From: an uncultured Bacilli bacterium
GTDB lineage: Bacteria; Bacillota_I; Bacilli_A; RF39; UBA660
Assembly: GCA_934101225.1 (NCBI GenBank)
Contig: CAKOQK010000002.1
Location: 40,633-104,632, forward strand
DNA length: 64,000 bases
Direction of reading: 5' to 3'
Shown: in pieces, positions 1 through 64,000 of the stretch
Layout: every line of letters begins with the position of its first letter
Position numbering within the stretch: the first letter of the stretch is position 1
Notes under the pieces: generated by a model
Told to the model about the DNA's origin: nothing
The model's input: the letters and a program-made list of their open reading frames with translations, nothing else
The model's database searches: none
Position numbers and translations under genes: made by a program

Positions 1-221
1 AATGCAAAAATAATAATTGGCTGCAAAAAAATAGCAATTATTGGACTATGTCATCTAGTTCTTCTGATAATAGAATGGTTTTTCATGAATATTTAAAAGG
101 AGATATCAATAGTAGTTGGGCAAATACGAATTTAGCAACTTTTCCATCACTTTATCTAACAAGAGGTGCAAAAATTATTAATGGTGCAGGTACAAGTAAT
201 AATCCATATAAACTAGGGTAA
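1..221 (+). CDS. C-terminal end of an ORF cut by the window edge (72 codons, ...NYWTMSSSSSDNRMVFHEYLKGDINSSWANTNLATFPSLYLTRGAKIINGAGTSNNPYKLG*)
   Basis: Frame 3 is open from position 3 to TAA at 219-221. It is absent from the ORF track because no start codon lies in the window. Family not recognised with certainty. Confidence 0.4.
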   Translation, partial: CKNNNWLQKNSNYWTMSSSSSDNRMVFHEYLKGDINSSWANTNLATFPSLYLTRGAKIINGAGTSNNPYKLG

Positions 222-293
222 TTTTAAATTAAATGGCTCTAGTTTTTTTCTATTCTTTATTATAAAATAAACATGTAGTAGGGAAGTGTAATT

Positions 294-1112
294 ATGCCAG
301 AGTTACCAGAAGTTAGAACAGTAGCAAAAGTATTAAAAGAAAAAATAATTGGAAAGAAAATAACAAGTTATCAAATTAGATATCAAAATATAATAGAAAA
401 TGGAAGTTTAAGTTTTGATAATCTAATTAATAAAACAATATTAGATATAACAACTTATGGAAAATATTTAATATTTAAAATAGATAATCTTTATTTAGTG
501 TCACATCTTAGAATGGAAGGAAAATACTATATTAAAAATATTAAAGCTGAAATAAGCAAACATGAGCATATTATATTTATTTTAGATAATAATATTTCTT
601 TAAGGTATCATGATACTAGAAAGTTTGGCCGGATGTTTTTAACTGATGACTTATCTAAGTGTAAGGGATTAAATAAACTAGGACTAGAGCCATTTGATAA
701 AAATATTAATAGTGATTATTTATTATCTAAATTTAATAAAAGTAATTTACCAATAAAAGAACTATTGTTAGATCAAAGTATTATTGCAGGACTTGGAAAT
801 ATTTATGCCAATGAAGTATTATTTTTAAGTAAAATAAATCCCTTTAAAAAAGGAAAAGATATTACTAAAAATGAGTGTGATAATATAATTTCTTCATCTA
901 AAGAAATTTTAACCAATGCGATTATTGATGGTGGAACTACTATTAAAAGTTATACTTCAAGTTTAGGAGTAATAGGACATTATCAAGACAAATTATATGT
1001 TCATAAAAGAGATAATATGAATTGTAAAATATGTAATAGTTTAATATTAAAAGATAAGATTGGCGGAAGAAGTACTTATTATTGTCCTAATTGTCAAAAA
1101 GAAAGTAAGTGA
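294..1112 (+). CDS. mutM: Formamidopyrimidine-DNA glycosylase (Fpg/MutM)
   Basis: N-terminal MPELPEV catalytic motif. C-terminal CxxC...CxxC zinc finger (CKIC...CPNC). Length of 272 aa is typical. Confidence 0.9.
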   Translation: MPELPEVRTVAKVLKEKIIGKKITSYQIRYQNIIENGSLSFDNLINKTILDITTYGKYLIFKIDNLYLVSHLRMEGKYYIKNIKAEISKHEHIIFILDNNISLRYHDTRKFGRMFLTDDLSKCKGLNKLGLEPFDKNINSDYLLSKFNKSNLPIKELLLDQSIIAGLGNIYANEVLFLSKINPFKKGKDITKNECDNIISSSKEILTNAIIDGGTTIKSYTSSLGVIGHYQDKLYVHKRDNMNCKICNSLILKDKIGGRSTYYCPNCQKESK

Positions 1113-1115
1113 TTA

Positions 1116-2669
1116 ATGAAAACTAATTGTCAAAAACTAAAAAATATTTTAGAGACATACACTGATATTTATATTTTTATAATCTTGTTAATATTTCCTT
1201 TTATAGTTAATAAAGATGGATTCTTTCATATTTTAGAATGTAAATGGTATTCATATTTAATTATTGGAATGACATATTTAACTCTAAACTTAGTAACGTT
1301 ATTATATTTTTATATCTTTAAAAAAGTTAATTATTTTAAAAATTATAAATTATCTAAAGTACAATTATTTGCCATTTCATTATTAATTATTAATATTATA
1401 TCTTGCTTATTATCTCCTTATCTAAAAGATTATAATTTACTTATAGGAGTTGGTAGAGGAGAAGGATTAATAATTACTTCCCTTTATATTCTTTCTTTTT
1501 TAAGCATAGCTTTATTTGGCAAATTTAAAAGAAAATATATTTTATATTTTTCGCTTTTATCAATAATTCATAATGGAATATGTGTGCTTCAATATATTGG
1601 CTTTAATCCATTAAATATGTATCAAAATGGGATTGGAACCCATAATGTAAGTTTTATGGGAACAATAGGTAATATTGATTTTATATCAGCACTTTATTGC
1701 ATCTTAATACCAGTATCTATTTCATCATATCTTTTTCTTAAAGATAATAGTAAAAAAGAAAATATTATTCATTTAACATCAATATTTTTATCATTCTTTA
1801 TTTTAGGTATTATAAATGTTCAAAGTGGTAAACTAGCCTTATTAATAATGCTTATGTTAACTTTTCCTTTAATTATCAAAAATAACCAAAGATTAAGTAA
1901 ATTTCTTATCATATTATCATTAATATTGATGGCATACTGCACCAATATCATATTAAATCCCGAGTATCATTACGACATTAATAAACTAGGACTTTATTTT
2001 AAATTTAATTATATTGTTATATTGTATTTAATTGTTATTTTTATATTAATTTATTTATCAAAAGTTTTAAAAAATACTAACTACAATATTTTAAATGATA
2101 AAAAGTTAATTAAATATTATTTTATTGGAATATCTATTTGTGGAATATTTGGAATAATTATTATATATAATATAAATTTTAGTAGTGGGTTTTTATATGA
2201 AATTCATGAATTATTACATTTAAATTTTGATGAAGAATTTGGAACATATAGAATATTCTTATGGAAAAGAACTTTAAAGTTAGTAAAAGATTATCCTTTA
2301 ATAGGAACAGGGCCAGATACCTTTGCATTAAGGTTTATGGCAAAGTATACTGAAGATATTAAAGCAATTGGCCCTTTAACAATTAATGATACAGCAGCCA
2401 ATGTTTATTTAACAACTTTAATAAATTTAGGAGTAATTGGTCTTTCTAATTATTTATTATTAATGTTTTCATTATTAAAAAAAGGATTAAAAGAAATGAA
2501 TAATTATTCTAAAATATTGTTACTTGCTTTTATTTGTTATCTAATTCAAGATTTTTTTAATCTTTCAGTTGTAATAGTAAGTCCAATATTTTGGCTATTA
2601 ATAGGAGTTTTATACATAAGTTTAAATGCTGACAAATTAACTTGTAAAAAAGGAATAAAAACAATATAA
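1116..2669 (+). CDS. O-antigen ligase / Wzy_C family polytopic membrane protein
   Basis: Many hydrophobic segments. The motif GTYRIFLWKRTLKLVKDYPLIGTGPDTF resembles the conserved loop of the WaaL/PglL/WsaB-type family. Confidence 0.65.
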   Translation: MKTNCQKLKNILETYTDIYIFIILLIFPFIVNKDGFFHILECKWYSYLIIGMTYLTLNLVTLLYFYIFKKVNYFKNYKLSKVQLFAISLLIINIISCLLSPYLKDYNLLIGVGRGEGLIITSLYILSFLSIALFGKFKRKYILYFSLLSIIHNGICVLQYIGFNPLNMYQNGIGTHNVSFMGTIGNIDFISALYCILIPVSISSYLFLKDNSKKENIIHLTSIFLSFFILGIINVQSGKLALLIMLMLTFPLIIKNNQRLSKFLIILSLILMAYCTNIILNPEYHYDINKLGLYFKFNYIVILYLIVIFILIYLSKVLKNTNYNILNDKKLIKYYFIGISICGIFGIIIIYNINFSSGFLYEIHELLHLNFDEEFGTYRIFLWKRTLKLVKDYPLIGTGPDTFALRFMAKYTEDIKAIGPLTINDTAANVYLTTLINLGVIGLSNYLLLMFSLLKKGLKEMNNYSKILLLAFICYLIQDFFNLSVVIVSPIFWLLIGVLYISLNADKLTCKKGIKTI

Positions 2670-2697
2670 TTAAATTGTAAAGTAGAGGAGTTTGAAA

Positions 2698-4323
2698 ATG
2701 AAAAAAGATAAAATATTAGAATTAGTTATAGGTGGAATTATTATATTCTCTGTAGGGATATTTATAGGTTATAAATTAAATAGTGGTGCAATAAAAAATA
2801 TTCAAGGCTATCTATTTAATGCTAGCGGATTTGCAACTGATCCAAATGCGACTGATTGTAACGCAACAGATAGTAATGCGACTGACAGTAATGCGACTGA
2901 TAGCAACGCTACTGATTCCAACGCAACAGATAGTAATGCCACTGATTCCAATGCAACTGACAGTAATGCTACAAGTTCAAATGCATCTATAAATGATAAT
3001 ATTTTAATTTTATCTAGTTTTTATTTAAAAACAACTACTGGTAAAACTGGTGAAAAAATATATGTTAATTTACAAACTCAAGGAACAACTAATACTGGTG
3101 CATCTGTATCTTTTAAAAGTACAAAGGGATACACCTTTACAACAAGTATTTATTCAATAAATAATAATCCTTACATTATAATTCCTAACAATATTCTTCC
3201 TGATACTTATAATGTAACAGATTTATTATTAACTGGTTTAAATAGTGATTATACAACATTTACTAAACATTATGGTCAAAATGGTAATTTTAACTATACA
3301 TTCAGTTCAAAATTAATTATCAGTTCTGAAAATAAAACCAATATAAAATTAAATAGCTTCACTTTAAAAACTAATAAAGCCAATATATCAGATAAAGTAT
3401 ATTTCGATATTCAAACAAGTGAAAAACTAACTAATTTAAAATTAGAATTAAAAGGAAGTAACAATACATTTACTGTCTATGCTGCTTCTTTAAATAATAA
3501 TCCATATTTTGAAATTCCTTCTAATAGTACTGAAGGAAAATATATACTAACTTCATTAACTTTAATAAACAATGATAACACCGTAATATATACAAATAAT
3601 GGAAATAATGGAACATTAAAATATGTATTTAATTCTTATTTAGAAATAACTAATAATAGTAATAAAAAACATGTTTATAATAATGAAGATATTGATACAA
3701 CTGTTATATCTAAGTTATATGAAAGTGATAAAAATTCTGAAATAGCTATAAATGCTAATGAAAATAGTTTTATAAGTAGTGAGTTATTTAACATTATAAA
3801 AGGAACTAATAGAACTCTTAAAATAAATAATAATGATAATGAATTAATTTTTAAAGGAAATGATATTAAAGAAGCTAAAACAATTGATGTTAATACTAAA
3901 GTTTATTTAACTGAAGTTAACAATAACATTAATGAAATAGTAAAAAAGGGAATTATAATAGATTTTCCTGATAATGGTTCATTACCTGGAAATGCTTTAG
4001 TTAAGATTAAAAATAATGATGATATTAAAAAGGTTTTAGATAGTAAAGTAAACGTTTATTATTATAATGATAAAACTAATAAATTTAGATTAATAAGTAG
4101 AGGAATAACTTTAACTGAAGATTATTATGAATTTAATATTTCACATACATCTAGTTATGTTTTAACTAATGAAGAAATAGATAAAAAATATTTAGAAACA
4201 AATGAAAATGTAGTAAATTTCCAAAAAAGTAATAAAGTAAATTTACTTCTAATTGGAGCAGGAGTTTTAGTTATAATTGGAACAACTTGTCTAATAATTT
4301 TTATTAAAAGAAAAAATAAATAA
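2698..4323 (+). CDS. Membrane-anchored surface protein with an ATDSN pentapeptide repeat stalk, two internally duplicated ~110-aa domains and a C-terminal TM anchor
   Basis: ATG at 2698 follows GGAGG at 2684-2690; the track starts at TTG 2692. N-terminal hydrophobic segment. Paired domains FYLKTTTGKTGEKIYVNLQT... and FTLKTNKANISDKVYFDIQT.... C-terminal LLLIGAGVLVIIGTTCLIIFIKRKNK. Confidence 0.7.
   Translation: MKKDKILELVIGGIIIFSVGIFIGYKLNSGAIKNIQGYLFNASGFATDPNATDCNATDSNATDSNATDSNATDSNATDSNATDSNATDSNATSSNASINDNILILSSFYLKTTTGKTGEKIYVNLQTQGTTNTGASVSFKSTKGYTFTTSIYSINNNPYIIIPNNILPDTYNVTDLLLTGLNSDYTTFTKHYGQNGNFNYTFSSKLIISSENKTNIKLNSFTLKTNKANISDKVYFDIQTSEKLTNLKLELKGSNNTFTVYAASLNNNPYFEIPSNSTEGKYILTSLTLINNDNTVIYTNNGNNGTLKYVFNSYLEITNNSNKKHVYNNEDIDTTVISKLYESDKNSEIAINANENSFISSELFNIIKGTNRTLKINNNDNELIFKGNDIKEAKTIDVNTKVYLTEVNNNINEIVKKGIIIDFPDNGSLPGNALVKIKNNDDIKKVLDSKVNVYYYNDKTNKFRLISRGITLTEDYYEFNISHTSSYVLTNEEIDKKYLETNENVVNFQKSNKVNLLLIGAGVLVIIGTTCLIIFIKRKNK
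2833..2988 (+). repeat. About ten tandem 15-bp units encoding (A-T-D-S-N)n
   Basis: The units read directly as gcaactgatccaaat / gcgactgattgtaac / gcaacagatagtaat / gcgactgacagtaat / gcgactgatagcaac / gctactgattccaac / gcaacagatagtaat / gccactgattccaat / gcaactgacagtaat / gctacaagttcaaat. Confidence 0.9.
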
Positions 4324-4339
4324 GAACTGTTAAAATAAA

Positions 4340-4939
4340 CTAACAGTTCTTTTCACATATTGAAATAACATAGTTATCATATATAAAAGAATAACATTTA
4401 ACATTTATATCACTACAATAAATATGATTGTTACTAATTGTAAATTCAACATTTTTAATATCAAATATACTTTTTCCCATCATTTTAATATAAGCTTCTT
4501 TTAAAGTATAAATTTCAAATAATCGTTTAAATAGATTATTATCTTCTAATAAAATATATTCTTTTTCTTTATTACTAGCAAAATAATTAATAGATTTAAT
4601 ATTAGTTTCTCTAATTTTTTCAATATCAATACCTATTTCTTTATCAGAAACAACAGTTATAACATAATTAGAAGAATGACTTATATTATAGAATATATTT
4701 TTGCTAACAATAAAAGGTTTATTATTTTTATTAAATTTGAATTCTAAGTTATTATAGTTAAGATTATAATATTTATTTAATAAGTTACTTAAAAGAATTT
4801 CCCCAATAATTGATTGTTTTACTTTAAGTTCATTCTTAAAATTATTAATTCTTTTTTTCTTTTCAATATAAATATTATTATAAAAATTATTAATCTCATT
4901 ATCACTATAATCATTAATATTTTTAATTATATACTTCAT
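4340..4939 (-). CDS. 4'-phosphopantetheinyl transferase, Sfp type
   Basis: GIDIEKI and LKEAYIK(M)G motifs, about 200 aa, divergent from a carrier-protein operon. Confidence 0.7.
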   Translation of the reverse strand: MKYIIKNINDYSDNEINNFYNNIYIEKKKRINNFKNELKVKQSIIGEILLSNLLNKYYNLNYNNLEFKFNKNNKPFIVSKNIFYNISHSSNYVITVVSDKEIGIDIEKIRETNIKSINYFASNKEKEYILLEDNNLFKRLFEIYTLKEAYIKMMGKSIFDIKNVEFTISNNHIYCSDINVKCYSFIYDNYVISICEKNC

Positions 4940-5020
4940 AAATATTCACCATAATCACCTATATAATATCATTTTTAATATTAATTTGTTATAATTAATT
5001 TGAAATTTGAGTAGGAGTAT

Positions 5021-5854
5021 ATGATTATGACTAGAAAATTATTTTGCGATATAAGTCCAACATGCTATAAAATATCAGTTCAAAAAGAAATTTTATTAAG
5101 AAAAACAAAAGATTTATTAAGTAAAGAAAAGATAGCAAAAACAAAAAATAAAGAACCATTACCCAATATTGTTAAAAGTCATACTTCGATATTGATAAGA
5201 AAATTACATGGAGTAGATATTAAACTTCAAGAAAATAAAGTAACAAATATTAGCCTAGCATGTAATCAAATAAATGGAATAATTATTCATCCAGGAGAAA
5301 CTTTTTCATATTGGCAAATGGTGGGAAAACCAACTAAAGAAAAAGGATATAAAGAAGGATTAGTTATTGGAAGAGATGGGTTTTATGCTGGTACTGGTGG
5401 CGGATTATGTCAAATGGCTAACATGATTCATTATTTAGTTTTAAATAGTCCTTTAGAGGTAACTGAACTTCATCATCATTCAGATGCTTTATTTCCTGAT
5501 GACCGAAGAAGAGTACCTTTTGGTACCGGAACCAGTGTTTGTTATAATAATTTAGACTATCGTTTTAAAAATAATACTGATCAAGATATTCAAATTCTTG
5601 TATGGATAGATGGTGGCGAACTTTGCGGTGAACTTAGAAGTAAAAAGGCATTCCCTTGTCGATATAAATTAGTTGAAGAAGATCATCATTTTAAAAAAGA
5701 AAAAAATAAATATTTTAGAATATCAAAAGTTTATCGTATTGTAATTGATAGATTAACAAATGAAGAGTTATATAAAGAATTAATTTTAGATAATCATTCA
5801 GAAGTAATGTATGATTATGATTTAATTCCTAAAGATGAAATAAGAAGTGAATAA
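5021..5854 (+). CDS. VanW-domain protein (no signal peptide or TM evident)
   Basis: Core motif GTGGGLCQMANMIHY and a surrounding pattern typical of the VanW family. Confidence 0.65.
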   Translation: MIMTRKLFCDISPTCYKISVQKEILLRKTKDLLSKEKIAKTKNKEPLPNIVKSHTSILIRKLHGVDIKLQENKVTNISLACNQINGIIIHPGETFSYWQMVGKPTKEKGYKEGLVIGRDGFYAGTGGGLCQMANMIHYLVLNSPLEVTELHHHSDALFPDDRRRVPFGTGTSVCYNNLDYRFKNNTDQDIQILVWIDGGELCGELRSKKAFPCRYKLVEEDHHFKKEKNKYFRISKVYRIVIDRLTNEELYKELILDNHSEVMYDYDLIPKDEIRSE

Positions 5855-5856
5855 AT

Positions 5857-7257
5857 GTGATAATAGATAAAATTAAAGAAATAGTAAAGTTGTATCCTGA
5901 TAGAGTAGCTTATACTGTTGATAATGAAAGTATAACTTATGAAAATTTATGGAATAACGCTACTAAATATTCAAAATTCTTAAAAAATGAAGAAACATCT
6001 CCAATTATTATTTATGGTAACAAAGAAATTAATATGATCATTTCAATTTTATCTTGTTTACTTGCTAAAAGAGCTTATATTCCTATTGGAACATGCATGC
6101 CAACATCAAGAATAAATTCTATTATAAAAATGACTAATGCAAGTTTAATTTTAACTGATTATGAAATTAACATTCCTAATATTAAGATATCAAAAATAAC
6201 AGATTTAAGTAGTGCTCCTATTAAAGAAGAAGATAATTTAAATAATACTTCTTATATTATTTTTACATCAGGAAGTACCGGAGAGCCAAAAGGAGTTCCA
6301 ATATCCTATAATAATTTAGATAATTTTGTTAATTGGATTAGTAATATTTATCCATTATCCGATTATCATAATATAAATGTATTAAATACTGCTAGTTTTA
6401 GTTTTGATTTAAGTGTTGCTGACTTATATTATTCATTATGTAATGGTCATACGTTATTTGCTACTAATAATAATTGCTCATGTAGCTACTTTAATATTTT
6501 TGATACTTTAAAAGATATAAACCTAATTGTTTGCACTCCAACATATATCAAATTATGTTTATTAGATTCTAGCTTTAATAGTCAAAATTATCCTAATTTA
6601 AAATGTATTTATTTTTGTGGAGAACAATTAGAAATTAATTTAGTTAAAAAATTATATTCATTATTTCCAAATATCGATATTATTAATGCTTATGGACCAA
6701 CCGAAGCAACATCAGCAGTATCAGCCATAAGAGTTGTTAGAGAAATGGTAAATGAAGATATTTTGCCAGTTGGTGATATAATTAATTTAGCTGTAAATAT
6801 CGAAATAATAAATAATGAAATAGTGTTAAAAGGTAAAAGTGTATTTGATGGTTATTTAAATATTACCACTGATAATGTTTATAAAGAAAATGGAATAAAT
6901 TGTTATAAAACAGGCGATTTAGGTTACATAAGAAATAATATGTTATATATTACCGGAAGAAAAGATAATCAAATAAAGTATAAAGGATATCGTATTGAAC
7001 TTCATGATATTGAAAATAATATTTTACAAATAAAAGACGTAATAGATTGTGCTGTAATTGCTAAATATGATGAAAATAATATTGTTAAAACTCTAAAAGC
7101 ATTTGTAGTAAGTAAAAATAAAGATTCAAATTATATAAAAGAAAAATTAAAAACAATGTTACCTAATTATATGATACCTAAAAGTATTGTTATTTTAGAT
7201 AAATTACCAGTTAATTTAAATGGTAAAATAGATAGAAAGGCTTTAAGTAAATTATGA
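5857..7257 (+). CDS. Stand-alone adenylation enzyme, DltA-like (D-alanine--carrier protein ligase family)
   Basis: GTG start. AMP-binding motifs IFTSGSTGEPKGV, AYGPTEAT, YKTGDLG and NGKIDRKAL. Collinear with my recollection of B. subtilis DltA (FSFDLSV, CTPT/STPS). Confidence 0.8.
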   Translation: MIIDKIKEIVKLYPDRVAYTVDNESITYENLWNNATKYSKFLKNEETSPIIIYGNKEINMIISILSCLLAKRAYIPIGTCMPTSRINSIIKMTNASLILTDYEINIPNIKISKITDLSSAPIKEEDNLNNTSYIIFTSGSTGEPKGVPISYNNLDNFVNWISNIYPLSDYHNINVLNTASFSFDLSVADLYYSLCNGHTLFATNNNCSCSYFNIFDTLKDINLIVCTPTYIKLCLLDSSFNSQNYPNLKCIYFCGEQLEINLVKKLYSLFPNIDIINAYGPTEATSAVSAIRVVREMVNEDILPVGDIINLAVNIEIINNEIVLKGKSVFDGYLNITTDNVYKENGINCYKTGDLGYIRNNMLYITGRKDNQIKYKGYRIELHDIENNILQIKDVIDCAVIAKYDENNIVKTLKAFVVSKNKDSNYIKEKLKTMLPNYMIPKSIVILDKLPVNLNGKIDRKALSKL

Positions 7258-7499
7258 AAAATAAAATAGATTTATATAAAATACTATATGAAATATGTGA
7301 AGATAAATTAGTTTATGAAAAAGATATTAATTTAATTGAAAGTGGTTTACTAGATTCATATGCTTTTATTTTATTATTTTCTACCTTAGAAGATTATGGT
7401 GTTTTTTTAGAGCCTACTAGAATAGATAGATCCAAATTAGCAACAGTTTCAGGAATTCAAGAATTAATAGATGATTACCTAAATAAAAATATATCCTAA
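7254..7499 (+). CDS. Small acyl/peptidyl carrier protein, DltC-like
   Basis: 81 aa with the LLDS motif (phosphopantetheine Ser). ATGA start/stop overlap with the upstream adenylation gene. Confidence 0.7.
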   Translation: MKNKIDLYKILYEICEDKLVYEKDINLIESGLLDSYAFILLFSTLEDYGVFLEPTRIDRSKLATVSGIQELIDDYLNKNIS

Positions 7500-7500
7500 A

Positions 7501-8217
7501 TTAAGATATATTTTTTTTAATGCTAGATAATTTTTTAATTTTAATATAAGTAATATAATAAGTAACAAGATTATAAAAGATAAAGAACATAAATATAAAA
7601 TCATTCTTACTTACCAATAATAAATCATAAACTAAGTGAAAATATACTGGAATAACTAAACTTAATACTTTATATTTTTTGGCTCTTTTTATATCATTAT
7701 TTATTAAATAATATTTTGCAAGTCCAAGATAATATCCCATATTAGCACTATAAACAATATGACTAGGTACTGATATTAAACTTCTAACAATCATCGTTCT
7801 TATTTCATAATTATTAAATGAATGAACATATATAATATTTTCCAAGAATGCAAATCCCATTGACAAGAATACACAATAAACAATTGCATCAAATATATAA
7901 TTAAAATTTTTATTTTTCCAACTTATTAAATAAACAAATAACCATTTGATTAATTCTTCTACTAAAACAATTCCAAATAAAACTTTGATAATAATTTGAA
8001 TTAAATTTAAATCACCATAAGATAAATTTATAAAGTTAATATTACTTTTTAAAATCATAGAGATTATAACCGTTAAACAAGAAGAAATAATCCCACAAAT
8101 AAATAGAATAATTAACAAACTAAAAGGTTCTTTTTCAATCTTATCTTCTTTATAAAAATATATTAAAAAGAATAAACAAGGTAAAAAACAAATAGTTAAT
8201 AAAATAATATTATTCAT
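7501..8217 (-). CDS. prsW: PrsW-family intramembrane metalloprotease
   Basis: Polytopic. Motifs VEELIKW, FAFLENIIY and PSHIVYS match the PrsW signature pattern. Confidence 0.65.
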   Translation of the reverse strand: MNNIILLTICFLPCLFFLIYFYKEDKIEKEPFSLLIILFICGIISSCLTVIISMILKSNINFINLSYGDLNLIQIIIKVLFGIVLVEELIKWLFVYLISWKNKNFNYIFDAIVYCVFLSMGFAFLENIIYVHSFNNYEIRTMIVRSLISVPSHIVYSANMGYYLGLAKYYLINNDIKRAKKYKVLSLVIPVYFHLVYDLLLVSKNDFIFMFFIFYNLVTYYITYIKIKKLSSIKKNIS

Positions 8218-8316
8218 AATCTAATTACCTTTCTATAATAATTATAACATTAGAATCCATTCTTAAGAAAGTATGTTTATGTATTTTTCTTTTTAAATAA
8301 TCATAAAATCTAATAT

Positions 8317-9381
8317 ATGAAAAGAATAGTAATAATTTTAATATTAATAATTTTTCCTTTAAAAGTAGGTGCTATAAGTGCATCTTCTTATATAGTTATG
8401 GATACTGATAATAATAGGGTATTAGAAGGAAATAATATTAATAAAGAATCTTTAATTGCTTCTATAACTAAAATATTAACCAGCATGGTTGTAATAAATA
8501 ATATTGATTTAGATAAAAAAATAACTATAAGTGACAATGTTCTTAAATCTTATGGAAGTGGAATTTATGTGTCTGTTGGTGAAGAAATAACAATTAGAGA
8601 ACTTCTTTATGGTTTAATGCTAAGAAGTGGAAATGATGCTGCTATAGAACTAGCTTATCAAGTAGCATCTTCAACAGAAAATTTTGCTTATTTAATGAAT
8701 TTACTTGCTAAAAATATTGGAATGAAACATAGTAATTTTGTTAACAGCAGTGGATTAGAAGAAAAAGATAGCGCTAATACATCAACAGTTTATGATATGG
8801 CTCTATTATCAAGTTATGCTATAAAAAATCCAGAATATCAAAAAATAGTTAGCACTAAAGATATAACAGTTAAAACTAATTTAAAATCATATATTTGGCA
8901 TAATAAGAACAAATTACTTACAAGTTATAAATATTGTACAGGTGGCAAAACGGGATATACTAAAAAGGCTAAAAGAACTTTAGTAACCAATGCCTCTAAA
9001 AATAATGTTAATTTAACAGTAGTAACATTTAATGATGGAAATGACTTTAATGATCATAAAGATTTATATGAAAAATATTTTAATACTTTAAAAAATTATA
9101 AGATAGTATCTAAAGGTAGAATAAAGACTGATTATAACAATACTTTTATTGATAGAGATTTTTATATGTCTTTAAGTAAAGATGAATATAGTAAGATTAA
9201 AACTACTATAAATTATTATGATAATAATGCTACAAATATAGTTGGAGCCTTAACAGTTAGTTTAAATGGTAAAGAATACTTTAAAGAAAATATTTATATT
9301 AAAGAGCCTAAAAAAGAAAAAGAATTAAAGTGGTATCAAAAATTAATAAAGATGTTATTTAAAAAGGAATATTATGATTAA
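8317..9381 (+). CDS. dacB: D-alanyl-D-alanine carboxypeptidase (S11), sporulation DacB-like
   Basis: Signal peptide. SITK (SxxK), SGN and KTG motifs. Immediately followed by spmA and spmB, as in Bacillus. Confidence 0.85.
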   Translation: MKRIVIILILIIFPLKVGAISASSYIVMDTDNNRVLEGNNINKESLIASITKILTSMVVINNIDLDKKITISDNVLKSYGSGIYVSVGEEITIRELLYGLMLRSGNDAAIELAYQVASSTENFAYLMNLLAKNIGMKHSNFVNSSGLEEKDSANTSTVYDMALLSSYAIKNPEYQKIVSTKDITVKTNLKSYIWHNKNKLLTSYKYCTGGKTGYTKKAKRTLVTNASKNNVNLTVVTFNDGNDFNDHKDLYEKYFNTLKNYKIVSKGRIKTDYNNTFIDRDFYMSLSKDEYSKIKTTINYYDNNATNIVGALTVSLNGKEYFKENIYIKEPKKEKELKWYQKLIKMLFKKEYYD

Positions 9382-9958
9382 TATAATATGGGGAATATTT
9401 ATAATTGTAGGAATTACTTATGGATTAATAAGTGGAAATATAAGTGCTATTAATGATGAAATTATAGAGGTAGGTAATACTTGTTTAGATTTAATATTAA
9501 ATATTATGCCATTACTTGTAATTTGGATGGGACTTATGGCTATTGCTGAAAAATCAGGTTTAATTAATAAAATTGCAAAATTATTAAGTCCTATTTTATC
9601 TAAGATATTTCCTAAAATTCCAACATCCCATCCCGCACTTGGATATATTGCTTCTAATATCGCTATTAATATGGCTGGACTAGGATCTGCTGCAACACCT
9701 TTTGGTTTAAAAGCTATGGAAGAACTTCAAAAATTAAATGATGATAAAAAAACTGCATCTACTTCAATGATAACCTTTTTAGTTTTAAATACGAGTGGGG
9801 TAACAATTGTTCCAACTACTATATTAGCCTTAAGAAAAGCAACTGGTTCCAGTGATCCAACTAAAGTTTTACCACTATGTATAATGGCAACAACAGCATC
9901 AACTATTGGAGGCTTAACTTTAGATTATTTTATAAGGAGAAAAAATGGGAATAAGTAG
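9374..9958 (+). CDS. spmA: Spore maturation protein A (nucleoside-recognition/Gate domain membrane protein)
   Basis: Polytopic membrane protein in the conserved dacB-spmA-spmB position. Overlaps dacB. Confidence 0.75.
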   Translation: MINIIWGIFIIVGITYGLISGNISAINDEIIEVGNTCLDLILNIMPLLVIWMGLMAIAEKSGLINKIAKLLSPILSKIFPKIPTSHPALGYIASNIAINMAGLGSAATPFGLKAMEELQKLNDDKKTASTSMITFLVLNTSGVTIVPTTILALRKATGSSDPTKVLPLCIMATTASTIGGLTLDYFIRRKNGNK

Positions 9959-10463
9959 CATAATTATTTTACCTTTAATAGTGTTATTTATAATAATTTA
10001 TGGCTTTATTAAAAAAGTAGATATTTATGATGAGTTTTTAAATGGTGCTTTAGATGGACTTAAAACTACTATTAAAATAATTCCTAATTTAGTTGCTATG
10101 ATATTTGCCATTAATATTTTAATTAAAAGTAATATTATAACTGATTCCTTCTTTTTTTTAGATAATGTTTTAAAAAAATTTAGTTTATCAAGTGAAATAA
10201 TTCCCATGTGTTTTTTAAGAAGTATATCTGGTAATTCAACTTTAGCAATAATGGTTAATATTTTTAAAGAGTTTGGACCAGACTCAGTCATGGGTACTTT
10301 AGCAAGCGTAATTCAAGGATCAAGCGATACAACTTTATATGTCATTGCCCTTTATTTTGGCAGTATTAAAATAGTTAAAAATAGATATGCTCTTCCTGTG
10401 GGATTATTTGCTGATTTTATTGGGATACTTGCTTCATTTATTTTAGTTTATTTATTCTATTAG
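9945..10463 (+). CDS. spmB: Spore maturation protein B
   Basis: Polytopic membrane protein overlapping spmA, in the conserved operon order. Confidence 0.75.
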   Translation: MGISSIIILPLIVLFIIIYGFIKKVDIYDEFLNGALDGLKTTIKIIPNLVAMIFAINILIKSNIITDSFFFLDNVLKKFSLSSEIIPMCFLRSISGNSTLAIMVNIFKEFGPDSVMGTLASVIQGSSDTTLYVIALYFGSIKIVKNRYALPVGLFADFIGILASFILVYLFY

Positions 10464-10591
10464 TTCGAAATTTAAAAAATACAATTTTTTAAAAATAATT
10501 TACCTATTAAGTTAATCAAAATGATTGACTTTTATTTTTTATATGCTATTATATTATTAACCAATTATGTTAAATGGAGAAAGGAAACTTA

Positions 10592-10924
10592 ATGGAATTA
10601 ACATACAAAACTAAAAAACTTCAAAGATTATGTGAAGATCCAACATATAATAATGAATTGGTTAAAAGATATAATAAAGAAGTTGCTATTAAATTACCCC
10701 GAAGAATTAAAGAATTAAAAGCTGCGGTATGTTTAGAAGATATTCCTTCATCTTTGCCATTTAGAAGACATAAGTTAACAGGGGATTTAAAGGGATATTT
10801 TGCTATAAATATTACTTTACAATATCGCTTAATATTTAAACAAAAAGATAATAATATAATAATAGAAGATTTAAGAAAAATAAAAGAAATAGAAATTATG
10901 GAGGTGTCTAAACATTATGAGTAA
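10592..10924 (+). CDS. higB: HigB-type (plasmid killer family) RelE/ParE-superfamily toxin
   Basis: The motif HKLTGDLKGYFAINITLQYRLIF matches the HigB/killer-protein signature. The toxin comes first and overlaps the downstream HTH gene. The start could also be 10574. Confidence 0.7.
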   Translation: MELTYKTKKLQRLCEDPTYNNELVKRYNKEVAIKLPRRIKELKAAVCLEDIPSSLPFRRHKLTGDLKGYFAINITLQYRLIFKQKDNNIIIEDLRKIKEIEIMEVSKHYE

Positions 10925-11981
10925 GTCAAATGTGTATAATGAATATGTCATAGCACCAGGAGAAACAATTTTAGAACTATTAGAATCTAACGGAATGAGT
11001 CAATTAGATTTAGCTTATAAAACTGGAATTAATAAAAAAACAATTAATGAAATAATTAAAGGTAAAGCACCAATAACAACAACTACTGCTTTAAAATTTG
11101 AATATGTTTTTAATATACCAGCCAGTTTTTTTAACAATTTAGAAAGTAGTTATCAAGAAGTACTAGAAAGAAAAAATGATTTTATTAAAGTTAAAGAAGA
11201 AGAAAAATATTTAGAAAATATTCTTTATAATGAGATGGCTAAGCGTGGTTGGGACTGGATAGAAAAAACTAATGATCCATTTCAAAAAGTTATTAATTTA
11301 AGAAAATTTTTTTCAGTTGCTTCTTTATCTTTTGATACTGAATTAAAAAAGAAATTAGCCTTTAGAAAGAAAAATAATGATAAATTTTCTAATGAAGCAT
11401 TATACTGTTATTTAAGATATGGTGAAATTGAGTCAAATAAAGTAACCTATCCTAAATTTAACATTTTATTATTAAATGAAAATTTATCTAGGTTACGTAA
11501 ACTTGCAAATGATTCATTTATTAAACAATTTAATAAATTAAAAGAAATCTTATTTAGTTGTGGCATATCACTTATATTCGAGCCAGAACTACCACACACT
11601 TATGTTAACGGGGTATCATATATGATTAATCCAAATAAAGCCATTATCATGATAAGCGATAGAGGAAAAAAGAATGATATTATTTGGTTTACTTTCTTTC
11701 ATGAAATAGGTCATTTGCTTAAACATAGTCGAAAAGAAGTATTTGTTGATTTAGATGATAAAGAAGAAAATAATATTGAAAAAGAAGCAGATAAATTTGC
11801 TAGAAATATTTTAATACCAGATAAAAGTTATAATGAGTTTATTAGAAATAATAAGATATTTACAGAAAAGATTTTAAAAGATTTTTCTAAAAGTATTAAC
11901 ATATTACCAGGAATTCTTGTTGGAAGACTTCAAAAAGATGGTTTAATTAAATGGAATGAATTTAATTATTTAAAAAATTAG
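10917..11981 (+). CDS. Fusion protein: XRE-type HTH (HigA position) plus ImmA/IrrE (COG2856) zinc-metallopeptidase domain
   Basis: N-terminal HTH (MSQLDLAYKTGINKKTINEIIKG). C-terminal HEIGH (HExxH) motif at FFHEIGHLLKH. Confidence 0.7.
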   Translation: MSKSNVYNEYVIAPGETILELLESNGMSQLDLAYKTGINKKTINEIIKGKAPITTTTALKFEYVFNIPASFFNNLESSYQEVLERKNDFIKVKEEEKYLENILYNEMAKRGWDWIEKTNDPFQKVINLRKFFSVASLSFDTELKKKLAFRKKNNDKFSNEALYCYLRYGEIESNKVTYPKFNILLLNENLSRLRKLANDSFIKQFNKLKEILFSCGISLIFEPELPHTYVNGVSYMINPNKAIIMISDRGKKNDIIWFTFFHEIGHLLKHSRKEVFVDLDDKEENNIEKEADKFARNILIPDKSYNEFIRNNKIFTEKILKDFSKSINILPGILVGRLQKDGLIKWNEFNYLKN

Positions 11982-12171
11982 TTATTTATATATTTTTAAT
12001 AATTTATTGTTGTTATTGTTAATAAGCTATATAATAAATATGGGTATAAGACGATTTTTAAAAAAATATTTTATAATATAGATAATTGCTTTGTATTTGT
12101 TAGGGGATTGAGACTAACCCTTGTAAATTGGAAGGAGAGAGACCGAGATTTGTCTACTTGGTTAGTGTTTT

Positions 12172-12894
12172 ATGAAATTAGTAGATTTAAATTCATTAGA
12201 TAGTGAAAAAACATATTATCATTTTACACCTAGATATAATTTTGAGAGTATATGTGAAAAAGGACTTTTAGCTAAAATTGGTAGTAATGCGAATGGTATT
12301 GAAAAAACACCTAAAGTGTTTTTTGCTATTGGAAATTTAGGGTTTCTTAAAATATGTGATGTATGGATAAATTGGTTTATTTATAAAATTGCTTTATATG
12401 ATAATGTACTTAAATATAAAGATATTTCAATAGATGAAAAAATTAATTTAAAAAGACAATTTAAAAATAGATTTATAAAAGGTGCTTTTTATAGTGATGA
12501 TTATATAATAAAGGCATTTGAAATGATGAGACATGAGTTAGAAAATGATATTATGTTTAAATTAAATTTAGATGAAAGTGATTATGATTTAAATGATATT
12601 GATGAAGCAAAATCAAATGAAAGAGAAGAGTTTATTAATAGAATGTATCTTGGGAATATAACAAGTTTAGATAAAGTTGAGTCATTTAACATGCATACGA
12701 AGAGTAATCTTGGAATTAATAATGATAAAATAGAAAAAATTATTTGTGAAAATAATGATTCTGCTTTATACATATTAAAAGAAATATATAATAAAGAAAA
12801 ACAAAATAATATGAATTTAAAGTTTGTTTTTCTTGATAAATTTATAGAATATGTATATGGTTTAAATTTAAATATTAAATCTCAAAGGATGTAA
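12172..12894 (+). CDS. Hypothetical cytoplasmic protein (240 aa)
   Basis: Long ORF with coding-like composition. No motif I can name. Confidence 0.5.
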   Translation: MKLVDLNSLDSEKTYYHFTPRYNFESICEKGLLAKIGSNANGIEKTPKVFFAIGNLGFLKICDVWINWFIYKIALYDNVLKYKDISIDEKINLKRQFKNRFIKGAFYSDDYIIKAFEMMRHELENDIMFKLNLDESDYDLNDIDEAKSNEREEFINRMYLGNITSLDKVESFNMHTKSNLGINNDKIEKIICENNDSALYILKEIYNKEKQNNMNLKFVFLDKFIEYVYGLNLNIKSQRM

Positions 12895-12975
12895 AATATA
12901 GATTTAATTTATTTATTCTTTTAGTTTATTTATTATGATGATTTTGCTAAAATAAATGAGTAAGGAGTGATCTAA

Positions 12976-13689
12976 GTGGAAAGATTACAAAAAATAATTG
13001 CCGAATCAGGTTTTACTTCAAGAAGAAAAGCTGAAGAATTAATAAAAGAGGGAAAAGTATATGTAAATGGGGTTAAGGTTACTGAGTTAGGTACAAAAGC
13101 AAGTTTTGGAGATTTAATAGTTGTTAATGGAGTAACTTTAAATAAAGCAGATTATGTTTATTTTTTATTAAATAAACCAAGAGGAGTTATATCATCAGCA
13201 GCAGATGATAAAAAAAGAAAAACAGTTGTTGATTTAATTGATACAGATAAAAGAATTTATCCTATTGGAAGATTAGACTATGATACTACTGGTTTATTAT
13301 TGCTTACTAATGATGGAGAACTTACAAATATTTTAACTCATCCTAAAAATAAAGTTCCAAAAAAATATGTTGCAAAATTAAATAAATTTATGGATATTGC
13401 TGATTTAAAAAAATTAGAACAAGGAATTGATGTTGAGGGTCGAAAATGTGTTCCAACAAGAGTTAAATTAAAGAAAAATGATGCTATTAAAAATTACGCT
13501 ATTGTTGAAATAACTATTATTGAAGGAAGAAATCACATTATTAAGAAAGTATTTGAAAACTTAGGATACTTAGTAGATAAATTAACAAGAGTAGAGTATG
13601 CATTTTTAAATGTTGATAAATTAAAAAGTGGTGAATATCGTAGTTTAACTATAAAGGAAGTAAAAAAACTTTATGAATATAAAAATTGA
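12976..13689 (+). CDS. rluB: Pseudouridine synthase, RsuA/RluB family, with S4 RNA-binding domain
   Basis: GTG start after AAGGAG. S4 motif SRRKAEELIKEGKVYVNG. Catalytic motif GRLDYDTTGLLLLTNDG. Confidence 0.85.
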   Translation: MERLQKIIAESGFTSRRKAEELIKEGKVYVNGVKVTELGTKASFGDLIVVNGVTLNKADYVYFLLNKPRGVISSAADDKKRKTVVDLIDTDKRIYPIGRLDYDTTGLLLLTNDGELTNILTHPKNKVPKKYVAKLNKFMDIADLKKLEQGIDVEGRKCVPTRVKLKKNDAIKNYAIVEITIIEGRNHIIKKVFENLGYLVDKLTRVEYAFLNVDKLKSGEYRSLTIKEVKKLYEYKN

Positions 13690-14854
13690 AAAGTATAATA
13701 ATCAAGGTAGAGGAATTGGTTATTTAAATAAAAAAATAATTTTTGTACCTAACACGATTATTGGAGAAACAGTAGAAATTGAAATAGTAGAAGAAAAAGA
13801 TAAATATATGGTAGGTAAGGCAATAAATGTTATAAGTCCTTCAACTATAAGAATTAAAAGCAAGTGTCCTTATTATGATAAGTGTGGTGGATGTGAATTT
13901 ATGCATTTATCAATAGATGAAGAACTAAGAATTAAAACTAATATATTAACCGAGTTATTAAAAAGAAATAATATAGACGTACCTAAAATTAATGTAATCC
14001 AAAGTAATAATAAATATAATTACCGTAATAAAGTAACTTTAAAAATAGTTAATAATGAATTTGGTTATTATAATTCGGGAACTCATAATTTTACTAAAAT
14101 AGATTATTGTTATCTTGCTAAAGATTCTATTAATAATATAATTAAAAGTTATAATTTATTTAAAGTATCAAGTGGAGAAATAACTATTAGATCTAATTAT
14201 AATGATGAAATATTAATAAAGATAACTAGCAATGAAAAAGTAGATGTTGATATTGAAAAGTTAATTAATGATAATAAAATAGTTGGAATTATTGTTAATG
14301 ATAAGGTTATTTATGGGGAAAATGATTATATAGAAAAAGTAAATAATTATTTATTTAAAGTTAATATTAATTCCTTTTTTCAAGTTAATTTAAATATATT
14401 AGAAAAAATAGAGAAGATATTACATGCTAAAAAATATCATAATGTGGTTGACTTATATTGTGGTGTTGGTACTCTTGGAATGTTTGTTAACAAAGATAAA
14501 TTATATGGTATTGAAATAGTTAAAGATGCTGTTATTAACGCTAGTGTTAACGCTAAAATAAATAAACAAAATAATATGTATATGTTAGGTGATTCTTCTA
14601 AAATATCTAAAATAAATAGTGATATAGATTGCATAATTATTGATCCACCAAGAAGTGGATTAAATAAAGAAACTATGAAAAATATTGTAACTATTAAACC
14701 AGATAATTTAATATATATGTCTTGTAATCCATTAACATTCGTTAGAGATATGCAAATATTAAATAAGATATATAACGTAGATGAGTTTTACTATTTAGAG
14801 ATGTTTCCTAGAACAAAACATATGGAAGTACTTTGTACATTGAAGAAAAAATGA
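13673..14854 (+). CDS. rlmCD: 23S rRNA (uracil-C5)-methyltransferase, RumA/RlmCD family
   Basis: TRAM-like N-terminus. Fe-S Cys cluster CPYYDKCGGCEFMH. SAM motif DLYCGVGT. DPPRSG. Catalytic SCNP. Confidence 0.8.
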   Translation: MNIKIEKYNNQGRGIGYLNKKIIFVPNTIIGETVEIEIVEEKDKYMVGKAINVISPSTIRIKSKCPYYDKCGGCEFMHLSIDEELRIKTNILTELLKRNNIDVPKINVIQSNNKYNYRNKVTLKIVNNEFGYYNSGTHNFTKIDYCYLAKDSINNIIKSYNLFKVSSGEITIRSNYNDEILIKITSNEKVDVDIEKLINDNKIVGIIVNDKVIYGENDYIEKVNNYLFKVNINSFFQVNLNILEKIEKILHAKKYHNVVDLYCGVGTLGMFVNKDKLYGIEIVKDAVINASVNAKINKQNNMYMLGDSSKISKINSDIDCIIIDPPRSGLNKETMKNIVTIKPDNLIYMSCNPLTFVRDMQILNKIYNVDEFYYLEMFPRTKHMEVLCTLKKK

Positions 14855-14967
14855 AATATCAAAAATATTTATAAGATTGTTTGAGTATGACATGAACACG
14901 ACTCTAATATAAATGGTATTTGAAAACATATATTAATTAAAAATTAATTTGAGGGGATGTAGTATAT

Positions 14968-15994
14968 ATGAATGCAAATTTAATTGGAAATGAAAATAAT
15001 ATTATATTTTATGAAGATGAAGCGGGAAATTCAAAAGTAGAAGTTGTTTTGAAAGAAGATAATGTTTGGTTAAATGCTAATGCGATTGCAAATTTATTCA
15101 ATGTTCAAAGGCCTGCAATTGTAAAACATATTAATAATATATATAATGATGAAGAATTAGATAAAAATTTAACTTGTTCCATTTTGGAACAAGTTCAACT
15201 TGAAGGAAATAGAAAAGTTTCAAGAAAAAAAGACTTTTATAATTTAGATATGATTATTTCCATTGGGTTTAGAGTTAATTCCAAAACTGCAATAAAATTT
15301 AGAACTTGGGCTAATAAAATAATAAAAGAATATATGGTAAAAGGATTTGCCTTAAATGATGATAGATTTATTAATGGTAATAGATTTGATACAAGATATT
15401 TTGATGAATTATTAGAACGTATAAAAATAATTCGTACAAGTGAAAGAATGGCTTATCAAAAAATCACAGATATTTTTATTACAACTAGGTGTTGATTATG
15501 ATAAAAAATCTGAAGATGCTTATACCTTCTTCAAAATAGTTCAAAATAAATTACACTATGCCATTACCGGACATACTGCTGTAGAACTTATTTATGAAAG
15601 AGTTAGTAGTGAAAAAATACATATGGGACTTACTAATTGGAAAAACAGTCCTGATGGATTAATTTATAAATATGATGTTGGAATAGCTAAGAATTACTTA
15701 AGCGAAGAAGAATTAAGAAAATTAAATAATTTAACAACATTATTTTTAGATTATGCCGAGGATATGGCAGAAGAACAAAATATAATGACAATGCAAAAAT
15801 GGATAGATATAACTGATAAACTACTTTCTTTTAGAGATAAGAAAATGTTGAAAGATTCTGGTAAAATATCTCATAAACAAGCTTTAGAAAAAGCAGAAAA
15901 TGAATATGAAAAATTTAGAATAAAGCAAGATAGAGAATATATTTCAAGCATGGATGAAATGTATAAAAAATATTTAGAAGAAAATCAAAAATAG
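14968..15994 (+). pseudogene. RhuM-family virulence-associated protein disrupted by a frameshift near 15487
   Basis: Two overlapping ORFs (14968-15495 and 15440-15994) together are collinear with RhuM proteins (FYNLDMIISIGFRVNS, FRTWANKIIKEYMVKGF, YFDELLERIK.IR.SE). The frames join at ...ITDIFITT / GVDYDKK.... Confidence 0.7.
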
Positions 15995-16284
15995 TAATTT
16001 AGTTCTTTCATTGAGTACATTACTTACTGTTGCAGATTCTTATGATGATTTGCTTGAGAAAATTGTTGATGAATCAATGACGATTGATTCTACAAAGGAA
16101 GACCTAACAAATGCAATCATAGCGAATGCATATAATTATCAGGCAGCACTTTTATGTGTAAAAGGTGATTATGAAAAAGCGTATGAAACTCAAAAATACA
16201 TATCAATTTAATTTATGATGATTATTTAAATTTGGTTTAATTTATTAAAAAAAATATATAGTGCTTAAAATTAAGGAGTATAAA

Positions 16285-17136
16285 ATGTTACAAAGAAATA
16301 AAATCATAGACGCATTTTCTTTTTATAATATAAATAAGAATTACCTTGAAAAATGTATTATTATTTCAGAAGAAATTAAGAAAAATTCAGAATTATATGA
16401 ATCTTTTAAGAAGATATACGAAATTCTTTATTTACATGAAATCGACGAATTAAAAGAATTGTGGAAAATTGAAAATCTTGATATTTTTTATAATATTTCT
16501 GTAGATCCTTTTATTAATAATTTAATGCTTATATTAGGATATGAAATTCATAAAGAAAATATGAAAAAATTAAATTTTAATAAGCGACAAATTATTTTAC
16601 AAAAGAAAAGAATTAAAGAATGTTTTGAAAATGATTTAATAAAAAGAAATTATCTAGGGATAAGAATTTCACAATTGTTGTGGGGGATTTATTTTATAAG
16701 AGGAAAAATAATAGAAGTTGGATCTTTACAATTTGAAAAAGTAGATAATAAAATTATAAAAATTCATATACCTAAAAATGCAAACTTGAATATTAGTGTT
16801 GTAAAAGAATCTTTGATATTATCACGAATAGAAATTGAAAAGACATATAACATGAGTAACTTCAAATATTGTTGTGAATCTTGGTTATTAAGTAACCAAA
16901 TTCACAATTTAGTAGATAAAGAATCTAATATTTTTAATTTTTATAATTTATTTGAAATTGTTGAGGGTAAAGAATGCTTGAATGATATACTAAATTTTGT
17001 TTTCAATATAAAAAATTGTAATGATTTCAATACGTTAGAAGAAAAAACAAGTTTACAACATAAAATTAAAGATAAATTGATTATTGGAGAAAAATTTTAT
17101 TTAGGTATTGGTACACTTAAAGGTTTAGATAAATAA
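16285..17136 (+). CDS. Hypothetical protein, possibly the NAT_N/GNAT_C-type acyltransferase-domain family
   Basis: ATG after AAGGAG. The C-terminal pattern IHIPKN..L........CESWLLSNQI..L....SNIFNF..LF recalls that family. From memory only. Confidence 0.45.
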   Translation: MLQRNKIIDAFSFYNINKNYLEKCIIISEEIKKNSELYESFKKIYEILYLHEIDELKELWKIENLDIFYNISVDPFINNLMLILGYEIHKENMKKLNFNKRQIILQKKRIKECFENDLIKRNYLGIRISQLLWGIYFIRGKIIEVGSLQFEKVDNKIIKIHIPKNANLNISVVKESLILSRIEIEKTYNMSNFKYCCESWLLSNQIHNLVDKESNIFNFYNLFEIVEGKECLNDILNFVFNIKNCNDFNTLEEKTSLQHKIKDKLIIGEKFYLGIGTLKGLDK

Positions 17137-17238
17137 CAAAATATTAAAAAAATTTAAAAGAAATTTTTAGGCAATAGGTGTAAATGATTTTACTATTTAA
17201 AAATGCTTTATAAAAATAAAAATGTGAGGAGAAATCTA

Positions 17239-17925
17239 ATGAATAAACCAATTATTGGAATTGTAGCAAAACATTATGCTACATATAAAAGTAATAAAAT
17301 TGATACATTTATAAGAGATGAAGTAAAACAAGCAATATTTGATAATGGAGGAATAGCTATTGGAATACTACCTGTAGAAACTGCTATAAATTACAGTGGA
17401 GATAATTGGAAAAATAATCTATCTATGGAGGAAAAAGAAAATTTAATTATTCAATTAAAATTATGTGATGGCATTATTTTACAAGGTGGAGTTGAAACAG
17501 ATAATTATGAAATCATAACTGCTAAATACTGTTATGAAAATAATATTCCAATACTTGGCATATGTGCTGGACAAAATAACATAGCTAGAGCATTAGGAGG
17601 TACTACTTATAAAATTCAAAATCCGGATAAACATAATAATGCATTTGATGAATATGTACATAATATTAAAATTGATAAGCATTCGAAATTTTATAACATA
17701 GTTAATACAAGTATGATGATGGTAAATTCAAGACACAAAAGAACTATAGAAAATTGTCCGATGCTTAATAAAGTTGCATTTTGTGAAGATGGATATCCAG
17801 ATGTAATTGAGTCCAAAAATAAAAAATTCTATATAGGTGTTAGATTTCATCCAGAAAGTTTATATAAGAAAGATGCAAAAATGAACAAGATTTTTAAAGA
17901 GTTTATAAATATTTGCAAACATTAG
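17239..17925 (+). CDS. Class I glutamine amidotransferase / peptidase C26 (gamma-glutamyl hydrolase-like)
   Basis: ATG after GAGGAG. Nucleophile elbow GICAGQN. RFHPE motif near the C-terminus. Confidence 0.7.
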   Translation: MNKPIIGIVAKHYATYKSNKIDTFIRDEVKQAIFDNGGIAIGILPVETAINYSGDNWKNNLSMEEKENLIIQLKLCDGIILQGGVETDNYEIITAKYCYENNIPILGICAGQNNIARALGGTTYKIQNPDKHNNAFDEYVHNIKIDKHSKFYNIVNTSMMMVNSRHKRTIENCPMLNKVAFCEDGYPDVIESKNKKFYIGVRFHPESLYKKDAKMNKIFKEFINICKH

Positions 17926-18158
17926 GAATTAAATGGATAAATATAAGAAAAACGATATAACTTTTGAATTATTATTATAAATATTTTATGGATTATCATC
18001 TAACATAGATAACATTAATTTTCATTAGAAGATAGTTAAAAAAATTTAATAAAATTAAATTTTAATGCAATAATTTACTATCTTAAAACGTTACTATAGT
18101 GAAAGGTAAAGTAATTAATTTATATAAAAATTAATTACTAAGTTTGGAGGTTATACAT

Positions 18159-18728
18159 ATGAATAATTTTTATTTAGAAATACCAAATATTAAAAGAAAA
18201 GAAGATATTATTGATTATATAAATGAATTAGAACTATACAATTCAGAAATAAATGGAATAGAACTATTAGCAAAAATTTTAGATGGATATTCATTTGAAG
18301 AAACATTAGAAAACTGTTTAAAAAGATCAAATAAAGATTATGCTATAAAAAACGGAAAGAATCAAGTTAATACCTATTTATTAATAAGAAAAAGTGATAA
18401 TAAAATTGTAGGAGCTATTAATATTAGATTAAATTATGGTTCTGGTATAAATAAATTTAATGGTAACATTGGGTATGGTATAAGACCTACTGAAAGAAGA
18501 AAAGGATATAATAAAATTAATCTATACTTAGGATTATTAGAAGCCAAGAAATTAGGACTTGAAAAAGTTACTTTAGCATGTGAATCTACAAATATCGCTT
18601 CCATTAAAACAATTGAATCATTAGGTGGTATATTAAATTCTAGTGAAATTGATCCAAGCGATGGAATTCTAACAAATATTTATATTATAAATGTAAAAGA
18701 AACAATTAATAAATATAAAAATATATAA
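18159..18728 (+). CDS. GNAT-family N-acetyltransferase
   Basis: ATG after GGAGG. The motif GNIGYGIRPTERRKGY and a following helix are typical of GNAT motif A. Confidence 0.65.
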   Translation: MNNFYLEIPNIKRKEDIIDYINELELYNSEINGIELLAKILDGYSFEETLENCLKRSNKDYAIKNGKNQVNTYLLIRKSDNKIVGAINIRLNYGSGINKFNGNIGYGIRPTERRKGYNKINLYLGLLEAKKLGLEKVTLACESTNIASIKTIESLGGILNSSEIDPSDGILTNIYIINVKETINKYKNI

Positions 18729-18749
18729 TTATTAGAAAGGAAATTTATA

Positions 18750-19166
18750 ATGAAGAAAATATTATGTTTGTTTGGAATAATTGTTATATTAACTGGTTGT
18801 TCTAAAAAAATTAGTGATGATGCAATATTAAGTGTATCAAAAGATAATAAAATCGAAGTACAAGAGTTTAATAAATACTCAGAGTTAGATGAAAGAATTA
18901 TTTACATAGAAACTAAATTAAAAGATGTTTATTATAACAAAGATGGTAAAAAATACTCTTTAAAAGAATATATTAAAACAATTGATGATGGTAAAGAAAT
19001 AACAAGTTTGCTAGAAGATTATCGAAGCTATGACGATGGAGGTTCACAATTATTTTCATCAAAAGAATATGATTTAAGTATTTTAATTTGTAATAAAATT
19101 AATGGAACATCAGATATTTATATAGGCGATTCAAATATGACTTATAGTGGTACTATGTGTAAATAG
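18750..19166 (+). CDS. Small lipoprotein
   Basis: Signal peptide ending in the lipobox L-T-G-C (IVILTGCS). Confidence 0.6.
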   Translation: MKKILCLFGIIVILTGCSKKISDDAILSVSKDNKIEVQEFNKYSELDERIIYIETKLKDVYYNKDGKKYSLKEYIKTIDDGKEITSLLEDYRSYDDGGSQLFSSKEYDLSILICNKINGTSDIYIGDSNMTYSGTMCK

Positions 19167-19331
19167 AGAATTATAATTCTCTTTTTATATGTAATTTGCT
19201 TATTTTTATTCTCTAAACTTTAAAAAAATTAACTTTTAGGGAATGAATAACTATAAATAAATAATATAATTGTAAATTAATTATTGTACTTAGATATAAA
19301 AATATAATGTAAATGTTTTAAAGATAATTTA

Positions 19332-19360
19332 TTGCAATTTAATAAAAAATAATATATACT
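19332..19360 (+). promoter_or_regulatory. Sigma-A-type promoter of the valS leader
   Basis: TTGCAA (19332-19337), 17-nt spacer, TATACT (19355-19360). Confidence 0.6.
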
Positions 19361-19366
19361 ATCATT

Positions 19367-19570
19367 AAGTTTTCAATGAGATTTGAGGAGTATTATATTA
19401 AATATTTAAAGAGAGTTAATGGTCGGTGGAAATTAATAATTATTTATGTAAGAAGGTTGCAAATTGAGAAAAATCGCTATTTCAGCGTTAAAGAATTAAA
19501 GATAACTAATAGTTATAAATTAAGGTGGTACCACGGTAAATTCGTCCTTATATTTATAACTATTTTTTTT
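19367..19570 (+). promoter_or_regulatory. T-box leader (tRNA-Val sensing) with intrinsic terminator
   Basis: AGAGA box at about 19409. Candidate GUU specifier at 19456-19458. T-box sequence AAUUAAGGUGGUACCACGG at 19518-19536. Terminator arms AGTTATAAATTAAGG / CCTTATATTTATAACT followed by a T-run ending at 19570. valS lies immediately downstream. Confidence 0.85.
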
Positions 19571-19590
19571 AAAAAGAAAGGAAGATTTAG

Positions 19591-22122
19591 ATGTTAGATA
19601 CAAAATATAATCATGATTTAGTAGAAGAAGGAAAATACGAAAAATGGCTTAGTAAAAATTATTTCAAATGTGATGAAAATAGTTCTAAGAAGCATTACTC
19701 TATCGTATTACCTCCACCTAATGTAACTGGGGTTCTTCATTTAGGCCATGCATGGGATGTTACGTTACAAGATATAATAATTCGTTATAAAAAGATGGAA
19801 GGATATGATTGTTTATGGCTTCCTGGAATGGATCATGCAGCTATTGCAACTGAGGCAAAGGTTGTTAAAAGATTAAAAGATAATGGTATAAATAAGTACG
19901 AATATGGAAGAGAAAAGTTTTTAGATTCATGCTGGGATTGGACTCATGAACATGCTGATATAATTCGTAAACAATGGGCCAAATTAGGTATATCTTTAGA
20001 TTATACTAAAGAAAGATTTACGTTAGATAAACAAATTGAAAATGCCGTTAAAAAAGTATTTGTAGATTATTATAATGAAGGATTAATTTATCGTGGGGAA
20101 AAGATTATTAACTGGGATCCGGTAGCTAAGACGGCATTAAGTAATGAAGAGGTAATTTATAGTGAAGAAGAAAGTGCTTTTTATCATTTAAAATATATAT
20201 TAGAAGATGGTACAAGTTTTTTAGATGTTGCAACAACTAGACCAGAAACTTTATTTGGCGATACGGCTGTTGCAGTTAACCCTGAAGATGAAAGATATAA
20301 AGATTTAATAGGTAAAAATGTAATTCTTCCTATTGTTAATAGATTAATACCTATTATTGGAGATGAACATGCTGATATTACTAAAGGAACTGGTTGTGTT
20401 AAAATAACTCCTGCTCATGATCCAAATGATTTTGAAGTAGGTAATAGACATAATTTAGAGAGAATCGTTATTATGAATGATGATGCAACTATGAATGAAA
20501 ATTGTCCTAAAAAATATATTGGATTAAGTAGGGAAGAAGCTAGAAAAGTTGTTTTAGAAGATTTAAAAGAAGCAGGATTATTAATTAAAATTGATCCACT
20601 TGTTCATGAAGTTGGTCATAGTGAAAGAACTGGCGTTATGGTTGAACCTATGATTAAAAAACAATGGTTTGTTAAGATGAGACCTTTAGCAGATCATGTT
20701 TTAGAAACGCAAAAGAATAAAGAAGAAAAGGTTAATTTTATTCCTTCAAGATATGAAAAGACAATGAATCATTGGATGGAAATAACATATGATTGGTGTA
20801 TTTCTAGACAATTATGGTGGGGACATCGTATTCCAGCCTGGTATAAAGATGGTGAAGTATATGTTGGAACTGAAGCACCTAAAGAAGAGGGCTGGATACA
20901 AGATGAAGATGTACTTGATACTTGGTTTAGTAGTGCCCTTTGGCCTTTTGCTACATTAGGATGGCCTGAGAACACTAAATTATTAGAAACGTACTATCCT
21001 AATTCATGTTTAGTAACCGGTTATGATATTATCCCATTTTGGGTAAATAGAATGACTTTCCAAGGCGAAAAATTATTAGGTAAAAGACCATTTAAGGATT
21101 GCTTAATTCATGGTTTAATTAGAGATAAACAAGGAAGAAAATTTAGTAAATCTTTAGGTAATGGGATTGATCCATTTGATATGGTTAAATTATATGGAGC
21201 TGATTCTTTAAGATACTATCTAGCAACAGATGTTGCACCAGGAACCGATATGCGTTTTGATGAAGAAAAAATTAAATCTACTTGGAATTATATTAATAAA
21301 ATATGGAATGCATCTAGATTTGTTTTAACTAATATTGAAGGACTAGAAAAAATTACATTAGATAATTTAAAACCAGAAGATAAATGGATATTAACTAAAT
21401 TTATGAAATGTGTTCATACAACCAAGAAATTTATGGATAAATATGAATTTAATAATGCTGGAGCAACTATTTATGACTTTGTTTGGAGCAGTTTCTGTGA
21501 TAATTATATTGAAATGGCTAAATATAGTATTGATAGTGAAGTTACTAAATCCGTATTATGTTATGTTCTAACTGGTATTTTAAAATTATTACAACCATTT
21601 ATGCCTTATGTAACAGATGAAATATATAATATGCTTCCAATTAAAGATGCTGAAGATATAATGGTTAGTGAATATCCTAAATATTCTAAGAAATATATAT
21701 TTGAAGAAGAAGAAAAAGTTGTTGATGATCAAATAGCGTTTATTAAGAACTTTAGAAATATTAAAGCTGAAAATAATATTACTAAAGATATGAAAGTTAT
21801 GTTTGATACTGAAGATGATAATGATTTAATAGTTAAAATGTTAAAGATTAAAGATAACGTTGTTACTAAGCCTTTAGGTATTAGAGCATATAAAGTATTC
21901 TCATCTAGAGTTAAAGCACAAATCTTCTTTGAAAAGGTTTTAACTGATGCCGATATTACAGCTAAAGAAGCCCAAATTAAAATGTTAACTGCATCAATTA
22001 GTAGAAGAGAAAAGTTACTATCTAATGAAAATTATGTTAATAAAGCACCTCAAAACATAGTTGAATTAGATAGACAAAAATTAGAAGAAGAAAAGAAGAA
22101 ATTAGAAGAATTAATGAAATAA
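19591..22122 (+). CDS. valS: Valine--tRNA ligase
   Basis: HIGH motif (PPNVTGVLHLGHA), KMSKS variant (KFSKSLGN), C-terminal coiled coil. Confidence 0.95.
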   Translation: MLDTKYNHDLVEEGKYEKWLSKNYFKCDENSSKKHYSIVLPPPNVTGVLHLGHAWDVTLQDIIIRYKKMEGYDCLWLPGMDHAAIATEAKVVKRLKDNGINKYEYGREKFLDSCWDWTHEHADIIRKQWAKLGISLDYTKERFTLDKQIENAVKKVFVDYYNEGLIYRGEKIINWDPVAKTALSNEEVIYSEEESAFYHLKYILEDGTSFLDVATTRPETLFGDTAVAVNPEDERYKDLIGKNVILPIVNRLIPIIGDEHADITKGTGCVKITPAHDPNDFEVGNRHNLERIVIMNDDATMNENCPKKYIGLSREEARKVVLEDLKEAGLLIKIDPLVHEVGHSERTGVMVEPMIKKQWFVKMRPLADHVLETQKNKEEKVNFIPSRYEKTMNHWMEITYDWCISRQLWWGHRIPAWYKDGEVYVGTEAPKEEGWIQDEDVLDTWFSSALWPFATLGWPENTKLLETYYPNSCLVTGYDIIPFWVNRMTFQGEKLLGKRPFKDCLIHGLIRDKQGRKFSKSLGNGIDPFDMVKLYGADSLRYYLATDVAPGTDMRFDEEKIKSTWNYINKIWNASRFVLTNIEGLEKITLDNLKPEDKWILTKFMKCVHTTKKFMDKYEFNNAGATIYDFVWSSFCDNYIEMAKYSIDSEVTKSVLCYVLTGILKLLQPFMPYVTDEIYNMLPIKDAEDIMVSEYPKYSKKYIFEEEEKVVDDQIAFIKNFRNIKAENNITKDMKVMFDTEDDNDLIVKMLKIKDNVVTKPLGIRAYKVFSSRVKAQIFFEKVLTDADITAKEAQIKMLTASISRREKLLSNENYVNKAPQNIVELDRQKLEEEKKKLEELMK

Positions 22123-22166
22123 ATATATAATTAATGATATAATCATTTAAGGTAGGAGGATAAAAA

Positions 22167-22412
22167 ATGACAAAAGAAAAATATGTTTATTCTAATAAAC
22201 CATTAGTTCAAAGACTATTATTCTTATTACTTGGTTTTTCAAATTTTATACTTGGTTTTGGATTATATTATTTATTTAAAGATGATAAATCTAAAGAGTG
22301 GCAAATCGAGTTTATTCAAAGAGGATCTATGTTTGGTTTAATTTTCTTTCTTATTGGTATAATATATGCAATAATAAGTTGGATAATAACTGGAGCAGTC
22401 CCATTAAATTAG
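22167..22412 (+). CDS. Small two-TM membrane protein
   Basis: 81 aa with two hydrophobic helices. RBS GGAGGA upstream. Confidence 0.45.
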   Translation: MTKEKYVYSNKPLVQRLLFLLLGFSNFILGFGLYYLFKDDKSKEWQIEFIQRGSMFGLIFFLIGIIYAIISWIITGAVPLN

Positions 22413-22594
22413 TATAATTATTAGTCCTTAAGGAAGTAGAGTTAATCTATTTCCTTTTATTATTACTTTATTGTATAATTAATATAGTAAATAATTTAAT
22501 TTACTAATGAGTTGATTTATGTTTATATGATTTTTACTATTTTTAAATAAAATAGTGGAGGTGTAAATATAACGTATTAAGCGTTAAATATTAT

Positions 22595-23016
22595 ATGAAG
22601 AAGTATAATTATAATAATTTAAAAGAAGATGAACATGTAGTACATCACTTGGTATTCTACCTATAAAAATAAATGATGACTATGATTTTATTCCTAAAAA
22701 TTTATTTATAGATTTTATAACTGATATATTAGTTAGACCTATTGCTTTAATTTTATATTTTATTGCTAAAATCTTTTTAGGATTTAAAATTGCCGTATTA
22801 TCTAATTCCCCTGTTATACCTATTAAATTTGAGCTTGAAAAATCAACCGGAATATATAAGTTATATAAAAGAAATAAATGTATTCATGCCTATATATTAC
22901 CACCAATATATCCTAATAATGAATTAGAAATTAAAGAAAGAATGAGAGATTTAAAAGAAAGGACTGAAACTATGATGAAGGAGAAAATAAATGAAAATAT
23001 TAATATTATCTTGTAG
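22595..23016 (+). pseudogene. Remnant of a membrane acyltransferase-like gene (tentatively PlsC family) with a frameshift and a missing catalytic core
   Basis: An ATG at 22595 opens 23 codons and then stops. A second frame is open from about 22651 to TAG at 23014-23016 without a start (GILPIKINDDYDFIPKN...LGFKIAVLSNSPVIPIKFE...). No HxxxxD or EGTR motif is present. Confidence 0.4.
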
Positions 23017-24076
23017 TACAGGTGGAGGACATAATTCATGTGCTAGATATATAGACGAAGAATTAAAAGAAAATAATATAGAATGTGAATTTAAAGATTT
23101 CTTTGATATAGTAAATCCCAAAGCTAAAGAATTATCTTCTAAAATATATTTAGCATCATTAAAAGGAAATGGTAAAGTATTTAAAGGTTTATATAGTATA
23201 GGAGACTTATATAGTGATTCAGGGTTAACTAGTCCTGTCTATTTAGCTAATAAATTACATGCTAATAGTTTATTAAAATATATTAATGATAATAATTTTA
23301 CATTAGTTATTACAACTCATCTATTTCCTTCTTTAACTCTTACAGCTATAAATAAACATAATGAAGAAAAAGTTAAATTTATAACCATTGCAACAGACTA
23401 TGAACCATGTCCTTTTATGGAAGAAAGTAAACCAGATATGTTAATTATTCCAAGAGATTTAGAAGATAAATTTATTAAAAAAGGAAATAATAAGGATGCT
23501 ATAAAACCAATAGGTATTCCTATTTCTACTAGATTTGTTAAAACAGCTAAAGATATAAGAAAAGCCCATAATTTAACTAATAATGATAAAATAGTGTTAA
23601 TTATGTTAGGAAGTATGGGCTTTGGTAAAGTTATTGATTTATTAAAAGAATTAGAAAATGAAAATTATAAAATAATAACAATATGTGGAACTAATAATAA
23701 ACTATTAGAAGAAATAAAAAATAAACATTTAAATAATGTTATTCCAATTGGATATACTAATAATATTAATGATTATATTTATACAGCAGATGTTGTTATA
23801 TCTAAACCAGGTGGATTATCATCAACTGAAATTGCATCTTTAAGAAAACCATTTATTCATATGTTTCCAATTCCTGGTATTGAAACATATAATATGAATT
23901 ATTTTAAAGAACATAATATGAGTCTTAATTGTAATAATTATTTAGAATTAAAAGATATGATTAATGAATTATTATATAATAAAAAATTACAAACAAAATT
24001 AATTAATAATCAAAATAAATATATAAATAGTGAATCTGCTAAAGAATTGGTGAATATAATTAAAGAAAACTTTTAA
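22991..24076 (+). CDS. ugtP: MGDG-synthase-family glycosyltransferase (UgtP-like diacylglycerol glycosyltransferase)
   Basis: N-terminal MKILILSCSTGGGHNSCA signature. C-terminal GT-B motif KPGGLSSTE. Confidence 0.7.
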   Translation: MKILILSCSTGGGHNSCARYIDEELKENNIECEFKDFFDIVNPKAKELSSKIYLASLKGNGKVFKGLYSIGDLYSDSGLTSPVYLANKLHANSLLKYINDNNFTLVITTHLFPSLTLTAINKHNEEKVKFITIATDYEPCPFMEESKPDMLIIPRDLEDKFIKKGNNKDAIKPIGIPISTRFVKTAKDIRKAHNLTNNDKIVLIMLGSMGFGKVIDLLKELENENYKIITICGTNNKLLEEIKNKHLNNVIPIGYTNNINDYIYTADVVISKPGGLSSTEIASLRKPFIHMFPIPGIETYNMNYFKEHNMSLNCNNYLELKDMINELLYNKKLQTKLINNQNKYINSESAKELVNIIKENF

Positions 24077-24098
24077 TATATATGAGAGGAAAATAAAA

Positions 24099-25823
24099 AT
24101 GGGAAAAGTAAATGATTATATAGAAAAAATGTTAAAATATTTAAAAATAGAAATAAAAGATAATAAAGAAAAACCTTGGTTAAAATATTATAAAAATGTT
24201 CCTGAAAGCTTAAATTATTATCAAGGAAGTATGTATGATTATTTAAAAGAATCTGTAATTAGAAATGAAAAAAGAACAGCATATTCTTATTATGGTACGA
24301 GTGTTTCTTTTAAAGGATTTTTAAAAAGAATTGATAAAATAGCTAAAGCTTTAACTCAGTTTAATATTGTTGAAAATGAATGTGTAACAATTTGTATGCC
24401 AAACACTCCTGAAAGTATCGCATTAATATATGCAATTAATAAAATAGGTGCAATTGCTAATATTATTCATCCATTATCATCTACTAAGGATATTAAAAGA
24501 GCGTTAGATGAAACTAATAGTACTGTCTTATTTTGTTCTGATACATCTATGCCTAATGCGAAAGATATTAAAGTAAAACATTTTATTTTAGTACCTAATT
24601 CCAACAGTTTAATTAAAGTAAAAAAGATTATTTATAATTTAAAAGAATCAACTAATTTAAAATTAGAAGGTAATATGATATCTTGGTCTGATTTTATTTC
24701 TTATCAAACATTAGAAGATCCTTATATAAAAAGAAAATCTACTGATCCAGCTGCAATAATCTATAGTGGTGGAACAACTGGTAAACCTAAAGGAATAATC
24801 TTGTCTAATTTGAATTTTAATGCTATGGCACTTCAAACAATAAATGTTTGTGATGAATTAAAGCCAGGCAACAGTGTTTTATCTGCACTTCCTATTTTTC
24901 ATGTTTTTGGTCTCGCTTTATGTGTTCATACTTGTTTAATAAGTGGAATGACAGCTATTTTAGTACCCAAATTAAATACTAAAAAGATAAATTCTGAATT
25001 AAAAAAATATAAACCAAATGTCTATCCAGCAGTACCGTCTCTTCTAAAAATGTCATTAGAAGGTTTAGAGTTTAGTAAGAATGGTCTTAAGGATATAAAA
25101 GTTGTAGTTGTAGGTGGAGATTATCTATCACCAGAAACAAAAAATGACTTTGAAAAATTTTTAAAAGAACATGGTAGTAACGCTATTGTAAAAGTAGGAT
25201 ATGGATTATCTGAGGCTTCTGGTTTTTGTTCATCCACTGCTCCAATTGATGAAAAGTATGTTCATAATGGAACTTTAGGAGTGCCTAATCCAGATATAAT
25301 TATTAAAATATTTGAACCAAATAGTGATGTAGAAAAATGTATAGATGATATAGGTGAAATATGTGTAACTGGTCCAACTATATTTATGGGATATATTAAT
25401 GAAGATAAAGAAACTAAAAATACACTAGTAAGACATCATGATGGCCGAACATGGCTTCATACGGGTGATTTAGGATATATGGATAAAAATGGATTTATTT
25501 TCTATACCTCTCGAGCTAAAAGAATGATTATTAGTAATGGTTATAATATTTATCCAATTGAATTAGAAGAAATTATAAAAAAATGCAAATATGTTGCTGA
25601 TTGCACAGTAGTAGCAGTTCCCCATAAAATTAAAAGTCAAACTCCTAAAGCAGTTATTGTATTAAAAAAGGGGATTGAAGATAATTTAAATATTAGAACT
25701 GAAATTAGAAAATATTGTAAAGAAAATATTGCTAGATATGCTCAGCCAACTGAATTTGAGTTTAGAGAAAATATACCTGTTACGGCAATTGGTAAAGTTG
25801 CCTATAGAGATTTAGAAAAATAA
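24099..25823 (+). CDS. AMP-dependent synthetase / long-chain acyl-CoA ligase (FadD-like)
   Basis: YSGGTTGKPKG, GYGLSE, TGDLGYMD, and IGKV near the C-terminus. Confidence 0.8.
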   Translation: MGKVNDYIEKMLKYLKIEIKDNKEKPWLKYYKNVPESLNYYQGSMYDYLKESVIRNEKRTAYSYYGTSVSFKGFLKRIDKIAKALTQFNIVENECVTICMPNTPESIALIYAINKIGAIANIIHPLSSTKDIKRALDETNSTVLFCSDTSMPNAKDIKVKHFILVPNSNSLIKVKKIIYNLKESTNLKLEGNMISWSDFISYQTLEDPYIKRKSTDPAAIIYSGGTTGKPKGIILSNLNFNAMALQTINVCDELKPGNSVLSALPIFHVFGLALCVHTCLISGMTAILVPKLNTKKINSELKKYKPNVYPAVPSLLKMSLEGLEFSKNGLKDIKVVVVGGDYLSPETKNDFEKFLKEHGSNAIVKVGYGLSEASGFCSSTAPIDEKYVHNGTLGVPNPDIIIKIFEPNSDVEKCIDDIGEICVTGPTIFMGYINEDKETKNTLVRHHDGRTWLHTGDLGYMDKNGFIFYTSRAKRMIISNGYNIYPIELEEIIKKCKYVADCTVVAVPHKIKSQTPKAVIVLKKGIEDNLNIRTEIRKYCKENIARYAQPTEFEFRENIPVTAIGKVAYRDLEK

Positions 25824-25995
25824 TGCAATTTAAGAGGTATAAATAAAAGAATTACTAAATTTATAAATAATACGGAATTGGATTATTTAGTGGTTGCTAA
25901 ATATTAATTTTATTTAGTAATTTAAATAAGAATTAAATAAAAGTTAGTGAAAACTATCTTTTTTTATGGTAATATTTAAATAGATATAAAGAAGA

Positions 25996-26931
25996 GTGAT
26001 TATTGTGAAAGATTTAAAAGTTGTATTTATGGGAAGTCCTTTATTTAGTGTTCCTGTCCTTGAAGAATTAAATAAAAATGTAAATGTTGTAGGAGTTGTT
26101 ACAGCACCTGATGCATATGTAGGAAGAAAAAAAGTTCTTGCAATGTGTCCTGTTAAAGAGAAGGCTGTTGGTCTAGGATTAAAAGTTTATAGTCCGATTA
26201 AATTAAGAAGTGATTTTGAATTTATTAAAGAACTCAATCCAGATATGATTATTACTTGTGCTTATGGTCAAATATTAAGTGAAGAAATATTAAATATTCC
26301 TAAATTAGGATGTTTTAATTTACATGGTAGTTTACTTCCTAAATATCGAGGTGGTGCCCCAATTCATTATGCCCTATTAAATGGTGATAAAAAAACGGGA
26401 ATTACTTTAATGTATATGGACAAGGGTATGGATTCTGGTGACATGATTGCCAAAGAGGAAATTATAATAGAAGATAATGATAATATTGAGTCATTAACAA
26501 ATAAATTAAGTATAATTGCTTCTAAGATGATAATAAAATATTTACCTAGTTTAATTGATGGAACTAATAATAGAGAAAAACAAGACAGTAGTAAGGTTAC
26601 TTTCTCACCAATTATTACAAGAGAAGATGAACATTTAGATTTTAATTTAACAGCTAAAGAAATTTATAATAGATATCGTATGTTAAGCCCAAATCCACTT
26701 CCAAATATTAAAATAGATGATATAGAATATAAAATAGCAGAATGTAAAATAGTTGATGCAAGTGGTAAAGTAAGTACAGTTGTAAATAAGGATAAAAATT
26801 CATTTACAATTATGGCAAAAGATAAAGGTATAATGGTTTCAAAAATTAAACCTATTGGTAAAAATATAATGAATGTTAGAGATTTCTTTAATGGATATCA
26901 TGAAGAGATAATAGGCAAAGAGGTTAAGTAA
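25996..26931 (+). CDS. fmt: Methionyl-tRNA formyltransferase
   Basis: VVFMGSP start and the HGSLLPKYRGGAPI motif. GTG start; an alternative GTG lies at 26005. Confidence 0.9.
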   Translation: MIIVKDLKVVFMGSPLFSVPVLEELNKNVNVVGVVTAPDAYVGRKKVLAMCPVKEKAVGLGLKVYSPIKLRSDFEFIKELNPDMIITCAYGQILSEEILNIPKLGCFNLHGSLLPKYRGGAPIHYALLNGDKKTGITLMYMDKGMDSGDMIAKEEIIIEDNDNIESLTNKLSIIASKMIIKYLPSLIDGTNNREKQDSSKVTFSPIITREDEHLDFNLTAKEIYNRYRMLSPNPLPNIKIDDIEYKIAECKIVDASGKVSTVVNKDKNSFTIMAKDKGIMVSKIKPIGKNIMNVRDFFNGYHEEIIGKEVK

Positions 26932-27482
26932 TGAATGATTTAGTAAGTTTATGGAATGATCCTAAATATAAAAATATTATTAAACTTATTTTATGGTTTA
27001 TCTTTATAATCTTCGTATTTTGTTTAGCCTTATTTTCTAATCGAAATAAGGTTATAAATAAAGAAAATATTTCTATAGAAAATAATAATATATTAAAAAT
27101 TCATAATAAAAGTGTAAATATAAAATATCAAATAGATGATTACAAAATAGATGGAAATTATAGTGATAAAATATTTAAAGGAACAGTTACCTATCAAGAT
27201 GGAACTACATATCAAATAAAATATGAAAATGATAGTCTTGTTAAAGATGATAATAATGGTGATTTCCTAGTTATCAGTATTGAAACAAGATATTTAGATC
27301 CTAATTATATAAGTGAATTATTAAATAGTAGTAAACCAACTATTTTAGAAGAAAATAAAAGTTATTTATATAATATTGATGGAACAACTTATTACGTATA
27401 TATAAATGAAAATAATAGTTATAATATAAGAATTATTAAAAACGATAAAGAGGGAATATTAGAATATCAATATTTAGAATAG
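26931..27482 (+). CDS. Hypothetical N-terminally anchored protein
   Basis: One N-terminal TM (IIKLILWFIFIIFVFCLALF). Start overlaps the fmt stop. Confidence 0.5.
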   Translation: MNDLVSLWNDPKYKNIIKLILWFIFIIFVFCLALFSNRNKVINKENISIENNNILKIHNKSVNIKYQIDDYKIDGNYSDKIFKGTVTYQDGTTYQIKYENDSLVKDDNNGDFLVISIETRYLDPNYISELLNSSKPTILEENKSYLYNIDGTTYYVYINENNSYNIRIIKNDKEGILEYQYLE

Positions 27483-27493
27483 TCTGGTGAAAT

Positions 27494-28237
27494 ATGAAAA
27501 ATAAAAATAAATTGATTATTGTTAATTTAATTACAATTAGTAGATTAATTGGAACGATTATGTTCCCTATATTTGTAAATATTATACCTACAATTGGATT
27601 AATAATATATTTATTATTACTTTTACTAACTGACTTTATTGATGGTATTTTAGCAAGAAATTGGAAAGTTAGTACCATATTTGGTGCGTTACTTGATGCA
27701 ACAGCAGACAAAATGTTTGGAATATCTACAATGCTTGTTGTATCAATGAAATATCCTATAATGTTTTTACCAATATTAACTGAAATAATTATTACGAGTG
27801 TAAATATTTGTGGAGCTAACCATGGAAGTGGATTAGAAAGTTCCAACTTGGGTAAATTCAAAACCTGGATATTTGGGCTTGGAACGTTTATTTCATTTCT
27901 AACTATTTATGCAAATGATTTATTGTTAGTAACAAATAGTATCAAGTGGTTAAATAATATTTTAAATTATTTAGTTAATAATAGTTCTTTAGCAGTATCT
28001 TATATGGCCTTTATTATGATGGGTGCAGATATAATGGTTACATTTGATTATCAAGCTAAAGTAAAAGAAGCAGTAAAAAATGCTAAAAAGGAAGGAATAA
28101 AAAGAAAAAATTATAAATTAAAAAAAGGTAATGATTTAAAGTTTGCTTTATTTAATCATAATTATTATATAGAAACTAAAAAAATGCCTTTATTAATTAG
28201 ATTAGGTGAGGAGTATAAAAATGAAAGAAAAAATTAA
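27494..28237 (+). CDS. CDP-alcohol phosphatidyltransferase family protein
   Basis: DFIDGILARNWKVSTIFGALLDATADK equals the D-x2-DG-x2-AR-x8-G-x3-D-x3-D signature. Confidence 0.8.
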   Translation: MKNKNKLIIVNLITISRLIGTIMFPIFVNIIPTIGLIIYLLLLLLTDFIDGILARNWKVSTIFGALLDATADKMFGISTMLVVSMKYPIMFLPILTEIIITSVNICGANHGSGLESSNLGKFKTWIFGLGTFISFLTIYANDLLLVTNSIKWLNNILNYLVNNSSLAVSYMAFIMMGADIMVTFDYQAKVKEAVKNAKKEGIKRKNYKLKKGNDLKFALFNHNYYIETKKMPLLIRLGEEYKNERKN

Positions 28238-29456
28238 AGAAAATAAATATTATCAACTAGGATTAACCATATTTATGGTAATAGGAGCTTGTATATTACT
28301 TACATTTATAATATTTAATATAGATAAGATATGGAAATTTATTGGTACTGTAATAGAACTATTTAGCCCCTTTATTATCGGATTTGTATTTGCTTATTTA
28401 TTAAATCCAATAGTTATATTTTTTAAGAAAAATGTTTTTGATAAATTTGTAAAAAAAGATAAAGTAGCTAATAATTTAAGTTTACTTACTACCTGTGTTA
28501 TCTTTTTAACACTTACAATTATTTTGTTTAATAGTATTATTCCGGCACTTTTAAAAAGTATTCAATCATTAGTTGTTAATATGCCAAGTTATATTAAAGA
28601 TATAAAAGATTATTTAGTTGCTAAGACTGATTCTAGTGGACTTGCTGATGCAATAAACGCTAATTATAGTACTATTAATGAAAGTTTAAATAGTATGATT
28701 AATAATTTTCTTCCTAAATTAGAAGATATGATTACAATAGTATCTAATGGACTATTTGGTGCAGTTAAAGTAGTATTTAAAATATTTATGGGATTTGTTA
28801 TTTCTATTTATTATTTATCTGATAAGGACAACTTTGTTGCTGGAACTAAGAAGATTATTTATAGTATCTTTGGGGTAAAAGTGGCTAATCATATTATGGA
28901 TAATGCTAGACACACTAATGATATATTTGGCAACTTTATTGTTGGTAAATTACTTGATGGATTTACAATTGGATTTATTACATTTATATTCCTAACCATT
29001 TTAGGCTTTAGTGATTATGCTTTATTAATTGGTGTTACAGTTGGTTTAACAAATATGATTCCTTATTTTGGTCCATATATTGGAACTATACCTAGTGCTT
29101 TATTGATTCTTATGGATGAAGTACATGGCGGAGGTAAAATGTGTATTATATTTATTATATTTATAATAGCATTACAACAAATTGATAGTTATGTTATTGA
29201 GCCAAAATTATGTGGATCTAAAACAGGATTAAAATCATTCTGGGTACTTGCTTCTATTTTATTCTTTGGTGATGCTTTTGGAATTATTGGATTACTACTA
29301 GGTGTACCAGTATTCGCATTAATTTATGGATATGTTCATAATTTAGTTACAATTAGATTAGAAGAAAAGAATTTACCTAGTGAAACTAAAGATTATATCG
29401 ACTTAGAAAGAATTAATAGTAAGACTCATGCAGTTGTTAAATTAAGTGATAAATAA
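28221..29456 (+). CDS. AI-2E family transporter (PerM/UPF0118)
   Basis: ATG after GGTGAGGAG. Polytopic. The conserved tail pattern IPYFGPYIG...QQIDSYVIEPKL is typical of the family. Confidence 0.7.
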   Translation: MKEKIKENKYYQLGLTIFMVIGACILLTFIIFNIDKIWKFIGTVIELFSPFIIGFVFAYLLNPIVIFFKKNVFDKFVKKDKVANNLSLLTTCVIFLTLTIILFNSIIPALLKSIQSLVVNMPSYIKDIKDYLVAKTDSSGLADAINANYSTINESLNSMINNFLPKLEDMITIVSNGLFGAVKVVFKIFMGFVISIYYLSDKDNFVAGTKKIIYSIFGVKVANHIMDNARHTNDIFGNFIVGKLLDGFTIGFITFIFLTILGFSDYALLIGVTVGLTNMIPYFGPYIGTIPSALLILMDEVHGGGKMCIIFIIFIIALQQIDSYVIEPKLCGSKTGLKSFWVLASILFFGDAFGIIGLLLGVPVFALIYGYVHNLVTIRLEEKNLPSETKDYIDLERINSKTHAVVKLSDK

Positions 29457-29460
29457 AATT

Positions 29461-29490
29461 AAGATGGTTTAGCAATAATCCGTCTTTTTT
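29461..29490 (+). terminator. Intrinsic terminator
   Basis: AAGATGG ... CCGTCTT stem followed by TTTT. Confidence 0.55.
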
Positions 29491-29761
29491 AATTGGAACA
29501 ATTATGGTTTAAAATTAAATAATTTTAAATCTTTTTAGGTGTACTTAAACTTTAAAAATAAAAGTAAGTATGGTGAAGTGTACTTACTTTACAAATGAAA
29601 TGTACTATACTTTAGTTGTAGTGAATTACTATGTTATATTAAGAGAAAGTTATTTATCAAAAATTAGAGGTTTTTATGATTCAAATTTATGATTCAATTT
29701 TTATTTTGTTGTTCAAAAGTTTAATCTATGTTAAGATATGTTTTAATTGATTGGGGGATTT

Positions 29762-31831
29762 ATGAATTTTTTACTTCGATTATTTAAGAAAGAAAAACAT
29801 AATATAGGTGTTATAAGATTTGGTGATAATTTAGTTATTCCCGGAAGAGAATATTTTAAAGATGAAAAAGATATTATATTATTAGAAAATTATAAAAAAC
29901 ATTATTTAGAAATGCTAAAAAACAGAGCTGTAGTAACAACACCATATTTTAATTCTAAAAGTTTAAAAGAACAAATGAATATGTATATAGATTTATTACT
30001 TGGTTTGCTAATGGATAACAATAATTTTTGTGAATATGCACCTGAAGAATTATTAGTTCAAATAGCAAAATTAAAAATGTATTATGATGAAATGATTGTA
30101 TTAAAAAATGAAATTATTTTAAGATTAATTGCTCTTAAAGAAATAAAGAAAGAAAAAAGAATTCCAAGACATAATAAGATGGCTTTAGAAGAAGAAATAA
30201 ATTCTTTAAGTGTTATTTTAGAAATGTTTGTATATAGAGAAGCAAGTATAAATATTGAAATAAAAAACTATTTTGATGTATTGACAACAAGAGATTTAAG
30301 TGAAGTAGATGAGTCTTTATTAAATGAAAGATTAACAAGATTATTATTTTTAACTAAGGGAATAGTTGATAAAAATAAGTTATATGATGATATAAAATTA
30401 AATGTAGCATTATTAGAAAAGGAATGTGAAATATATGCATATACTCATAAAGAAGAAGCATTAAAACTAAAAGAATCATATTGTCTTAATGATGAAAGTA
30501 AAATATTATTGTTTTATGAATATGGTAAAGATATATTTGATCATGATTTTGTTAAAGAATTTTATTTATATAAATTTAATTTATTAGTTACAGATATTAA
30601 TAATAGTTGTAATGAATCACCTATAAATGTTAAGGATTATGGTTTTCCATTTTATGAGGAAATCATTGCAGATAAAATAAATAATTTAGATAAAAGTTAT
30701 TATTTTAATGATTTAATAGATAAAAATGTTGATATAAGTGAACAATTAAATGGTGCGAGAAAATATCTAAAAAATAAAGAAGGAATATTTAATTATGAGG
30801 AAATTCTTAAGAATAAATATAAATTGGCATTTCTTGTCTCTTTAGAAAAAGAAAAAGGAATAAAAGATTATTTTAATAAAAATATTATTGATTTAACAAT
30901 TAATCATGAATGGAACAAATATATTAATGGATTTTCTGGTAAGTTTGAAGATAAAGTTCCTCTTTCTACGTTATGTAAATTATTTGTTACTGATAAAAAT
31001 AAACACGCACTATATTCTATATATGAAGCAAATAGAATTGAAAATAACTTATTAATTCCATATGGTGTTAAAAGAATAAATCTTAGCTTATTATCAAATG
31101 AGTATATAGAGAGAATTGAAAAAGATGTTAATTCTAGAAAAAAATATGTATTTCCAAATAGTTTAAAATCAATAAGGGGTGCAATGGATTATTTTGGTTA
31201 TGACTTTTCTAACTTATATTTTCCTGATGGTTTAGAAGAATTAATGATTGGTTATAACGCTACAATTCCAAGTAGTGTAGAAAAGTTAGATAGATGTGTT
31301 GATAAACATATTGGATATATAAAATTTAGAGATTTTAAAAATTCTAAAATTGTTAATGATAAGAAAAAATTTATAAAATTTTTAGTAGATTTTTCTGAAG
31401 AAATTGATACAAATATGACTAATTATCATACTCCAAGTAAATATAGTTTAGAAGTGCAACGAAAGTATCGTACAGGAAGGTTTACAACTCAAGATTATAA
31501 TGCTTTATTTGATAAGCCTTATACTATTTATGTTTTTAAACAAAAAATGTTATTTACGTCTCTTTATTTTTTAGATGATGATCTTGATAATCCAATAGTT
31601 ATTAATGGAAAAGATATTGAATTAGAGTTTGGTAAAACAAAAGAATACTATTATTATTCTAGGCGATCTAAAGTTAACAAAGAAGATTTATATGGATGTG
31701 CTGATTTTAATAAAATCTATGAAAAAATTAGAAGAATTATAATTGAACAAAGTGGGTATGACATTGCTAGTAGAGAAATTGTTGATAATAAAAAATTAAT
31801 TTATGATAAAAAGATAATTTACTTTTTATAA
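29762..31831 (+). CDS. Large hypothetical cytoplasmic protein (about 690 aa) with a few BspA/LRR_5-like repeats in the C-terminal half
   Basis: ATG after GGGGGA. Helical K/E-rich N-terminal half. Repeats of the form IPYGVKRIN / VFPNSLKSI / YFPDGLEEL / TIPSSVEKL. Confidence 0.55.
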   Translation: MNFLLRLFKKEKHNIGVIRFGDNLVIPGREYFKDEKDIILLENYKKHYLEMLKNRAVVTTPYFNSKSLKEQMNMYIDLLLGLLMDNNNFCEYAPEELLVQIAKLKMYYDEMIVLKNEIILRLIALKEIKKEKRIPRHNKMALEEEINSLSVILEMFVYREASINIEIKNYFDVLTTRDLSEVDESLLNERLTRLLFLTKGIVDKNKLYDDIKLNVALLEKECEIYAYTHKEEALKLKESYCLNDESKILLFYEYGKDIFDHDFVKEFYLYKFNLLVTDINNSCNESPINVKDYGFPFYEEIIADKINNLDKSYYFNDLIDKNVDISEQLNGARKYLKNKEGIFNYEEILKNKYKLAFLVSLEKEKGIKDYFNKNIIDLTINHEWNKYINGFSGKFEDKVPLSTLCKLFVTDKNKHALYSIYEANRIENNLLIPYGVKRINLSLLSNEYIERIEKDVNSRKKYVFPNSLKSIRGAMDYFGYDFSNLYFPDGLEELMIGYNATIPSSVEKLDRCVDKHIGYIKFRDFKNSKIVNDKKKFIKFLVDFSEEIDTNMTNYHTPSKYSLEVQRKYRTGRFTTQDYNALFDKPYTIYVFKQKMLFTSLYFLDDDLDNPIVINGKDIELEFGKTKEYYYYSRRSKVNKEDLYGCADFNKIYEKIRRIIIEQSGYDIASREIVDNKKLIYDKKIIYFL

Positions 31832-31875
31832 TTTTCAAGTTTTTCAATTTTTGTAAAAAAATAGCGATAAATGGC

Positions 31876-31904
31876 TTGAAATAATAGTGATAATAGGGTA
31901 TAAT
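31876..31904 (+). promoter_or_regulatory. Sigma-A-type promoter of the S10 operon
   Basis: TTGAAA (31876-31881), 17-nt spacer, TATAAT (31899-31904). A 136-nt GC-enriched 5' UTR follows. Confidence 0.65.
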
Positions 31905-32040
31905 AACTTCTAGTTTGACTGGTTTAGATGTGCGAGGTTGCTGATACGCTAGGAGATGTTGTGAGATGTTTTCTTAAAATATCAGGGTATTCGTTACGGA
32001 ATCATGTTTATACAAGATATAGACGAAGGGAGGACATAAA

Positions 32041-32346
32041 ATGTCAAAGGTAAGAATCAAACTAAAAGCCTATGATCATAGACTTCTTGATACTGCTTGC
32101 GCTAAGATTGTAGAAACTGTTAAAAGAACAGGAGGAGTTATCTCTGGACCTGTACCTCTTCCAACAGAAATTCAAAAGATTACTGTTTTAAGAGCTGTAC
32201 ATAAATACAAAGATGCTCGTGAACAATTTGAAATGCGTACTCACAAGAGACTTATTGATATTAAGGATCCTAGTAAGGAAACAATGGATGCTTTAACTCA
32301 CTTAGATATTCCAAGTGGCGTTGATGTTGAAATTAAAACAAAATAA
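32041..32346 (+). CDS. rpsJ: 30S ribosomal protein S10
   Basis: The sequence [12 protein letters not shown] plus first position in the S10 operon. Confidence 0.97.
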
Positions 32347-32365
32347 TTAGATGGAGGAAAGAAAG

Positions 32366-33091
32366 ATGAAAGGAATCTTAGGACGTAAAGTCGGTATGAC
32401 CGAAGTATTTACGAAAGATGGAAAAATTATTCCTGTTACTGTAATTAGTACTGAACCTAATAAAGTAATGCAAGTTAAAACAACTGCTACTGATGGTTAT
32501 GAAGCTATTCAATTAGGTATTTCTGATAAAAAAGAAAAAAATGCTACTAAAGCAGAAATAGGACATGCTAAAAAGGCTGGTTCTGCACCTAAGCGCTTCT
32601 TAAAAGAGATTAGAGTATCTAATGCTAGCGAATATCAAGTTGGAAGCGAAATTAAAGCAGACATATTTGAAGTAGGACAAAAAGTTGATGTTACTGGAAC
32701 AAGTAAGGGACATGGTTTTACTGGTGTTATTGTTAGAAATAATCAATCAGAAGGACCTAAAACTCACGGTTCAAGATATCATAGAAGACCTGGTTCAATG
32801 GGTACAATGAGACCAATGAGAGTTTTAAAGGGTAAAATGCTATCAGGACATATGGGTGTTGATACAGTTACTGTTCAAAACTTAAGCATTGTAGATGTTA
32901 ATTTAGAAGACAATTATATTTTAGTAAGTGGTAATGTACCAGGTGCTAAAAAATCATTAGTTGTAATTAGAGAAGCTGTTAAAGGTGGAAAGAAAGGTAC
33001 ATTTGATTTAGTCTCTTATGAAACTGAAGAAAATGTTGCTGTTGAAGCTCCTGCTGCAGAAGATACTGTTACAACTGAGGAAGTAAAGTAG
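32366..33091 (+). CDS. rplC: 50S ribosomal protein L3 (with an acidic C-terminal tail)
   Basis: [12 protein letters not shown] start after GGAGGAAAG. Conserved operon order. Confidence 0.95.
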
Positions 33092-33100
33092 GTGTTATAG

Positions 33101-33724
33101 ATGGCAAAAGTAGATATTATTAACCTTAATGGTGAAAAAGTAAAAGATATTAAGCTAAACGATGCTATATATAATATAGAAAGCAATGAAGTTGTTGTTA
33201 AAAAAGCTTTAGACTTACAACTTGCTTCATTAAGACAAGGAACACATAAAACTAAAACTAGAGCAGAAGTTTCTGGTGGTGGTAGAAAACCATACAAACA
33301 AAAAGGAACTGGTAATGCTCGTCAAGGTTCTACACGTGCTCCACATTACAGACATGGTGGTGTAGCATTTGGAGTTACTCCAAGAGATTACACTTTCAAA
33401 ATGAATAAGAAAGAAAGAGTTTTAGCTTTAAGAAGTGTATTATCTATGAAAGCTAAAGAAAATAATATTAAAGTTATTGATTCTTTAACTGTTGAATCTC
33501 TTAAAACTAAAGACTTAAAAAATATGCTTTCTAATTTAGGATTAAATGGTAAAACATTATTTATTACTTCAAATGATGCTGAAAACTTATATTTAGCATC
33601 AAGAAACTTAAATAATGTTGGTGTGTTATTAACAAGTGAACTTAATGTTTATGATATGTTACATGCTGATACTATTGTTTTAGATGAAGAAGCAGTAAAA
33701 CAAATAGAGGAGGTGCTTAAATAA
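33101..33724 (+). CDS. rplD: 50S ribosomal protein L4
   Basis: The motif GGGRKPYKQKGTGNARQGS plus operon order. Confidence 0.95.
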   Translation: MAKVDIINLNGEKVKDIKLNDAIYNIESNEVVVKKALDLQLASLRQGTHKTKTRAEVSGGGRKPYKQKGTGNARQGSTRAPHYRHGGVAFGVTPRDYTFKMNKKERVLALRSVLSMKAKENNIKVIDSLTVESLKTKDLKNMLSNLGLNGKTLFITSNDAENLYLASRNLNNVGVLLTSELNVYDMLHADTIVLDEEAVKQIEEVLK

Positions 33725-33993
33725 TGAAATCTGATATTATTTATTCACCAGTTATTACTGAAAAAACAACTGCCTTAAAGGCACAAAATGTTTATGTATT
33801 TAAAGTAGCTAAAGATGCTAATAAATTACAAATTAAAGATGCTATTGAAAGCACATTTAAAGTTAAAGTTGTTAGTGTTAATACATTAAATACTAAACCT
33901 AAGAAAAAAAGAGTTGGAAAATACTCTGGATTTAGAAAAACTTATAAGAAAGCTATCGTAAAACTTGCTGACGGTAGTTCTATAGAAATGTAG
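33724..33993 (+). CDS. rplW: 50S ribosomal protein L23
   Basis: Operon order and size. Confidence 0.93.
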
Positions 33994-34001
33994 GTGTTTT
34001 T

Positions 34002-34832
34002 ATGGGAATTAGAAAATATAAACCAACAACTAATGGTTTAAGAGGTATGAGTACATTAACAAATACTGAGATTACAGCTACTACTCCTGAAAAGAGTTTA
34101 CTTGTTAGTAAATCTAAAACTGGTGGTAGAAATAATCAAGGTAAAACTACTGTTAGAGATATCGGTGGTGGAGCTAAGAGAAAATATCGTATAATTGATT
34201 TTAAAAGAGATAAATTTGATATTCCTGCTAGAGTTACTACAATTGAATATGATCCAAACAGAACAGCAAATATTGCTCTATTAACTTATAAAGATGGTGA
34301 AAAGAGATATATTATTGCTCCTAAAGGATTAGAAGTTGGCAGTATCGTTATATCAAGTAAAACAGCTGATATTAAAGTTGGTAATACATTACCACTTGAA
34401 GTAATTCCTGTTGGTACAGTAATTCACAATGTTGAATTAAAACCTGGTAAAGGTGCTGAACTTGCAAGAAGTGCTGGTTCATCTGCTCAAATTCTTGGTA
34501 GAGAAGGAAAATATGTTTTAATCAGATTACAATCTGGTGAAACTAGAAAAGTTTTAGGTAGTTGTCTTGCAACTGTTGGCGTAGTTGGTAATGAAGATTA
34601 CGAATTAGTTAACGTTGGTAAGGCTGGTAGAACACGTCATATGGGAATTAGACCTCATAACCGTGGATCTGTTATGAACCCTAACGACCATCCACATGGT
34701 GGTGGTGAAGGTAGAACACCTATCGGTAGAAAAGGGCCTGTTACTCCTTGGGGTAAACCTGCTCTTGGATATAAAACTCGTAAAAATAAGAAAGCATCTA
34801 GCAAGTTAATTGTTAGTAGAAAGACTAAATAG
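34002..34832 (+). CDS. rplB: 50S ribosomal protein L2
   Basis: [15 protein letters not shown] start and the [12 protein letters not shown] motif. Confidence 0.97.
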
Positions 34833-34842
34833 GAGGATATAG

Positions 34843-35106
34843 ATGGCAAGAAGTTTAAAAAAAGGACCTTTCATTGATAAGAGTCTTATGAATAAAATTA
34901 AAAAATTAAATGAAGCAAACAAAAAAGAAGTTGTTAAAACTTGGTCTCGTCGTTCAACTATCTTCCCTGATTTCATTGGACATACAATTGCTGTTCATAA
35001 TGGAAGAGAATTTATACCAGTTTATATAACTGAAGAAATGGTTGGTCATAAATTAGGTGAATTTGCATTAACTCGTAAATTTACTGGCCATGCTGGAAAT
35101 AAGTAG
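34843..35106 (+). CDS. rpsS: 30S ribosomal protein S19
   Basis: [12 protein letters not shown] start. Confidence 0.97.
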
Positions 35107-35115
35107 GAGGATTAG

Positions 35116-35457
35116 ATGGAAGCTTATGCAATGCATAAAATGGCTATCGTAGCACCTCGTAAAGCAAGAATGACTCTTGATTTAATAAGAGGAAAATCTG
35201 TTAAAGATGCTAGAGCTATTTTAAATAATACTAATACTAAATCAAGTAGATTAATCTTAAAAGTTTTAAATTCTGCTACAGCTAACGCTGTTAACAATTT
35301 AAACTTAAAAGAAGATGAATTATTTGTATCTGAATGCTTTATTAATCCGGGACCTGTTTTAAAGAGAATTAAATTTGGTTCAAGAACTAAAGTTGACAGA
35401 AGAGATAAAAGAACAAGTCATATAACTGTTAAAGTTAGTGACGGAAAGGAGGCATAA
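35116..35457 (+). CDS. rplV: 50S ribosomal protein L22
   Basis: The motif APRKARMTLDLIRGK plus operon order. Confidence 0.95.
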   Translation: MEAYAMHKMAIVAPRKARMTLDLIRGKSVKDARAILNNTNTKSSRLILKVLNSATANAVNNLNLKEDELFVSECFINPGPVLKRIKFGSRTKVDRRDKRTSHITVKVSDGKEA

Positions 35458-35460
35458 TTA

Positions 35461-36126
35461 ATGGGACAAAAAGTAAATCCTAATGGATTAAGATTAGGTG
35501 TTAATAAAGATTGGCAATCTAAATGGTATGCTAAAAAAGATTATGCCACAAAATTAAATAATGATTTAAAATTAAGAGATTTCTTAGCAGGTTACTTAAA
35601 AGATGCTGCTGTTGCAGAAATTATCATTGAAAGAAAATCAAAGAGAAATGAAATTAAAATTCGTACTGCTAAACCAGGAGTTATCATTGGTAGAGGCGGA
35701 GAAGATATTGAAAAACTAAGAAAAGAAATCAAAAAAGCTATTGGTGAAGATTTCTATGTAACTATAGTTGAAGAAAAGAATCCTAATCTTAGTGCTCAAA
35801 TCGTTGCTGATACAATTGCTAAACAAATCGAAAATAGAGCAAACTTCAGAACAGTTCAAAAACAAGCTATCAAAAATGTTATGAAAGCTGGAGCTGTTGG
35901 AGTTAAAACCGCTGTTTCTGGTAGACTTGGTGGTGCTGAAATGGCTCGTACTGAAGGTTATACTGAAGGTACAGTTCCACTACATACTATTAGAGCTGAC
36001 ATTGATTATGCAACAGCTACTGCTCCAACAACTTATGGTAAAATCGGAGTAAAAGTATGGATTTATAAGGGAGAAATTCTTCCAAGTAAGAAGAAAAATG
36101 GAGGCGATAACAATGTTAATGCCTAA
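35461..36126 (+). CDS. rpsC: 30S ribosomal protein S3
   Basis: [13 protein letters not shown] start, KH domain. Confidence 0.97.
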
Positions 36127-36541
36127 GAGAGTTAAATATCGTAAACCTCACAGAGTTAGTTATGAAGGACATTCTAAAGGAAACCTTACATTAACTAATG
36201 GTGAATATGGTCTAATGGCCAAAGAGGGGGGATATGTTAATGCTAAACAAATCGAAGCTGCTCGTATTGCGATGACTCGTTATATGAAACGTGGCGGAAA
36301 AGTTTGGATTAATATTTTCCCACAACTAGCTCGTACTCAAAAACCTTTAGAAACTCGTCAAGGTACTGGTAAAGGTGATGTAAAAGAATGGGTTGCAGTT
36401 GTAAAAGAAGGAAAAATTATGTTTGAAATTGCTGGTGTAGATGAAGCTACTGCAAGAGAAGCTTTAAGACTTGCATCACATAAGATTTCTGTTAAAACTA
36501 AATTTGTTATGAAGGAAGGGGTTAATAATAATGAAAACTAG
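36113..36541 (+). CDS. rplP: 50S ribosomal protein L16
   Basis: [11 protein letters not shown] start; the track ORF starts upstream at 36098. Confidence 0.95.
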
Positions 36542-36728
36542 TGATATTCGTAAAATGTCTAAAGAAGAAATTGAAAAACAAATTGTTAAGACAAAAGAAG
36601 AATTATTTGATTTAAGAATGAAAAAAGCTACAGGAACATTAGATAAACCTCATAGAATTCATGAATTAAGAAAAGATGTAGCTAGAATGAAAACTATATT
36701 AACTGAAATGGATGGGAGTGAAAACTAA
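36531..36728 (+). CDS. rpmC: 50S ribosomal protein L29
   Basis: Size and operon order. Confidence 0.93.
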
Positions 36729-36985
36729 TGGAAAATAAAAGAGCTGAATTAATAGGAAAAGTTGTAAGTAATGTTAATGATAAAACTATTACAGTATTAG
36801 TTGAAACTTATCGTAAAGACCCATTATATAAAAAGAGAGTAAAATATTCTAAGAAATATGCTGCTCATGATGAAGCTAATAAAGCTAAAGTAGGAGACAC
36901 AGTAAGAATTGCTCAAACTAGACCTTTATCTAAAACTAAGAGATATGAACTAGTAGAAGTTATTCAAGAAGCTGTTGTTCTATAG
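36728..36985 (+). CDS. rpsQ: 30S ribosomal protein S17
   Basis: Size and operon order. Confidence 0.93.
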
Positions 36986-36997
36986 GAGGTTTTTAAT

Positions 36998-37366
36998 ATG
37001 TTAATGCAACAAAGTAGATTAAAGGTTGCTGACAACTCTGGTGCTCGTGAAGTTATGGTTATTAGAGTACTAGGTGGAAGCAAACGTGTTTATGGAAATA
37101 TTGGTGATATTGTTGTTGGAACTGTTAAAAAAGCAATTCCTAACAGTAATGTTAAAGAAGGAAAAGTTGTTAAAGCTGTTATTGTTAGATCTAAACAAGG
37201 AGTTAGAAGAGATGATGGTAGTTATATCAAATTTAATGACAATGCATGTGTATTAATTAAAGATGATAAATCACCTATCGGAACTCGTGTATTAGGACCA
37301 GTTGCTCGTGAATTACGTGATAAAGAATTTAATAAGATCGTTTCACTTGCTCCTGAGGTATTATAG
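36998..37366 (+). CDS. rplN: 50S ribosomal protein L14
   Basis: The motif [13 protein letters not shown]. Confidence 0.97.
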
Positions 37367-37374
37367 GAGGATAT

Positions 37375-37677
37375 ATGAAAGTTAAAGTTGGAGATAATGT
37401 TAAAGTACTTACTGGAAAAGATAAAGGTAAGGAAGGAAAAGTATTATATACTTTAAGAAAAAAAGACCGTGTAGTTGTTGAAGGCGTAAATATTGTTAAA
37501 AAACATATGAAACCATCAAGAATGAATGAAACTGGTGGAATATTAGAAGTTGAAAATCCTATTCATGTATCTAATGTAAAAGTATTAACAGCTAAAGAAG
37601 ACAAAAAAGTAAAAGAAGTTAAAGAAGTAAAAACTGAAAAGAAAGCTACTAAAAAGAAGGGCACAGGTGATAAATAA
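37375..37677 (+). CDS. rplX: 50S ribosomal protein L24 (Lys-rich C-terminal tail)
   Basis: KOW motif [21 protein letters not shown]. Confidence 0.95.
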
Positions 37678-38216
37678 TGAATTCATTAAAAGAATTATAT
37701 AATAAAGATATCAAACCAGCACTTAAAGAAAAATTTAATTATTCTTCAGTTATGGAAATTCCTAAATTAGAGAAAATTGTAGTTAATATTGGTGTTGGAG
37801 ATGGATCTCATGATGATAAATTAATCGATGCTGCTAGAGCTGATTTAGAAACTATAACTGGACAACATGCAGTTATTACAAAAGCAAAAAAATCAATTGC
37901 AGGATTTAAATTAAGAGAAGGACAAAGTATTGGAACTAAAGTAACATTACGTGGTGAAAATATGTATGTATTCTTAGAAAAATTAATTAAAATTGCTTTA
38001 CCTCGTGTAAGAGATTTTAGAGGTATATCACCAAAAGCTTTCGATGGTAGAGGAAATTATACTTTAGGAATTAAAGATCAATTAATTTTCCCAGAAATCG
38101 ATTATGATAATGTAGTTAAATTAAGAGGTATGGATATTGTTTTTGTTACAACAGCAAAAACTAATGAAGAAGCTTTAGAATTATTAAAAGGCTTTGGACT
38201 TCCATTTAGAAAGTAG
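37677..38216 (+). CDS. rplE: 50S ribosomal protein L5
   Basis: Operon order and conserved length. Confidence 0.95.
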
Positions 38217-38226
38217 GTAATGAGAG

Positions 38227-38412
38227 ATGGCAAAAACTAGTTTAAAAGTTAAAAATTCAAGAACTCCTAAATTTAAGGTTAGAGCATACACTCGTTGCGA
38301 AAGATGTGGAAGACCTCATGGAGTTTTACGTAAATTTGGATTATGTCGTATTTGCTTTAGAGAATTAGCAAATGAAGGTAAAATCCCAGGCGTAAAGAAA
38401 TCAAGTTGGTAG
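38227..38412 (+). CDS. rpsN: 30S ribosomal protein S14, short zinc-binding (type Z) form
   Basis: 61 aa with CERCGRP...CRIC (CxxC...CxxC). Confidence 0.95.
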
Positions 38413-38426
38413 AAAGGAAGTAAATT

Positions 38427-38819
38427 ATGGTAAACGATACAATAGCTGATATGCTTACAAGAATTCGTAATGCAGGTCAAATGAAATATGCTAATGTTGC
38501 AGTTTTAAATACTAAGATGACTAGAGAAATAGCTAGAATCTTAAAAGAAGAAGGCTATATTAATGATTATAGTAGTAATGAAGAAACTAAAATGTTAGAT
38601 TTATCACTTAAATATGGTGAAAATAAGAAAGAAAGAGTTATTACTGGTTTAAAGAGAATTAGTAAACCTGGTCTTAGAGTTTATGCTAAACATGATGAAC
38701 TTCCAAGAGTACTTAATGGACTTGGTATTGCAATTATTTCTACAAGTAAGGGAATTATGACTGACAAAGAAGCAAGAAATGCTGGTCTAGGAGGAGAAGT
38801 ACTTGCCTATATTTGGTAA
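38427..38819 (+). CDS. rpsH: 30S ribosomal protein S8
   Basis: The motif [13 protein letters not shown]. Confidence 0.97.
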
Positions 38820-38834
38820 GGAAAAACTGATATT

Positions 38835-39374
38835 ATGAGTAGAATAGGAAATAGAGTAATACATATTCCTTCTGATGTAACTGTTACATTAGATGGTAAT
38901 AAAGTAACTGTTAAAGGACCTAAAGGTGAATTAACAGAAGAATTTGATAATTTAATCAGTATTAATATTGAAGATAATAAATTAACTTGTAAAAGAGCTA
39001 ATGAAGAATTATTTACAAAATCAATTCATGGTACAACAAATGCTTTAATTGAAAATATGATTATTGGAGTATCTAAAGGATATACAGTTGAACTTGAAAC
39101 TGTTGGTGTTGGATATAGATTCCAAGTATCTGGAAAACAAATTAATGTTTCAGCAGGATTTAGTCATCCAGTGGTTGTAGATATTCCTGAAGGAATAACA
39201 GTTGAAGCACCATCTACAACTGAATTAAAATTAAGTGGAATTGATAAGCAAAAAGTAACTGAATTTGCGGCTAATATTCGTAAGATTAGAAAACCTGAAC
39301 CATATAAAGGAAAAGGTATTCGTTATAAAGGCGAAGTTATTATACGTAAAGTAGGTAAGAAGGCTTCTAAGTAG
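38835..39374 (+). CDS. rplF: 50S ribosomal protein L6
   Basis: MSRIGNRVI start and operon order. Confidence 0.95.
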
Positions 39375-39382
39375 GAGGATTT

Positions 39383-39739
39383 ATGATAAAGAAAGAATCA
39401 AGAAATGTATCTAGAGTTATGAGACATGAAAGAGTTCGTAAAAATGTTTTTGGAACTAAAGAAATGCCTAGACTTAATGTATTTAGATCAAATAAAGAAA
39501 TATATGCACAAATTATTGATGATGAAAGTCAAACTACTTTAGTTGCTTCATCAAGCGTAATGTTAAAAATCGATAATGGTGGAAACATTGAAGGTGCTGC
39601 TTTAGTTGGTGCAGATATAGCTAAAAAAGCTGTTAAAGCTGGTATTACTAAAGTAGTATTCGATAGAGGTGGATACCAATATCATGGCCGTGTAGAAGCT
39701 TTAGCAAATGCTGCTAGAGAAAACGGATTAGAGTTCTAG
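39383..39739 (+). CDS. rplR: 50S ribosomal protein L18
   Basis: Operon order. The tail motif [13 protein letters not shown]. Confidence 0.95.
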
Positions 39740-39752
39740 AGGGAGGGAAATA

Positions 39753-40349
39753 ATGGAAGAAAATAAAGAAGTTATGACTACTGAAGAAGTAAAAACTGAA
39801 AAAGTAGTTAGAGATAATAAAAACTTTAAAAATAATAAAAATAGAAAATCTAATAAAAACTTTGAACCAAAGAAAAAATTATTAGAAGAAAAAGTTATTT
39901 CTATCACTCGTGTAACTAAAGTTACTAAAGGTGGAAGACACTTTAGATTTGCTGCTACTATGGTAGTAGGTGATGGAAAAGGTTTAGTAGGAATTGGAAC
40001 TGGAAAATCTATGGAAGTTCCAGAAGCTATCAAAAAAGGTATTCAAGCTGCTAATAAGAATTTAGTTAAAGTTGATATCGTTGATGGTAGAACTATTTCA
40101 CATGATCAAATTGGTAAATGTGGAAGAGCTAAAGTTTTAATTAAACCTGCTAAAGAAGGTACAGGTATTATCGCTGGTGGTGCTGTTCGTGCAGTACTTG
40201 AAATTGCTGGTGTTAAAGATATCGTATCTAAATCATTAGGAGCTAACACTCAAGTTAATGTTGCTAAAGCAACTTTAGAAGCATTAAAATCACAAAGATC
40301 AAAAGAACATATTGCTGAACTTCGTGGTAAGAAAGTTGAGGAGTTATAG
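39753..40349 (+). CDS. rpsE: 30S ribosomal protein S5 with an N-terminal K/N/E-rich extension of about 35 aa
   Basis: Core motif [27 protein letters not shown]. 198 aa versus about 166 aa in Bacillus, from memory. Confidence 0.93.
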
Positions 40350-40350
40350 T

Positions 40351-40791
40351 ATGAAATTAAATGAATTAAATAAATTACCAGAAGCTAAAAGAAGAAAAAT
40401 TGTAGGTCGTGGACCTGGTTCTGGTATGGGTAAGACTTCAACTCGTGGAGAAAACGGACAAAAATCAAGAAGCGGAGCTTCAATTAAACCTTGGTTCCGT
40501 GGTGGTGAATCTCCAATTTACCGTAGAATTCCTAAAAGAGGATTTAACAACGCTAACTTTACAGTTAGATATGCTACAATCAATTTAAGTGACTTAAATA
40601 GATTTAATGATGGTGATGTTGTTACTCCTGAATTATTAAAAGAAATGGGAATTATTAAGAAAGAATTATCTGGATTAAAAGTTTTAGGTAATGGAGAATT
40701 AGAAAAGAAAATTACAATTAAAGCTAACAGATTCTCTACAAAGGCTGTTAGTAAGATTGAAAATGCTGGTGGAACTGCTGAGGTGATTTAA
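40351..40791 (+). CDS. rplO: 50S ribosomal protein L15
   Basis: MKLNELN...GRGPGSGMGKTS. ATG lies 1 nt after the rpsE stop. The track ORF start at 40312 was rejected. Confidence 0.93.
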   Translation: MKLNELNKLPEAKRRKIVGRGPGSGMGKTSTRGENGQKSRSGASIKPWFRGGESPIYRRIPKRGFNNANFTVRYATINLSDLNRFNDGDVVTPELLKEMGIIKKELSGLKVLGNGELEKKITIKANRFSTKAVSKIENAGGTAEVI

Positions 40792-40792
40792 T

Positions 40793-42061
40793 ATGTTTGC
40801 AAATCTTAAAGGATTATTTAGTCCTTCAAATAAGGATTTACGCAAAAGAATATTGTTTACCTTAATGTGTTTAGCTATATTTGCTCTTGGAACTAATATA
40901 ATAATTCCTGGAGCAAAGAGCATTACTAATAACATAGGTTTCTTAGAATTATTAAGTTTAGTAAGTGGAGGAAATTTAAAAACATTTTCAATTTTCTCTT
41001 TAGGTGTTATGCCATATATTACTGCTAGTATTATTACACAGCTTTTACAAATGGATATTATTCCATATTTTAAGGAATTAAAAGAAAGTGGAGCAACAGG
41101 TAGACAAAAAATTAATAAAATAAATAGATATCTTGGAATGTTTTTAGCGTTTGTTCAAGCATATGTATTCTCTTTAACCTTATTAAAGGGAGATGCAATG
41201 ACAACTATTAAATCAACAGTTTATTTAACTGCTGGTACTGCATTTTTAATTTGGCTTGGTGATGAGATGACCAAAAAGGGTATTGGTAATGGTATGTCTC
41301 TAATAATAATGGCTGGTATTGTTAACAATTTACCTTCAACATTCATTACTGCTTTTCAAAATTTAATTATTAATGGAAGTTATAACATGGCTTCAGGAAT
41401 AATCTTATTTGTTTTATTTATAATTGTTTATTTAGCAATTATTGTAGGTGTTGTTTATATGCAAATTGCTGAAAGAAGAATACCTATTCAGTATTCAAAT
41501 CGTACAAGCGGAGCTTATGCAGGAGAAAAATCATATATTCCTATTAAGCTAAATACAGCAAGTGTTGTTCCAGTAATATTTGCATCAGCAATAATTGGAA
41601 TACCTTCTGTTATTGCTAATATATTAAATAAAGAAGCATTCACAAACTTTGTAAATAATTATATTGTTTATACAAGTTATACTGGGTTTATATTATATAT
41701 GTTATTAATATTTGTATTTGGATATTTTTATACATTACTTGAGTTAAATCCTGACGAAATGGCTGAAAATTTAGATACTAATCGTAGTTATGTTCCCGGA
41801 ATTGTTCCAGGAGAAGCTACTAGTAAGTATTTAAAATATGTAATAACTAGAATTTCTACTTTTGGAACTTTAGGACTTATGGTTATAGCAGCATTACCAA
41901 TTATATTTACTAAGATTTCTAATTTACCTTCTAATGTAACATTAGGTGGTACAGGATTAATCATAGTTGTAGGTGTTGCACTTGAAACTTATAAACAATT
42001 AGAAAGTTCTATAATTTCAAGAAGCTATACTGGTTCTAGAAAAAGAAGAAGAAGTAAATAA
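40793..42061 (+). CDS. secY: Preprotein translocase subunit SecY
   Basis: 10-TM protein in the spc operon position. Confidence 0.95.
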   Translation: MFANLKGLFSPSNKDLRKRILFTLMCLAIFALGTNIIIPGAKSITNNIGFLELLSLVSGGNLKTFSIFSLGVMPYITASIITQLLQMDIIPYFKELKESGATGRQKINKINRYLGMFLAFVQAYVFSLTLLKGDAMTTIKSTVYLTAGTAFLIWLGDEMTKKGIGNGMSLIIMAGIVNNLPSTFITAFQNLIINGSYNMASGIILFVLFIIVYLAIIVGVVYMQIAERRIPIQYSNRTSGAYAGEKSYIPIKLNTASVVPVIFASAIIGIPSVIANILNKEAFTNFVNNYIVYTSYTGFILYMLLIFVFGYFYTLLELNPDEMAENLDTNRSYVPGIVPGEATSKYLKYVITRISTFGTLGLMVIAALPIIFTKISNLPSNVTLGGTGLIIVVGVALETYKQLESSIISRSYTGSRKRRRSK

Positions 42062-42696
42062 TGAAAAATATTATATTTATAGCGCCTCCAGCAGCTGGTA
42101 AAGGAACTCAAAGTGATTTACTTGTTAAGAAATATGGTTATACTCATATTTCAACTGGTGATTTACTTAGAAATGAAATTGCTAAGCAAAGTGAGATTGG
42201 TAAAAATATAAAAGAGTTAATGGATAGTGGCAATTTAATAAGTGATGAAATTGTATCTAAACTACTTAAAGATAAATTAAGTAGTTTAGATGGTCCATTT
42301 ATATTAGATGGCTATCCAAGAAACTTAACTCAAACAGGTATATTAGATAAAATTTTAAAAGAAATTAATAAAAAAATTGATTTAGTTATTTATTTAGATG
42401 TACCTTATGATATACTTATGAATAGAGTATTATTAAGATTATCATGTCCTAAATGCTCTAGAAGTTATCATAAAATAAATTTGAAACCTAAAAAAGAATG
42501 GATTTGCGATGATTGTCAGGTAGAACTTGTTAGTAGATCTGATGATACCGAAGAAACATTCAAAAATAGATATCAAACTTATATTGATAATACAAGTCCT
42601 TTACTTAATTATTATAAAGAAAAGAATATGCTTGAAATAATTGATAGTACAGACTTAGATGAAACTTTTAATAGAATAGAGAAAGTGATTAAATAA
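42061..42696 (+). CDS. adk: Adenylate kinase (zinc-lid type)
   Basis: P-loop APPAAGKGTQ. Lid CPKC...CDDC. Confidence 0.95.
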   Translation: MKNIIFIAPPAAGKGTQSDLLVKKYGYTHISTGDLLRNEIAKQSEIGKNIKELMDSGNLISDEIVSKLLKDKLSSLDGPFILDGYPRNLTQTGILDKILKEINKKIDLVIYLDVPYDILMNRVLLRLSCPKCSRSYHKINLKPKKEWICDDCQVELVSRSDDTEETFKNRYQTYIDNTSPLLNYYKEKNMLEIIDSTDLDETFNRIEKVIK

Positions 42697-43442
42697 TGGT
42701 TAGTATAAAAACTAAAGAAGAGATTGCTTTAATTAAAGAATCTGGTCATATTACTTATTTAACACATCAATATTTAAAAGGTTTAATTAAACCAGGTGTG
42801 ACAACAAAATATCTTGATGATGAAGCTGGAAAATTTATAAGAGAACAAGGTGGAGTACCAAGTTGCTTAGGATATGAAGGCTACCCAGGAAATATATGTG
42901 TTTCAGTAAATGATGAAGTAGTTCATGGGATTGGTTCTGATAGAGTACTTAAAGAAGGAGATATTGTTACTCTTGATATATGTACTTTATATAAAGGATA
43001 CCATTCAGATTCTGCTTGGACCTATCCAGTCGGAAAGATTTCAAGAGAAAATGAAAGATTATTACATCATACAGAAAAAATGTTGTTTGTTGGTTTAAAA
43101 GAAGTAAAAGATGGAGCTCATTTAAACAACGTAGGTGCTCGTATTAGTGAGTATGCTCATAAATATCATTATGGAGTAGTACAAGAATTATGCGGACATG
43201 GTGTTGGACGTGAGTTACATGAAGACCCTGATGTACTAAATTATGGAAAGTATAATACAGGTATGAAGTTAAAAACTGGTATGGTTATTGCGGTTGAACC
43301 AATGATAACAGCTGGTTCCAGACATATTAACATCTTAGATAATGACTGGACTATTGTTACTAGAGATGGTAAAAATAGTGCTCATTTCGAGCATACAGTT
43401 GCTATCACAGATGATGGATATGAAATATTAACGGGAGAGTGA
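42696..43442 (+). CDS. map: Type I methionine aminopeptidase
   Basis: Metal ligands lie in conserved context (HGIG, DxxxD-type [23 protein letters not shown]). Confidence 0.93.
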
Positions 43443-43446
43443 AAAA

Positions 43447-43659
43447 GTGGCTAAAGAAACTAAAATTGAAGTTGATGGTAAGGTTATTGACTGTATCAAA
43501 GATGAATATAAAGTTGAATTAGAAAATGGATTTGTAGTAACAGCTCACGTTTCTGGTAAAATACGAATGAATTACATTCGCATCTTACCGGGCGATAAAG
43601 TTACTATTGAATTTTCACCATATGATTTAACACGTGGGCGAATTATTTATAGAAAATAA
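43447..43659 (+). CDS. infA: Translation initiation factor IF-1
   Basis: GTG start, S1-like 70-aa protein, conserved position. Confidence 0.93.
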
Positions 43660-43672
43660 GGAGGAACAAAAA

Positions 43673-43786
43673 ATGAAAGTTAGACCATCTGTAAAAAAAA
43701 TGTGTGCTAAATGTAGAGTTATAAGAAGAAAAGGTAAAGTTATGGTTATCTGTGATAATCCAAAACATAAACAAAGACAAGGTTAG
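43673..43786 (+). CDS. rpmJ: 50S ribosomal protein L36
   Basis: Not in the ORF track because it is too short. Translates to [37 protein letters not shown] after GGAGGA. Confidence 0.93.
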
Positions 43787-43797
43787 GAGGAATATTA

Positions 43798-44172
43798 ATG
43801 GCTCGTATTAAGAATGTAGAATTACCAAAAGAAAAAAGAACTGAAATAGGACTTACTTATATTTATGGTATAGGTAGAAGCACAGCAACAAAGATTTGTG
43901 CTGATGCAAAAGTTGATCCATCTAAAAGAATTAAAGATTTAACTCCTGAAGATGAAGCAGCTTTAAGAAAAGAAGTAGATAAATATACTACTGAAGGTGA
44001 TTTAAGAAGAGAAGTTCAAATGAACATTAAAGGTAAAATGGAAATAAATTCATACCAAGGAACTAGACATAAAAAAGGATTACCTGTTCATGGACAAAGA
44101 ACTAGTCGCAACGCTAAGACTCGTAAGGGTAAAGGTAAAGTAGTTGCTAATAAGAAAAAAGTAGGTAAATAG
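43798..44172 (+). CDS. rpsM: 30S ribosomal protein S13
   Basis: [10 protein letters not shown] start and operon order. Confidence 0.95.
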
Positions 44173-44182
44173 GAGGTAAATT

Positions 44183-44566
44183 ATGGCTTATAATAGAAGA
44201 AAAAGAAAAGTAAAAAAGAATATTCCTGAAGCACAAGCACATATTCATTCAACTTATAATAATACTGTTGTTTCTATAACAGATAAAGATGGAAATGTAA
44301 TTAGCTGGGCATCAGCTGGAACAATTGGATATAAAGGTTCTAAAAAGAAAACTCCATTTGCTGCTGGACAAGCTGCTGAAGCTGCTGCTGGAGCTGCAAC
44401 TGCTTCTGGTGTTAAAAAAGTTGAAGTATTTGTTAAAGGATTAGGTAGTGGTAGAGAAAACGCAATTCGTGCTTTACAAACTGCTGGCTTAGAAATTACT
44501 GCAATAAATGATGAAACACCAGTACCACATAATGGTTGTAGACCACCAAAACGTCCAAGAAATTAA
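44183..44566 (+). CDS. rpsK: 30S ribosomal protein S11
   Basis: The motifs [10 protein letters not shown] and [10 protein letters not shown]. Confidence 0.95.
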
Positions 44567-44581
44567 GAAGGGGAGATTTTT

Positions 44582-45529
44582 ATGAATATGAATTTTGAAA
44601 AACCTGAATATAAAATAACTGAATATGTTGAAAAAAATAATTATGGTAAGTTTGAACTTGAACCATTAGAAAGAGGATTTGGTACTACTATAGGTAATGC
44701 ACTTAGAAGAGTAATGTTATCATCAATGCCAGGTTCTGCAATTACATCTGTTAAAATTGAAGGTGTTATGCATGAATTCCAAAAAATAGATGGTGTTGTT
44801 GAAGACGTTACATCAATTATTTTAAATTTAAAAAGTGTAGTTATTAAAAACCATACTCATGAAGATAAAAAAATCCATTTATATGCAGATAAAGAAGGTG
44901 TAGTAAAAGCCGGAGATATTGAAGTAGATGCTGATTTAGAAATTGTTAATCCAGATTTAGTTATTTGTAATTTAGTTCAAGGTGGAAAAATTGATATGGA
45001 AATGACTGTTGGTTGTGGTCGTGGATATGTTGATTCTAAAGAAAATAAAAAGATTTTAGGAGATGCTGTTCAAGGATTAATTCCAATAGATTCATTATAC
45101 AGTCCAATAGAAAGAGTTTCTTATGAAGTAGAAGGGGCTCGTGTTGGACACAATGAAAATTATGATAAATTAATTATGGAAGTTTATACTAATGGTTCTA
45201 TAAATCCAGAAGAGGCTATGGCTTTAGCATCTAAAATATTAATTGAACATTTTAATATAATTTCTAATTTAAATGAAATTTCAGATGCAACTGGAATTAT
45301 GGCTGAAAAGAAAGTTGATCAAATTACTAAGACATTAGAAACTCCTATCGAAGAAATTGAATTCTCAGTTAGAGCATATAATTGCTTAAAGAGAGCTGGA
45401 ATTAATACAATGCAAGATTTAATTGATAAGAGAGAATCAGAAGTTAATAAAATTCGTAATTTAGGTAAAAAATCTCTTAAAGAAGTTATAGATAAAGTTA
45501 AAGATATGGGACTAAAGTTCCGTGATTAG
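44582..45529 (+). CDS. rpoA: DNA-directed RNA polymerase alpha subunit
   Basis: NTD motif GFGTTIGNALRRVMLSS. CTD motif SVRAYNCLKRAGI. Confidence 0.95.
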   Translation: MNMNFEKPEYKITEYVEKNNYGKFELEPLERGFGTTIGNALRRVMLSSMPGSAITSVKIEGVMHEFQKIDGVVEDVTSIILNLKSVVIKNHTHEDKKIHLYADKEGVVKAGDIEVDADLEIVNPDLVICNLVQGGKIDMEMTVGCGRGYVDSKENKKILGDAVQGLIPIDSLYSPIERVSYEVEGARVGHNENYDKLIMEVYTNGSINPEEAMALASKILIEHFNIISNLNEISDATGIMAEKKVDQITKTLETPIEEIEFSVRAYNCLKRAGINTMQDLIDKRESEVNKIRNLGKKSLKEVIDKVKDMGLKFRD

Positions 45530-45543
45530 AAAGGTGTGTAAGT

Positions 45544-45888
45544 ATGTTATATCGTAAATTAGGTAGAGAAACTCGTATTAGAAGAAGCATATTGGCTGGA
45601 CTAACTAAAGATGTAATCAATCATGGATATGTTGTTACTACTGATGCAAGAGCAAAAGAAGTAAGAAAATTCGTAGATAAAATGATTACTTATGGTAAAG
45701 ATGGTTCTTTAGTTGCAAGAAGAAAGGCTTTAGCTTTCTTACATAATGATAAAGATACTGTTAATAAAGTATTTGCAGAATTAGCTCCTAAGTATGCTAA
45801 CCGTCAAGGTGGTTATACTAGACTAATTAAATTAAATGAACGTAAGGGCGATGACGCTATGCAAATTAGACTTGAATTAGTTGACTAA
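45544..45888 (+). CDS. rplQ: 50S ribosomal protein L17
   Basis: Last gene of the alpha operon. Carries the GGYTR motif. Confidence 0.95.
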   Translation: MLYRKLGRETRIRRSILAGLTKDVINHGYVVTTDARAKEVRKFVDKMITYGKDGSLVARRKALAFLHNDKDTVNKVFAELAPKYANRQGGYTRLIKLNERKGDDAMQIRLELVD

Positions 45889-45904
45889 TTTAGGTCTTTT
45901 TTTT
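45868..45904 (+). terminator. Intrinsic terminator of the ribosomal superoperon
   Basis: 13-bp stem AGACTTGAATTAG / CTAATTTAGGTCT (two G-U pairs), loop TTGA, T8 run. Overlaps the rplQ stop. Confidence 0.8.
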
Positions 45905-45922
45905 ATAATTATAAAGATAGAT

Positions 45923-46174
45923 ATGGTAGAAGAAAAAAGAAAATTAATTAAAGAATTAGCTATTGATATTATATTTGTTTTAATTTTAATTGGATTAACA
46001 ATAATTGGAGTAACTCATGTATTTCCAAAAAATAGTAAAGTACATGTTATGTCTACTCATGATTTTGAATGTAAAAATGCAATTAATTGTGAATGTAATA
46101 AAAGAAACTGCATTTGTGATTATTGTTTAGATGATTTTTGTAAGGAAAGTAAAAAAATAACTTGTAATAATTAA
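45923..46174 (+). CDS. Small membrane-anchored Cys-rich protein
   Basis: One TM (IIFVLILIGLTIIGV), then nine Cys in 40 residues (ECKNAINCECNKRNCICDYCLDDFCKESKKITC). No clear RBS. Confidence 0.4.
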   Translation: MVEEKRKLIKELAIDIIFVLILIGLTIIGVTHVFPKNSKVHVMSTHDFECKNAINCECNKRNCICDYCLDDFCKESKKITCNN

Positions 46175-46641
46175 TGAAAGAAAGTAGGAATATTATGAAG
46201 GAAGCAATAGATGAAGCGAGAAGAACGATGAATTTAAATTATGGTGGACCATTTGGAGCAATGATTGTAAAAGATAATAAAATTATAGTGGTTGCTTCTA
46301 ATACTGTTTTAAAAGATAATGATCCTACAGCTCATGCTGAAATTAATGTAATCAGAAAAGCAAGTAAAGTACTTAATACTTATGATTTATCAGGATGCAC
46401 TTTATATACAACAGGGTATCCATGTCCTATGTGTTTATCAGCAATTATTTGGTCCAATATCAAAGAAGTATATTATGGGACTAACCTAGAAGATGCTGAA
46501 AATATTGGTTTTAGAGATGAATTTATCTATGATTATATTAAAGGAAAAAATAAAGATATATTAAGATTAAAGAATTTTGAACATGATGAATGTCTAAAAT
46601 TATTCAAAGAATATTATGAAAATAATAAAGAAATATATTAG
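46174..46641 (+). CDS. guaD: CMP/dCMP-type zinc deaminase, GuaD-like (guanine deaminase)
   Basis: HAE and PCPMC zinc motifs. Overall collinearity with my recollection of the 156-aa B. subtilis GuaD (GGPFGA.IVKD, NDPTAHAE, LYT...PCPMCL.AI.W). Confidence 0.65.
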   Translation: MKESRNIMKEAIDEARRTMNLNYGGPFGAMIVKDNKIIVVASNTVLKDNDPTAHAEINVIRKASKVLNTYDLSGCTLYTTGYPCPMCLSAIIWSNIKEVYYGTNLEDAENIGFRDEFIYDYIKGKNKDILRLKNFEHDECLKLFKEYYENNKEIY

Positions 46642-46651
46642 GAGCTATTAT

Positions 46652-47437
46652 ATGAAACAAACATTAGAAGAATTAAGAGAAAGTTACTACATTGCAATTA
46701 GCCGGTTAGATAATGAAGATGATATTAGAAATTCGTTACCTTCAAATACCTGTGATAGTTTTGAAGAATTAATAAATATGATTACATCTAAATTAGATGA
46801 TGAAATTTGTGAGTGGGAACAAGAAGATTTAATTGCTGAAACAGAGGAAGACAAAGAATTAGTAAAAAAAGAACTCGATATATTATACTTAAAGAAGAGA
46901 ATTTGTTTGGAAAAATTAAATGAATTTAATCAAAATAATGCTTTAGTCGAAGCTTATGAGAATATACCTCAAAAACATTTAATATTTGCAACAAGTGATT
47001 TAGGAAATGTATACTTTTTAAGAGATTTAAAAGATGTTTCAGAAGAATATTACAAAGATGTGTTAGACTTATTAAATGATTTACAAAATAATAATATTAG
47101 TGTTATGAATGAAACTAAAGATAAAAAATTAAATGGTAAATTGTCAGATATTTTTGAAAAGAAAGCATTTAAAATAAGAATTTGTTACCGTATATTAACG
47201 CCAGATACATGTTATGTTATGCTAGTTAAAATGAAAAAATCAACTAGAGATACAAAATATAATGCAGAGATTGAAAATAGAAAATTAAATACAGAGAGTG
47301 ATTATCAAAGAGTAAAAAAACTATTACAAGATCCTAAAAGTAGAGAAGATTTAATAAGTTCTAATGAAGAAATAAAAAAAGAAATTGAAAAATATATAAA
47401 AGAAAATGGTAGAGGAGGGTATCAAAATGCTATCTAA
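46652..47437 (+). CDS. Hypothetical protein; the C-terminal half has a RelE/Gp49-like pattern
   Basis: ATG after AGGAG. See findings for the segment KLSDIFEKKAFKIRICYRILTPDTCYVMLVKMKKSTRD. Confidence 0.5.
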   Translation: MKQTLEELRESYYIAISRLDNEDDIRNSLPSNTCDSFEELINMITSKLDDEICEWEQEDLIAETEEDKELVKKELDILYLKKRICLEKLNEFNQNNALVEAYENIPQKHLIFATSDLGNVYFLRDLKDVSEEYYKDVLDLLNDLQNNNISVMNETKDKKLNGKLSDIFEKKAFKIRICYRILTPDTCYVMLVKMKKSTRDTKYNAEIENRKLNTESDYQRVKKLLQDPKSREDLISSNEEIKKEIEKYIKENGRGGYQNAI

Positions 47438-47675
47438 AAGGAATAATGATGCTGGGTTAAAATTAATTGAAAAAGTAAAATTAATGTATATAAAAGAAAT
47501 AATTGATGAATTAAAAAATAGTCCGGAACTTACCTTATATTTAGCTGAAGAAGAAGATCTATCTCCCAAAGATTATATAATATATACTAGTACACTAGAT
47601 AAAAATATAGGATATTATGATAGTACCTTAAAAAAGATATATACCCTAAAAAGTAACCAAAACAAAAATCATTAG
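47427..47675 (+). CDS. Small hypothetical protein overlapping the upstream gene
   Basis: ATG after GAGGAGGG. 11-nt overlap with the previous ORF. Confidence 0.4.
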   Translation: MLSKRNNDAGLKLIEKVKLMYIKEIIDELKNSPELTLYLAEEEDLSPKDYIIYTSTLDKNIGYYDSTLKKIYTLKSNQNKNH

Positions 47676-47692
47676 AAATTGTTCTAATGATT

Positions 47693-48202
47693 TTATTTTT
47701 CAAATATACTTAATATTTTAGAAGCTATAAAAACAATATTATCTGCTTTTTTAACTGCAACTGTTTTAAATATTGCTTTACCTGTTACTGTTAAAGCTGA
47801 AATAATTGCTGAAGTAATAATTGAGGCTATTGTAATATCAATATATTTTGACATGCTTATTGCAAGTACTGCTCCTAAACCACCAGATACAATTCCACAA
47901 ACATCACCAATAATATCGTTACAAAAACTTGCAACTCTTACATTCTTTCTAATTAATTTAGTTGCTTTCTTAGCTCCTTTAATTTTTTTAGAACTTTTAG
48001 CATGAAATGTTGATTCCCTAGCCGATAAAACAGCAACACCTAACATATCAAAAACTATTCCTATAGAGATAACTAATAAAATTAATAATATCATAATTAT
48101 ATTACTTGCATTATTAGATAATTTATTAGTTAGAAAACTAAATATTAACGCAAGAGTAAAAGATAGTATAAATACTATTAAATTCCAATTCACTTTTTTC
48201 AT
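47693..48202 (-). CDS. Small 4-TM membrane protein with DxxxD in TM3 (OapA-like, or DUF21-like TM-only protein)
   Basis: Four hydrophobic helices, a basic loop (KSSKKIKGAKKATKLIRKN), and NDIIGDVCG (D96/D100). Confidence 0.6.
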   Translation of the reverse strand: MKKVNWNLIVFILSFTLALIFSFLTNKLSNNASNIIMILLILLVISIGIVFDMLGVAVLSARESTFHAKSSKKIKGAKKATKLIRKNVRVASFCNDIIGDVCGIVSGGLGAVLAISMSKYIDITIASIITSAIISALTVTGKAIFKTVAVKKADNIVFIASKILSIFEK

Positions 48203-48223
48203 TAATAACCCTTTCTTTTTATG

Positions 48224-48252
48224 AAAAAAACTTTATATAAATATAAAGTTTT
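48224..48252 (-). terminator. AT-rich hairpin plus U-tract on the minus strand, 20 nt upstream of the 4-TM gene RBS (terminator or attenuator)
   Basis: The minus strand reads AAAACTTTATAT-TT-ATATAAAGTTTT followed by TTT. Confidence 0.45.
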
Positions 48253-48740
48253 GAAATAAAACAATGGTTTATTATAAGTTAATTTTACGGCTTTGGTCGA
48301 GTTGAGTTTCTCTATTTTCCTTCCTTTGATTACTCTAGGGCGATTTCTCCTTTACAGAAAATAATTATTAGTTGCCTAAGTAATTACTCGATTGCCACAT
48401 AGTCCGTACTACAATCCTTATAATAAATACATGCTAGAGGTTTTCCCTGACACTCTTATCCCATTCTTATTCGCTTTTGCAAAAATGATTTCAATTTCTA
48501 TCCCACATTTTCACTCACGACATGATTTTAATTCTTTTATTATCTAATAATAGGGTAAGACATATGCCATTATGGTTTCCCTACTATTTAAAATTACATA
48601 TTCGCCCCAACTTGGGCAGAAGAAGCAAAATATATAAAGTATCGATATCAATTAATGGATTTTTAGGCCCATCTTCAAATGGTGTTTGTGACTAGCATAA
48701 TGCACCACGTATTAATAATATCACATTTTAATTAAAATGT
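48253..48740 (-). ncRNA. Candidate large structured RNA or long structured leader (unclassified; OLE-like context)
   Basis: No ORF of 60 aa or more on either strand across 48203-48927. By hand count G+C is about one third here, against far lower values in neighbouring spacers. Several helices contain G-U pairs only on the minus strand. A possible promoter is TTGTTC-16-TATACT at 48770-48743. Confidence 0.4.
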
Positions 48741-48880
48741 CCAGTATAGTATATGCCAAATAGCGAACAAAATATTGACCTTTATTTTAGATTGTGATTT
48801 ATAATCTAAATTTTATACTAAAAAATTACATAACAAATATATAGATTATTTTATGTAAAATTATCTTTAAAAATTAAAAA

Positions 48881-48909
48881 TTGACAATTAGTAATTATTT
48901 TATTAAAAT
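48881..48909 (+). promoter_or_regulatory. Sigma-A-type promoter of the 48928 surface-protein gene
   Basis: TTGACA (48881-48886), 17-nt spacer, TAAAAT (48904-48909). Confidence 0.6.
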
Positions 48910-48927
48910 AAAATCAAGGAGGAACGT

Positions 48928-50112
48928 ATGTCAAAGACAAGAGAAGAAGACAAAAAGTCTTCTAAAAATGAGAATAAGAAAAAGATTATTGGTATCATTT
49001 TTGGTATTTTATTGTTATCTTTAATAATTTTCTTATTATGGTTTTTTAATCGAAAGTTTGATATCACTTTTGATTTAAATAATGGTGCTAAAGAAGACAT
49101 AACTCAAGTTAAATATAACCAAACCATTGATGTAAAAGATATCAAAGATGAAAAAGAACTTGGAGAATCATTTATAAATTGGTATGAAGTGATTGAAATT
49201 AAAGAAAATGAGGAATTATTAGCCAAAGAACCATTTGATTTTAACACCAAAATTAAAAAGAATATAAAATTAAAAGCAATTTATAAAGGAAAAATCGAAT
49301 CTATTACTATTACATTTGATTCTAAAGGTGGTAGTGCTGTTAAACCTATTACAATCAATAAAGGAGTTCCATTAACTCTTCCTAAAGAACCTACATATAG
49401 TGGATATACTTTTAAAGGATGGTATGATAAAAATGGAACACCAATTCATGAAAAAGCACTTTTAGAAGAAGATACTACTTTATATGCTAAATGGAAAAAA
49501 ATACCAACAACAACAACAGCAGCACAAACTCAGCCAGAAGAAAAAATATCATTAAGATTAAGCGTGGACACTCTTCATGTTAACGGAATTAAAAAATCAA
49601 ACGCGACAGCTAGTGTTGAAAATTCTAGCGGAAATGTTACGTATTCATTAAGTGATACTAATTGTATGACAATTAATGAAAATACCGGTGTTATTAATGT
49701 TGTTTCTAACCCTAAAAATTGTTCAAATGGAGCAACCGTTACAGTAACTGCTAAAACTCCAAGTGGAAAAAGTGCTACTGCAACTATTTATTATGAAAAA
49801 GATTTAGCTTTAACTCATGAAAATAAAATTTATACAAAAAATGATAAAACATATGGTAAATCTTCATCATTTACTGTTAACGCCAATCAGAATGTTAGTT
49901 GGAATATTGCTGCCGCAGTAGAACCATCATATAATTATACTTATAATGCTTACAAAAATAAAACAGCAACATCTGTAACTGGTGATTATATTATTGAAAG
50001 TATTGTAGAATCAACTGGCGCTATTAGTAAAATATCATCTGATGTAAAAGTAACAGCTACTACTAAGGCTGGACAAAAATTATCTTTAATTATAAATAAA
50101 TATGTAGCGTAA
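48928..50112 (+). CDS. Membrane-anchored surface protein with Listeria-Bacteroides (Flg_new) repeats and a Big_2-like domain
   Basis: N-terminal anchor. Repeats of the form ITFDSKGGS...YSGYTFKGWYDKNGTP...DTTLYAKW. An Ig-like segment SLRLSVDTLHVNG...VTYSLSD. Confidence 0.7.
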   Translation: MSKTREEDKKSSKNENKKKIIGIIFGILLLSLIIFLLWFFNRKFDITFDLNNGAKEDITQVKYNQTIDVKDIKDEKELGESFINWYEVIEIKENEELLAKEPFDFNTKIKKNIKLKAIYKGKIESITITFDSKGGSAVKPITINKGVPLTLPKEPTYSGYTFKGWYDKNGTPIHEKALLEEDTTLYAKWKKIPTTTTAAQTQPEEKISLRLSVDTLHVNGIKKSNATASVENSSGNVTYSLSDTNCMTINENTGVINVVSNPKNCSNGATVTVTAKTPSGKSATATIYYEKDLALTHENKIYTKNDKTYGKSSSFTVNANQNVSWNIAAAVEPSYNYTYNAYKNKTATSVTGDYIIESIVESTGAISKISSDVKVTATTKAGQKLSLIINKYVA

Positions 50113-50186
50113 TTAAAAATAGAAGATTATAATGTTACTAAGTAAAAAACTCTAGATTTTCTAGATGTTTTTTTATACTATAATTA

Positions 50187-50272
50187 AGTAAATACAAGAA
50201 CAATACCAATTGAAAATAGAAAAAATATTGAAAATAATGAATTAATAAATACAATAAATATTAATAATGATT
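50187..50272 (+). pseudogene. Decayed relic of the 3' end of the duplicated 355-aa gene, fused to its downstream flank sequence
   Basis: agtaaatacaagaa matches the flank at 51587-51600. caataccaattgaaaata...taatgaattaat.aatacaataaatattaataatga matches 51351-51455 and 53503-53607, with an internal deletion. Confidence 0.6.
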
Positions 50273-50467
50273 AAAATATAATTTATATTTAACTGTTGGA
50301 AATCAAAGTTTATTGAATAATACAGAAGAAAACGAAATAAATTTATAAAAAATAAATAGCCAAGTATTATTTTTAATAAATTGGCTATTTTAATTTAATA
50401 AGATATGTTATTATTAAAATAACTAAACAACATAATATAATTAACATATACTAGAAATGAGGAATAT

Positions 50468-51535
50468 ATGAAAAAGAAAATTTTGATTATTGGTATAATA
50501 ATTATTATATTTATTTACGGTTTATTTTTAGTTACAAAAACATTAAAAAAAGAAAATAATGACGGCAATGGTAGTAATGATAATCAAGCAAAGTCATATG
50601 AAATTATTGATGAAAAGGCTAATGAAGATTATAAAACTTTGTTAAAGATTCAGTCAGGGGGAGATACTGATGTTGATAGCCCTGACATTGAATATAAAGA
50701 AATTGATTATAACTATAAAATAGATTTAAATAAAGTAGTTGAAACTGTACCAGCTATTACATACAACAACAATGAAGAACTTAAAGACATTGTTGAAATT
50801 ATTAAAGATAAATTTAATATTACAATCGATAATTCATGGAAATATAGTATTCATTATCCGTCTTCTGATTTATCTTTTGGTTATATTATTTTTTTGTATT
50901 ACATTGATAATATTATTGAAACTAATAAATATATTTATTTTACCATTAATAATGGTGTAATAGAGAAGATTGCTTATGCTTATTTAGATAAACAAATTAA
51001 TGAAAATGAAGTGTTATATAGATATAATTATTTTATCAATCATTACAAACAAGAAAAAGGTTTATTACAAGATTATATAAATCAATACGCAATAGAAAGT
51101 GAGGATACTAAATACATTTATAATTATACTAATAATAAATTACTTTATACATTTAATATAATTTATAAAGAAAAAAATTCAGGTTTTACAACTATTGATT
51201 GGGGTACAGAAACTTATATAGAGCCTAAATTAATCGAAAATTTAATTAAAACTAAAAAAATTATTGTAAAAGATGCTAACAATAAAGAAGTTAATACTAT
51301 TAGTGATCAAAAAGATATAACTAAAATAACTGAATTATTATCAAGAACAATACCAATTGAAAATAACAAAAATATTGAAAAAAATAATTGGAACTTATCA
51401 CTTTATGATGAAAATAATGAATTAATTAATACAATAAATATTGATAATGATGGAACATTAGGTATTGATAATATAAAAAATGAATATTTAAAAAAACAAT
51501 ATTTTAACGAGTTAACTAAATTATTAAAACAATAG
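50468..51535 (+). CDS. Membrane-anchored hypothetical protein, paralog 1 (355 aa)
   Basis: N-terminal TM. Paralogous to 52620-53687. Confidence 0.7.
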   Translation: MKKKILIIGIIIIIFIYGLFLVTKTLKKENNDGNGSNDNQAKSYEIIDEKANEDYKTLLKIQSGGDTDVDSPDIEYKEIDYNYKIDLNKVVETVPAITYNNNEELKDIVEIIKDKFNITIDNSWKYSIHYPSSDLSFGYIIFLYYIDNIIETNKYIYFTINNGVIEKIAYAYLDKQINENEVLYRYNYFINHYKQEKGLLQDYINQYAIESEDTKYIYNYTNNKLLYTFNIIYKEKNSGFTTIDWGTETYIEPKLIENLIKTKKIIVKDANNKEVNTISDQKDITKITELLSRTIPIENNKNIEKNNWNLSLYDENNELINTINIDNDGTLGIDNIKNEYLKKQYFNELTKLLKQ

Positions 51536-51605
51536 AGATTACTTAATTTTATAATCTTTTATTATATAAATTCATGCTACCATGAAGTAAATACAAGAAA
51601 ACATT

Positions 51606-51716
51606 TAATTAGGTGATTTTAATACTTCATTATCGTATTTATAAAAAAATGTTTTATGTTTTTTTAATAGTCTAAATAACTTTCTTAGTAATAATATTAA
51701 GAGATATTCTACCTTC
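51606..51716 (+). pseudogene. Decayed copy of the 5' end and upstream region of the class B PBP gene
   Basis: Aligns to 53786-53900 (ttaattaggtgattttaat[a/g]cttcattatcgtatt...). The ATG has changed to ATA. Confidence 0.6.
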
Positions 51717-52619
51717 CGTGTGAATCCATTAGTATTAAATGATAAGTTAACATCCATTAAATTTATTTTTAGAGCTAAGTAATAATTTACTGTTACTAAA
51801 ACTATAATTGAAAGATATATTTGTTAAATATTAATCTCTTGCTCCTAAAAAATAATGAAAGTAGCAAATAAATAGTATAAGCATGTCAAAATTTATAAAG
51901 GTGAATGTTACTTTTAAACTTAAAATACTTAAAAAATAATTAAAAAAGTAACAAAAAATATGACAATCAATAAAAATTAAAAAAATATATAATATGTAGA
52001 AATATAAGGAATGACAATGAATATAAGAGTTTCAATATTTTGAAATCACTTGTATATCTTGCTATTTTTCTTTAAAGTTAAATTATCTCCCATTGAATTA
52101 TCTAGTCAAGTTAAATTAAATCCAATTTTACTTATTAATGATAAATTATTTATGGAATTACCAATTCTCTTTATAGAATGGTCATTCTTAACTATATATA
52201 AGCAAATTAAAAAAAATTACCATCCAATTATAGTTGCAAAATTAAATATAAATCATATTATGAATTAAATAATTGGAATATTAATAAAGTATTTGATTTG
52301 TTAAAAGATATGTCATTGTCGTTAGGAACTAATTAAAATTTATTTACTTTTTGATAATTATGCTAAAAGTATAGATAGATTAGAAATTGAATTTCCAAAT
52401 AAATCAAAATTAGAAGTTGTTCAACAAGTAAATCAAGAATATTTATATTTTTAAACTAATATTATTGATCAATATTTAAAAAATATTATAGTAAATATAT
52501 ATGAATTTAAATCAAGTATTATTTTTAATAAATTGGCTATTTTAATTTAATAATATATGTTATACTTAAAATAATCAAACAACATAAAATAATTAACATA
52601 TACTAAAAAAGAGGAATAT

Positions 52620-53687
52620 ATGAAAAAGAAAATTTTGATTATTATTGTAGTAATTATTATATTTATTTGCAGTTTATTTTTAGTTGCAAATAAATTAAAA
52701 AAAGAAAATAATAACGACAATAAAGGTAATGATAATCAAGCAAAATTATATGAAGTTATAGATGAAAAGGCTAATGAAGACTACAAGAAATTATTAAACC
52801 TTCAATACTGGGAAGATGTTAATATATATATTCCAGATATTGAATATAAAGAAATTGATTATAACTATAAAATAGATTTAAATAAAGTGGTTGAAACTGT
52901 ACCACCTGTTACATATAACAACAATGAAGAAATTAAAGATATTGTTGAAATTATTAAGGATAAATTTAATATTACCATCGATAATTCATGGAAATATTAC
53001 ATTCATTATCCGTCTTCTGATTTATCTTTTGGTTATATTACTTTTTCACATTATATCGATAATATTATTGCAACTAATAAATATATTTCTTTTACCATTA
53101 ATAATGGTGTTATAGATAAAATCGCTTATGCTTATTTAGATAAAAAGGTTAATGAAAATGAAGTATTATATAGATATAATTATTTTATTAACCATCACAA
53201 ACAAGAAAAAGGTTTTGTCCAAGATTATGAAGAATATTTCACCATTGCAGGAGAAATAACATTACTTAACTATAGTTATGTTGATAATAAATTGTGTTAT
53301 ACATACAATATTTTGTATCAATACAAAGGTACGGATGTTATTAATAATGATTGGGGTACAGAACTATACATAGAGCCTAAATTAATTGAAAATTTAATTA
53401 AAACTAAAAAAATTGTTGTAAAAGATGATAACAATAAAGAAGTTAATACTATTAGTGATCAAAAAGATATAACTAAAATAACTGAATTGTTATCAAGAAC
53501 AATACCAATTGAAAATAACAAAAATATTGAAAAAAATAATTGGAATTTATCACTTTATGATGAAAATAATGAATTAATTAATACAATAAATATTAATAAT
53601 GATGGAACATTAGGTATTGATAATATAAAAAATGAATATTTAAAAGAACAATATTTTAACGAGTTAACTAAATTATTAGAACAATAG
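52620..53687 (+). CDS. Membrane-anchored hypothetical protein, paralog 2 (355 aa)
   Basis: Same length and architecture as 50468-51535. The upstream 110 bp and the downstream flank are also duplicated. Confidence 0.7.
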   Translation: MKKKILIIIVVIIIFICSLFLVANKLKKENNNDNKGNDNQAKLYEVIDEKANEDYKKLLNLQYWEDVNIYIPDIEYKEIDYNYKIDLNKVVETVPPVTYNNNEEIKDIVEIIKDKFNITIDNSWKYYIHYPSSDLSFGYITFSHYIDNIIATNKYISFTINNGVIDKIAYAYLDKKVNENEVLYRYNYFINHHKQEKGFVQDYEEYFTIAGEITLLNYSYVDNKLCYTYNILYQYKGTDVINNDWGTELYIEPKLIENLIKTKKIVVKDDNNKEVNTISDQKDITKITELLSRTIPIENNKNIEKNNWNLSLYDENNELINTININNDGTLGIDNIKNEYLKEQYFNELTKLLEQ

Positions 53688-53794
53688 AGATTACTTAATT
53701 GGGTAATCTTTTTTTATAAATTCATGATGCCATGAAGTAAATACAAGAACACATTTAATTCTAAAGAAAGAATATCGATAATATATTTAATTAG

Positions 53795-55711
53795 GTGATT
53801 TTAATGCTTCATTATCGTATTCATAAAAGAATGTATTACGTGTATTTTACTGTCTTAATAACTTTTTTAGTAATAATTTTAAGAGTATTTTATCTTCAAG
53901 TATTTAAAGTAAATAATATAAAAGATAAGGCCAATAGTCTATGGAGTCGTAATTTACCAATTCTTGCTGATAGAGGTAAAATAACTGATCGTAATGGCAT
54001 AGTTCTTGCTGATAATTTAACAACAACATCTCTAGTAGTAATACCAGTTCAAATTCAAAATAAAGAAGAGGTTGCTAAAAACTTATCTGAAATACTAGGA
54101 ACAACATATTTAAATATTTATTCCCATTTAACCAAACATACCTCAATTGAAAGAATTCATCCTGAAGGAAGAAGATTATCATATGATATTGCAGAAAAAA
54201 TAAATAATTTAAATTATGATGGAGTTTATTTACTTAAAGAATCTAAAAGATATTATCCATATGAATCATTACTTTCCCATGTTTTAGGATATGTTGGTAT
54301 AGATAATCAAGGTTTATCTGGAATTGAACTTGAATACGATAAGTATTTAAAAGGTAATGACGGAGGTATATTATATTATTCTGATGGTAAAGGAAATCGT
54401 TTAAATTTATCTGAAGTTTATGATGAACCTGTTAATGGCAATAATATTTCTTTAACGATAGATATAAATATTCAAGAAGCTGTTGAAAAAGAATTAGATA
54501 ATGTAGTTACAAAATATAATCCAGATAGTACTTTAGCCTTAGTTATGGATCCAAATAGTGGAGAAGTTCTTGCTATGTCATCTCGTCCAAACTTTGATTC
54601 TAATAATTATAAAAATTATGACTTAGAGACTATCAACCGAAATTTACCAATATGGATGACTTATGAACCCGGTTCGACTTTCAAAATTATAACTCTATCT
54701 AGTGCTATAAATGAAGGAAAAGTAAACTTATTTGATGATCATTATTATGATGGTGGATCAATTCAAGTTGAAAATGCCCGAATTAAATGTTGGAAAAGAG
54801 GAGGTCATGGTTCTGAAACCTTTTTAAACGTCGTAGAAAACTCTTGCAACCCCGGTTTTGTCGTACTAGGTCAAAGATTAGGTACTGAAACTTTATATTC
54901 ATACTTAGAAAAATTTGGTTTTGGTAAAAAGACCGGAATTGATTTAAATGGTGAAGCCAGCGGTATCATGTTTAAATTATCTAAAATGGGACCAGTTGAA
55001 ACTGCAACAACCGCTTTTGGTCAAGGTATAAGTGTAACACCTATTCAACAAGTAACGGGAGTATCAGCCGCTATTAATGGTGGAACATTATATAAACCTT
55101 ACATAGTTAAATCAATAAGTGAACCTGAAACAAATAATGTAATTGTTCTTAATAAAAAACAAGTAGTTAGAGAAAATATCGTAACAGAAGAAACTAGTAA
55201 CTTAGTCAGATTTGCCCTTGAAAGTGTAGTTCAAAATGGTACTGGTAAAAATGCCTATATTGAAAATTACCGAGTAGGTGGTAAAACCGGAACAGCCCAA
55301 AAAGTTAAAGATGGTAAATATATGGTTGGTAATTATATTGTTTCATTTATTGGTTTCTTACCAGCTGATAATCCTAAATATGTAGTCTATGTTGCAGTAG
55401 ATAATCCAAAAGGTATCACTCAGTATGGTGGGACAGTTGCCGCACCTATTGCTAAAAATATTATGCTAAGTATTATAGATAGCCAAAATATACCAAAAGT
55501 AGAAACAGATAGAGCTAGAGAATATACATGGCTAGATACTAAATATATTAAATTACCAGATGTTACAGGAAATGATTTAGATACTGCTAAAAAATCTTTA
55601 AAAGGATTTAAAATAGAATACTCAGGAAGTGGTGAAAAAGTAATATCTCAAATGCCAGAAGGAAATACTTTTGTAAAAGAAAATAGCATCGTTAAAATAT
55701 TATTAGATTAA
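53795..55711 (+). CDS. Class B penicillin-binding protein (FtsI/PBP2B/SpoVD family) with a single C-terminal PASTA domain
   Basis: STFK (SxxK), SCN (SxN) and KTGT motifs. The PASTA segment is KLPDVTGNDLDTAKKSLK.... The start may be ATG at 53804. Confidence 0.85.
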   Translation: MILMLHYRIHKRMYYVYFTVLITFLVIILRVFYLQVFKVNNIKDKANSLWSRNLPILADRGKITDRNGIVLADNLTTTSLVVIPVQIQNKEEVAKNLSEILGTTYLNIYSHLTKHTSIERIHPEGRRLSYDIAEKINNLNYDGVYLLKESKRYYPYESLLSHVLGYVGIDNQGLSGIELEYDKYLKGNDGGILYYSDGKGNRLNLSEVYDEPVNGNNISLTIDINIQEAVEKELDNVVTKYNPDSTLALVMDPNSGEVLAMSSRPNFDSNNYKNYDLETINRNLPIWMTYEPGSTFKIITLSSAINEGKVNLFDDHYYDGGSIQVENARIKCWKRGGHGSETFLNVVENSCNPGFVVLGQRLGTETLYSYLEKFGFGKKTGIDLNGEASGIMFKLSKMGPVETATTAFGQGISVTPIQQVTGVSAAINGGTLYKPYIVKSISEPETNNVIVLNKKQVVRENIVTEETSNLVRFALESVVQNGTGKNAYIENYRVGGKTGTAQKVKDGKYMVGNYIVSFIGFLPADNPKYVVYVAVDNPKGITQYGGTVAAPIAKNIMLSIIDSQNIPKVETDRAREYTWLDTKYIKLPDVTGNDLDTAKKSLKGFKIEYSGSGEKVISQMPEGNTFVKENSIVKILLD

Positions 55712-55801
55712 AATAATAACTAAGCAATCCATAGATTTAGTTAAAGTAATTTGATACAATAAATATGTAAATAAAACTTAACTGAAAGTGGGTGTTTAAT
55801 A

Positions 55802-56992
55802 ATGAGATGTATTTTAATGAATAAAAATAACGAAGTATTACTTACGGAATATGACTCAGCAAGTAGTACATTTACTAAAATTTATGAAGTTTACAATATT
55901 GAATATGCACCATATATTTTAAAGAATCTCTACAATGAAAAAGATTTTAATGATAATTCTTTTAGAATAAATCTAAGTAAATGGTTTCAAGGTCGTGGAA
56001 TACCATCATGGCGTGATAAATTAGATATTCTTTTACATAGATTAAACATAATTGCTCCAAGCGAGCTACTTGATAAATCTTTTGGACTATCACTATCAGA
56101 TCAGTACTGGTTAAAGCCCATTAATACAAGTATTTCGTATGATGATATAAACTTTTTTGATAATGACTTTGATTATACTGAATTCTTAGAAGCATCACTA
56201 TCTAAAAATAGTAATTCAATTGTTAATGCATCATCTTTAAACACACCAAATAATACAACTGATGGAATGCTTAGAAAAGCATGGATTATTGAAAACGGTA
56301 TAAGATATTTATTGAAATCAGGATATAAAAATGAGTTATTACAACCTTTTAATGAGGTGCTAGCTAGTGAAATATGCGACCGTTTAGGATTTGATCATGT
56401 AAAATATACATTAGATACTTATAAAGATACAGTTGTATCCAAATGTCCATGCTTTATAACTAAGAATACTGAATTAATTACATGTCATCAAATTAGAAAT
56501 AATATGGATAGGTATGATAGTACTAAAGACTATGAAGAATATATAAAAATTCTTGAAGAGCATGGAATAATTGATGCTAGAACTCAAATGGAAAACATGT
56601 TCATCTTAGATTTCTTAATAATGAATGAAGATAGACATTTAAATAATTTTGGAATTATAAGAGATGTGAATACTTTAAAATGGCTTAAATGTGCACCAAT
56701 ATTTGATAATGGTCAAAGTTTAAACACCCTCTATTATGATGAAAATGAATTACATAATAGTGGCGAGGGAAGATTCTTTTACGAAGTTAAACCATTTGAT
56801 GAAATAATTAAAATTGTTAAAAATTTAAAAAGAATTGATATAGATAAATTAAATGATTTACCAGAATGGTTTGATAACTTATTACATCAATATCAGAATC
56901 TTACCAATTTTTCTGATACAAGAATAAACAAATTATGTATTATTTTGAATAGACAAATAAATAAATTAAAAAAATTAATTGCTGAACAATAA
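55802..56992 (+). CDS. HipA_C-domain Ser/Thr kinase-like protein
   Basis: The catalytic-loop-like motif MNEDRHLNNFGII, and the upstream motif LSLSDQYWLKP typical of this Firmicute HipA-like family. Confidence 0.6.
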   Translation: MRCILMNKNNEVLLTEYDSASSTFTKIYEVYNIEYAPYILKNLYNEKDFNDNSFRINLSKWFQGRGIPSWRDKLDILLHRLNIIAPSELLDKSFGLSLSDQYWLKPINTSISYDDINFFDNDFDYTEFLEASLSKNSNSIVNASSLNTPNNTTDGMLRKAWIIENGIRYLLKSGYKNELLQPFNEVLASEICDRLGFDHVKYTLDTYKDTVVSKCPCFITKNTELITCHQIRNNMDRYDSTKDYEEYIKILEEHGIIDARTQMENMFILDFLIMNEDRHLNNFGIIRDVNTLKWLKCAPIFDNGQSLNTLYYDENELHNSGEGRFFYEVKPFDEIIKIVKNLKRIDIDKLNDLPEWFDNLLHQYQNLTNFSDTRINKLCIILNRQINKLKKLIAEQ

Positions 56993-57022
56993 ATTATTAT
57001 GCTAAATATTTATAAAAAATAG

Positions 57023-57053
57023 TTGACACTCCACCTAACTGGAGTGTTATTAT
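57023..57053 (+). promoter_or_regulatory. MerR-type promoter with a 19-bp spacer containing a dyad operator
   Basis: TTGACA (57023-57028), 19-nt spacer, TATTAT (57048-57053). Inverted repeat ACACTCCA (57026-57033) / TGGAGTGT (57040-57047). Confidence 0.75.
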
Positions 57054-57076
57054 ATTCCTCGAAAGGAAGAAATTAT

Positions 57077-57493
57077 ATGAATAATTTATATAAAATAGGA
57101 GATTTTTCTAAAATAGTTAATTTACCAATAAAAACTTTAAGATACTATGATGAGTACGGATTATTAAAGCCATCATATGTTGATGAATTTACTGGTTATC
57201 GTTATTACAATGAAGCTAATATAAGTGAATGCAAATTAATAATATTACTAAAATCATTAGATTTTACTTTAGAAGAAATATCAAATTGTAAAGATAATTT
57301 AACAGCGGAAGTTATTAATACAAAAATAAAAGAAATAAACGATAAAATAGACTTATTAACTAAAAAACAAAAAATGTTAATGATTATCGAACAAGAACTT
57401 TCAAATGTAAAAGATAAATCTCAAAATATCCAAACAAACAAACCAAAAGTTTTAGTTCTAACCCCAAATAAAGATAATAATATAGCAGCTTAA
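57077..57493 (+). CDS. MerR-family transcriptional regulator (short form)
   Basis: N-terminal motif YKIGDFSKIVNLPIKTLRYYDEYGLLKP, then a coiled-coil dimerisation helix. Confidence 0.85.
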   Translation: MNNLYKIGDFSKIVNLPIKTLRYYDEYGLLKPSYVDEFTGYRYYNEANISECKLIILLKSLDFTLEEISNCKDNLTAEVINTKIKEINDKIDLLTKKQKMLMIIEQELSNVKDKSQNIQTNKPKVLVLTPNKDNNIAA

Positions 57494-57536
57494 ATTATAT
57501 TATTATATAATTTAAATTAAAGAGAAGGTAGTAAAG

Positions 57537-59288
57537 ATGGAAAAAGATAAAAAACATTTATATAAAAATTTTATAAAAAATGCCAAGATAACTTTAAAAT
57601 ATTCAAAAAATTATAAAGGAACATTATTAACAATATTAATTATTAATCTTATAGTTTCTGGAATTGGATTTGTTACTCCTATTTTATCTGCAAAATATAT
57701 TTCCTACTTAACAAATGGATTATTTAATAATCTTTTATATATAATTATAGTTCAAACGATAACATATATAGTCAGTATATTTTTAAGATTAATATCAAGT
57801 AAAATGAATCGTTACTATGATTTTAAAATAAAAAGAAAGTTACAATTAGAACTTACTAGAGCAACTTTAACTATAGATCAAAATATTTTAAATAAAGAAA
57901 ATAGTGGAACCTTTATTGAAAGAATTAATGGTGCTACTAATTTATCTTCCAGATTAATACGTATTGCTGAAAGTATATTTAATTTATTAGGAGATTTGGG
58001 AGTTTTAATAGTTGTGATTAATCTTGATTTACCGATTGGAATAGCTTATACAATTTTAATGTTAATAAGTGTATTATATGATAAATATTCTGATAACGTT
58101 AGTTATAAAAATGGTGAAAAGGTTTATAATTTAGTTGATAAAACTAGTGGATTTATTTCGGAAATTGTTAGAGGAACTAAAGATATTAAAATTCTTAATG
58201 CTGAAGAATCATTTTTAGAAGAAGCCGATAAATATATGAATAATGCTAATACTGTAAGATTAAAATCTAATATCACAGATGAAAAACTATCAACAATTTC
58301 TTCAATAATAAGTGAATTATCAAAATTATTAATTGGTTTAATAATAGTTTATGAATTAATGAATGGAAATTTAAGTATTGAATCTGCCTTAATTATATAT
58401 AATTACAAAGGCAATATAAGCTGCCTTAAATCTGATTTATCATCTATTCATTTTTGGATAAGTAATTTTGTATTAGATTCTAATCGTACATATGATATTC
58501 TAGATGATAATAAATTTCCTAAAGAAAAATTCGGAAATAAAAACCTATCTAAATTTAAAGGACATATTGAATTTAAAGATGTTAACTTCTCATATGAAGA
58601 AAATATACCTGTATTAAAGAATTTAAATTTAGAAGTATTACCAAATGAAGTAGTTGGTTTTGTTGGCCCATCGGGAGCTGGTAAAAGTACAATCTTTAAT
58701 TTAATAAGTGCTTTAAATAAACCAGATAGTGGTGAAATCTTATTTGATGGAGAAAATATTAATGAATTAACCAAGGATTCAATAAGAGGTAATCTATCAG
58801 TAATAAGTCAAAATGCCTATATATTTAATATGAGTATAGAAGACAATTTAAGAATAATAAAGAAAAACGCTACTAAAAAAGAAATTGAAAAAGCTTGTAA
58901 AATGGCATGTTTAGATGAATTTATCGAAAGCTTACCAAATAAATATAAAACAATAGTAGGAGAAGGCGGTGTAACATTATCAGGAGGACAACGCCAAAGA
59001 ATAGCAATAGCAAGAGCACTATTATTAAATACTGAAGTATTATTATTTGATGAAGCAACAAGTAGTTTAGATAACACAACCCAAGAAAAAATCCAAAAAG
59101 CAATTGAAAACTTAAAAGGAAAATACACAATACTGATAATAGCCCATCGATTATCAACTGTTATAAATTCTGATAAAATATATGTTATAAATAAAGGGAC
59201 TGTAGAAGGTGTAGGCACGCATAAAGAATTATTAAAAACTTGTAAAATATATGCTGACTTATATAAAAATGAAGATAATAAAAATTGA
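57537..59288 (+). CDS. ABC exporter, fused permease/ATPase (type I exporter half-transporter)
   Basis: Six-TM N-terminal domain. Walker A GPSGAGKST, signature LSGGQRQR, Walker B LLFDEATS, H-loop IAHRL. Confidence 0.9.
   Translation: MEKDKKHLYKNFIKNAKITLKYSKNYKGTLLTILIINLIVSGIGFVTPILSAKYISYLTNGLFNNLLYIIIVQTITYIVSIFLRLISSKMNRYYDFKIKRKLQLELTRATLTIDQNILNKENSGTFIERINGATNLSSRLIRIAESIFNLLGDLGVLIVVINLDLPIGIAYTILMLISVLYDKYSDNVSYKNGEKVYNLVDKTSGFISEIVRGTKDIKILNAEESFLEEADKYMNNANTVRLKSNITDEKLSTISSIISELSKLLIGLIIVYELMNGNLSIESALIIYNYKGNISCLKSDLSSIHFWISNFVLDSNRTYDILDDNKFPKEKFGNKNLSKFKGHIEFKDVNFSYEENIPVLKNLNLEVLPNEVVGFVGPSGAGKSTIFNLISALNKPDSGEILFDGENINELTKDSIRGNLSVISQNAYIFNMSIEDNLRIIKKNATKKEIEKACKMACLDEFIESLPNKYKTIVGEGGVTLSGGQRQRIAIARALLLNTEVLLFDEATSSLDNTTQEKIQKAIENLKGKYTILIIAHRLSTVINSDKIYVINKGTVEGVGTHKELLKTCKIYADLYKNEDNKN
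58513..59283 (+). repeat. Direct repeat copy 1 (NBD-coding block)
   Basis: Identical to 60314-61084 except at 5 positions (59133, 59135, 59162, 59198, 59210). Confidence 0.95.
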
Positions 59289-59339
59289 TTAATATATAAA
59301 ATATGATAAAATTAGATTGAGTGTAAAAGAGGTATATAT

Positions 59340-61092
59340 ATGAAAAAAATTAAAGATTTTAATGAAATAATTAGTAATTTTATAAAAATATATAAATATA
59401 ATAAAAATACCAAGAAAAATATAATTAAAGCAGTAATTATTGATTTGATAATTATAATTATTTATTTTCTTTATCCTTTAATAATTGCAAAATCTCTTCT
59501 TGCACTATCTAATAATAAATTAAATATTTTATTAATTATGGTAATGGTGTTATTTGTAATAGATTCGGCAGATTCTTTATTAAAATACCTTTTTTCAATC
59601 ATTTTTAATAAAATAAACTATCAAATTAAAAAGAATATTCAATTGGAATTAATTAGTGAAAGCCTTAAAATAAATCAAAGTACTTTAAATCAAACATCTA
59701 GTGGAATTTTAATTGAAAGAATAAATAATGATACTAATAATTTAGCAAAAAACATAACAAATTTACTAGATTTATTAATGTTCCTTATTAGGAAGAATTG
59801 GACTTATATTTGCAATATGTGTGATAAATATTTATGTTGGTTTATTATATATTTTCTTTATTGTTATGGTTTTATTATTTAACAATTACTCTTACAAAAT
59901 TAATTACAAGAATAATCAAAAACAAAGAGAAAATAGGGATAAAACTGGTGGTTTTGTTTCAGAAATTATTAAGGGAACAAAAGATATAAAGATTCTTAAT
60001 GCAGAAAAATCATTTTTAAACAAAACAGGAGAATATATTGATGATGCCAATAAAATAAATTATGAATATGAAGTTGAAAGAAAAAAATTATATTCAATTA
60101 TGCTATTTATAAAATCATTGGGTGATTTTGCTTCCGGTTTACTTATAATATTTTTAATATATAAAAATGAATTAACAACTGAAGCAGCTTTAATTTTATA
60201 TAATTATAGTGGTTCTGTTCAAAGTATTACTTATACTTTATCTAATTTATCAATCACAATCAACGATTTTAATCTATCATGTAATCGTATTTTTGGTTTA
60301 TTAGGAAGTGAAGAATTTCCTAAAGAAAAATTCGGAAATAAAAACCTATCTAAATTTAAAGGACATATTGAATTTAAAGATGTTAACTTCTCATATGAAG
60401 AAAATATACCTGTATTAAAGAATTTAAATTTAGAAGTATTACCAAATGAAGTAGTTGGTTTTGTTGGCCCATCGGGAGCTGGTAAAAGTACAATCTTTAA
60501 TTTAATAAGTGCTTTAAATAAACCAGATAGTGGTGAAATCTTATTTGATGGAGAAAATATTAATGAATTAACCAAGGATTCAATAAGAGGTAATCTATCA
60601 GTAATAAGTCAAAATGCCTATATATTTAATATGAGTATAGAAGACAATTTAAGAATAATAAAGAAAAACGCTACTAAAAAAGAAATTGAAAAAGCTTGTA
60701 AAATGGCATGTTTAGATGAATTTATCGAAAGCTTACCAAATAAATATAAAACAATAGTAGGAGAAGGCGGTGTAACATTATCAGGAGGACAACGCCAAAG
60801 AATAGCAATAGCAAGAGCACTATTATTAAATACTGAAGTATTATTATTTGATGAAGCAACAAGTAGTTTAGATAACACAACCCAAGAAAAAATCCAAAAA
60901 GCAATTGAAAACTTAAAAGGAAAATACACAATATTAATAATAGCCCATCGATTATCAACTGTAATAAATTCTGATAAAATATATGTTATAAATAAAGGAA
61001 CTGTAGAAGGCGTAGGCACGCATAAAGAATTATTAAAAACTTGTAAAATATATGCTGACTTATATAAAAATGAAGATAATAAAAGTAAATAA
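59340..61092 (+). pseudogene. Second ABC exporter half-transporter, interrupted by a +1 frame change at about 59779-59785
   Basis: ORFs 59340-59882 and 59821-61092 are collinear with the upstream paralog. The second frame is open from 59779 (SLLGRIGLIFAICVINIYVG...). Confidence 0.7.
60314..61084 (+). repeat. Direct repeat copy 2 (NBD-coding block)
   Basis: Offset of 1801 bp from copy 1. Compared base by base by eye. Confidence 0.95.
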
Positions 61093-61224
61093 TAATTAAA
61101 ATAAAACGGCTAAATTAAATGTCGTTTTTTATTTAGACTACCACTTGAAATTTATTCTTTAATTTGCTACAATTATTTTACGTTGAAAAGAACTTTTGTT
61201 TTAATTTAGAAAGAAGGAAAATTT

Positions 61225-62862
61225 ATGAGTAAAATAAAAATTTTTGGTATGGGTGGATTAGATGAAAATGGAAAAAACACCTATATTGTTGAAGTAGATA
61301 ATAAAATATTTATATTTGATGCTGGTTTAAAGTATGCTAGTGATTCTAATTTTGGTATTGATTATATAATCCCAGATTATAAATATTTAGTAGATAATCG
61401 TAAAAGAATAGTAGGTGTATTTGTAACTCATGCTCATCCTGAAAGCTATGGTGGAGTATCTGATTTAATAAAGAATATTCCTGAAATTAAAGTATATGCT
61501 CTAAAATACACAATTAATCAGTTAATATTAGACGGTATAAGTGAAAAAAATTTACATGTTTTAATGCCGCATAAAAAAATAAATTTCACCAAAGAATTAA
61601 GTATATTTCCTATAACTGTAAATCATTCAGTTCCTGATAGTTGTATGTATGTATTAAATACTCCAGATGGAGCCATCGTTTATACAGGAGACTTTATTAT
61701 TGATCCATCAATGATGGGAGCTTACCATATGGATTTAGGGAAAATTGCCTATGTTGGAAAACAAGGTGTACTTGCCCTTTTAGGAGAATCATCCTTTGCT
61801 GAAAATATTGGACATACTAGCCCAACCCATCACCTATCATCTTTTTTCAAAAAACTTATTGCTAAAACTGATGGCCGTATAATCTTTAGTGTACTTCCTG
61901 TTCATTTATATACAATAGAAGGAGTATTTAACGCAGCTAAAAACTCCCATCGCAAAGTAGTAGTAATGGGTAAAAAACTTCAAAATATTATTAATATGGC
62001 TATAAAAGAAAATTATATTAATATTGAAGAAGGACAAATAGGTGATTTATCTAACGTTAATGATCATAATTCAATTTTATTAATAAGTGATGATAGATCA
62101 AATGCATATAACATGTTCGAAAGAATTATTGCGGGAAATGATAAATTTATTAAATTAAATGAACATGATACAGTATGTTTTGCCGAACCAAAATACGATG
62201 AAAATGAAAAGGCTTTTGTTAAAGTTGAAAATGAACTAGCCATTAAAGGAATTAATACAGTAAGCATTCCTAAAGATAAAGGAATAAGTTTACATGCATC
62301 ATCAGAAGATATCATGATAATGCTTGACTTATTAAAACCTAAATATTATATGCCAGTTAAAGGTGAGTATCGTTATATGGTTAGAAATGCTGACCTTGCA
62401 ACAAATCTAGGATATAATAATAACAACATTATTTTAAAACAAAATGGAGACATAATTAATATTATTGATAAAGAATTAGTTGATAAAATGGAACATATTA
62501 ATATAGATGATACTTTAATTGATGGTAATTCGATTGAAGATATTGGAGATCTAGTATTAAAAGATAGAGAAGTATTAAGTGAAAATGGTATTGTATTAGT
62601 AAGTGCAACTTTATCTAAAAAAGATAAAAAAATCTTAGTAGGTCCTGAAATAACAACCAGAGGATTTATCTATGTTAAAGATTCTAAAGAAATGATAGAT
62701 GAAATTAAAAGAATATCTTCAGAAGTTATTGAAAATAATACAACAGACAAATACATAGATTTTAACAATATTAAAAATGATATTAGAGAAAGATTAGGAA
62801 AATATTTTTATGTTGAAACAGAATGTAAACCAATGATTATTGCTGTAATTCAAGAAATATAA
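61225..62862 (+). CDS. rnj: Ribonuclease J family protein (metallo-beta-lactamase/beta-CASP) with a degenerate motif II
   Basis: N-terminal IFGMGGLDENGKNTYIVEVDNKIFIFDAGL. 545 aa. Motif HAHPES where HGHEDH is expected. Confidence 0.8.
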   Translation: MSKIKIFGMGGLDENGKNTYIVEVDNKIFIFDAGLKYASDSNFGIDYIIPDYKYLVDNRKRIVGVFVTHAHPESYGGVSDLIKNIPEIKVYALKYTINQLILDGISEKNLHVLMPHKKINFTKELSIFPITVNHSVPDSCMYVLNTPDGAIVYTGDFIIDPSMMGAYHMDLGKIAYVGKQGVLALLGESSFAENIGHTSPTHHLSSFFKKLIAKTDGRIIFSVLPVHLYTIEGVFNAAKNSHRKVVVMGKKLQNIINMAIKENYINIEEGQIGDLSNVNDHNSILLISDDRSNAYNMFERIIAGNDKFIKLNEHDTVCFAEPKYDENEKAFVKVENELAIKGINTVSIPKDKGISLHASSEDIMIMLDLLKPKYYMPVKGEYRYMVRNADLATNLGYNNNNIILKQNGDIINIIDKELVDKMEHINIDDTLIDGNSIEDIGDLVLKDREVLSENGIVLVSATLSKKDKKILVGPEITTRGFIYVKDSKEMIDEIKRISSEVIENNTTDKYIDFNNIKNDIRERLGKYFYVETECKPMIIAVIQEI

Positions 62863-62898
62863 AAACTATAAAGAATTAAAAAGACTTTATAGTTTTTT
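62862..62898 (+). terminator. Intrinsic terminator after rnj
   Basis: 12-bp stem AAAACTATAAAG / CTTTATAGTTTT followed by a T-run. Confidence 0.75.
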
Positions 62899-63335
62899 GT
62901 TTAAAATTTATTTTAGAAAATAGATTTGTTCGCTTGTTTATGAAATACATGAGTAGTATAATAACCTCTAAGGAACAATTAGTTGCTGGGTGTCTATCCT
63001 CATTTTTTATAATATCAAAAGATGAGGAGGTGTTGCATATGAGCAAAAGAAAATTTATTATTAAATTTTTAAGATACATATGTCTCATTATTCTATGTAT
63101 GTCAGTTTTGATGTACATAGTAAAAAAATAGACACTTAATTATCTAATAAAAATAATTAAATGTCTCACTTTAAATAACAATTAAAGGATAGACATTCAG
63201 CGTTCGAAAACTAAATGTTCCTTTTTTATTTTATGTAAGTTTCCCTTACATATTCATAATAGCATATTTACTTTCATTTTTCAATTCATTTTCTTGAAAC
63301 ATATAAATATCTATCTTCTAAAATACAAAAACAAC

Positions 63336-63366
63336 CAAAAAGACCTAGAAAATCTAAGTCTTTTTC
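63336..63366. terminator. Bidirectional-looking hairpin terminator downstream of the tiny minus-strand gene
   Basis: AAGACCTAG / CTAAGTCTT (8 of 9 bp), flanked by an A-run and a T-run. Confidence 0.55.
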
Positions 63367-63397
63367 TAAAACTATATTAATGATGATTAAATTCTAA

Positions 63398-63586
63398 TTA
63401 GTTGTTATTGTTGTTATTTCCCCAGCTCCAACCAGCACCAATAATTATTACTAATAAAATGAATAAAACAATCCATAAAGCAGCACCTAGTCCATATCCA
63501 CCAGTTGTGTTTCCTATATATCCGGTATTGCAGCAAGGATTAGAATAACCATAATTAGTACCACCATTATATCCATAATAATACAT
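63398..63586 (-). CDS. Tiny G/Y/N-rich single-TM protein, YjcZ-like sporulation protein family
   Basis: 62 aa. The hydrophobic core AALWIVLFILLVIIIGAG resembles the VLFILLII.G core of the YjcZ/tiny-TM family. RBS GGAGG upstream. Confidence 0.55.
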   Translation of the reverse strand: MYYYGYNGGTNYGYSNPCCNTGYIGNTTGGYGLGAALWIVLFILLVIIIGAGWSWGNNNNNN

Positions 63587-63714
63587 ACTTATACCTCCTA
63601 ACCGTATCTATTATAGTTTACGTTTATAGTCTAAAATTTGTTAATAAAAAAGTTCAATATCTATTTTAATATTTAATTTAATAGTTTATAATGAGACATA
63701 AGGAGGATAATAAT

Positions 63715-64000
63715 ATGTTTGGTTATATAAAAGGAACAATAAAAATAATAGAAAGTAATTATGTAATTATTGATAATAATGGAATTGGTTATATTATATA
63801 TGTAGCAAATCCCTATAGTTATGAAATAGATAAAGATTATACAATATACACTTATACGTTTATAAGTGAAAATGAAAATACATTATATGGATTTAAATCA
63901 TTAGAAGAAAAAGCATTATTTTTAAAGTTAACTAGCGTAAAGGGATTAGGCCCTAAAACCGCATTACCAATGCTTGCAACTGGAAGTATTTCTGGAATAA
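63715..64000 (+). CDS. ruvA: Holliday junction branch migration protein RuvA (N-terminal part, cut by the window end)
   Basis: MFGYIKGTI...GIGY.I......Y...LYGF...E..LF..L..V.GLGPKTAL after AGGAGG. Confidence 0.85.
   Translation, partial: MFGYIKGTIKIIESNYVIIDNNGIGYIIYVANPYSYEIDKDYTIYTYTFISENENTLYGFKSLEEKALFLKLTSVKGLGPKTALPMLATGSISGI

Follow-up and report, generated by a model that had tools for sequence, protein, structure and literature searches.

S-layer proteins of Gram-positive bacteria are O-glycosylated by Wzy_C-type O-oligosaccharyltransferases (O-OTases), with WsaB acting on SgsE in Geobacillus stearothermophilus and WsfB acting on SpaA in Paenibacillus alvei. Their donor is an Und-PP-linked glycan that an ABC transporter has exported, and they join it to Thr/Ser (or Tyr) residues of the surface protein; their genes lie inside large glycan-biosynthesis clusters, and the S-layer proteins are modified at a few sites. 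Known O-OTases favor disordered, Ala-rich sites, and the gene of a dedicated O-OTase adjoins that of its substrate (PMC12645811). In the Gram-negative pilin systems TfpO(PilO)-PilA, TfpM-pilin, and PglS-ComP, a WaaL-related enzyme is encoded beside a single cognate substrate which has an N-terminal hydrophobic helix in the membrane and one acceptor residue, a Ser/Thr in a small-residue, Ala-rich context (PMC12645811). An amino acid rather than a glycan is attached by the AlmEFG system of Vibrio cholerae, which modifies lipid A with glycine; the DltA/DltC-like pair AlmE and AlmF feeds a non-MBOAT transferase, AlmG, that modifies this lipid-linked glycoconjugate (PMC4278540). VanW domains are Cys-His-Asp L,D-transpeptidases with a thioacyl-Cys intermediate, and those VanW enzymes that have been characterized cross-link peptidoglycan outside the cell and do not act as aminoacyl transferases in the cytoplasm (PMC11348318).

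The window analyzed here is a stretch of 64,000 nucleotides from the 1.34-Mb genome of an uncultured Bacilli bacterium, a low-GC Bacillota lineage. A sequence-only reading of this DNA had proposed that two adjacent genes encode an enzyme and its dedicated acceptor. We refer to these genes as Wzy* (1116-2669, plus strand) and SURF (2698-4323, plus strand), and to a linked cytoplasmic trio at 5021-7499 as VanW*, DltA*, and DltC*. Homologues of Wzy* with 44 to 66% identity were surveyed across 45 species-level genomes or loci, all of the host genomes being MAGs, from uncultured bacteria of the gut, and those bearing the module measuring 0.9 to 1.6 Mb. A SURF homologue lay directly 3' of Wzy* in 40 of the 45 loci, so that, as in the dedicated O-OTase arrangement, the gene for the proposed enzyme stands beside that for the proposed acceptor across species. 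VanW* and DltA* were each present in 38 loci and DltC* in 36, the gaps being mostly contig ends. These five core genes were kept together across at least four gene orders (Wzy*-SURF-PPTase-VanW*-DltA*-DltC*, VanW*-DltA*-DltC*-Wzy*-SURF-TraX, SURF-TraX-VanW*-DltA*-DltC*-Wzy*, and Wzy*-SURF-TraX-VanW*-DltA*-DltC*), with unrelated flanking genes; the Sfp-type PPTase and the TraX-family protein are occasional extras. Among 24 genomes of the genus, orthologues of Wzy* and VanW* occupied the same 10, and DltA* was found in 9 of those, while none of the three had an orthologue in a comparison set of 37 genomes from other genera. The adjacency of Wzy* and SURF is conserved and co-inherited and is not due to chance. 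The pair proposed in the sequence-only reading is therefore real and co-occurs in related genomes, but it had been treated in isolation, whereas it is bound to the VanW/DltA-like/DltC-like genes. The constant company of this amino-acid-activating trio makes the pair look like part of an undescribed system that decorates one dedicated surface protein, and no description of the five-gene module was found in the literature that could be searched. Counting against the enzyme-acceptor reading, in two divergent relatives (G019 and G013) the protein encoded 3' of Wzy* is rich in Tyr and Asp and has TM helices at both ends, but no clear repeat was seen in it.

Wzy* is a polytopic protein of 517 aa with approximately 14 TM helices. 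It matched the Pfam Wzy_C profile (PF04932) over residues 299 to 446 (E value of 5e-12, 46.3 bits against a cut-off of 31.7), bearing out its earlier description as a Wzy_C/O-antigen-ligase-like protein, and the same profile was carried by all of the Wzy* homologues among the matches listed (at least 120). The top PDB fold match of the AF2 model (pLDDT of 85, pTM of 0.87) was WaaL (7tpg_B, E value of 1.7e-5, TM of 0.46/0.57), followed by FtsW and RodA, and the sole sequence-level match in the PDB was 9rmk_A, an "Oligosaccharyltransferase" (E value of 1.4e-3). The K+R density was 25% inside versus 8% outside. Of 68 invariant residues, 43 were in predicted outside loops and 1 was in the inside loops, with 23 of them in a single predicted outside-facing loop (residues 353 to 429). 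With a profile match above the cut-off, a predicted WaaL-like fold, and a conserved loop modeled as extracytoplasmic, Wzy* is a member of the Wzy_C/WaaL-fold superfamily and a candidate outer-face ligase.

Within this superfamily, Wzy* departs from the PglL type mentioned in the sequence-only reading. The co-occurrence of Wzy_C, PglL_A, and Wzy_C_2 is used to recognize PglL/PglS class O-OTases (PMC12645811), and in Wzy* PF04932 was the only Pfam match at an E value of ≤0.01, with neither PglL_A (PF15864) nor Wzy_C_2 (PF11846) found. The histidines of the PglL "THSHN" motif, which the alignment to 9rmk_A places opposite a conserved D-T-A-A-N of the Wzy* family, were also absent, and with them the conserved catalytic His that WaaL/PglL-type ligases have in the H-x-H-N stretch following the G-x-G-x-x-F loop. 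Other positions of the outside loops do hold an invariant His, H368, and the invariant residues R114, R379, R385, and R406. Since the canonical ligase His is missing, the catalytic chemistry of Wzy* may differ from that of WaaL and PglL.

The open reading frame 3' of Wzy* spans 2692-4323, including an alternative TTG start at 2692, but an AGAGGAG site 7 nt upstream of the ATG at 2698 makes the latter the likely start of SURF and confirms the 28-nt gap to the Wzy* stop (2669) that had been read from the sequence. SURF matched no family in Pfam or NCBIfam. As had been predicted for a membrane-anchored surface protein, it has a hydrophobic helix at each end (residues 3 to 28 and 512 to 540, the latter followed by KRKNK), between which are a juxtamembrane IQGYLFN helix, a disordered repeat stalk, two Ig-like beta-sandwiches, an alpha/beta domain, and a VVNFQKSNK motif. 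The AF2 model (pLDDT of 81) fell below 50 in residues 34 to 96 and exceeded 90 in domains 103 to 318 and 325 to 490; fold matches of the middle region were generic Ig-like or adhesin ones. Outside the repeat, homologues retain from 0 to about 400 residues of variable sequence, and the shortest forms (193 to 260 aa) consist of the two TM helices and the repeats only. A 12-bp hairpin with T-runs (4322-4351, unstranded) lies between the convergent SURF and PPTase genes and is likely a bidirectional terminator, judging from its sequence.

The repeat stalk is encoded by nucleotides 2845-2994 (plus strand), in agreement with the earlier count of about ten copies of a five-residue unit in the exposed N-terminal region. 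The array in the window reads ATDP, then NATDC, seven NATDS units, NATSS, and NASIN. At the DNA level, TRF reported a period of 15 with 72% matches, and the seven NATDS units were encoded by six different DNA versions (74% DNA identity, enriched in rare codons), so that the peptide is kept despite scrambled codons. SURF alone among the open reading frames of the 1.34-Mb genome carries at least two [ND]A[TS]xx units in tandem. In relatives with 94 to 98% identity, the NATD[CS] copy number varied from 5 to 11 (9 in the window), and 3 to 12 tandem units were found across the SURF homologues, all of which (40 orthologues) kept the period-5 [N/D]-A-[T/S]-x-x pattern. The residue autocorrelation in these orthologues was 0.36 at lag 5, compared with 0.07 to 0.09 at other lags. 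Given its uniqueness in the genome, its recoded units, and its presence in the orthologues, the repeat cannot be put down to chance. Ala was invariant and was always followed by T/S, a share that is partly built in because the units were chosen by the [ND]A[TS] pattern; 81% of units began with Asn and 19% with Asp. The segment is predicted to be disordered and membrane proximal, which supports its candidacy as a conserved sequon-like motif placed close to the outer face of the membrane, the site of action of a WaaL-fold enzyme, with the Thr/Ser after the invariant Ala as the proposed acceptor.

Downstream of SURF, a gene on the minus strand (4340-4939) encodes an Sfp-type 4'-phosphopantetheinyl transferase (Pfam ACPS and AASDHPPT_N; NCBIfam AusB/HetI-like) that presumably primes the carrier protein. 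It was found in 15 of the 45 loci, confined to the window's branch, and is accessory to the module. VanW* (5021-5854, plus strand) is a stand-alone VanW-domain protein (PF04294, E value of 6e-41, 139.5 bits) that scored 190 bits with the NCBIfam vanW-gen model, under its cut-off of 365. The Cys, His, and Asp motifs of the family are conserved, GGGLCQ and HHHxDAxFPD being invariant across 38 orthologues. No TM segment, signal peptide, or additional domain was found in VanW*, whose conserved N terminus is RKLFC, and we propose that it is a cytoplasmic Cys-dependent acyl/aminoacyl transferase. DltA* (5857-7257, plus strand) is a DltA-like amino-acid-adenylating enzyme and a paralogue of canonical DltA, to which it is 29 to 30% identical in the relatives G019 and G016; G019 also has an orthologue of DltA* itself. 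It scored 416 and 404 bits with the NCBIfam DltA models (cut-offs of 476 and 560). Its nearest stand-alone single-domain enzyme in the PDB was Bacillus subtilis DltA (3E7W, E value of 3e-78), although the multidomain linear gramicidin synthase LgrA ranked above it overall (2e-85). DltC* (7254-7499, plus strand) is a carrier protein of 81 aa in which the (L)DS site for phosphopantetheine is conserved, its DS being invariant in 37 orthologues; its match to the DltC model was weak (28 bits against a cut-off of 68, E value of 1e-6).

The module thus resembles several known systems, each in part. Like TfpO, TfpM, and PglS, Wzy* is WaaL related and encoded beside a single candidate substrate with an N-terminal membrane helix, in which Ser/Thr would be modified in a small-residue, Ala-rich context (PMC12645811). 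Unlike in those systems, the PglL_A and Wzy_C_2 domains are missing along with the THSHN histidines, the acceptor is an array in a protein anchored at both ends, and a carrier-protein aminoacylation trio is genetically attached. Like AlmE and AlmF, DltA* and DltC* would supply a transferase other than DltB or DltD; AlmG, however, is an LpxL-type acyltransferase acting on lipid A (PMC4278540), whereas here a VanW-fold protein takes the third place, and a WaaL-fold ligase and a candidate protein acceptor also belong to the module. VanW* shares its domain and conserved Cys and His/Asp motifs with Ldt4 and Ldt5 of Clostridioides difficile and with enterococcal VanW, and its stand-alone length of ~275 aa equals that of the van-cluster VanW model, but Ldt4 and Ldt5 are membrane anchored and extracellular with PG4 domains (PMC11348318), whereas VanW* has no export signal and always adjoins adenylase and carrier genes. 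The resemblance of DltA* and DltC* to the DltABCD(X) system extends to the DltA model score and the carrier Ser motif, but both remain under the curated cut-offs and the MBOAT protein DltB and DltD were absent from all 45 module loci. Compared by description with WsaB and WsfB, the module has no glycosyltransferases of its own, and its target is the repeat stalk of a membrane-anchored protein.

Inside the 45 module loci, no initiating transferase, glycosyltransferase, flippase (Wzx), or Wzz/PCP gene was found, unlike in a Wzx/Wzy polymerase locus. The glycan-assembly cluster that the sequence-only reading advised looking for elsewhere in the genome was found twice over, as a TagO-like/ABC-transporter locus, which recalls the WsaB/WsfB systems as described, and as a Wzx/Wzy cps locus. 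The second GT4 gene of the former was present in 23 of the 24 genus genomes. The cps locus, on contig C1, has a Wzy_C protein of its own (392 aa) alongside Wzz, CpsD, Wzx, Glf, and Bac_transf, so that Wzy* is not the polymerase of that locus; a role as O-unit polymerase of a Wzx/Wzy locus was rejected on this ground and on the lack of such genes in the module.

In light of the adjacency, motif, and glycan-gene results, the idea of an enzyme and its dedicated acceptor has passed the comparative tests that accompanied it, while the N-sequon reading, the PglL-type features, and the view of the pair in isolation were lost. On sequence evidence, the best explanation is that Wzy* and SURF are such an enzyme and acceptor within a portable five-gene module. 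We further suggest, with a probability of roughly 0.45, that Wzy* ligates an undecaprenyl-linked glycan, already decorated with a D-Ala-like residue by the cytoplasmic trio, to Thr/Ser of the SURF repeats. Beyond the linkage, co-occurrence, folds, topology, conserved motif, and lipid-linked glycan pathways documented above, we infer the chemistry, the order of events, and the identities of amino acid and glycan as follows. In the cytoplasm, DltA* would adenylate a small, D-Ala-like amino acid and load it onto holo-DltC*, primed where present by the adjacent PPTase. The aminoacyl group would then move to the catalytic Cys of VanW* and from there to an undecaprenyl-(pyro)phosphate-linked saccharide from a housekeeping pathway available in every host, either the TagO-like/ABC-transporter pathway or Lipid II; aminoacylation of the donor before ligation would follow the logic of AlmEFG. 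After export, Wzy* would transfer the decorated glycan at the outer face of the membrane to the Thr/Ser of the [N/D]-A-[T/S]-x-x repeats, which the N-terminal helix of SURF would keep close to the membrane. That DltA and DltC normally serve teichoic acids counts against this mechanism, as do the extracellular action of the VanW enzymes characterized so far, the lack of glycosyltransferase and flippase genes in the module, and, in Wzy*, the missing PglL_A and Wzy_C_2 domains and THSHN histidines.

It is unlikely that Wzy* is instead a cell-wall glycopolymer polymerase or ligase, with SURF as a non-substrate scaffold or co-polymerase-like regulator and the trio aminoacylating the polymer. The TM-extracellular domain-TM layout of SURF does resemble that of polysaccharide co-polymerases, but neither a Wzz nor a helical domain was found in any orthologue, and the short forms have little besides low-complexity repeats between their two helices; strict conservation is seen not in a fold but in a sequon-like pentapeptide within a disordered stretch. 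Distant homologues of Wzy* (23 to 31% identity) occur in ordinary polysaccharide loci with WbaP-like, GT2, and ABC genes, and both the lack of the canonical ligase His and the SEDS polymerases as next-best fold matches would suit such a role, although the cps locus of this genome already supplies its own Wzz, Wzx, and Wzy.

Two other readings appear improbable to us. In the first, a noncanonical Dlt pathway, an amino acid and not a glycan would be esterified to Thr/Ser of SURF, as the end product or as a DltX-like relay to teichoic acid, with Wzy* replacing DltB as the conduit. The closest relatives of DltA* and DltC* are indeed DltA and DltC, the DltC* gene abuts or overlaps the start of Wzy* in another gene order, and neither the module nor its own genome provides DltB/DltD partners: the genome's single MBOAT gene is on another contig (C16), paired with a DHHW protein, and the genome has no homologue of the DltD-like genes of relatives. 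However, the conserved surface of Wzy* faces the outside of the cell almost throughout, and with 1 of 68 invariant residues in a cytoplasmic loop there is no evident docking site for a carrier protein. To our knowledge, the WaaL fold has no known example of acyl transfer. VanW*, being cytoplasmic, cannot take the role of DltD, and G019 carries, besides the module, a full canonical dltA-dltC-MBOAT operon, and G013 a second DltA-type gene (about 32% identical).

In the second, which we consider comparably improbable, the donor would be Lipid II, its stem edited in the cytoplasm by VanW* with carrier-bound D-Ala, and Wzy* would attach a muropeptide unit to SURF, tying the protein to the wall or priming it. 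PglL reportedly transfers peptidoglycan subunits to pilin, and the fold of Wzy* is shared with the Lipid II users FtsW and RodA. The lack of a glycosyltransferase or flippase in the module, the small genomes, and the three genomes (G003, G009, and G013) in which no Bac_transf gene was seen imply that a universal precursor is needed, but within the genus the TagO-like pathway is no less universal. Stem peptides with a terminal D-Ala are what the VanW family acts on (PMC11348318); even so, no peptidoglycan-binding domain was found in SURF by family and fold searches, and the module is accessory, being present in 10 of 24 genomes, and has no tie to genes for wall synthesis. Modification of Asn in N-glycosylation sequons (N-A-T/S, or the extended D-S-N-A-T that the window's unit also spells and that the sequence-only reading pointed out) is hardly credible despite the 81% of Asn-first units with T/S at +2, because Asp replaces Asn in the remainder, the linked enzyme has an O-ligase fold and not that of STT3, the -2 Asp is missing from the NASNS, NATTP, NASSA, and NATSS unit types, and the orthologues L045 and L047 carry only D-A-T-S-x units (6 to 8) with no N-x-S/T in the array, which excludes N-glycosylation as the conserved function.

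If Wzy* does load the SURF repeats as proposed, the module may represent a new class of surface glycoconjugate, in which tandem [N/D]-A-[T/S] sequons receive, from a histidine-less WaaL-fold ligase, a glycan or glycopolymer aminoacylated inside the cell by a carrier-dependent cytoplasmic VanW-fold transferase; we offer this broader claim as a doubtful one. On this view, neither DltB nor DltD would be needed to make a D-alanylated, teichoic-acid-like polymer anchored on a protein, and the stand-alone cytoplasmic VanW proteins, among them the vanB- and vanG-cluster ones, would gain their first function. The module links the WaaL-fold, DltA/DltC, and VanW families, which are not known to work together, and points to a route of surface-polymer aminoacylation that bypasses DltB/DltD and to a cytoplasmic role for stand-alone VanW proteins such as those of vancomycin-resistance clusters. 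Its single enzyme, single acceptor, and short sequon, which is transferable and could serve as a glyco-tag, make it a compact, self-defining test case for WaaL-type protein O-glycosylation, which is barely charted in Gram-positive bacteria and uncharted in the abundant, uncultured, small-genome Bacilli of the gut. The patchy distribution of the module, the variation in repeat number between near-identical strains, and the variable ectodomain of SURF suggest that its product is a surface structure that faces the host or phages and is subject to diversifying selection.

The 517-aa membrane protein encoded at positions 1116 to 2669 (+ strand) of the window, which has a G+C content of ~22% and is part of a 1.34-Mb draft genome, matched the Pfam family Wzy_C (E value of 5e-12; 46.3 bits against a cutoff of 31.7). 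The likeliest start of the neighboring surface protein, SURF (2698 to 4323, + strand), is the ATG at 2698, which lies 28 nt past the stop codon of the Wzy_C gene and has an AGAGGAG site 7 nt upstream, and a hydrophobic helix is present at either end of the protein. The Wzy_C match, the 28-nt gap, the terminal helices and the repeat analyzed below all bear out the sequence-only description of the two as a Wzy_C-type ORF and a repeat surface protein; the same reading proposed that they may be a protein glycosylation enzyme and its dedicated acceptor. Their co-occurrence in related genomes, which that reading had left to be checked, was also found. A scan using one genome per species yielded 76 loci, ~45 of which encode a Wzy_C protein of 44 to 66% identity. 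All genomes compared were metagenome-assembled, and the ~45 loci derive from uncultured gut or rumen organisms labeled Bacilli, "Clostridium sp. CAG:575," "CAG:1219," Tenericutes or Erysipelotrichaceae. A SURF homolog was located directly after the Wzy_C gene, or two or three genes away, in 40/45 loci. Clustering of all neighboring ORFs over the 45 loci placed the pair in a larger module that had gone unconnected, in which the Wzy_C protein (45/45) and SURF are joined by a VanW-domain protein (38/45), a DltA-like adenylase (38/45) and a DltC-like carrier (36/45). A TraX-family membrane protein (16/45), an Sfp-type phosphopantetheinyl transferase (PPTase) (15/45) and PrsW (11/45) were found less often, and no other neighbor was recurrent among these loci. 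Where a module gene was missing, the locus mostly lay at the end of a contig.

At least four arrangements of the five core genes were observed. With W, S, P, V, A, C and T denoting the Wzy_C, SURF, PPTase, VanW, DltA-like, DltC-like and TraX genes, these are W-S-(P)-V-A-C, the order of the window (1116 to 7499); V-A-C-W-S-(T), in which the carrier and Wzy_C genes abut or overlap; S-T-V-A-C-W; and W-S-T-V-A-C. The orders fall into two deep clades on the Wzy_C tree, with branch lengths of 0.3 to 1.5 substitutions per site, and the flanks of the module are unrelated between loci. Within the genus of the window, Wzy_C and VanW orthologs coincided perfectly, both being present in 10 of 24 genomes and neither in the other 14, for which the naive chance is 1 in 1,961,256 [C(24,10)], a figure that ignores relatedness, there being about five independent lineages. 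The DltA-like adenylase was found in nine of these 10, the tenth being an 86%-complete assembly, and none of the three had an ortholog in 37 genomes of other genera. The TraX-family protein (PF05857; L031:11911-12732 and 15 other loci, including L043, L045, L047, L050 and L053 to L058) is an extra member in the second clade, where the Sfp PPTase is lacking; it might acylate or acetylate either SURF or the donor, and it has no homolog in the genome of the window. Five loci in the clade of the window (L026:11460-12773 and four others) have an insertion between the SURF and PPTase genes, namely a gene for an N-terminally anchored GH3 (NagZ-like) glycoside hydrolase.

We propose, with a probability of about 45%, that the Wzy_C protein ligates an Und-PP-linked saccharide to the SURF repeats, and that the VanW, DltA-like and DltC-like proteins most plausibly decorate the donor first.

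The SURF repeat array (nt 2845 to 2994, + strand) encodes NATDC, seven copies of NATDS, NATSS and NASIN. The seven identical NATDS peptides are encoded by six different DNA versions with 74% identity, in which the genome-rare codons GCG, AAC, GAC and TCC are overused, and two or more tandem [ND]A[TS]xx units were found in no other ORF of the genome. On these sequence grounds the repeat is no chance low-complexity patch. Relatives that are otherwise 94 to 98% identical (94 to 96% for the SURF proteins of L011 to L014) carry 5 to 11 NATD[CS] units versus 9 in the window, the array still expanding and contracting despite its scrambled codons. No family was assigned to SURF in Pfam, NCBIfam or alignment-wide Pfam scans. 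Its structural model (pLDDT of 81) comprises a helix at residues 3 to 28, a short helix at 35 to 42 holding an IQGYL motif, a disordered stretch at 43 to 100 holding the repeats, two beta-sandwiches (103 to 318), an alpha/beta domain (325 to 490) and a helix at 512 to 540; a PDB fold search with the middle region returned only generic Ig-like/adhesin matches. The positive charges at the two ends (MKKDK... and ...KRKNK) place the entire middle outside, so that the repeats would begin ~20 residues from the membrane.

SURF homologs range from 193 to 616 aa and show 26 to 56% identity over alignments of ~50 residues to full length. Every one keeps five parts, namely the N-terminal helix, a juxtamembrane motif, (I/L)(Q/E)G(Y/F)(L/M)(F/Y), the period-5 repeat, a V-x-F-(Q/L)-(K/E) motif and the C-terminal helix, and the short forms are scarcely more than two helices plus the repeat. 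In a pattern-free test of 40 orthologs, the residue autocorrelation was 0.36 at lag 5 and 0.29 at lag 10, compared with 0.07 to 0.09 elsewhere, and the tripeptides NAT, SNA, ATS and ATD were enriched 30 to 68 times relative to the rest of SURF. The unit types include NATDS, NATDA, NASNS, NATNS, NATTP, NASSA, NATSS, DATSS and DATSC. Units retrieved with the [ND]A[TS] pattern begin with Asn in 81% of cases and with Asp in 19%, and vary without constraint at their fourth and fifth residues. That search presupposes the Ala and the Thr/Ser after it, but the same core was seen in the pattern-free counts and the raw sequences. A rival reading, in which the Wzy_C protein would polymerize or ligate a wall polymer with the two-helix SURF as its partner, is unlikely, since SURF has no Wzz-like domain, its short forms are all repeat, and it is a sequon rather than a fold that is conserved.

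Cysteine is common at repeat positions 4 and 5 (DATSC, NATDC, NATCS; 23/231 units across orthologs), an unexpected residue for a disordered stalk outside the cell. Downstream of the Wzy_C gene in its two most divergent lineages (L017:2920-3582 in G019 and L018:3956-4618 in G013) lies a gene for a Tyr/Asp-rich protein of 220 aa (...YMYAFADGERFYKF...YLYYATSSDTNYDYMYADY...). This protein begins and ends with a transmembrane helix, lacks a clear pentapeptide array and may be an alternative acceptor, perhaps Tyr based. The VanW and DltA-like genes of these two genomes are on contigs other than that of the Wzy_C gene.

A model of the Wzy_C protein built on a 20-sequence alignment (pLDDT of 85; pTM of 0.87) gave the O-antigen ligase WaaL (7tpg_B; E value of 1.7e-5) as its best solved match in a PDB fold search, followed by the SEDS polymerases FtsW and RodA; WaaL was matched by fold only. 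A topology of 14 helices with the N terminus inside gave a Lys-plus-Arg density of 25% in inside loops versus 8% in outside loops. Outside loops hold 43 of the 68 invariant residues and inside loops a single one, indicating that the conserved working surface, like that of WaaL and PglL, lies outside the cytoplasm. The only sequence-level PDB match was 9rmk_A, titled "Oligosaccharyltransferase" (E value of 1.4e-3), whose THSHN aligns with a conserved D-T-A-A-N; further invariant charged residues of the outside loops are R114, E116, H368, R379, R385, D401, R406 and D425. A Pfam search detected neither PglL_A nor Wzy_C_2, the domains by which PglL/PglS enzymes are recognized (PMC12645811). The protein therefore differs from known protein O-oligosaccharyltransferases in domain content and in the missing His, which rule out membership in the PglL/PglS class. 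Distant homologs (23 to 31% identity; Oscillospiraceae and Christensenellales) are located in ordinary polysaccharide loci without any of the four partners. In four loci with distant Wzy_C homologs (L075, L080, L081 and L085, from Ruminococcus/Clostridiales assemblies), the next gene encodes a membrane protein with a MTRREYLTALNQYL N terminus and long YSAPTYPTQQQS-type repeats, a second recurrent pairing of an O-antigen ligase gene with a repeat protein gene.

The DltA-like adenylase (5857 to 7257) fell short of the cutoff of the DltA model, with a score of 416 bits. Among solved stand-alone (single-domain) enzymes, Bacillus subtilis DltA is nearest to it (E value of 3e-78), and the multidomain gramicidin synthase LgrA scored slightly higher overall (2e-85). 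As judged by eye, the adenylase retains the FDxS Asp and FCGE Cys of DltA. The carrier (7254 to 7499) has kept its Ser motif. Identity of the adenylase to the canonical DltA proteins of the relatives G019 and G016, whose genes sit in dltA-dltC-MBOAT-dltD-like operons, is only 29 to 30%, G019 carries both such an operon and the module, and no canonical dlt operon was found in the genome of the window. An ordinary Dlt system was ruled out by this low identity, this coexistence and the lack of DltB and DltD. The sole MBOAT of the genome (462 aa) is outside the window on another contig (C16:24832-27317), paired with a DHHW-family protein and with no DltA or DltC nearby, and the two are probably an O-acetylation system. 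Direct O-aminoacylation of SURF, with the Wzy_C protein standing in for DltB, is improbable given the complete dlt operon in G019 and the absence of a conserved cytoplasmic surface on the Wzy_C protein.

The VanW-domain protein (5021 to 5854) matched its family over the whole length and is the best-conserved module member (76 to 83% identity where the Wzy_C protein shows 54 to 66%), with GGGLCQ and HHHxDAxFPD invariant among orthologs. A 2024 paper established that VanW domains are Cys-His-Asp L,D-transpeptidases acting via a thioacyl intermediate; the enzymes characterized, Clostridioides difficile Ldt4 and Ldt5, work outside the cell (PMC11348318). In contrast, the module protein has no signal peptide or transmembrane segment. 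A PDB sequence search with it gave no match, and the homolog search, with only same-clade proteins among the matches listed, is uninformative on distribution outside the clade. The ortholog in G013 (C32:3005-3826), the genome in which the Tyr-rich protein occupies the SURF position, has one in-frame TGA and may be a pseudogene or reflect an assembly error. Use of lipid II as the donor, with the VanW protein editing its stem peptide, would agree with the substrates on which VanW enzymes are known to act and with the SEDS-like fold of the Wzy_C protein; nothing specific supports it, and we regard it as quite unlikely.

No glycosyltransferase or flippase is encoded within the module. The glycan assembly cluster that the sequence-only reading had suggested seeking elsewhere in the genome was found in two forms, both outside the window: contig C4:58587-66826, where a TagO-like GT4 gene precedes an O-antigen_lig/TagA fusion gene, GT2 genes and an ABC-2 transporter, and contig C1:97718-120181, a complete Wzx/Wzy cps-type locus with Wzz, CpsD, Wzx, Glf, its own Wzy_C polymerase, glycosyltransferases and Bac_transf. 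Having its own Wzy, the cps locus rules out the module Wzy_C protein as its polymerase. MraY is also present, and the TagO-like gene was found in 23/24 genomes of the genus. Dependence of the module on a Bac_transf-primed glycan was unsupported, as Bac_transf occurred in 7/10 module genomes versus 10/14 nonmodule genomes and was missing from the 93%-complete G003. We infer that the module draws on a housekeeping lipid-linked precursor. The C4 fusion (717 aa), an O-antigen-ligase-like membrane domain (PF13425) joined to a WecG/TagA glycosyltransferase, is unusual and lies in a teichoic-acid-type locus, and the cps locus directly adjoins a cluster that looks sortase/pilin-like from ORF sizes and N-terminal signal sequences alone.

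Linkage, folds, topology, motif and pathway inventory were observed, and the chemistry of the proposed mechanism is inferred at every step. In this mechanism, the DltA-like adenylase would charge the carrier with a D-Ala-like residue, and the VanW protein would accept this residue on its own Cys and pass it to the lipid-linked saccharide, most plausibly ahead of export. The Wzy_C protein would then act at the outer face as a WaaL-fold ligase, attaching the Und-PP-linked saccharide to the SURF repeats at the Thr/Ser following their invariant Ala. The SURF site is disordered, Ala flanked, often beside an acidic residue, membrane tethered and encoded beside the Wzy_C gene, which fits what is known of O-oligosaccharyltransferase sites and of dedicated enzyme/substrate gene pairs (PMC12645811). 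AlmE/AlmF/AlmG, which adds glycine to lipid A, sets a precedent in that its DltA/DltC-like pair supplies a transferase from outside the Dlt system (PMC4278540). The N-sequon also read from the repeat was rejected as a conserved function, N-glycosylation being very improbable given that L045 and L047 carry all-Asp arrays of 6 to 8 D-A-T-S-x units with no N-x-S/T.

Full-text literature searches turned up no account of these genes in combination. The module misses at least one defining feature of each of the PglL/PglS enzymes, the canonical WaaL-type catalytic His, the Dlt system and the extracellular VanW transpeptidases, and we class it as a proposed dedicated O-ligase/acceptor pair.

Follow-up and report, generated by a model that had tools for sequence, protein, structure and literature searches.

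Carrier-dependent aminoacylation of the Gram-positive envelope is, to our knowledge, known only via DltB and DltD, that is, from the Dlt pathway, in which DltA, DltC, DltB and DltD together with DltX bring about the D-alanylation of teichoic acids. The combination of an adenylation enzyme (A), a carrier (T) and a Cys-dependent condensing enzyme also occurs in natural-product pathways, and the transglutaminase homologue AdmF is a Cys enzyme that moves an acyl group from a carrier thioester to an amine. Glycine modification of lipid A in Vibrio cholerae is carried out by AlmEFG (PMC4278540). VanW domains, in turn, have been described as a second family of Cys-dependent L,D-transpeptidases (LDTs) that act via a thioacyl intermediate (PNAS 2024, PMC11348318), and in the same study four of seven foreign VanW proteins assayed had no LDT activity. 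LDTs are known to exchange terminal residues and to act as carboxypeptidases (PMC12729407, PMC11348318), and short VanW proteins without a signal sequence form an uncharacterised group (PMC12729407).

The locus analyzed here lies in a 64,000-nucleotide stretch of DNA (the window) from an uncultured Bacilli bacterium. A preliminary description had regarded it as an orphan Dlt pair, which turned out to be the wrong frame: the locus is a distinct, self-contained cassette of VanW, an adenylation enzyme (A-enzyme) and a carrier, not a broken D-alanylation operon, and the pocket of its A-enzyme differs systematically from that of DltA. The cassette is widespread in gut Firmicutes and previously undescribed, and a search for literature linking VanW with DltA or with a carrier protein found nothing relevant. 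As the best explanation, to which we assign a probability of roughly 0.45, we propose a horizontally mobile cassette for carrier-dependent, VanW-mediated aminoacylation of a cytoplasmic envelope precursor, with no need for DltB or DltD.

The locus and its conservation as a unit

An ORF check placed the genes between positions 4340 and 7499 where the preliminary description had put them (Table 1), and its account of the operon (VanW, then a DltA-like enzyme, then an 81-aa carrier with an LLDS serine), of the divergent Sfp-type phosphopantetheinyl transferase (PPTase) and of the convergent PrsW gene agreed with what we found. The GTG start of the A-enzyme lies 2 nt past the VanW stop, and an ATGA overlap, verified in the sequence, joins the A-enzyme stop and the carrier start. 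Judging from the sequence, VanW probably starts at the ATG at 5027, whose spacing from the AGGAG site fits better and which agrees with the 275 aa of the homologues.

Table 1 Features of the locus, with positions in the window
Feature	Position	Strand	Remarks
Wzy_C / O-antigen-ligase-like polytopic membrane protein	1116..2669	+	PF04932
Sfp-type PPTase, 199 aa	4340..4939	−	PF22624 AASDHPPT_N + PF01648 ACPS; divergent from VanW
Intergenic region, 81 bp, between the divergent PPTase and VanW genes	4940..5020		Sequence reading; AT-rich; consensus promoter scan of this region gave no signal above background
Extended -10 TGTTATAAT	4987-4995	+	Read from sequence; putative promoter
AGGAG ribosome-binding site	5013-5017		Upstream of VanW
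Short signal-less VanW-family protein, 277 aa (275 aa from ATG 5027)	5021..5854	+	PF04294
DltA-like stand-alone adenylation enzyme (A-enzyme), 466 aa	5857..7257	+	GTG start
DltC-fold aminoacyl carrier, 81 aa	7254..7499	+	Ppant Ser35 in GLLDS
PrsW	7501-8217	−	Convergent with carrier gene

A search with only the A-enzyme as query, reaching down to 37% identity, yielded 44 related loci from Bacilli and Clostridia. The VanW, A-enzyme and carrier genes occurred in the same order and on the same strand, overlapping or abutting, in 43 of them, an arrangement that is far beyond chance and that bears out, for the relatives, the neighbourhood of VanW and an A-T pair first seen in the window. The one exception, L027, has a frameshift by which VanW continues into the A gene; this apparent VanW-DltA fusion was considered as a Rosetta-stone link and rejected, since the C-terminus of its VanW is garbled and it is therefore a frameshift or read-through and no genuine fusion. 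Pairwise identities of VanW, A-enzyme and carrier co-vary (r = 0.86–0.88). The flanks are unrelated, with 139 different Pfam families across the loci and no recurrent extra partner genes in the 44 loci beyond PPTase, PrsW and Wzy_C, the recurrence of which is confined to a Bacilli clade. A Wzy_C-like gene lies near the cassette in 15/44 loci, in two different arrangements (directly after the carrier gene in L047), and its product may have a connection with the cassette that is limited to the small-genome Bacilli clade. Within the host genus the cassette is present in 10 of 24 genomes, and it is also found in many Clostridia.

All genes evolve under purifying selection, with dN/dS well below 1. 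VanW is the most constrained gene of the cassette (0–0.12); the A-enzyme has values of 0.15–0.31, and those for the PPTase (0.26–0.71) are based on small counts. In addition, where the A-enzyme is 38–64% identical to that of the window, the VanW proteins of the same loci still reach 54–82%. In the split A genes of four related MAGs we found 1-nt frameshifts (one common to L039, L041 and L042, another in L037) and not in-frame stops, by which stop-codon recoding was ruled out. These frameshifts, together with the one in L027, could indicate a functionless, decaying remnant or duplicate of a complete dltABCD operon, as the preliminary description had allowed for. However, no other DltA or DltC was found in the genome, DltD (PF04914) had no match in the whole genome, the trio is kept across two classes with L027 as a frameshift exception, and the pocket code of the A-enzyme (see below) is conserved and distinct from that of DltA. 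Decay is effectively refuted by these conservation and selection data, and we regard it as extremely improbable.

Proposed loading of the carrier

The best matches of the A-enzyme are the NCBIfam DltA models, both below cutoff (PRK04813, 416 bits with a cutoff of 476; TIGR01734, 404 bits with a cutoff of 560), and annotation pipelines may therefore well call it DltA and so imply teichoic-acid D-alanylation, which is an unsafe conclusion for the cassette. Its nearest solved structures are those of DltA (3FCC/3DHV, 182 bits over the core), and AlmE (PDB 4OXI, 115 bits) is among the structural relatives. We compared the specificity residues with the DltA pocket (Asp197, Met201, Cys269 and Val301 in B. 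cereus numbering), as had been suggested at the outset. The equivalents of Asp197, which binds the alpha-amino group, and of Cys269 are invariant in the orthologues, and the other two positions have changed: Met201 to Ala in 39/40, and Val301 to Ser or Phe, likewise in 39/40 (Ser in the window protein). Pocket positions 239 and 330 are unlike those of every solved DltA, and 31 of the 40 orthologues share the pocket code DLAVYCASAK. The substrate would be a small neutral, D-Ala-like amino acid. Against D-Ala itself stand the two deviating pocket positions and the alanine racemase search, which found none.

The carrier reached 28 bits with the NCBIfam DltC model (cutoff 68) and had no match to Pfam PP-binding. 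Its AF2 model (pLDDT 92) has the DltC fold, the best 11 PDB neighbours all being DltC with TM scores of 0.73–0.78, and CcbD structures with a PCP domain are also among the fold neighbours. Ser35, in the motif G-L-L-D-S, is invariant in all 35 aligned sequences (33 cassette carriers and two from a dlt-like operon).

The PPTase is a two-domain protein of about 200 aa that combines PF22624 (residues 14–96) with PF01648 (residues 102–195) and is therefore of the Sfp type, although it reaches no NCBIfam equivalog cutoff. It had been taken for a dedicated enzyme additional to AcpS, which did not hold: it accounts for the single PF01648 match in the genome, where no PF00550 carrier, AcpS or other PPTase was found. 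The lineage has neither ACP nor AcpS, and the PPTase of the locus is thus the only one of the genome. A PPTase lies beside VanW in all ten cassette-bearing congeners, vs. any PPTase in 5/14 of the cassette-less ones (Fisher p = 0.002). In this ACP-less genus PPTases occur only beside A-T systems, and in the cassette-bearing genomes the PPTase depends on the cassette. The idea of A, T and PPTase as a load-and-carry module working without DltB or DltD was supported.

The proposed transfer step and its possible acceptors

The VanW protein matches PF04294 with 139 bits and the vanW-gen model NF033128 with 190 bits (cutoff 365; aligned over positions 24–263 of 271). No transmembrane or signal segment was detected in it (maximum KD19 0.85), and Pfam found no PG4 or G5 domains. 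It had no sequence match in the PDB, and its AF2 model (pLDDT 87) had no Foldseek match there below E = 0.1. In the alignment, all three VanW classes (cassette, van-operon and extracellular) have C130, H153 and D179 without exception. The G-x-D-A-T of LDT-type and van-type VanW is replaced by G-T-G-T-S, with Gly in place of the Asp in all cassette VanW proteins, and only these have a loop HHHSDALFPD(D/E)RRR beside the catalytic His. The remodelled active-site loop, taken together with Cys130/His153 and the lack of an export signal, is consistent with a changed donor, and should the Asp of G-x-D-A-T be the one in the triad, the cassette VanW may work by a different chemistry. The statement of the preliminary description that no function had been established for the VanW domain is outdated, as PMC11348318 presents it as a Cys/His L,D-transpeptidase domain; its suggestion that the cytoplasmic VanW performs the transfer names what we infer to be the most likely candidate.

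In the reading that we favor, the PPTase would convert the apo-carrier to its holo form at Ser35, and the A-enzyme would adenylate a small neutral, D-Ala-like amino acid and bind it to the carrier as a thioester. Cys130/His153 of the cytoplasmic VanW would accept the aminoacyl group from the carrier by transthioesterification, and VanW would then hand it to an amine of an envelope precursor at the cytoplasmic face, most likely the peptidoglycan stem peptide on UDP-MurNAc or lipid II. Precedents for it are the operon A-T-MBOAT-343aa-PPTase of sister species without the cassette, the MBOAT of which stands where the cassette has VanW, and AdmF and CcbD as Cys enzymes that shift acyl groups from carrier thioesters onto amines. 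Several findings speak against this scheme: the lack of LDT activity in four of seven foreign VanW proteins (PMC11348318), the Asp-to-Gly exchange in G-x-D-A-T, the absence of MurC-F from the host genome, by which the enzymes for its stem peptides are missing, the A-gene frameshifts in L037, L039, L041 and L042, and the adjacency of an MBOAT in two cases (L037 and G013, see below).

The claim that DltB and DltD are lacking was correct for the locus, which has no MBOAT, and for DltD in the genome as a whole, but not for MBOATs altogether: the genome search returned a single one, on contig C16, which scores 170 bits on the DltB model (below the cutoff of 375) and adjoins a DHHW protein. The A-T pair could accordingly be part of a split Dlt-like system and deliver to a membrane transferase encoded elsewhere (this MBOAT-DHHW pair, another MBOAT or the Wzy_C-like protein), with VanW being accessory or regulatory. 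The C16 score is no lower than that of the MBOAT in the carrier-dependent operon of G016 (146 bits on the same model). Moreover, the cassette of L037 is immediately preceded, on the same strand, by a DUF4358-MBOAT-DHHW trio, and in G013 a C16-type MBOAT stands in a row with an A-T-MBOAT operon; because of these two adjacencies the C16 pair was kept as a rival. MBOATs occur in 9/10 cassette genomes of the genus and in 27/34 elsewhere, and the Wzy_C-like gene shows the linkage described above. Nevertheless, phyletic tests lend no support to a transfer step performed by an MBOAT elsewhere, as the preliminary description had envisaged: cassette-less congeners have one in 9/14 genomes, and the coupling is statistically absent (p = 0.34). 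The seven remaining cassette genomes of the 34, among them the sister genomes G085 and G087, lack MBOATs altogether, and an MBOAT lies within 8 kb of the cassette in just 1/44 loci. MBOATs of 462–467 aa, the size class of the C16 protein, also occur in G002, G006 and G012, all without a PPTase and therefore without a holo-carrier. The C16 pair was thus rejected as the missing DltB/DltD. A split system would also leave VanW, the best-conserved gene of the trio, with no role, and we consider it unlikely.

With regard to cell-wall genes, the host genus lacks MurC-F, Ddl and Alr and retains MraY, MurG, MurT, FtsW and PBPs. Genuine van-type VanW proteins are found in relatives: G040 has a genuine van-operon VanW (382 bits) beside VanG (a D-Ala-D-Ser ligase), VanXY and VanT, and in G046 a van-type VanW stands beside a Ddl-like ligase.

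The cassette VanW could instead be a true cytoplasmic L,D-transpeptidase that forms an acyl-enzyme from a tetrapeptide precursor, with the amino acid on the carrier, or a dipeptide derived from it, as the acceptor, so that the stem terminus is rebuilt or exchanged without MurF or Ddl. The LDT reactions cited in the introduction and the ligase neighbours of VanW in G040 and G046 (in G040 also VanXY) are in line with such a role, and stem-peptide salvage is plausible in the host genus because it has no Ddl or MurC-F yet keeps MraY, MurG, MurT and PBPs. However, activation by an A domain yields an acyl donor and not merely an amine nucleophile, the donor-side DAT motif is altered in the cassette VanW, and the cassette occurs in only part of this Mur-less genus as well as in many Clostridia, all of which makes this role distinctly improbable. 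A broader conjecture, for which we see equally long odds, is that short signal-less VanW proteins (those of vanB/vanG operons among them) act as transpeptidases in the cytoplasm, where they would rebuild the peptide of peptidoglycan precursors or decorate it anew, using an activated D-amino-acid supply encoded next door (the D-Ala-D-X ligase in van operons, the aminoacyl-S-carrier in the cassette). In the Mur-ligase-less, Ddl-less genus, the cassette might then give salvaged stem peptides back a terminus or branch that can be cross-linked, independently of MurF and Ddl.

VanW might also act as a condensing enzyme for a soluble small product, either a D-Ala-D-X dipeptide that replaces the Ddl product or another aminoacyl amide. 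This would agree with the absence of any Ddl above cutoff from the window's own genome and from 23 of 24 congeners, with the Ddl-type ligases next to short VanW proteins in van operons and with the natural-product logic outlined above. Nonetheless, Ddl is missing with or without the cassette (9 cassette-bearing and 14 cassette-less congeners), MurF, which would use up a dipeptide, is absent from the genome, and neither tailoring nor export genes recur in the flanks. The cassette was thus rejected as a D-Ala-D-Ala-making replacement for Ddl, and a soluble product in general appears very improbable.

If VanW-mediated aminoacylation of an envelope precursor is correct, the cassette would represent a second, MBOAT-independent route with a VanW-fold Cys enzyme, that is, a new pathway of cell-wall modification that numerous abundant Firmicutes of the gut and rumen would possess. 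It would also offer a handle on cytoplasmic VanW proteins, including the accessory VanW of glycopeptide-resistance operons, and since the cassette supplies the likely co-substrate of VanW (the loaded carrier), a direct assay would become possible.

Comparison with known systems

The proposed chemistry of VanW, from a Ppant thioester to an active-site Cys and on to an amine, resembles that of AdmF and of CcbD/LmbD; the folds, however, are unrelated, and those enzymes belong to antibiotic biosynthesis, the pathway genes of which are absent here. With AlmEFG the cassette would share a DltA-like enzyme, a DltC-like carrier and a dedicated non-MBOAT transferase working on an envelope precursor at the cytoplasmic face. 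In contrast to AlmEFG, its candidate transferase is a VanW-fold Cys enzyme and not an AlmG-type lipid A acyltransferase (LPLAT), and no acyltransferase family recurs in the cassette flanks. The hosts of the cassette are Gram-positive and have no lipid A, and the A-enzyme is nearer to DltA than to AlmE.

Among VanW proteins, Ldt4/Ldt5 of Clostridioides difficile (PMC11348318) share with the cassette protein the PF04294 domain and three conserved residues, namely D179 and the Cys and His that belong to the proposed triad. They differ in that the cassette VanW, without TM helix, PG4 or G5, is predicted not to be exported, in its G-T-G-T-S motif and HHHSD...RRR loop, and in its constant pairing with A-T genes. 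Closer in architecture is the VanW of vanB/vanG operons, which is likewise full-length and signal-less (about 275 aa), the cassette protein having 31–33% identity to the van-type proteins of G040, G046 and G024. Nevertheless, the cassette VanW falls well short of the vanW-gen cutoff, has a distinct active-site loop and neighbours an A-T pair instead of a D-Ala-D-X ligase.

The Dlt pathway remains the nearest relative of the loading part, with a stand-alone A-enzyme closest to solved DltA that keeps the alpha-amino Asp and the Cys269 equivalent, a small DltC-fold carrier with a GxxDS serine, and translational coupling of the A and T genes. Unlike the Dlt pathway, the cassette has no DltD and no MBOAT, be it in the operon or phyletically coupled, its A-enzyme and carrier stay below the DltA and DltC cutoffs, and the A-enzyme differs from all solved DltA at pocket positions 239 and 330. 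Instead, it has a constant third gene, encoding a cytoplasmic VanW, and its carrier would be primed by an Sfp-type PPTase and not by AcpS.

Gene layout and conservation of the trio

The open reading frames found at the locus (table below) are exactly those of the preliminary description. The VanW gene has two in-frame ATGs, at 5021 and 5027, and the second is probably the start, judging by its better spacing from the AGGAG Shine-Dalgarno motif (5013-5017) and by the 275-aa homologues.

Coordinates of the cassette and of related loci (window, the 64,000-nt stretch; C, contigs of the host genome G000; L, fetched loci; the other G numbers, genomes of relatives; A, adenylation enzyme)
Feature	Location	Strand	Remarks
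Sfp-type PPTase, 199 aa	window 4340-4939	-	PF22624 + PF01648
VanW protein	window 5021-5854	+	PF04294, 139 bits
Adenylation enzyme, 466 aa	window 5857-7257	+	GTG start, 2 bases past VanW stop
Carrier, 81 aa	window 7254-7499	+	ATGA stop/start overlap with A gene
PrsW			convergent, one base beyond carrier gene
Wzy_C/O-antigen-ligase-like gene and NATDS-repeat-rich, doubly anchored surface protein	window 1116-4323
Example region of Mur/Ddl/Alr loss	window ~53795-55708
dcw fragment, further example of Mur/Ddl/Alr loss	C38:3449-7549		unrelated 473-aa ORF in murD slot
MBOAT trio	C16, L002:6833-9937	-	DUF4358-like / MBOAT (462 aa) / DHHW protein
ATP-grasp enzyme (404 aa) and Asp/Glu-racemase-family gene	C6, L049:510-2415	-	genes overlap
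VanW run into A gene by frameshift	L027:367-2622		three reading frames still present
A-gene frameshift, 1 nt, common to three species-level MAGs	L039:~8925, L041:~8925, L042:~3800		just past LPV codons
A-gene frameshift, different	L037:~9045
Wzy-like gene	L047:9645-11210		2 nt after carrier gene
Complete dlt-like operons of congeners, distinct from the cassette	L052:2313-7095 (G016), L053:1871-6653 (G023), L064:202-4580 (G013)		A(497)-carrier(75)-MBOAT(497, DltB model 146 bits)-343-aa protein-Sfp-type PPTase(177); in G013 followed by two further MBOAT + partner-gene pairs
Complete vanG-type operon, same-class relative	L055:3253-7910 (G040)		VanW 382 bits, VanG 501 bits, VanXY-G, VanT
Short VanW directly 5' of Ddl-like ligase	L056:4332-6183 (G046)

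With the adenylation enzyme as query and one genome per species, 44 loci were retrieved, all from gut and rumen MAGs, labelled as Bacilli, 'Tenericutes', Oscillospiraceae, Acutalibacteraceae, Lachnospiraceae, and Clostridia. VanW, adenylation enzyme and carrier keep the same order and strand in 43 of these, usually with overlapping genes and at adenylation-enzyme identities down to 37%, and in the remaining locus VanW is joined to the adenylation gene by a frameshift. The 114 flanking genes examined carry 139 Pfam families; recurrence is limited to the PPTase (10 loci), PrsW (5), and Wzy_C (3), in each case within the small-genome Bacilli clade. The pairwise identities of the trio proteins are correlated (r = 0.86-0.88), and VanW is the best conserved of them, with 54-82% identity to the window protein where the adenylation enzyme has 38-64%. 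In comparisons with near relatives, the carrier has a dN/dS of 0, VanW of 0-0.12, and the adenylation enzyme of 0.15-0.31. We therefore reject a Dlt remnant, given the kept gene order, the co-varying identities and the low dN/dS. The preliminary description had named a decaying duplicate of a complete dltABCD operon, or a VanW association not conserved in relatives, as findings that would count against its reading; the genome has no such operon, conservation and dN/dS argue against decay, and the VanW linkage extends across the relatives.

The adenylation gene is frameshifted in four further loci, where VanW and the carrier are intact; these frameshifts, like the one in L027, may reflect real decay in the clade concerned or assembly errors.

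Predicted loading of the carrier

The best NCBIfam matches of the adenylation enzyme are DltA models, both below cutoff (416 vs 476 and 404 vs 560), and its nearest solved proteins are the DltA of B. cereus, B. subtilis, S. aureus, and S. pyogenes, with AlmE (4OXI) and NRPS A-domains farther away. The ten specificity positions, mapped via an alignment to 3DHV, read DLAVYCASAK, a code present in 31 of 40 orthologues, to be compared with DLMTLCTVAK (B. cereus), DLMTMCTVAK (B. subtilis), DLMVFCTVAK (S. aureus), and DLMTYDAVAK (S. pyogenes). The Asp for the alpha-amino group and the equivalent of Cys269, which Du et al. in 2008 reportedly implicated in D-enantiomer selection, are invariant among the orthologues; the Met201 equivalent is Ala and that of Val301 is Ser or Phe. 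The predicted substrate is a small neutral amino acid, as read from these two replacements and the retained Asp and Cys269 equivalent, and likely D-Ala. The pocket has no basic residue of the kind suggesting Asp or Glu.

The carrier has no Pfam match, and its AF2 model (pLDDT 92) finds DltC in all of its 11 best structural neighbours (TM 0.73-0.78). Its Ser35 (GxLDS) is invariant in all 35 aligned carriers, 33 from cassettes and two from the dlt-like operon, whose 343-aa protein is without a Pfam match.

The PPTase had been described as an enzyme dedicated to this carrier, in place of AcpS. The linkage stands, as the gene directly adjoins VanW in all ten cassette genomes among the 24 of the genus, but it is not an addition to AcpS: in the host genome (1.34 Mb, 93% complete) it is the one PF01648 match, and no PF00550 carrier was found by profile search, so the genome has neither ACP nor AcpS and type II fatty-acid synthesis was apparently lost in the lineage. 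Any PPTase occurs in only 5 of the 14 cassette-less congeners (Fisher p = 0.002), four times beside another adenylation-carrier system or at a contig end: as the last gene of the dlt-like operon in G016 and G023, after an A(577)-T(84) pair in G014, and at the contig end in G001. The fifth, in G017, has the size of an AcpS and comes from a bin that is 7% contaminated. The PPTase is missing from most sister genera of the family, and the Clostridia cassettes are without it. Its distribution in the genus, together with the apparent loss of fatty-acid synthesis, thus explains the dedicated enzyme as one kept only with its carrier client.

VanW and the proposed transfer step

The earlier statement that no function is established for VanW has been overtaken by the work of Bollinger et al. 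(PNAS 2024; PMC11348318), who showed VanW domains to be a second L,D-transpeptidase family with conserved Cys, His, and Asp, the Cys being essential; the enzymes treated there are membrane-anchored and extracellular. According to a 2025 review, some VanW proteins have no LDT activity and their roles are unknown (PMC12729407). A hydropathy scan of the window VanW found no hydrophobic segment. It aligns over the full van-operon VanW model, below cutoff (190 vs 365). In an alignment of 13 cassette proteins, three van-type proteins from relatives (one from the bona fide vanW-vanG-vanXY-vanT operon of G040), and two long extracellular ones (G050), C130, H153, D179, and N184 are invariant throughout. 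The G-x-D-A-T of the van-type and extracellular classes is G-T-G-T-S in every cassette VanW, and the loop HHHSDALFPD(D/E)RRRVPF occurs in the cassette class only. A structure search with the AF2 model (pLDDT 87, pTM 0.84; ~65 in this loop) gave no PDB neighbour, which fits the published 'novel fold'.

The favoured reading is that VanW would be the transferase for the carrier-bound aminoacyl group, which would pass from the Ppant thioester to the active-site Cys and on to an amine. AdmF is a precedent in another fold for such a thioester-Cys-amine relay, and CcbD, going by PDB titles, is a second. From VanW ancestry only, we infer that the acceptor may be a peptidoglycan precursor.

Alternatively, the adenylation-carrier pair could serve an MBOAT. 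The preliminary description had noted the lack of DltB and DltD; a whole-genome profile search confirmed it for DltD, and for DltB the genome's only MBOAT, on C16, is DltB-like but below the DltB cutoff. We keep this alternative because L037 has a DUF4358-like/MBOAT/DHHW trio directly 5' of the cassette and because in G013 an A-T-MBOAT operon and a C16-type MBOAT stand in one row of genes. Within the genus, however, MBOATs show no statistical coupling to the cassette (9 of 10 cassette genomes vs 9 of 14 others; p = 0.34), those of the C16 size class (462-467 aa) are found in G002, G006, and G012, all without PPTase, and 7 of 34 cassette genomes elsewhere have no MBOAT. We regard it as unlikely, and favour VanW as the transferase; only this model, moreover, explains why VanW is the invariant, best-conserved partner.

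Wzy_C-like and NATDS-repeat surface protein genes come before the PPTase in 13-14 Bacilli loci; this linkage could indicate a downstream membrane step or mere synteny.

Envelope background of the genus and comparison with known systems

No Ddl or alanine racemase was found in the host genome, nor any match to PF08245 or, even with filters off, to the E. coli MurC, MurD, MurE, MurF, and DdlB probes. MraY, MurG, three FtsW/RodA, two FtsI-like PBPs, an S11 DD-carboxypeptidase, and three VanY-like peptidases are kept. The lack of MurC, MurD, MurE, MurF, Ddl, and alanine racemase extends to the genus: Mur-ligase-family genes number 0-2(3) per genome, one MurT and one MurE-like, vs 5-8 in wall-building relatives, and Ddl is absent from 23 of 24 genomes. 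In sister species MurT is present too, at times with a single MurE-like ligase. Salvage of the lipid II stem peptide is one possibility. In the absence of MurF, nothing in this host would use up a free D-Ala-D-X dipeptide. The cassette was rejected as an explanation for the missing Mur ligases and Ddl, being present in only 10 of the 24 genomes. The overlapping ATP-grasp and racemase genes on C6 resemble the D-aspartate ligase/racemase pair for enterococcal D-Asp cross-bridges.

A literature search for links between VanW and adenylation enzymes or carrier proteins found no paper. In its loading half the cassette matches Dlt, but it has no DltB or DltD and stays below the cutoffs of the models. 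The third member of the cassette belongs to the family of VanW transpeptidases, yet it differs from LDT-type VanW in not being exported and in its altered motif, and from van-type VanW in scoring below cutoff and having other neighbours. With AlmEFG it shares the logic of an adenylation enzyme, a carrier, and a dedicated non-MBOAT transferase, and we class it as carrier-dependent aminoacylation of the envelope in which a candidate new transferase would act.

What the first reader, a model, noticed from the sequence alone, without database searches (positions are those of the whole stretch)
47693..48900. ORF-free, GC-enriched ~0.5 kb block co-directional with a 4-TM DxxxD protein: candidate large structured RNA in an OLE/OapA-like arrangement
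Seen:
1. The 725-bp interval 48203-48927 has no ORF of 60 aa or more on either strand, in a genome that is otherwise tightly packed.
2. By hand count, the lines between 48301 and 48720 are 25-37 % G+C. Five of the seven lines fall at 33-37 %. Ordinary spacers nearby, for example 50110-50460, are far more AT-rich.
3. On the minus strand I can draw several helices. They include AATAGTAGGG/CCCTATTATT (48588-48579 with 48554-48545, one G-U pair), GTGAAAATG/CATTTTTGC (two G-U pairs), GCCC-AAGTTG-GGGC and GGTG...CACC. The wobble pairs would be A-C mismatches on the plus strand, which favours minus-strand transcription.
4. A possible promoter, TTGTTC-16-TATACT, lies at 48770-48743.
5. An AT-rich hairpin with a U-tract (48252-48224) sits only about 20 nt before the RBS of the downstream minus-strand gene. 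That gene therefore has no room for a promoter of its own after the hairpin and would have to be transcribed through this region.
6. The downstream protein (169 aa) has four TM helices, a basic loop, and NDIIGDVCG (D96-x3-D100) in TM3.

Established, as I recall it: OLE RNA is a roughly 600-nt ornate RNA of anaerobic or extremophilic Firmicutes. It is always followed by oapA, a small 4-TM protein with a functionally critical DxxxD motif that anchors the RNA to the membrane.

Inference: this could be a divergent OLE-type ribonucleoprotein locus, or a different and possibly undescribed large RNA or leader controlling a membrane protein. I could not recognise OLE consensus nucleotides from memory, so the class assignment is open.
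Basis: partly seen in the sequence, partly recalled or inferred. Interest (0 to 1): 0.8.

Follow-up and report, generated by a model that had tools for sequence, protein, structure and literature searches.

The report
Compact OLE RNA with its oapA gene
The ORF-free block is a shortened (about 470 nt) copy of the known OLE non-coding RNA, followed by the gene for its membrane anchor protein OapA; this reduced form was already described in 2024 in small-genome gut bacteria, so the finding is correct but not new.

Summary
Rfam's OLE model (RF01071) matches window 48248-48724 on the minus strand over its full length (228 bits against a threshold of 50, E 5e-63). The 169-aa gene downstream on the same strand (47693-48202) is an OapA orthologue. 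It has four hydrophobic helices, a 10-K/R loop, an invariant CNDxxGD motif (D96/D100) and a CNNM-like fold.

In 49 of 52 related genome loci an OLE lies directly upstream of the OapA homologue. These RNAs fall into a full-length class (585-660 nt) and a compact class (466-493 nt), and the window belongs to the compact class. It lacks P7, P8, the distal P9 arm with its palindromic kissing loop, a small hairpin and the k-turn 'UGAA' motif.

Within 15 compact sequences, 88.8% of consensus pairs are kept (40-44% in slid controls), and 38 pairs show compensatory changes. The RNA is therefore under selection.

A promoter conserved in position sits just upstream. A weak AU-only terminator hairpin separates ole from oapA, which has no promoter of its own here.

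Fernando & Breaker 2024 already describe this reduced 'variant 2' OLE in RF39-type gut genomes. Verdict: real, correctly interpreted, already known. The one possibly undescribed point is the loss of the P9 arm.

The parts
48738..48743 (-). -35 hexamer (TGGACA) of the proposed ole promoter
   Evidence: Listed by the consensus scan as TGGACA-17-TATTAT, 10 of 12 matches with TG. A TTGACA/TGGACA/TAGACA hexamer with a 17-nt spacer and a (TGn)TATAAT-like -10 keeps the same position relative to GUGGUGCA in 15 loci whose flanking sequence is otherwise unrelated.
48715..48723 (-). Extended -10 element (TGaTATTAT). The predicted transcription start is near 48708, at the G of GUGGUGCA.
   Evidence: The -10 ends 6-11 nt before GUGGUGCA in all compact-OLE loci. 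The first 16 nt of the Rfam match (48724-48709) are therefore probably promoter DNA rather than RNA (inference).
48248..48724 (-). OLE RNA gene, compact form (Rfam RF01071 match)
   Evidence: 228.2 bits against a gathering score of 50, E 4.8e-63, model positions 1-616 of 616, 477 nt. The consensus structure is kept with covariation in 15 compact homologues.
48692..48705 (-). 5' strand of the long-range P3/P3.1 helix (GGUGCAU...GCUAG), which pairs with 48427-48437
   Evidence: The nine innermost pairs (22-296 to 33-288) are standard pairs in all 15 compact sequences. Pair 29-292 covaries as G-C, C-G and U-A. The name P3 and its proposed membrane-spanning role come from PMC12265935. The helix is not annotated in the Rfam model.
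48654..48673 (-). P4 hairpin with the invariant A-rich loop (GGGCCUAAAAAUCC)
   Evidence: helix 1, 100% paired. The loop forms a dimer contact in the cryo-EM structures.
48593..48638 (-). P5/P5.1 long hairpin with the invariant GCCCA loop
   Evidence: helix 2, 7 pairs with compensatory changes. Just upstream, the consensus GAUGAAG is reduced to GAU--AC, so the G.A motif of the k-turn is missing.
48545..48588 (-). P6/P6.1 hairpin with the invariant AAUGGCAU loop
Evidence: helices 3 and 4, 6 pairs with compensatory changes.
48522..48544 (-). Short A-rich linker in the place of J6/7, P7 and P8
   Evidence: Model positions 198-277 (two hairpins in the full-length alignment) are replaced by 8+7 nt. 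This segment is 15-16 nt in all compact OLEs and 74-132 nt in full-length ones.
48470..48521 (-). P9 stub: the proximal stems and the conserved GGGAU/UGAAA internal loop are kept, and the distal arm is replaced by a GAAA loop
   Evidence: Fifty model positions are replaced by 4 nt. The distal segment is 7-9 nt (26 nt in L014) in compact OLEs. In nearly all full-length OLEs it is 51-58 nt with a palindromic tip (AGCU, GGCC, GAGCUC). Helix 6 has 6 covarying pairs.
48268..48427 (-). 3' domain (P12-P15 multi-helix junction) with highly conserved joining regions. It includes the P13 hairpin at 48364-48384, which has a bulged U and a GCAA tetraloop.
   Evidence: helices 9-14. The GNRA loop plus single-nucleotide bulge are the determinants of OapB binding described in PMC7936274. 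The small hairpin at model positions 424-435 is absent.
48224..48252 (-). A/U-only hairpin followed by a U-run: a weak intrinsic terminator between ole and oapA
   Evidence: Hairpins with different sequences, each followed by a U-tract, occupy the same place in L034, L038, L039, L043, L059 and L071. They are absent in L014, L062 and L065. The G+C-requiring terminator scan does not detect it.
48209..48215 (-). Ribosome-binding site (GAAAGGG) of oapA
   Evidence: Read directly from the sequence. It lies 6 nt upstream of the ATG at 48202.
47693..48202 (-). oapA, encoding a 169-aa CNNM-like four-helix membrane protein with DxxxD

Best explanation
The locus is a two-gene ole-oapA unit on the minus strand.

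Transcription. A sigma-70-type extended -10 promoter (48743-48715) starts transcription at about 48708. The product is a compact OLE RNA of about 460-485 nt. The RNA ends at, or reads through, a weak AU-rich terminator hairpin (48252-48224). Read-through transcripts carry oapA (48202-47693), which has no promoter of its own in this genome.

Function, carried over from H. halodurans and the Clostridium cryo-EM work. OapA is a CNNM-like four-helix membrane protein with a basic loop and a DxxxD motif. It is expected to bind OLE RNA and hold it at the membrane. The resulting ribonucleoprotein helps the cell cope with stresses such as Mg2+, alcohol, cold and poor carbon sources.

What is kept and lost here. 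This RNA is the reduced form found in small-genome gut Bacilli.
- Kept: the long-range P3 helix, the P4 A-rich loop, the complementary P5.1/P6.1 loops, the proximal part of P9 and the whole P12-P15 domain.
- Lost: P7, P8, the k-turn motif that binds OapC, and the distal P9 arm that forms one of the dimer contacts.

Shown here: the family assignment, the structure conservation, the gene linkage, the promoter and terminator anatomy, and the protein features. Inferred: expression, the exact transcript ends, RNA-protein binding, membrane localisation and physiological role.
For: - RNA family. The Rfam OLE model matches end to end at 228 bits against a threshold of 50, and it is the only Rfam match in the 64-kb window.
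- Structure. On 15 compact homologues the Rfam consensus structure is 88.8% paired (40-44% when partners are slid). 38 pairs have changes on both sides, against 6-11 in slid controls. 0 of 500 shuffles reach the observed covariation score. P3/P3.1 pairs in all 15, with one covarying pair.
- Linkage. 49 of 52 genome loci that encode an OapA homologue have an OLE match directly upstream on the same strand. The same holds for metagenome loci L059, L062-L067 and L071-L073.
- OapA. C94, N95, D96, G99 and D100 are invariant across 16 homologues, including those next to 480-540-bit full-length OLEs. PF01595 (CNNM) scores E 7e-6. The AlphaFold model (pLDDT 81) has the CNNM/CorB/CorC transmembrane domains as its four best PDB matches, with TM-score up to 0.62.
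- Promoter and terminator. Both are conserved in position while their sequences diverge.
- Literature. The variant 2 OLE of RF39-type gut genomes lacks P7 and P8, those clades lack OapB and OapC, and OapA is CNNM-like with DxxxD (PMC11332333).
Against: - No expression data were available, so the transcript and its ends are predictions.
- The bit score is less than half that of full-length OLEs, because about 140 nt of the model are missing.
- The P14.1 helix pairs poorly in this alignment (59% of cells; helix 14).
- The P4a palindrome AUCGAU, a reported OapA-binding site, is present in the window but varies among compact relatives.
- All functional statements are transferred from distant species with full-length OLE and three Oap proteins.
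- The host order (RF39) could not be checked. NCBI titles say only 'uncultured Tenericutes/Bacilli bacterium'.
Confidence: 0.95

Rival explanations
1. The block is a decaying OLE pseudogene. In a shrinking genome the RNA has lost function and is being deleted piece by piece, while oapA persists on its own.
For: - About 140 nt of the consensus are missing, including sites for protein partners and one dimer contact.
- OapA homologues without an adjacent OLE do exist (L016, L057, L068-L070), so oapA can apparently stand alone at a locus.
Against: - The same compact architecture (466-493 nt) is kept in lineages whose OapA proteins are only 46-62% identical to the window's.
- There are long invariant blocks and 38 pairs with compensatory changes.
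- The deletions are clean removals of whole hairpins rather than scattered damage.
- The promoter is conserved in position.
Confidence: 0.03
2. The block is mainly a cis-acting leader, of riboswitch or attenuator type, that senses a signal such as Mg2+ and controls read-through into oapA. On this view it is not a trans-acting RNP component.
For: - The RNA is co-directional with oapA and is separated from it by a terminator-like hairpin.
- In the window clade oapA has no promoter of its own.
- OapA is related to Mg2+ transporters.
Against: - In related loci (L034, L038, L071) oapA has its own promoter after the terminator, and the OLE is still conserved.
- The terminator stem is not part of the conserved OLE fold, and no alternative pairing with OLE was seen.
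- Published work shows OLE acts as a stable, abundant RNA bound by OapA.
Confidence: 0.02

Closest known systems
OLE RNA 'variant 2' of RF39-type gut Bacillota (Fernando & Breaker 2024, mSphere, PMC11332333)
   Same: - It lacks P7 and P8 entirely while keeping the highly conserved OLE nucleotides.
- It is found in uncultured, reduced-genome gut bacteria known only from metagenome assemblies.
- oapA is retained.
- No oapB or oapC was seen in the 64-kb window.
   Different: - The text of that paper mentions only the loss of P7 and P8. Here the distal P9 arm, the small hairpin at model positions 424-435 and the k-turn UGAA motif are missing as well. Its figure could not be viewed, so I cannot say whether these are part of the published variant 2 consensus.
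- The RF39 assignment of this host was not testable.
Full-length OLE RNA (Rfam RF01071; Halalkalibacterium halodurans, Clostridium acetobutylicum)
   Same: - The same conserved sequence blocks.
- The same P3, P4, P5/5.1, P6/6.1, proximal P9 and P12-P15 helices.
- The same ole-oapA gene order and strand.
   Different: - It is about 120-140 nt shorter. P7, P8, the P9.3 kissing loop (dimer bridge B3 of Kretsch et al. 2025) and the k-turn are absent.
- It has its own promoter and sits alone beside a ribosomal-protein cluster, rather than being embedded in a polycistronic cluster of isoprenoid, DNA-repair and similar genes.
OapA (OLE-associated protein A)
   Same: - Four transmembrane helices, a basic loop and DxxxD in the third helix.
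- Weak CNNM/DUF21 similarity and no CBS or CorC domains.
- Encoded immediately downstream of ole.
   Different: Nothing of note. It is 35-40% identical to the OapA of Thermoanaerobacterium and Desulfitobacterium.
MpfA/CorB/CorC CNNM-family Mg2+ transporters (PDB 7M1T, 7M1U, 7CFF)
   Same: The transmembrane fold. These are the four best structural matches, with TM-score 0.42-0.62.
   Different: - They have three rather than four transmembrane helices per CNNM domain.
- They carry cytosolic CBS and CorC domains.
- They lack DxxxD and have no RNA partner (PMC11332333).

Membership tests
OLE RNA (Rfam RF01071) | Covariance-model score above the curated gathering threshold, over the whole model | tested here: met
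   228.2 bits against 50, E 4.8e-63, model positions 1-616 of 616, not truncated.
OLE RNA (Rfam RF01071) | Highly conserved sequence blocks: GUGGUGCA.UAU.CUAGUCA, CCUAAAAAUCC, GCCCA, AAUGGCAU, GGAUU..AGU.CGGACUA.GUGG.AAUC, GACC.AAGCCG.AAAAUU.A and ACCA | tested here: met
   All are present in the window and invariant or nearly so in 15 compact homologues.
OLE RNA (Rfam RF01071) | Ornate secondary structure supported by covariation | tested here: met
   104 consensus pairs are 88.8% paired, against 40-44% in slid controls. 38 pairs have changes on both sides, against 6-11 in slid controls. P3/P3.1 is also supported.
OLE RNA (Rfam RF01071) | oapA immediately downstream on the same strand | tested here: met
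   oapA starts 46 nt after the Rfam match. The same arrangement is seen in 49 of 52 related genome loci.
OLE RNA (Rfam RF01071) | Full length of about 600 nt with P7, P8 and the long P9 arm | tested here: not met
   The match is 477 nt. P7 and P8 are replaced by 15 nt and the distal P9 arm by 4 nt. This places it in the published reduced variant rather than outside the family.
OLE RNA (Rfam RF01071) | Host is an anaerobic or extremophilic member of Bacillota | tested here: inconclusive
   Identical and near-identical loci come from human gut metagenomes and from MAGs titled 'uncultured Tenericutes/Bacilli bacterium'. No GTDB classification was available.
OLE RNA (Rfam RF01071) | Expressed as a stable RNA that forms a membrane-localised RNP with OapA | not testable with these tools
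   This needs RNA-seq or Northern blots, binding assays and imaging.
OLE variant 2 (Fernando & Breaker 2024) | Entire absence of P7 and P8 with the other conserved nucleotides retained | tested here: met
   against the description.
OLE variant 2 (Fernando & Breaker 2024) | Genome lacks oapB and oapC | tested here: inconclusive
   None of the ten ORFs scanned in the window (nine of 72-138 aa and one of 273 aa) has a KOW or L7Ae domain. Only 64 kb of the genome could be examined. The P13 GNRA loop and bulged U (the OapB site) are nevertheless retained, while the k-turn motif (the OapC site) is lost.
OapA | Small protein with four transmembrane helices and a basic loop | tested here: met
   The hydropathy scan gives segments at 3-28, 27-62, 97-129 and 120-141. 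The loop at residues 64-92 has 10 K/R and no D/E. The AlphaFold model has long helices at 6-31, 34-60, 87-117 and 123-151.
OapA | Conserved DxxxD motif in the third transmembrane helix | tested here: met
   D96 and D100 lie within the invariant C-N-D-x-x-G-D motif across 16 homologues and across 22 closer ones.
OapA | Distant CNNM/DUF21 similarity without CBS or CorC domains | tested here: met
   PF01595 scores 26.3 bits, E 7e-6, just under the gathering score of 28.4. The four best PDB fold matches are CorB and CorC transmembrane domains. The protein is only 169 aa.
OapA | Binds OLE RNA and is needed for its membrane localisation | not testable with these tools
   This is a biochemical property and is known only for H. 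halodurans.

The most novel reading that the evidence does not exclude
The compact class may be more reduced than the published description of variant 2, which mentions only the loss of P7 and P8. All 22 compact OLEs examined also lack two further elements. One is the distal P9 arm, whose palindromic loop forms dimer bridge B3 (the 'P9 arch') in the cryo-EM structures. The other is the k-turn motif bound by OapC. The three other dimer contacts (the L4 A-rich loop and the complementary L5.1/L6.1 loops) and the P3 helix are kept. If this has not been reported, these gut bacteria carry a natural minimal OLE-OapA two-component particle. That would show the P9 arch and OapC are dispensable for the core function, and it would give a smaller target for structural work.
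Probability: 0.4. Interest if true: 0.35.

Novelty: already known. Interest (0 to 1): 0.2.

Why it matters
This is a clean example of a large structured RNA correctly recognised from raw sequence, but it adds little to what is known. OLE RNA and OapA have been studied since 2006, and the shortened form in reduced-genome gut Bacilli was catalogued in 2024.

The modest value lies in using the compact form as a natural deletion experiment. It shows which parts of OLE selection keeps when the genome is under pressure to shrink:
- the P3 helix,
- the L4 loop and the L5.1/L6.1 loops,
- the proximal part of P9,
- the whole 3' domain.

It also shows which parts can go: P7, P8, the P9 arch and the k-turn. 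This bears on current models of the OLE dimer and of its proposed membrane-spanning arrangement.

Tried and rejected
- NCBIfam has no model that matches the protein.
- A sequence search of the PDB found nothing meaningful. Only the fold search recovered the CNNM domains.
- The generic promoter scan is not enriched over shuffles (11 found, 12.1 expected), and the G+C-requiring terminator scan misses the AU-only hairpin. Conservation of position among relatives was used instead.
- A permissive Rfam search of 47600-49000 (E up to 1) found nothing other than OLE. No ROOL, GOLLD, raiA, 6S, tmRNA, RNase P or M-box match appeared.
- Ten ORFs in the window (nine small and one of 273 aa) were scanned for OapB-like (KOW) or OapC-like (L7Ae) proteins. 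None was found, but this is not a whole-genome test.
- Eight large ORFs elsewhere in the window were scanned for an MpfA-type CNNM-CBS-CorC protein. None was found.
- I tried to learn whether the published variant 2 consensus also lacks the P9 arm. The figures are not held, and the supplement text says nothing on this.
- I searched the literature for the closest MAG name (UMGS1661) to obtain a GTDB order. There were no hits.
Full report
**Observation**

The interval 48203-48927 has no ORF longer than 57 aa on either strand. The block 48248-48724 is 32.1% G+C. The window as a whole is 25.1%, and the neighbouring spacers are 14.8-17.2%. Coding DNA in this genome reaches similar values, so the block stands out only as non-coding DNA with coding-like composition. 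Details are in the observation check.

**Identity of the RNA**

A scan of the whole window against Rfam 15 at gathering thresholds gives a single match. It is OLE (RF01071) at 48248-48724 on the minus strand, at 228.2 bits (threshold 50) and E 4.8e-63. It covers model positions 1-616 without truncation. A permissive search of 47600-49000 finds nothing else.

I compared the window's alignment with that of a full-length OLE from Thermoanaerobacterium butyriciformans (594 nt, 528 bits). The comparison shows where the roughly 140 missing nucleotides are:
- Model positions 198-241 and 242-277 are two hairpins, P7 and P8 in the Breaker laboratory's numbering. They are replaced by 15 nt.
- The distal 50 positions of the long P9 hairpin are replaced by a 4-nt loop.
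- The small hairpin at positions 424-435 is absent.
- The consensus 'AUCGAUGAAG' before P5 is shortened to 'AUCGAU--AC'.

Everything else aligns with high posterior probability. That includes the 5' GUGGUGCA.UAU.CUAGUCA block, the P4 hairpin with its CCUAAAAAUCC loop, P5/P5.1 with the GCCCA loop, P6/P6.1 with the AAUGGCAU loop, proximal P9 and the complete 3' multi-helix domain.

**Identity of the protein**

The 169-aa product of 47693-48202 (minus strand) matches Pfam CNNM/DUF21 weakly (26.3 bits, E 7e-6, just under the gathering score). It matches no NCBIfam model.
- It has four strongly hydrophobic segments.
- The loop at residues 64-92 has ten K/R and no acidic residue.
- NDIIGDVCG starts at residue 95.
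- In an alignment of 16 homologues, C94, N95, D96, G99 and D100 are invariant. These include proteins encoded next to 480-540-bit full-length OLEs in Thermoanaerobacterium and other Bacillota.
- An AlphaFold model built on 22 homologues (pLDDT 81, pTM 0.72) is all-helical.
- Its four best matches in the PDB are the transmembrane domains of the CNNM-family Mg2+ transporters MtCorB (7M1T, 7M1U) and CorC (7CFF), with TM-score up to 0.62.

This reproduces for this protein what Fernando & Breaker reported for H. halodurans OapA.

**Linkage and distribution**

The exact protein occurs on at least 18 metagenome contigs, mostly from human gut (Hadza and others), in the same gene context. A scan of one genome per GTDB species found 52 loci that encode a relative. 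Rfam finds an OLE directly upstream on the same strand in 49 of them.

The RNAs fall into two clear size classes:
- 585-660 nt at 370-540 bits.
- 466-493 nt at 200-232 bits.

The window's class is the short one. It includes MAGs titled 'uncultured Tenericutes bacterium' and 'uncultured Bacilli bacterium', and some labelled Erysipelotrichaceae or Clostridia. A profile built from these RNAs also finds compact OLEs in metagenome loci whose OapA is 55-73% identical to the window's (L059, L062-L067, L071-L073).

Measured on a joint alignment:
- The P7-P8 segment is 15-16 nt in every compact OLE and 74-132 nt in every full-length one.
- The distal P9 segment is 7-9 nt (26 nt in one case) in compact OLEs. 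In nearly all full-length ones it is 51-58 nt with a palindromic tetranucleotide or hexanucleotide at the tip.
- The 'UGAA' of the k-turn region is present in the full-length sequences inspected and absent from the compact ones.

**Is the compact RNA under selection?**

I transferred the Rfam consensus structure to the window sequence. That gives 104 pairs, of which 94 are standard pairs in the window itself. I then counted these pairs on a MAFFT alignment of 15 distinct compact OLEs.
- 88.8% of cells form standard pairs, against 40-44% when the 3' partners are slid by 1-3 columns.
- 38 pairs carry changes on both sides, against 6-11 in the slid controls.
- 0 of 500 shuffles reach the observed covariation score.
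- Only the P14.1 stem pairs poorly (59%).

The long-range P3/P3.1 helix is not annotated in Rfam. Recent work proposes that it spans the membrane. Its nine innermost pairs are standard in all 15 sequences, and one of them covaries as G-C, C-G and U-A. This rules out a decaying pseudogene.

**Transcription unit**

I aligned the 90 nt upstream of GUGGUGCA in 15 loci. A -35-like hexamer (TTGACA, TGGACA or TAGACA), a 17-nt spacer and a (TGn)TATAAT-like -10 keep the same position, although the surrounding sequence is unrelated. The -10 ends 6-11 nt before GUGGUGCA. In the window this promoter is TGGACA (48743-48738) and TGaTATTAT (48723-48715), which predicts a start at about 48708. The first 16 nt of the Rfam match are therefore probably promoter DNA.

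Downstream, the window has an 11-bp A/U-only hairpin followed by a run of seven U (48252-48224), then the RBS and the ATG. Hairpins of different sequence followed by U-tracts occupy the same position in six other lineages. In three of those (L034, L038, L071) a further promoter-like element follows the hairpin. The window clade has only about 20 nt there. A leaky terminator would yield much more RNA than OapA mRNA. This is an inference, and no expression data were available.

**Comparison with the literature**

[quoted passage not shown] Variant 2 is 'commonly found in RF39 organisms' and 'entirely lack[s] P7 and P8'. RF39 and TANB77 are uncultured gut bacteria with reduced genomes that largely lack OapB and OapC.
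- The same paper describes OapA as a distant CNNM relative distinguished by DxxxD.
[quoted passage not shown] It argues that P7 and P8 can be lost because they are not dimer contacts.

The window therefore contains a member of an already published class.

**What may go slightly beyond the published text**

The cryo-EM work describes dimer contacts through three elements: the L4 A-rich loop, the L5.1/L6.1 loops, and a symmetric kissing loop at the tip of P9 that covaries between the palindromes GGCC, GAUC and AGCU. Kretsch et al. also place the k-turn between J4a/5 and J6/7.

All compact OLEs examined keep L4, GCCCA and UGGCAU. They lack the P9 tip, J6/7 and the k-turn G.A motif. In the window clade the P13 hairpin still has the GNRA loop (GCAA) and the bulged U that OapB recognises. 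In the L014/L034/L038/L039/L043 sub-clade P13 is 8 nt shorter and has no GNRA loop. The figures of the 2024 paper were not available, so I could not determine whether the loss of the P9 arm is part of the published variant 2 consensus.

**Limits**

- The host's GTDB order could not be verified.
- Only 64 kb of the genome could be searched for oapB, oapC and mpfA. None was found.
- No expression, binding or localisation data exist for this form.

**Verdict**

The class is already known. Interest is low, with a small residual interest in the compact RNA as a natural minimal OLE.

Noticed in passing
L068:1154-2519 (also L069, L070); L016; L057: Three lineages encode an OapA homologue with an intact CNDxxGD motif but no OLE within the 2-3 kb upstream (nhmmer and a permissive Rfam search). 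In L068 an HD-domain gene ends 103 nt before oapA. The spacer holds a terminator hairpin and a promoter that resembles the oapA-proximal promoter of L071, which does carry a compact OLE. Either ole lies elsewhere in these genomes or OapA can persist without it.
   Followed up: partly
window 50361-51703 and 52513-53885: A tandem duplication with a period of about 2152 bp carries two 355-aa paralogues (50468-51535 and 52620-53687) that are 80% identical. They have an N-terminal hydrophobic segment and no Pfam match.
   Followed up: partly
This looks like the remnant of a third copy.
   Followed up: no
window 57537-59288 and 59821-61092: Two adjacent ABC-transporter ATPase/permease paralogues have identical C-terminal stretches of about 240 residues, while their N-terminal parts are only about 40% identical. 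The second ORF, as listed, lacks the first 160 or so residues. This could reflect recent gene conversion, a frameshifted copy or an assembly collapse.
   Followed up: no
window 10574-11981: A HigB/RelE-like toxin gene (116 aa) overlaps the start of a 354-aa HTH_3 plus Peptidase_M78 (IrrE-like) protein. This is an unusual partner for a toxin-antitoxin pair.
   Followed up: no
window 45881-47675: Four genes lie between rplQ and the convergent oapA. One is a cytidine/deoxycytidylate deaminase-family gene. The other three (ORFs of 97, 273 and 89 aa as listed) have no Pfam match. The set is conserved on the metagenome contigs that carry the identical OapA.
   Followed up: no
A1 columns 372-395 (L014, L034, L038, L039, L043): In one sub-clade of compact OLEs the P13 hairpin is 8 nt shorter and its GNRA tetraloop (the OapB recognition element) is gone. 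The window clade keeps the GCAA loop and the bulged U.
   Followed up: partly
window 1-64000: Apart from OLE, no Rfam family reaches its gathering score anywhere in the 64 kb. There is no tRNA, no ribosomal-protein leader beside the S10-spc-alpha cluster, and no T-box before the class I (ValS-like) aminoacyl-tRNA synthetase gene at 19591-22122.
   Followed up: no

Follow-up and report, generated by a model that had tools for sequence, protein, structure and literature searches.

The ATPase-coding parts of two adjacent ABC half-transporter genes, abc1 and abc2, are almost identical in an uncultured Bacilli, and comparison with related genomes indicates recurrent gene conversion confined to this part of the genes rather than one recent event. 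The best explanation overall, which we regard as highly probable, is recurrent conversion between the tandem repeats encoding the ATPase domains (NBDs), together with crossing-over that deletes the second membrane domain (TMD2). It builds on direct observation of the repeat and its borders, of copies that vary together, and of mosaicism, single-gene forms and a frameshift in abc2. The original prediction of a recent conversion within the operon is supported for the NBD parts, but not as a single recent event, because the process recurs in relatives and the alleles are shuffled.

The genes lie on the forward strand of the 64,000-nt stretch analysed (the window, to which all positions refer), in a 49-contig MAG of 1.34 Mb and 25% GC (G000). 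The locus is a MerR-controlled operon, merR-abc1-abc2, of an uncultured gut Bacilli with a small genome. A MerR-type promoter (57023..57053) was read off the sequence as TTGACA, a 19-nt spacer with the dyad ACACTCCA/TGGAGTGT, and TATTAT; the dyad was also picked up by a hairpin scan. An over-long 19-nt spacer and a MerR-family HTH regulator are thus both present, as in a MerR-activated efflux operon with BmrR/Bmr-like logic. The regulator gene (57077..57493, ATG start at 57077) encodes 138 aa matching Pfam MerR_1 and MerR, and was called at 138 aa in all related contigs; the 156-aa ORF from TTG 57023 is probably over-extended. Its product has no recognised effector domain, and its NCBIfam matches were all below the cut-offs. 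The intact abc1 (57537..59288; 583 aa) and abc2 (59340..61092) are separated by 51 nt and stand behind one MerR-type promoter. A terminator-like hairpin followed by a T-run (AAAACGGC...GTCGTTTTTT; 61104..61135), spotted by eye and not reported by the hairpin scan of the locus, is kept in relatives both 3' of copy 2 of the repeat and 3' of a single hybrid gene described below.

PF00664 and PF00005 matched abc1 and both pieces of abc2, showing an ABC_membrane domain of six helices at the N-terminus, joined to an ABC_tran domain at the C-terminus. The sequence relatives in the PDB were ABCB1/ABCB4, PCAT1, TM288 and MsbA. None of the named equivalogs in NCBIfam (MsbA, CydDC, bacteriocin exporter and others) could be assigned to the transporters, as all scores fell far below the curated cut-offs, those of the MsbA-like families for abc1 included (MsbA, 298 bits against a cut-off of 602). 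Protein identity between TMD1 and TMD2 was about 33–36%, and identity at third codon positions was near 50%. The two genes are colinear paralogous ABCB-type half-transporters whose membrane domains diverged long ago, and the original description of these parts as only distantly similar was borne out (~35% protein identity). The shared NBD carries canonical motifs throughout (GPSGAGKS, SQ, LSGGQ, LLFDE, SLD and AHR), so that Walker A, Q-loop, signature, Walker B with the catalytic Glu, D-loop and H-loop are all present. No degenerate ATP site was found in either abc1 or abc2, whose NBDs are identical in protein sequence. A classical asymmetric pair exists elsewhere in the same genome (contig C12); its subunits share ~30% identity, and its motifs are degenerate (E->D, H->Q and LSGGQ->ISIGQ). 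Judged by its motifs, the abc1/abc2 pair is unlike such heterodimers, because the shared ATPase is fully canonical. The two subunits are also not conserved jointly: strains with TMD1 only are common, and abc2 is frameshifted in G000. The single-gene strains and the frameshift suggest that abc1 can work alone. The premise of the original prediction, a heterodimer with diverged NBDs, probably does not apply here for the same two reasons. Each protein may be able to act as a homodimer, with one type of motor domain serving both. In related genera only a single homologue was found in each, at other loci; neither synteny nor pairing was detected there, and these homologues therefore cannot date the duplication.

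The abc2 gene is split by an extra T at 59781 (59781..59782; ATGTTCC here, ATGTCC in every relative) into ORFs 59340–59882 and 59821–61092, both colinear with the intact 582–584-aa genes of relatives; the original description of the repeat had left this split out. In an alignment of six related species and L087, the insertion was absent from all relatives. We read this as inactivation of abc2 in G000 by a 1-nt insertion in TMD2. The rather unlikely alternative is that the extra base reflects an error in the MAG consensus or that the site undergoes programmed +1 frameshifting. It would fit a single extra base in a draft assembly and a gene that is otherwise undamaged, with 23 substitutions relative to L087 and both frame halves otherwise open. 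However, the site is not part of any homopolymer, many strains can dispense with abc2, and the frame is uninterrupted in all other assemblies; there is therefore no conserved recoding site, and programmed frameshifting at 59781 was rejected because no relative has the shift. The site lies outside the converted block, and for that reason conversion could not repair a true mutation there, which is the preferred reading.

The repeat consists of copy 1 (58513..59283), covering the last linker residues and the whole abc1 NBD, and copy 2 (60314..61084), covering the abc2 NBD. Exact comparison at the offset of 1801 nt reproduced everything first noticed about it: two copies of 771 nt, identical at 766 of the 771 positions and throughout the first 620 nt, with mismatches only at 59133, 59135, 59162, 59198 and 59210. 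These five differences affect four codons, are all synonymous and fall within 78 nt, for which the chance under a uniform spread is ~5e-4. The pairwise alignment that the original prediction had proposed also fixed the borders of the 771-nt block exactly. On the 5' side of 58513, same-offset identity drops to about 30–69% per 100 nt, and the 3' border lies 5 nt before the abc1 stop codon, so that the block runs from codon F327 to that point. No other long internal repeat of the genome reaches the same identity. Selection at the protein level was rejected as the cause of this identity, because the identity reaches synonymous sites. An invertible or phase-variable switch was also rejected, as the repeats are direct and the operon has no recombinase. 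In the proposed mechanism, ectopic gene conversion of the RecA type would recur between the two copies, which are tandem direct repeats, and keep the NBD-coding parts alike. It would halt at both borders, beyond which the sequences have diverged too far for pairing. The latest tract in G000 would cover at least 58513–59132, with five older differences left at the 3' edge.

The repeat had also been proposed as a substrate for deletion of the intervening 1.8 kb, and the deletion form so predicted was found. Many assemblies, including repeat-blind contigs built at k=31 and k=141, contain one hybrid gene in which membrane domain 1 is joined to an ATPase domain that has the end and flank of copy 2. 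The hybrid gene is located directly 5' of RNase J in six assemblies, among them Logan k=31 contigs and a 286-kb JGI contig, and in an rpsB context in a MEGAHIT contig. A copy-2 C-terminus was present in about 50 of about 75 TMD1-type protein clusters. Crossing-over between the repeats would delete TMD2 and leave TMD1 and an NBD with a copy-2 tail, a form that is common in the population. Parsimony favours a change from two genes to one, and the proposed mechanism would run in this direction.

A different emphasis, which we consider possible but quite unlikely, treats the NBD block as a fixed homology arm around which TMD modules are lost, possibly amplified, and moved between strains. Within this reading a uniform motor may leave the two TMD types free to form both homodimers and heterodimers. 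A scaffold with three units (L100) would represent a possible TMD amplification in such a scheme, and the single-gene strains would represent loss.

The opposite direction, in which the single gene is ancestral, a spacer-TMD2-NBD unit was inserted and the repeat is the scar of insertion rather than the source of deletion, is decidedly improbable. Single-gene forms are indeed numerous and widespread, and related genera have only one homologue. However, the copy-2-type stop region and flank occur in at least two downstream contexts, RNase J and rpsB, which deletion explains directly and insertion would explain only by repeated events. TMD2, not TMD1, consistently scores higher against the single genes of other genera, and those homologues are not syntenic. 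Two further comparisons were negative. The abc1–abc2 spacer and the region upstream of abc1 carried no trace of a whole-gene tandem duplication, as 418 of 500 shuffles scored as high. In same-genus genomes without the cassette, no empty site 3' of the PBP gene was definable, because there is no conserved synteny 3' of this gene.

To return to recurrent conversion with deletion, a block with the same 5' and 3' borders was present in every related assembly having both genes (G004, G011, G020, G009, G015, G012, L039, L086, L087 and L088–L090), including a contig of 1.19 Mb. The sharp 5' border had been taken as the edge of one recent tract, and is instead a fixed homology border in all related lineages. 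The two copies differed at 4 to 43 of about 770 sites (0.5% to 5.6%; 94.4–99.5% identity). L087 had 4 differences, G000 had 5, G011 had 9, G020 and G009 had 10 each, G004 had 16, L086 had 19, L089 and L090 had 33 each, L088 had 39 and L039 had 43. The 1.19-Mb contig of L086, a long-read assembly to judge from its name and length only, showed 97.5% identity between copies, with differences also in the interior of the block; all 19 were synonymous, with identical stretches of 231 and 159 nt between them. An identical pattern in relatives had been named beforehand as evidence for an ancient fixed design. The pattern does recur, but the divergence of 0.5–5.6% and the shuffled alleles speak against anything static, and the locus is better read as being under ongoing concerted evolution.

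Seven of the nine lineages had within-genome copies separated by 4–19 differences, against 12–45 between genomes, and nearly all within-genome differences were synonymous. At 26 sites the base varied between genomes yet was the same in both copies of every genome, and no copy-specific site was fixed across the compared genomes. The true pairing of copies gave the smallest summed distance of 120 permutations, and 300 of 903 pairs of informative sites failed the four-gamete test. When the NBD block and outgroups were placed on a maximum-likelihood tree, recombination left it almost without resolution, and site patterns, distances and permutations were used in its place. Copy 2 of L086 was nearest to copy 1 of another species, G004 (11 differences), compared with 18–41 differences to any copy 2. 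Paralogues were not closer than orthologues in L088 and L039, whose copy 2s were 30 differences apart, against 39–43 to their own copy 1s, and had eight copy-2-specific alleles in common. Given the affinity between these two copy 2s, conversion is episodic rather than universal. The locus is also shaped by recombination between strains, which blurs counts of independent events. As a whole, copies usually closer than orthologues, the lack of fixed sites and the mosaic alleles argue for recurrent conversion.

A single partial duplication or NBD replacement in the ancestor of the clade, with no later exchange, is very improbable on these data. Since all lineages have identical borders, the homology block itself would have been founded once; the maximum paralogue divergence of 5.6% is similar to the maximum orthologue divergence of the clade, and the alleles common to L088 and L039 fit such a history. 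However, paralogues 4–19 sites apart beside orthologues 12–45 apart are impossible without later exchange, and the absence of fixed copy-specific sites, the affinity of L086 copy 2 to G004 copy 1 and the extensive mosaicism likewise argue against it.

Most of the assemblies compared are short-read MAGs, in which each surviving copy difference is chained to the block edge by gaps shorter than the k-mer. For this reason, part of the interior identity may come from bulge collapse, or from a contig that passes twice along the same graph edge. In G015 and G012 the contigs stop exactly 77 and 55 nt past the last copy-distinguishing site, as expected of a de Bruijn graph broken by a real repeat. Six sites show apparent X/Y, X/X and Y/Y states among L088, L089 and L090, but this could be an assembly artefact; the comparison was not relied on as direct evidence that conversion runs both ways, since an assembler using k=55 could collapse the 97-nt cluster. 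That the whole repeat is an artefact, with NBDs that are truly diverged or a single gene and a second copy built by collapse or re-use of a graph edge, is hardly credible: the source is a 49-contig MAG, each of its surviving differences is anchored to a block edge by gaps smaller than typical k values, and L100 with its three identical units resembles the output of a looping assembler, but the same borders recur in more than 10 independent assemblies from different projects and assemblers, the same pipelines resolve copies differing by 5%, identically in two projects (L039 = L040), the 1.19-Mb contig retains its high identity with interior differences included, the 26 sites shared by both copies are mostly <77 nt apart and therefore not collapsible if they were true paralogue differences, and diverged NBDs would leave contigs of their own, of which none was found in the genome.

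The underlying process is textbook, and the locus is a clear example of a known process, not a new mechanism. Several ABC importers are supplied with ATPase by one separate gene of the MsiK/MsmK type. There too one motor sequence serves different membrane modules, but in the present pair each TMD has its own fused motor, which recombination would keep uniform. The homodimers MsbA, Sav1866 and BmrA/LmrA resemble abc1 and abc2 in size, fold family and fully canonical ATP sites, whereas here two tandem genes have different TMDs and one NBD sequence. TM287/288, BmrCD, LmrCD, EfrCD and PatAB likewise come from operons with two neighbouring ABCB-type genes, each a TMD-NBD fusion, and TM288 is among the nearest solved half-size relatives of the two proteins; in those pairs the NBDs have diverged and one of the ATP sites is degenerate (PMC4997860, PMC9541285), in contrast to the identical, canonical NBDs here, where one partner is also dispensable, as the single-gene strains and frameshifted abc2 show.

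A close parallel is mtrA-1/mtrA-2 of methanogens, tandem paralogues in the same operon. Their soluble catalytic domains are reported to be homogenised by long-lasting gene conversion, with membrane-anchoring parts that differ (Wang et al. 2015, G3, PMC4632066). Those genes encode archaeal methyltransferase subunits, not ABC transporters; the homogenisation is reported to extend over far deeper time, and that description does not include repeat-mediated loss of one copy (PMC4632066). Conversion that keeps one domain alike while the other diverges is also reported for TLR1/TLR6 (PMC2077338) and KLRC/NKG2 (PMC3210942), which are eukaryotic (vertebrate tandem receptor genes) and different proteins. 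In the concerted evolution of tufA/tufB, paralogues within a genome are closer than orthologues through recombination, synonymous sites included (PMC6053082), but in the present genes only a single domain is homogenised. That survey of bacterial concerted evolution does not mention ABC transporters, and the literature searched yielded no account of concerted evolution restricted to the NBDs of bacterial ABC exporters.

The locus offers a well-resolved natural example of single-domain recombination, in which the ATP motors would stay uniform while the substrate-handling halves diverge and one pump is lost. Annotators should be cautious with neighbouring genes for ABC half-transporters, because not all such pairs form obligate heterodimers; such loci get broken, collapsed or skipped in short-read MAGs. 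The pair is also a simple system in which to ask if identical NBDs allow mixed dimers.

The two adjacent ABC half-transporter genes, abc1 and abc2, belong to an operon that opens with a MerR-type promoter (57023-57053; TTGACA, a 19-nt spacer with an 8-bp dyad, and TATTAT) 5' of the gene for a 138-aa MerR regulator (57077-57493). This gene is followed by abc1 (57537-59288; 583 aa), a 51-nt spacer and abc2 (59340-61092). SpoVD-like PBP and HipA-like genes lie upstream, and an RNase J gene downstream. Both proteins are ABCB-type half-transporters with ABC_membrane and ABC_tran domains, and the canonical motifs are complete in the ATPase domain (NBD) common to them. Every match to the NCBIfam equivalogs was far under the cut-off, and therefore no substrate was assigned. 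In G000, the genome holding the window (C2:40633-104632 of a 1.34-Mb assembly of 49 contigs), an extra T at 59781 (ATGTTCC) breaks abc2 into two ORFs, while all relatives read ATGTCC at this site and have an intact abc2 of 582-584 aa.

The NBD-coding block was compared directly between copy 1 in abc1 (58513-59283) and copy 2 in abc2 (60314-61084) at an offset of 1801. Over 771 nt, only 59133, 59135, 59162, 59198 and 59210 were mismatched, and the first 620 nt were the same. All five mismatches are synonymous, spread over four codons and packed into a 78-nt span (p ~5e-4 if the spread were uniform). The exact comparison thus reproduced every detail of the repeat in the original prediction, and the block is the top-identity long internal repeat in the G000 genome. 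At the same offset, the identity of the two genes drops 5' of 58513 to ~30-69% per 100 nt. In the alignment of intact copies, protein identity steps from ~33% to 100% at F327, and third codon positions before F327 are ~50% identical, which means saturation in a genome of 25% GC; the proteins are only distantly alike there, as had been claimed. The 3' border lies 5 nt ahead of the abc1 stop. Amid the diverged membrane domains (TMDs), 58137-58251 and 59938-60052 form an island of 79% DNA and 60% protein identity, spanning GF(I/V)SEI..GTKDIKILNAE, which we take to be the ICL2/coupling-helix region touching the NBD. Because its third-position identity is just mildly raised (63%), the island probably reflects protein constraint rather than recent conversion.

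The cassette was found in 8 of 24 genomes of the genus, and both genes are complete in G004, G011, G020 and G009. The contigs of G015 and G012 stop within copy 2, and the distance past the last copy-distinguishing site is exactly 77 nt in G015 and 55 nt in G012, which is how de Bruijn assemblers run at k=77 and k=55 should behave on meeting a true repeat. The G007 contig stops within copy 1, in the NBD; its abc1 (L035/L050, UBA6331, 2892-4489) shows two stops in frame, a 1-nt indel close behind the start and a 13-nt NBD deletion, which point to either decay of the gene or poor assembly. Exact protein look-up added independent assemblies: L039 and L040 (two projects, identical across 9.1 kb), L086 (the 1.19-Mb contig_6105, whose name and size suggest long reads), L087 (a SPAdes node of 343 kb) and L088-L090. 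All of these, and the complete-pair relatives, share the position of the last mismatches upstream of the block and of its 3' end. Copies 1 and 2 differ at 4 positions in L087, 5 in G000, 9 in G011, 10 in both G020 and G009, 16 in G004, 19 in L086, 33 in both L089 and L090, 39 in L088 and 43 in L039. Orthologous operons had been proposed as a comparison for NBD divergence; in the relatives the NBDs are not clearly diverged, but the variation by lineage does not fit one fixed identity.

Between genomes, the blocks are 12-45 differences apart. Among G000, G004, G011 and G020, 26 sites differ between genomes and match between both copies within each, and at no site are the two copies fixed for different states. 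Of the 120 permutations of copy pairs, the one that kept both copies of each genome together had the lowest summed distance (82 versus a mean of 138), and 300 of 903 informative-site pairs failed the four-gamete test. At the sites distinguishing the L039 copies, other genomes show lineage-specific mosaics, alike in both copies. Copy 2 of L086 is closest to copy 1 of G004 (11 differences) and 18-41 differences from any copy 2; the 19 copy differences within L086 are all synonymous, with runs of 231 and 159 nt without a mismatch between them. L088 and L039 are exceptions: 8 copy-2-specific alleles are common to the copy 2s of both, which are 30 differences apart and nearer to each other than either is to the copy 1 of its own genome. 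In these two, paralogue divergence of ~5.5% persists from an earlier time; elsewhere it is wiped out. A single founding event would have set the block borders, and episodic conversion would then have acted between them. The recent intra-operon conversion originally proposed is therefore supported as conversion, given the co-variation and the mosaics, but not as a single recent event. Likewise, the sharp 5' border is real, but it is shared by all relatives and would date from the founding event rather than mark a conversion-tract edge. In the merR gene, L088 and L089 (locus 1748-2014) differ by 18 clustered substitutions between otherwise almost identical haplotypes, an allelic recombination tract adjoining the exporter genes.

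Deletion of the intervening 1.8 kb between the repeats had also been predicted. About 50 of 75 TMD1-type protein clusters found with the abc2 query end in the copy-2 C-terminus NKSK, not the copy-1 NKN. Six contigs with one such protein, including two Logan k=31 contigs, a 286-kb JGI contig and a 280-kb SPAdes node, have the order PBP-merR-single hybrid gene-RNase J-RuvAB. A MEGAHIT k=141 contig has the single hybrid in an rpsB-tsf downstream context with the tail and flank of that lineage's copy 2, and L101 has a third context. Without repeat resolution, assemblers cannot cross TMD1-NBD-flank if a TMD2 branch exists, and so the single-gene genomes are real. These hybrids (TMD1 with the copy-2 end) match the predicted product of a cross-over between the direct repeats; parsimony speaks less for the reverse route, in which a single gene would have gained TMD2. 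In L100 (ERZ28614431 scaffold_25780, 1-4659), three successive TMD2-NBD units have 100% identical blocks, with a copy-1-type tail on the first two; either unequal crossing-over truly amplified the unit, or the assembler went round the loop several times.

A pure assembly artefact was considered for the near-identical copies. In the short-read assemblies, each surviving copy difference is linked to the block edge via gaps below k; lone differences in the interior may be lost by collapse, and if the assembler ran a contig through one edge twice, both interiors would necessarily be identical. The six-site pattern of L088 (X/Y), L089 (X/X) and L090 (Y/Y) was given no weight for this reason, and the difference count in G000 may be an underestimate. 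However, the same pipelines do resolve copies 5% apart (L039, L088), 97.5% copy identity persists in the 1.19-Mb contig, and the 26 co-varying sites, mostly <77 nt apart, could not have collapsed as paralogue differences. No diverged second NBD was found anywhere in the G000 genome, and the near-identity of its two copies is not in doubt. Protein-level selection is ruled out as the cause of within-genome identity because block differences are nearly all synonymous (copy 1 of G000 and copy 1 of L039, for example, differ by 26 synonymous changes and no non-synonymous one).

On contig C12 of G000 (~12409-15691, outside the window), a classical asymmetric heterodimeric exporter pair has subunits ~30% identical and a degenerate ATP site, one subunit with Walker B E->D and H-loop H->Q and the other with ISIGQ (IYIFDD, IVAQR, ISIGQ). 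Unlike this pair, abc1 and abc2 have one canonical NBD in common. Related genera have a single homologue only, many strains keep abc1 alone, and abc2 is broken in G000. From these features we infer that abc1 acts as a homodimer and abc2 as an accessory paralogue; abc1-abc2 heterodimers are possible, not required. The MerR-type promoter sequence suggests inducible efflux of some compound.

The process, ectopic conversion plus unequal recombination between tandem repeats, is already well known. The mtrA-1/mtrA-2 genes of methanogens, with homogenised soluble domains and unlike membrane parts (PMC4632066), are the nearest published prokaryotic parallel. A survey of prokaryotic concerted evolution (PMC6053082) does not mention ABC transporters, and full-text literature searches found no comparable case in a bacterial ABC exporter.

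The related sequences come from human-gut MAGs annotated as uncultured Bacilli, uncultured Tenericutes (UMGS1661) and Bacillales UBA6331; homologues at a greater distance belong to Mycoplasma sp. CAG:956, Clostridium sp. CAG:710 and Coprobacillus sp. CAG:605. The window carries an unbroken SpoVD-like PBP gene (53795-55711). Several other genomes of the genus have this gene broken around residue 350-420, and its two parts are separated by 4-13 kb or lie on separate contigs (G018:C1:221606-227453; G016:C6:8763-23636; G003, G022 and G005 on separate contigs; L089 1-1658; L045 1879-3640). A large serine recombinase gene lies immediately 5' of the C-terminal fragment in L089 and G011; this arrangement would fit a skin-type element, intervening or integrated, within the PBP gene. 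The HipA_C-like gene (55802-56992) that separates merR from the PBP gene occurs in G000, G004, L088, L090 and L101 and missing from G011, G020, G009, G015, G012, L086 and L087, and is thus an accessory insertion. Downstream of the operon lie RNase J-RuvAB, rpsB-tsf or another gene, by lineage (window 61093-61224; L039 9552-9770; L088 5750-5990; L101 4638-4799), which places a rearrangement breakpoint directly past the abc2 stop. TMD1 (57537-58512) occurs in two allele classes of ~87% DNA identity (G000 type versus G020/G009 type), with G007 at 91%. The G000 class is 99.2-99.8% identical between species with flanks 3-7% different, which suggests that it recently spread among lineages via recombination.
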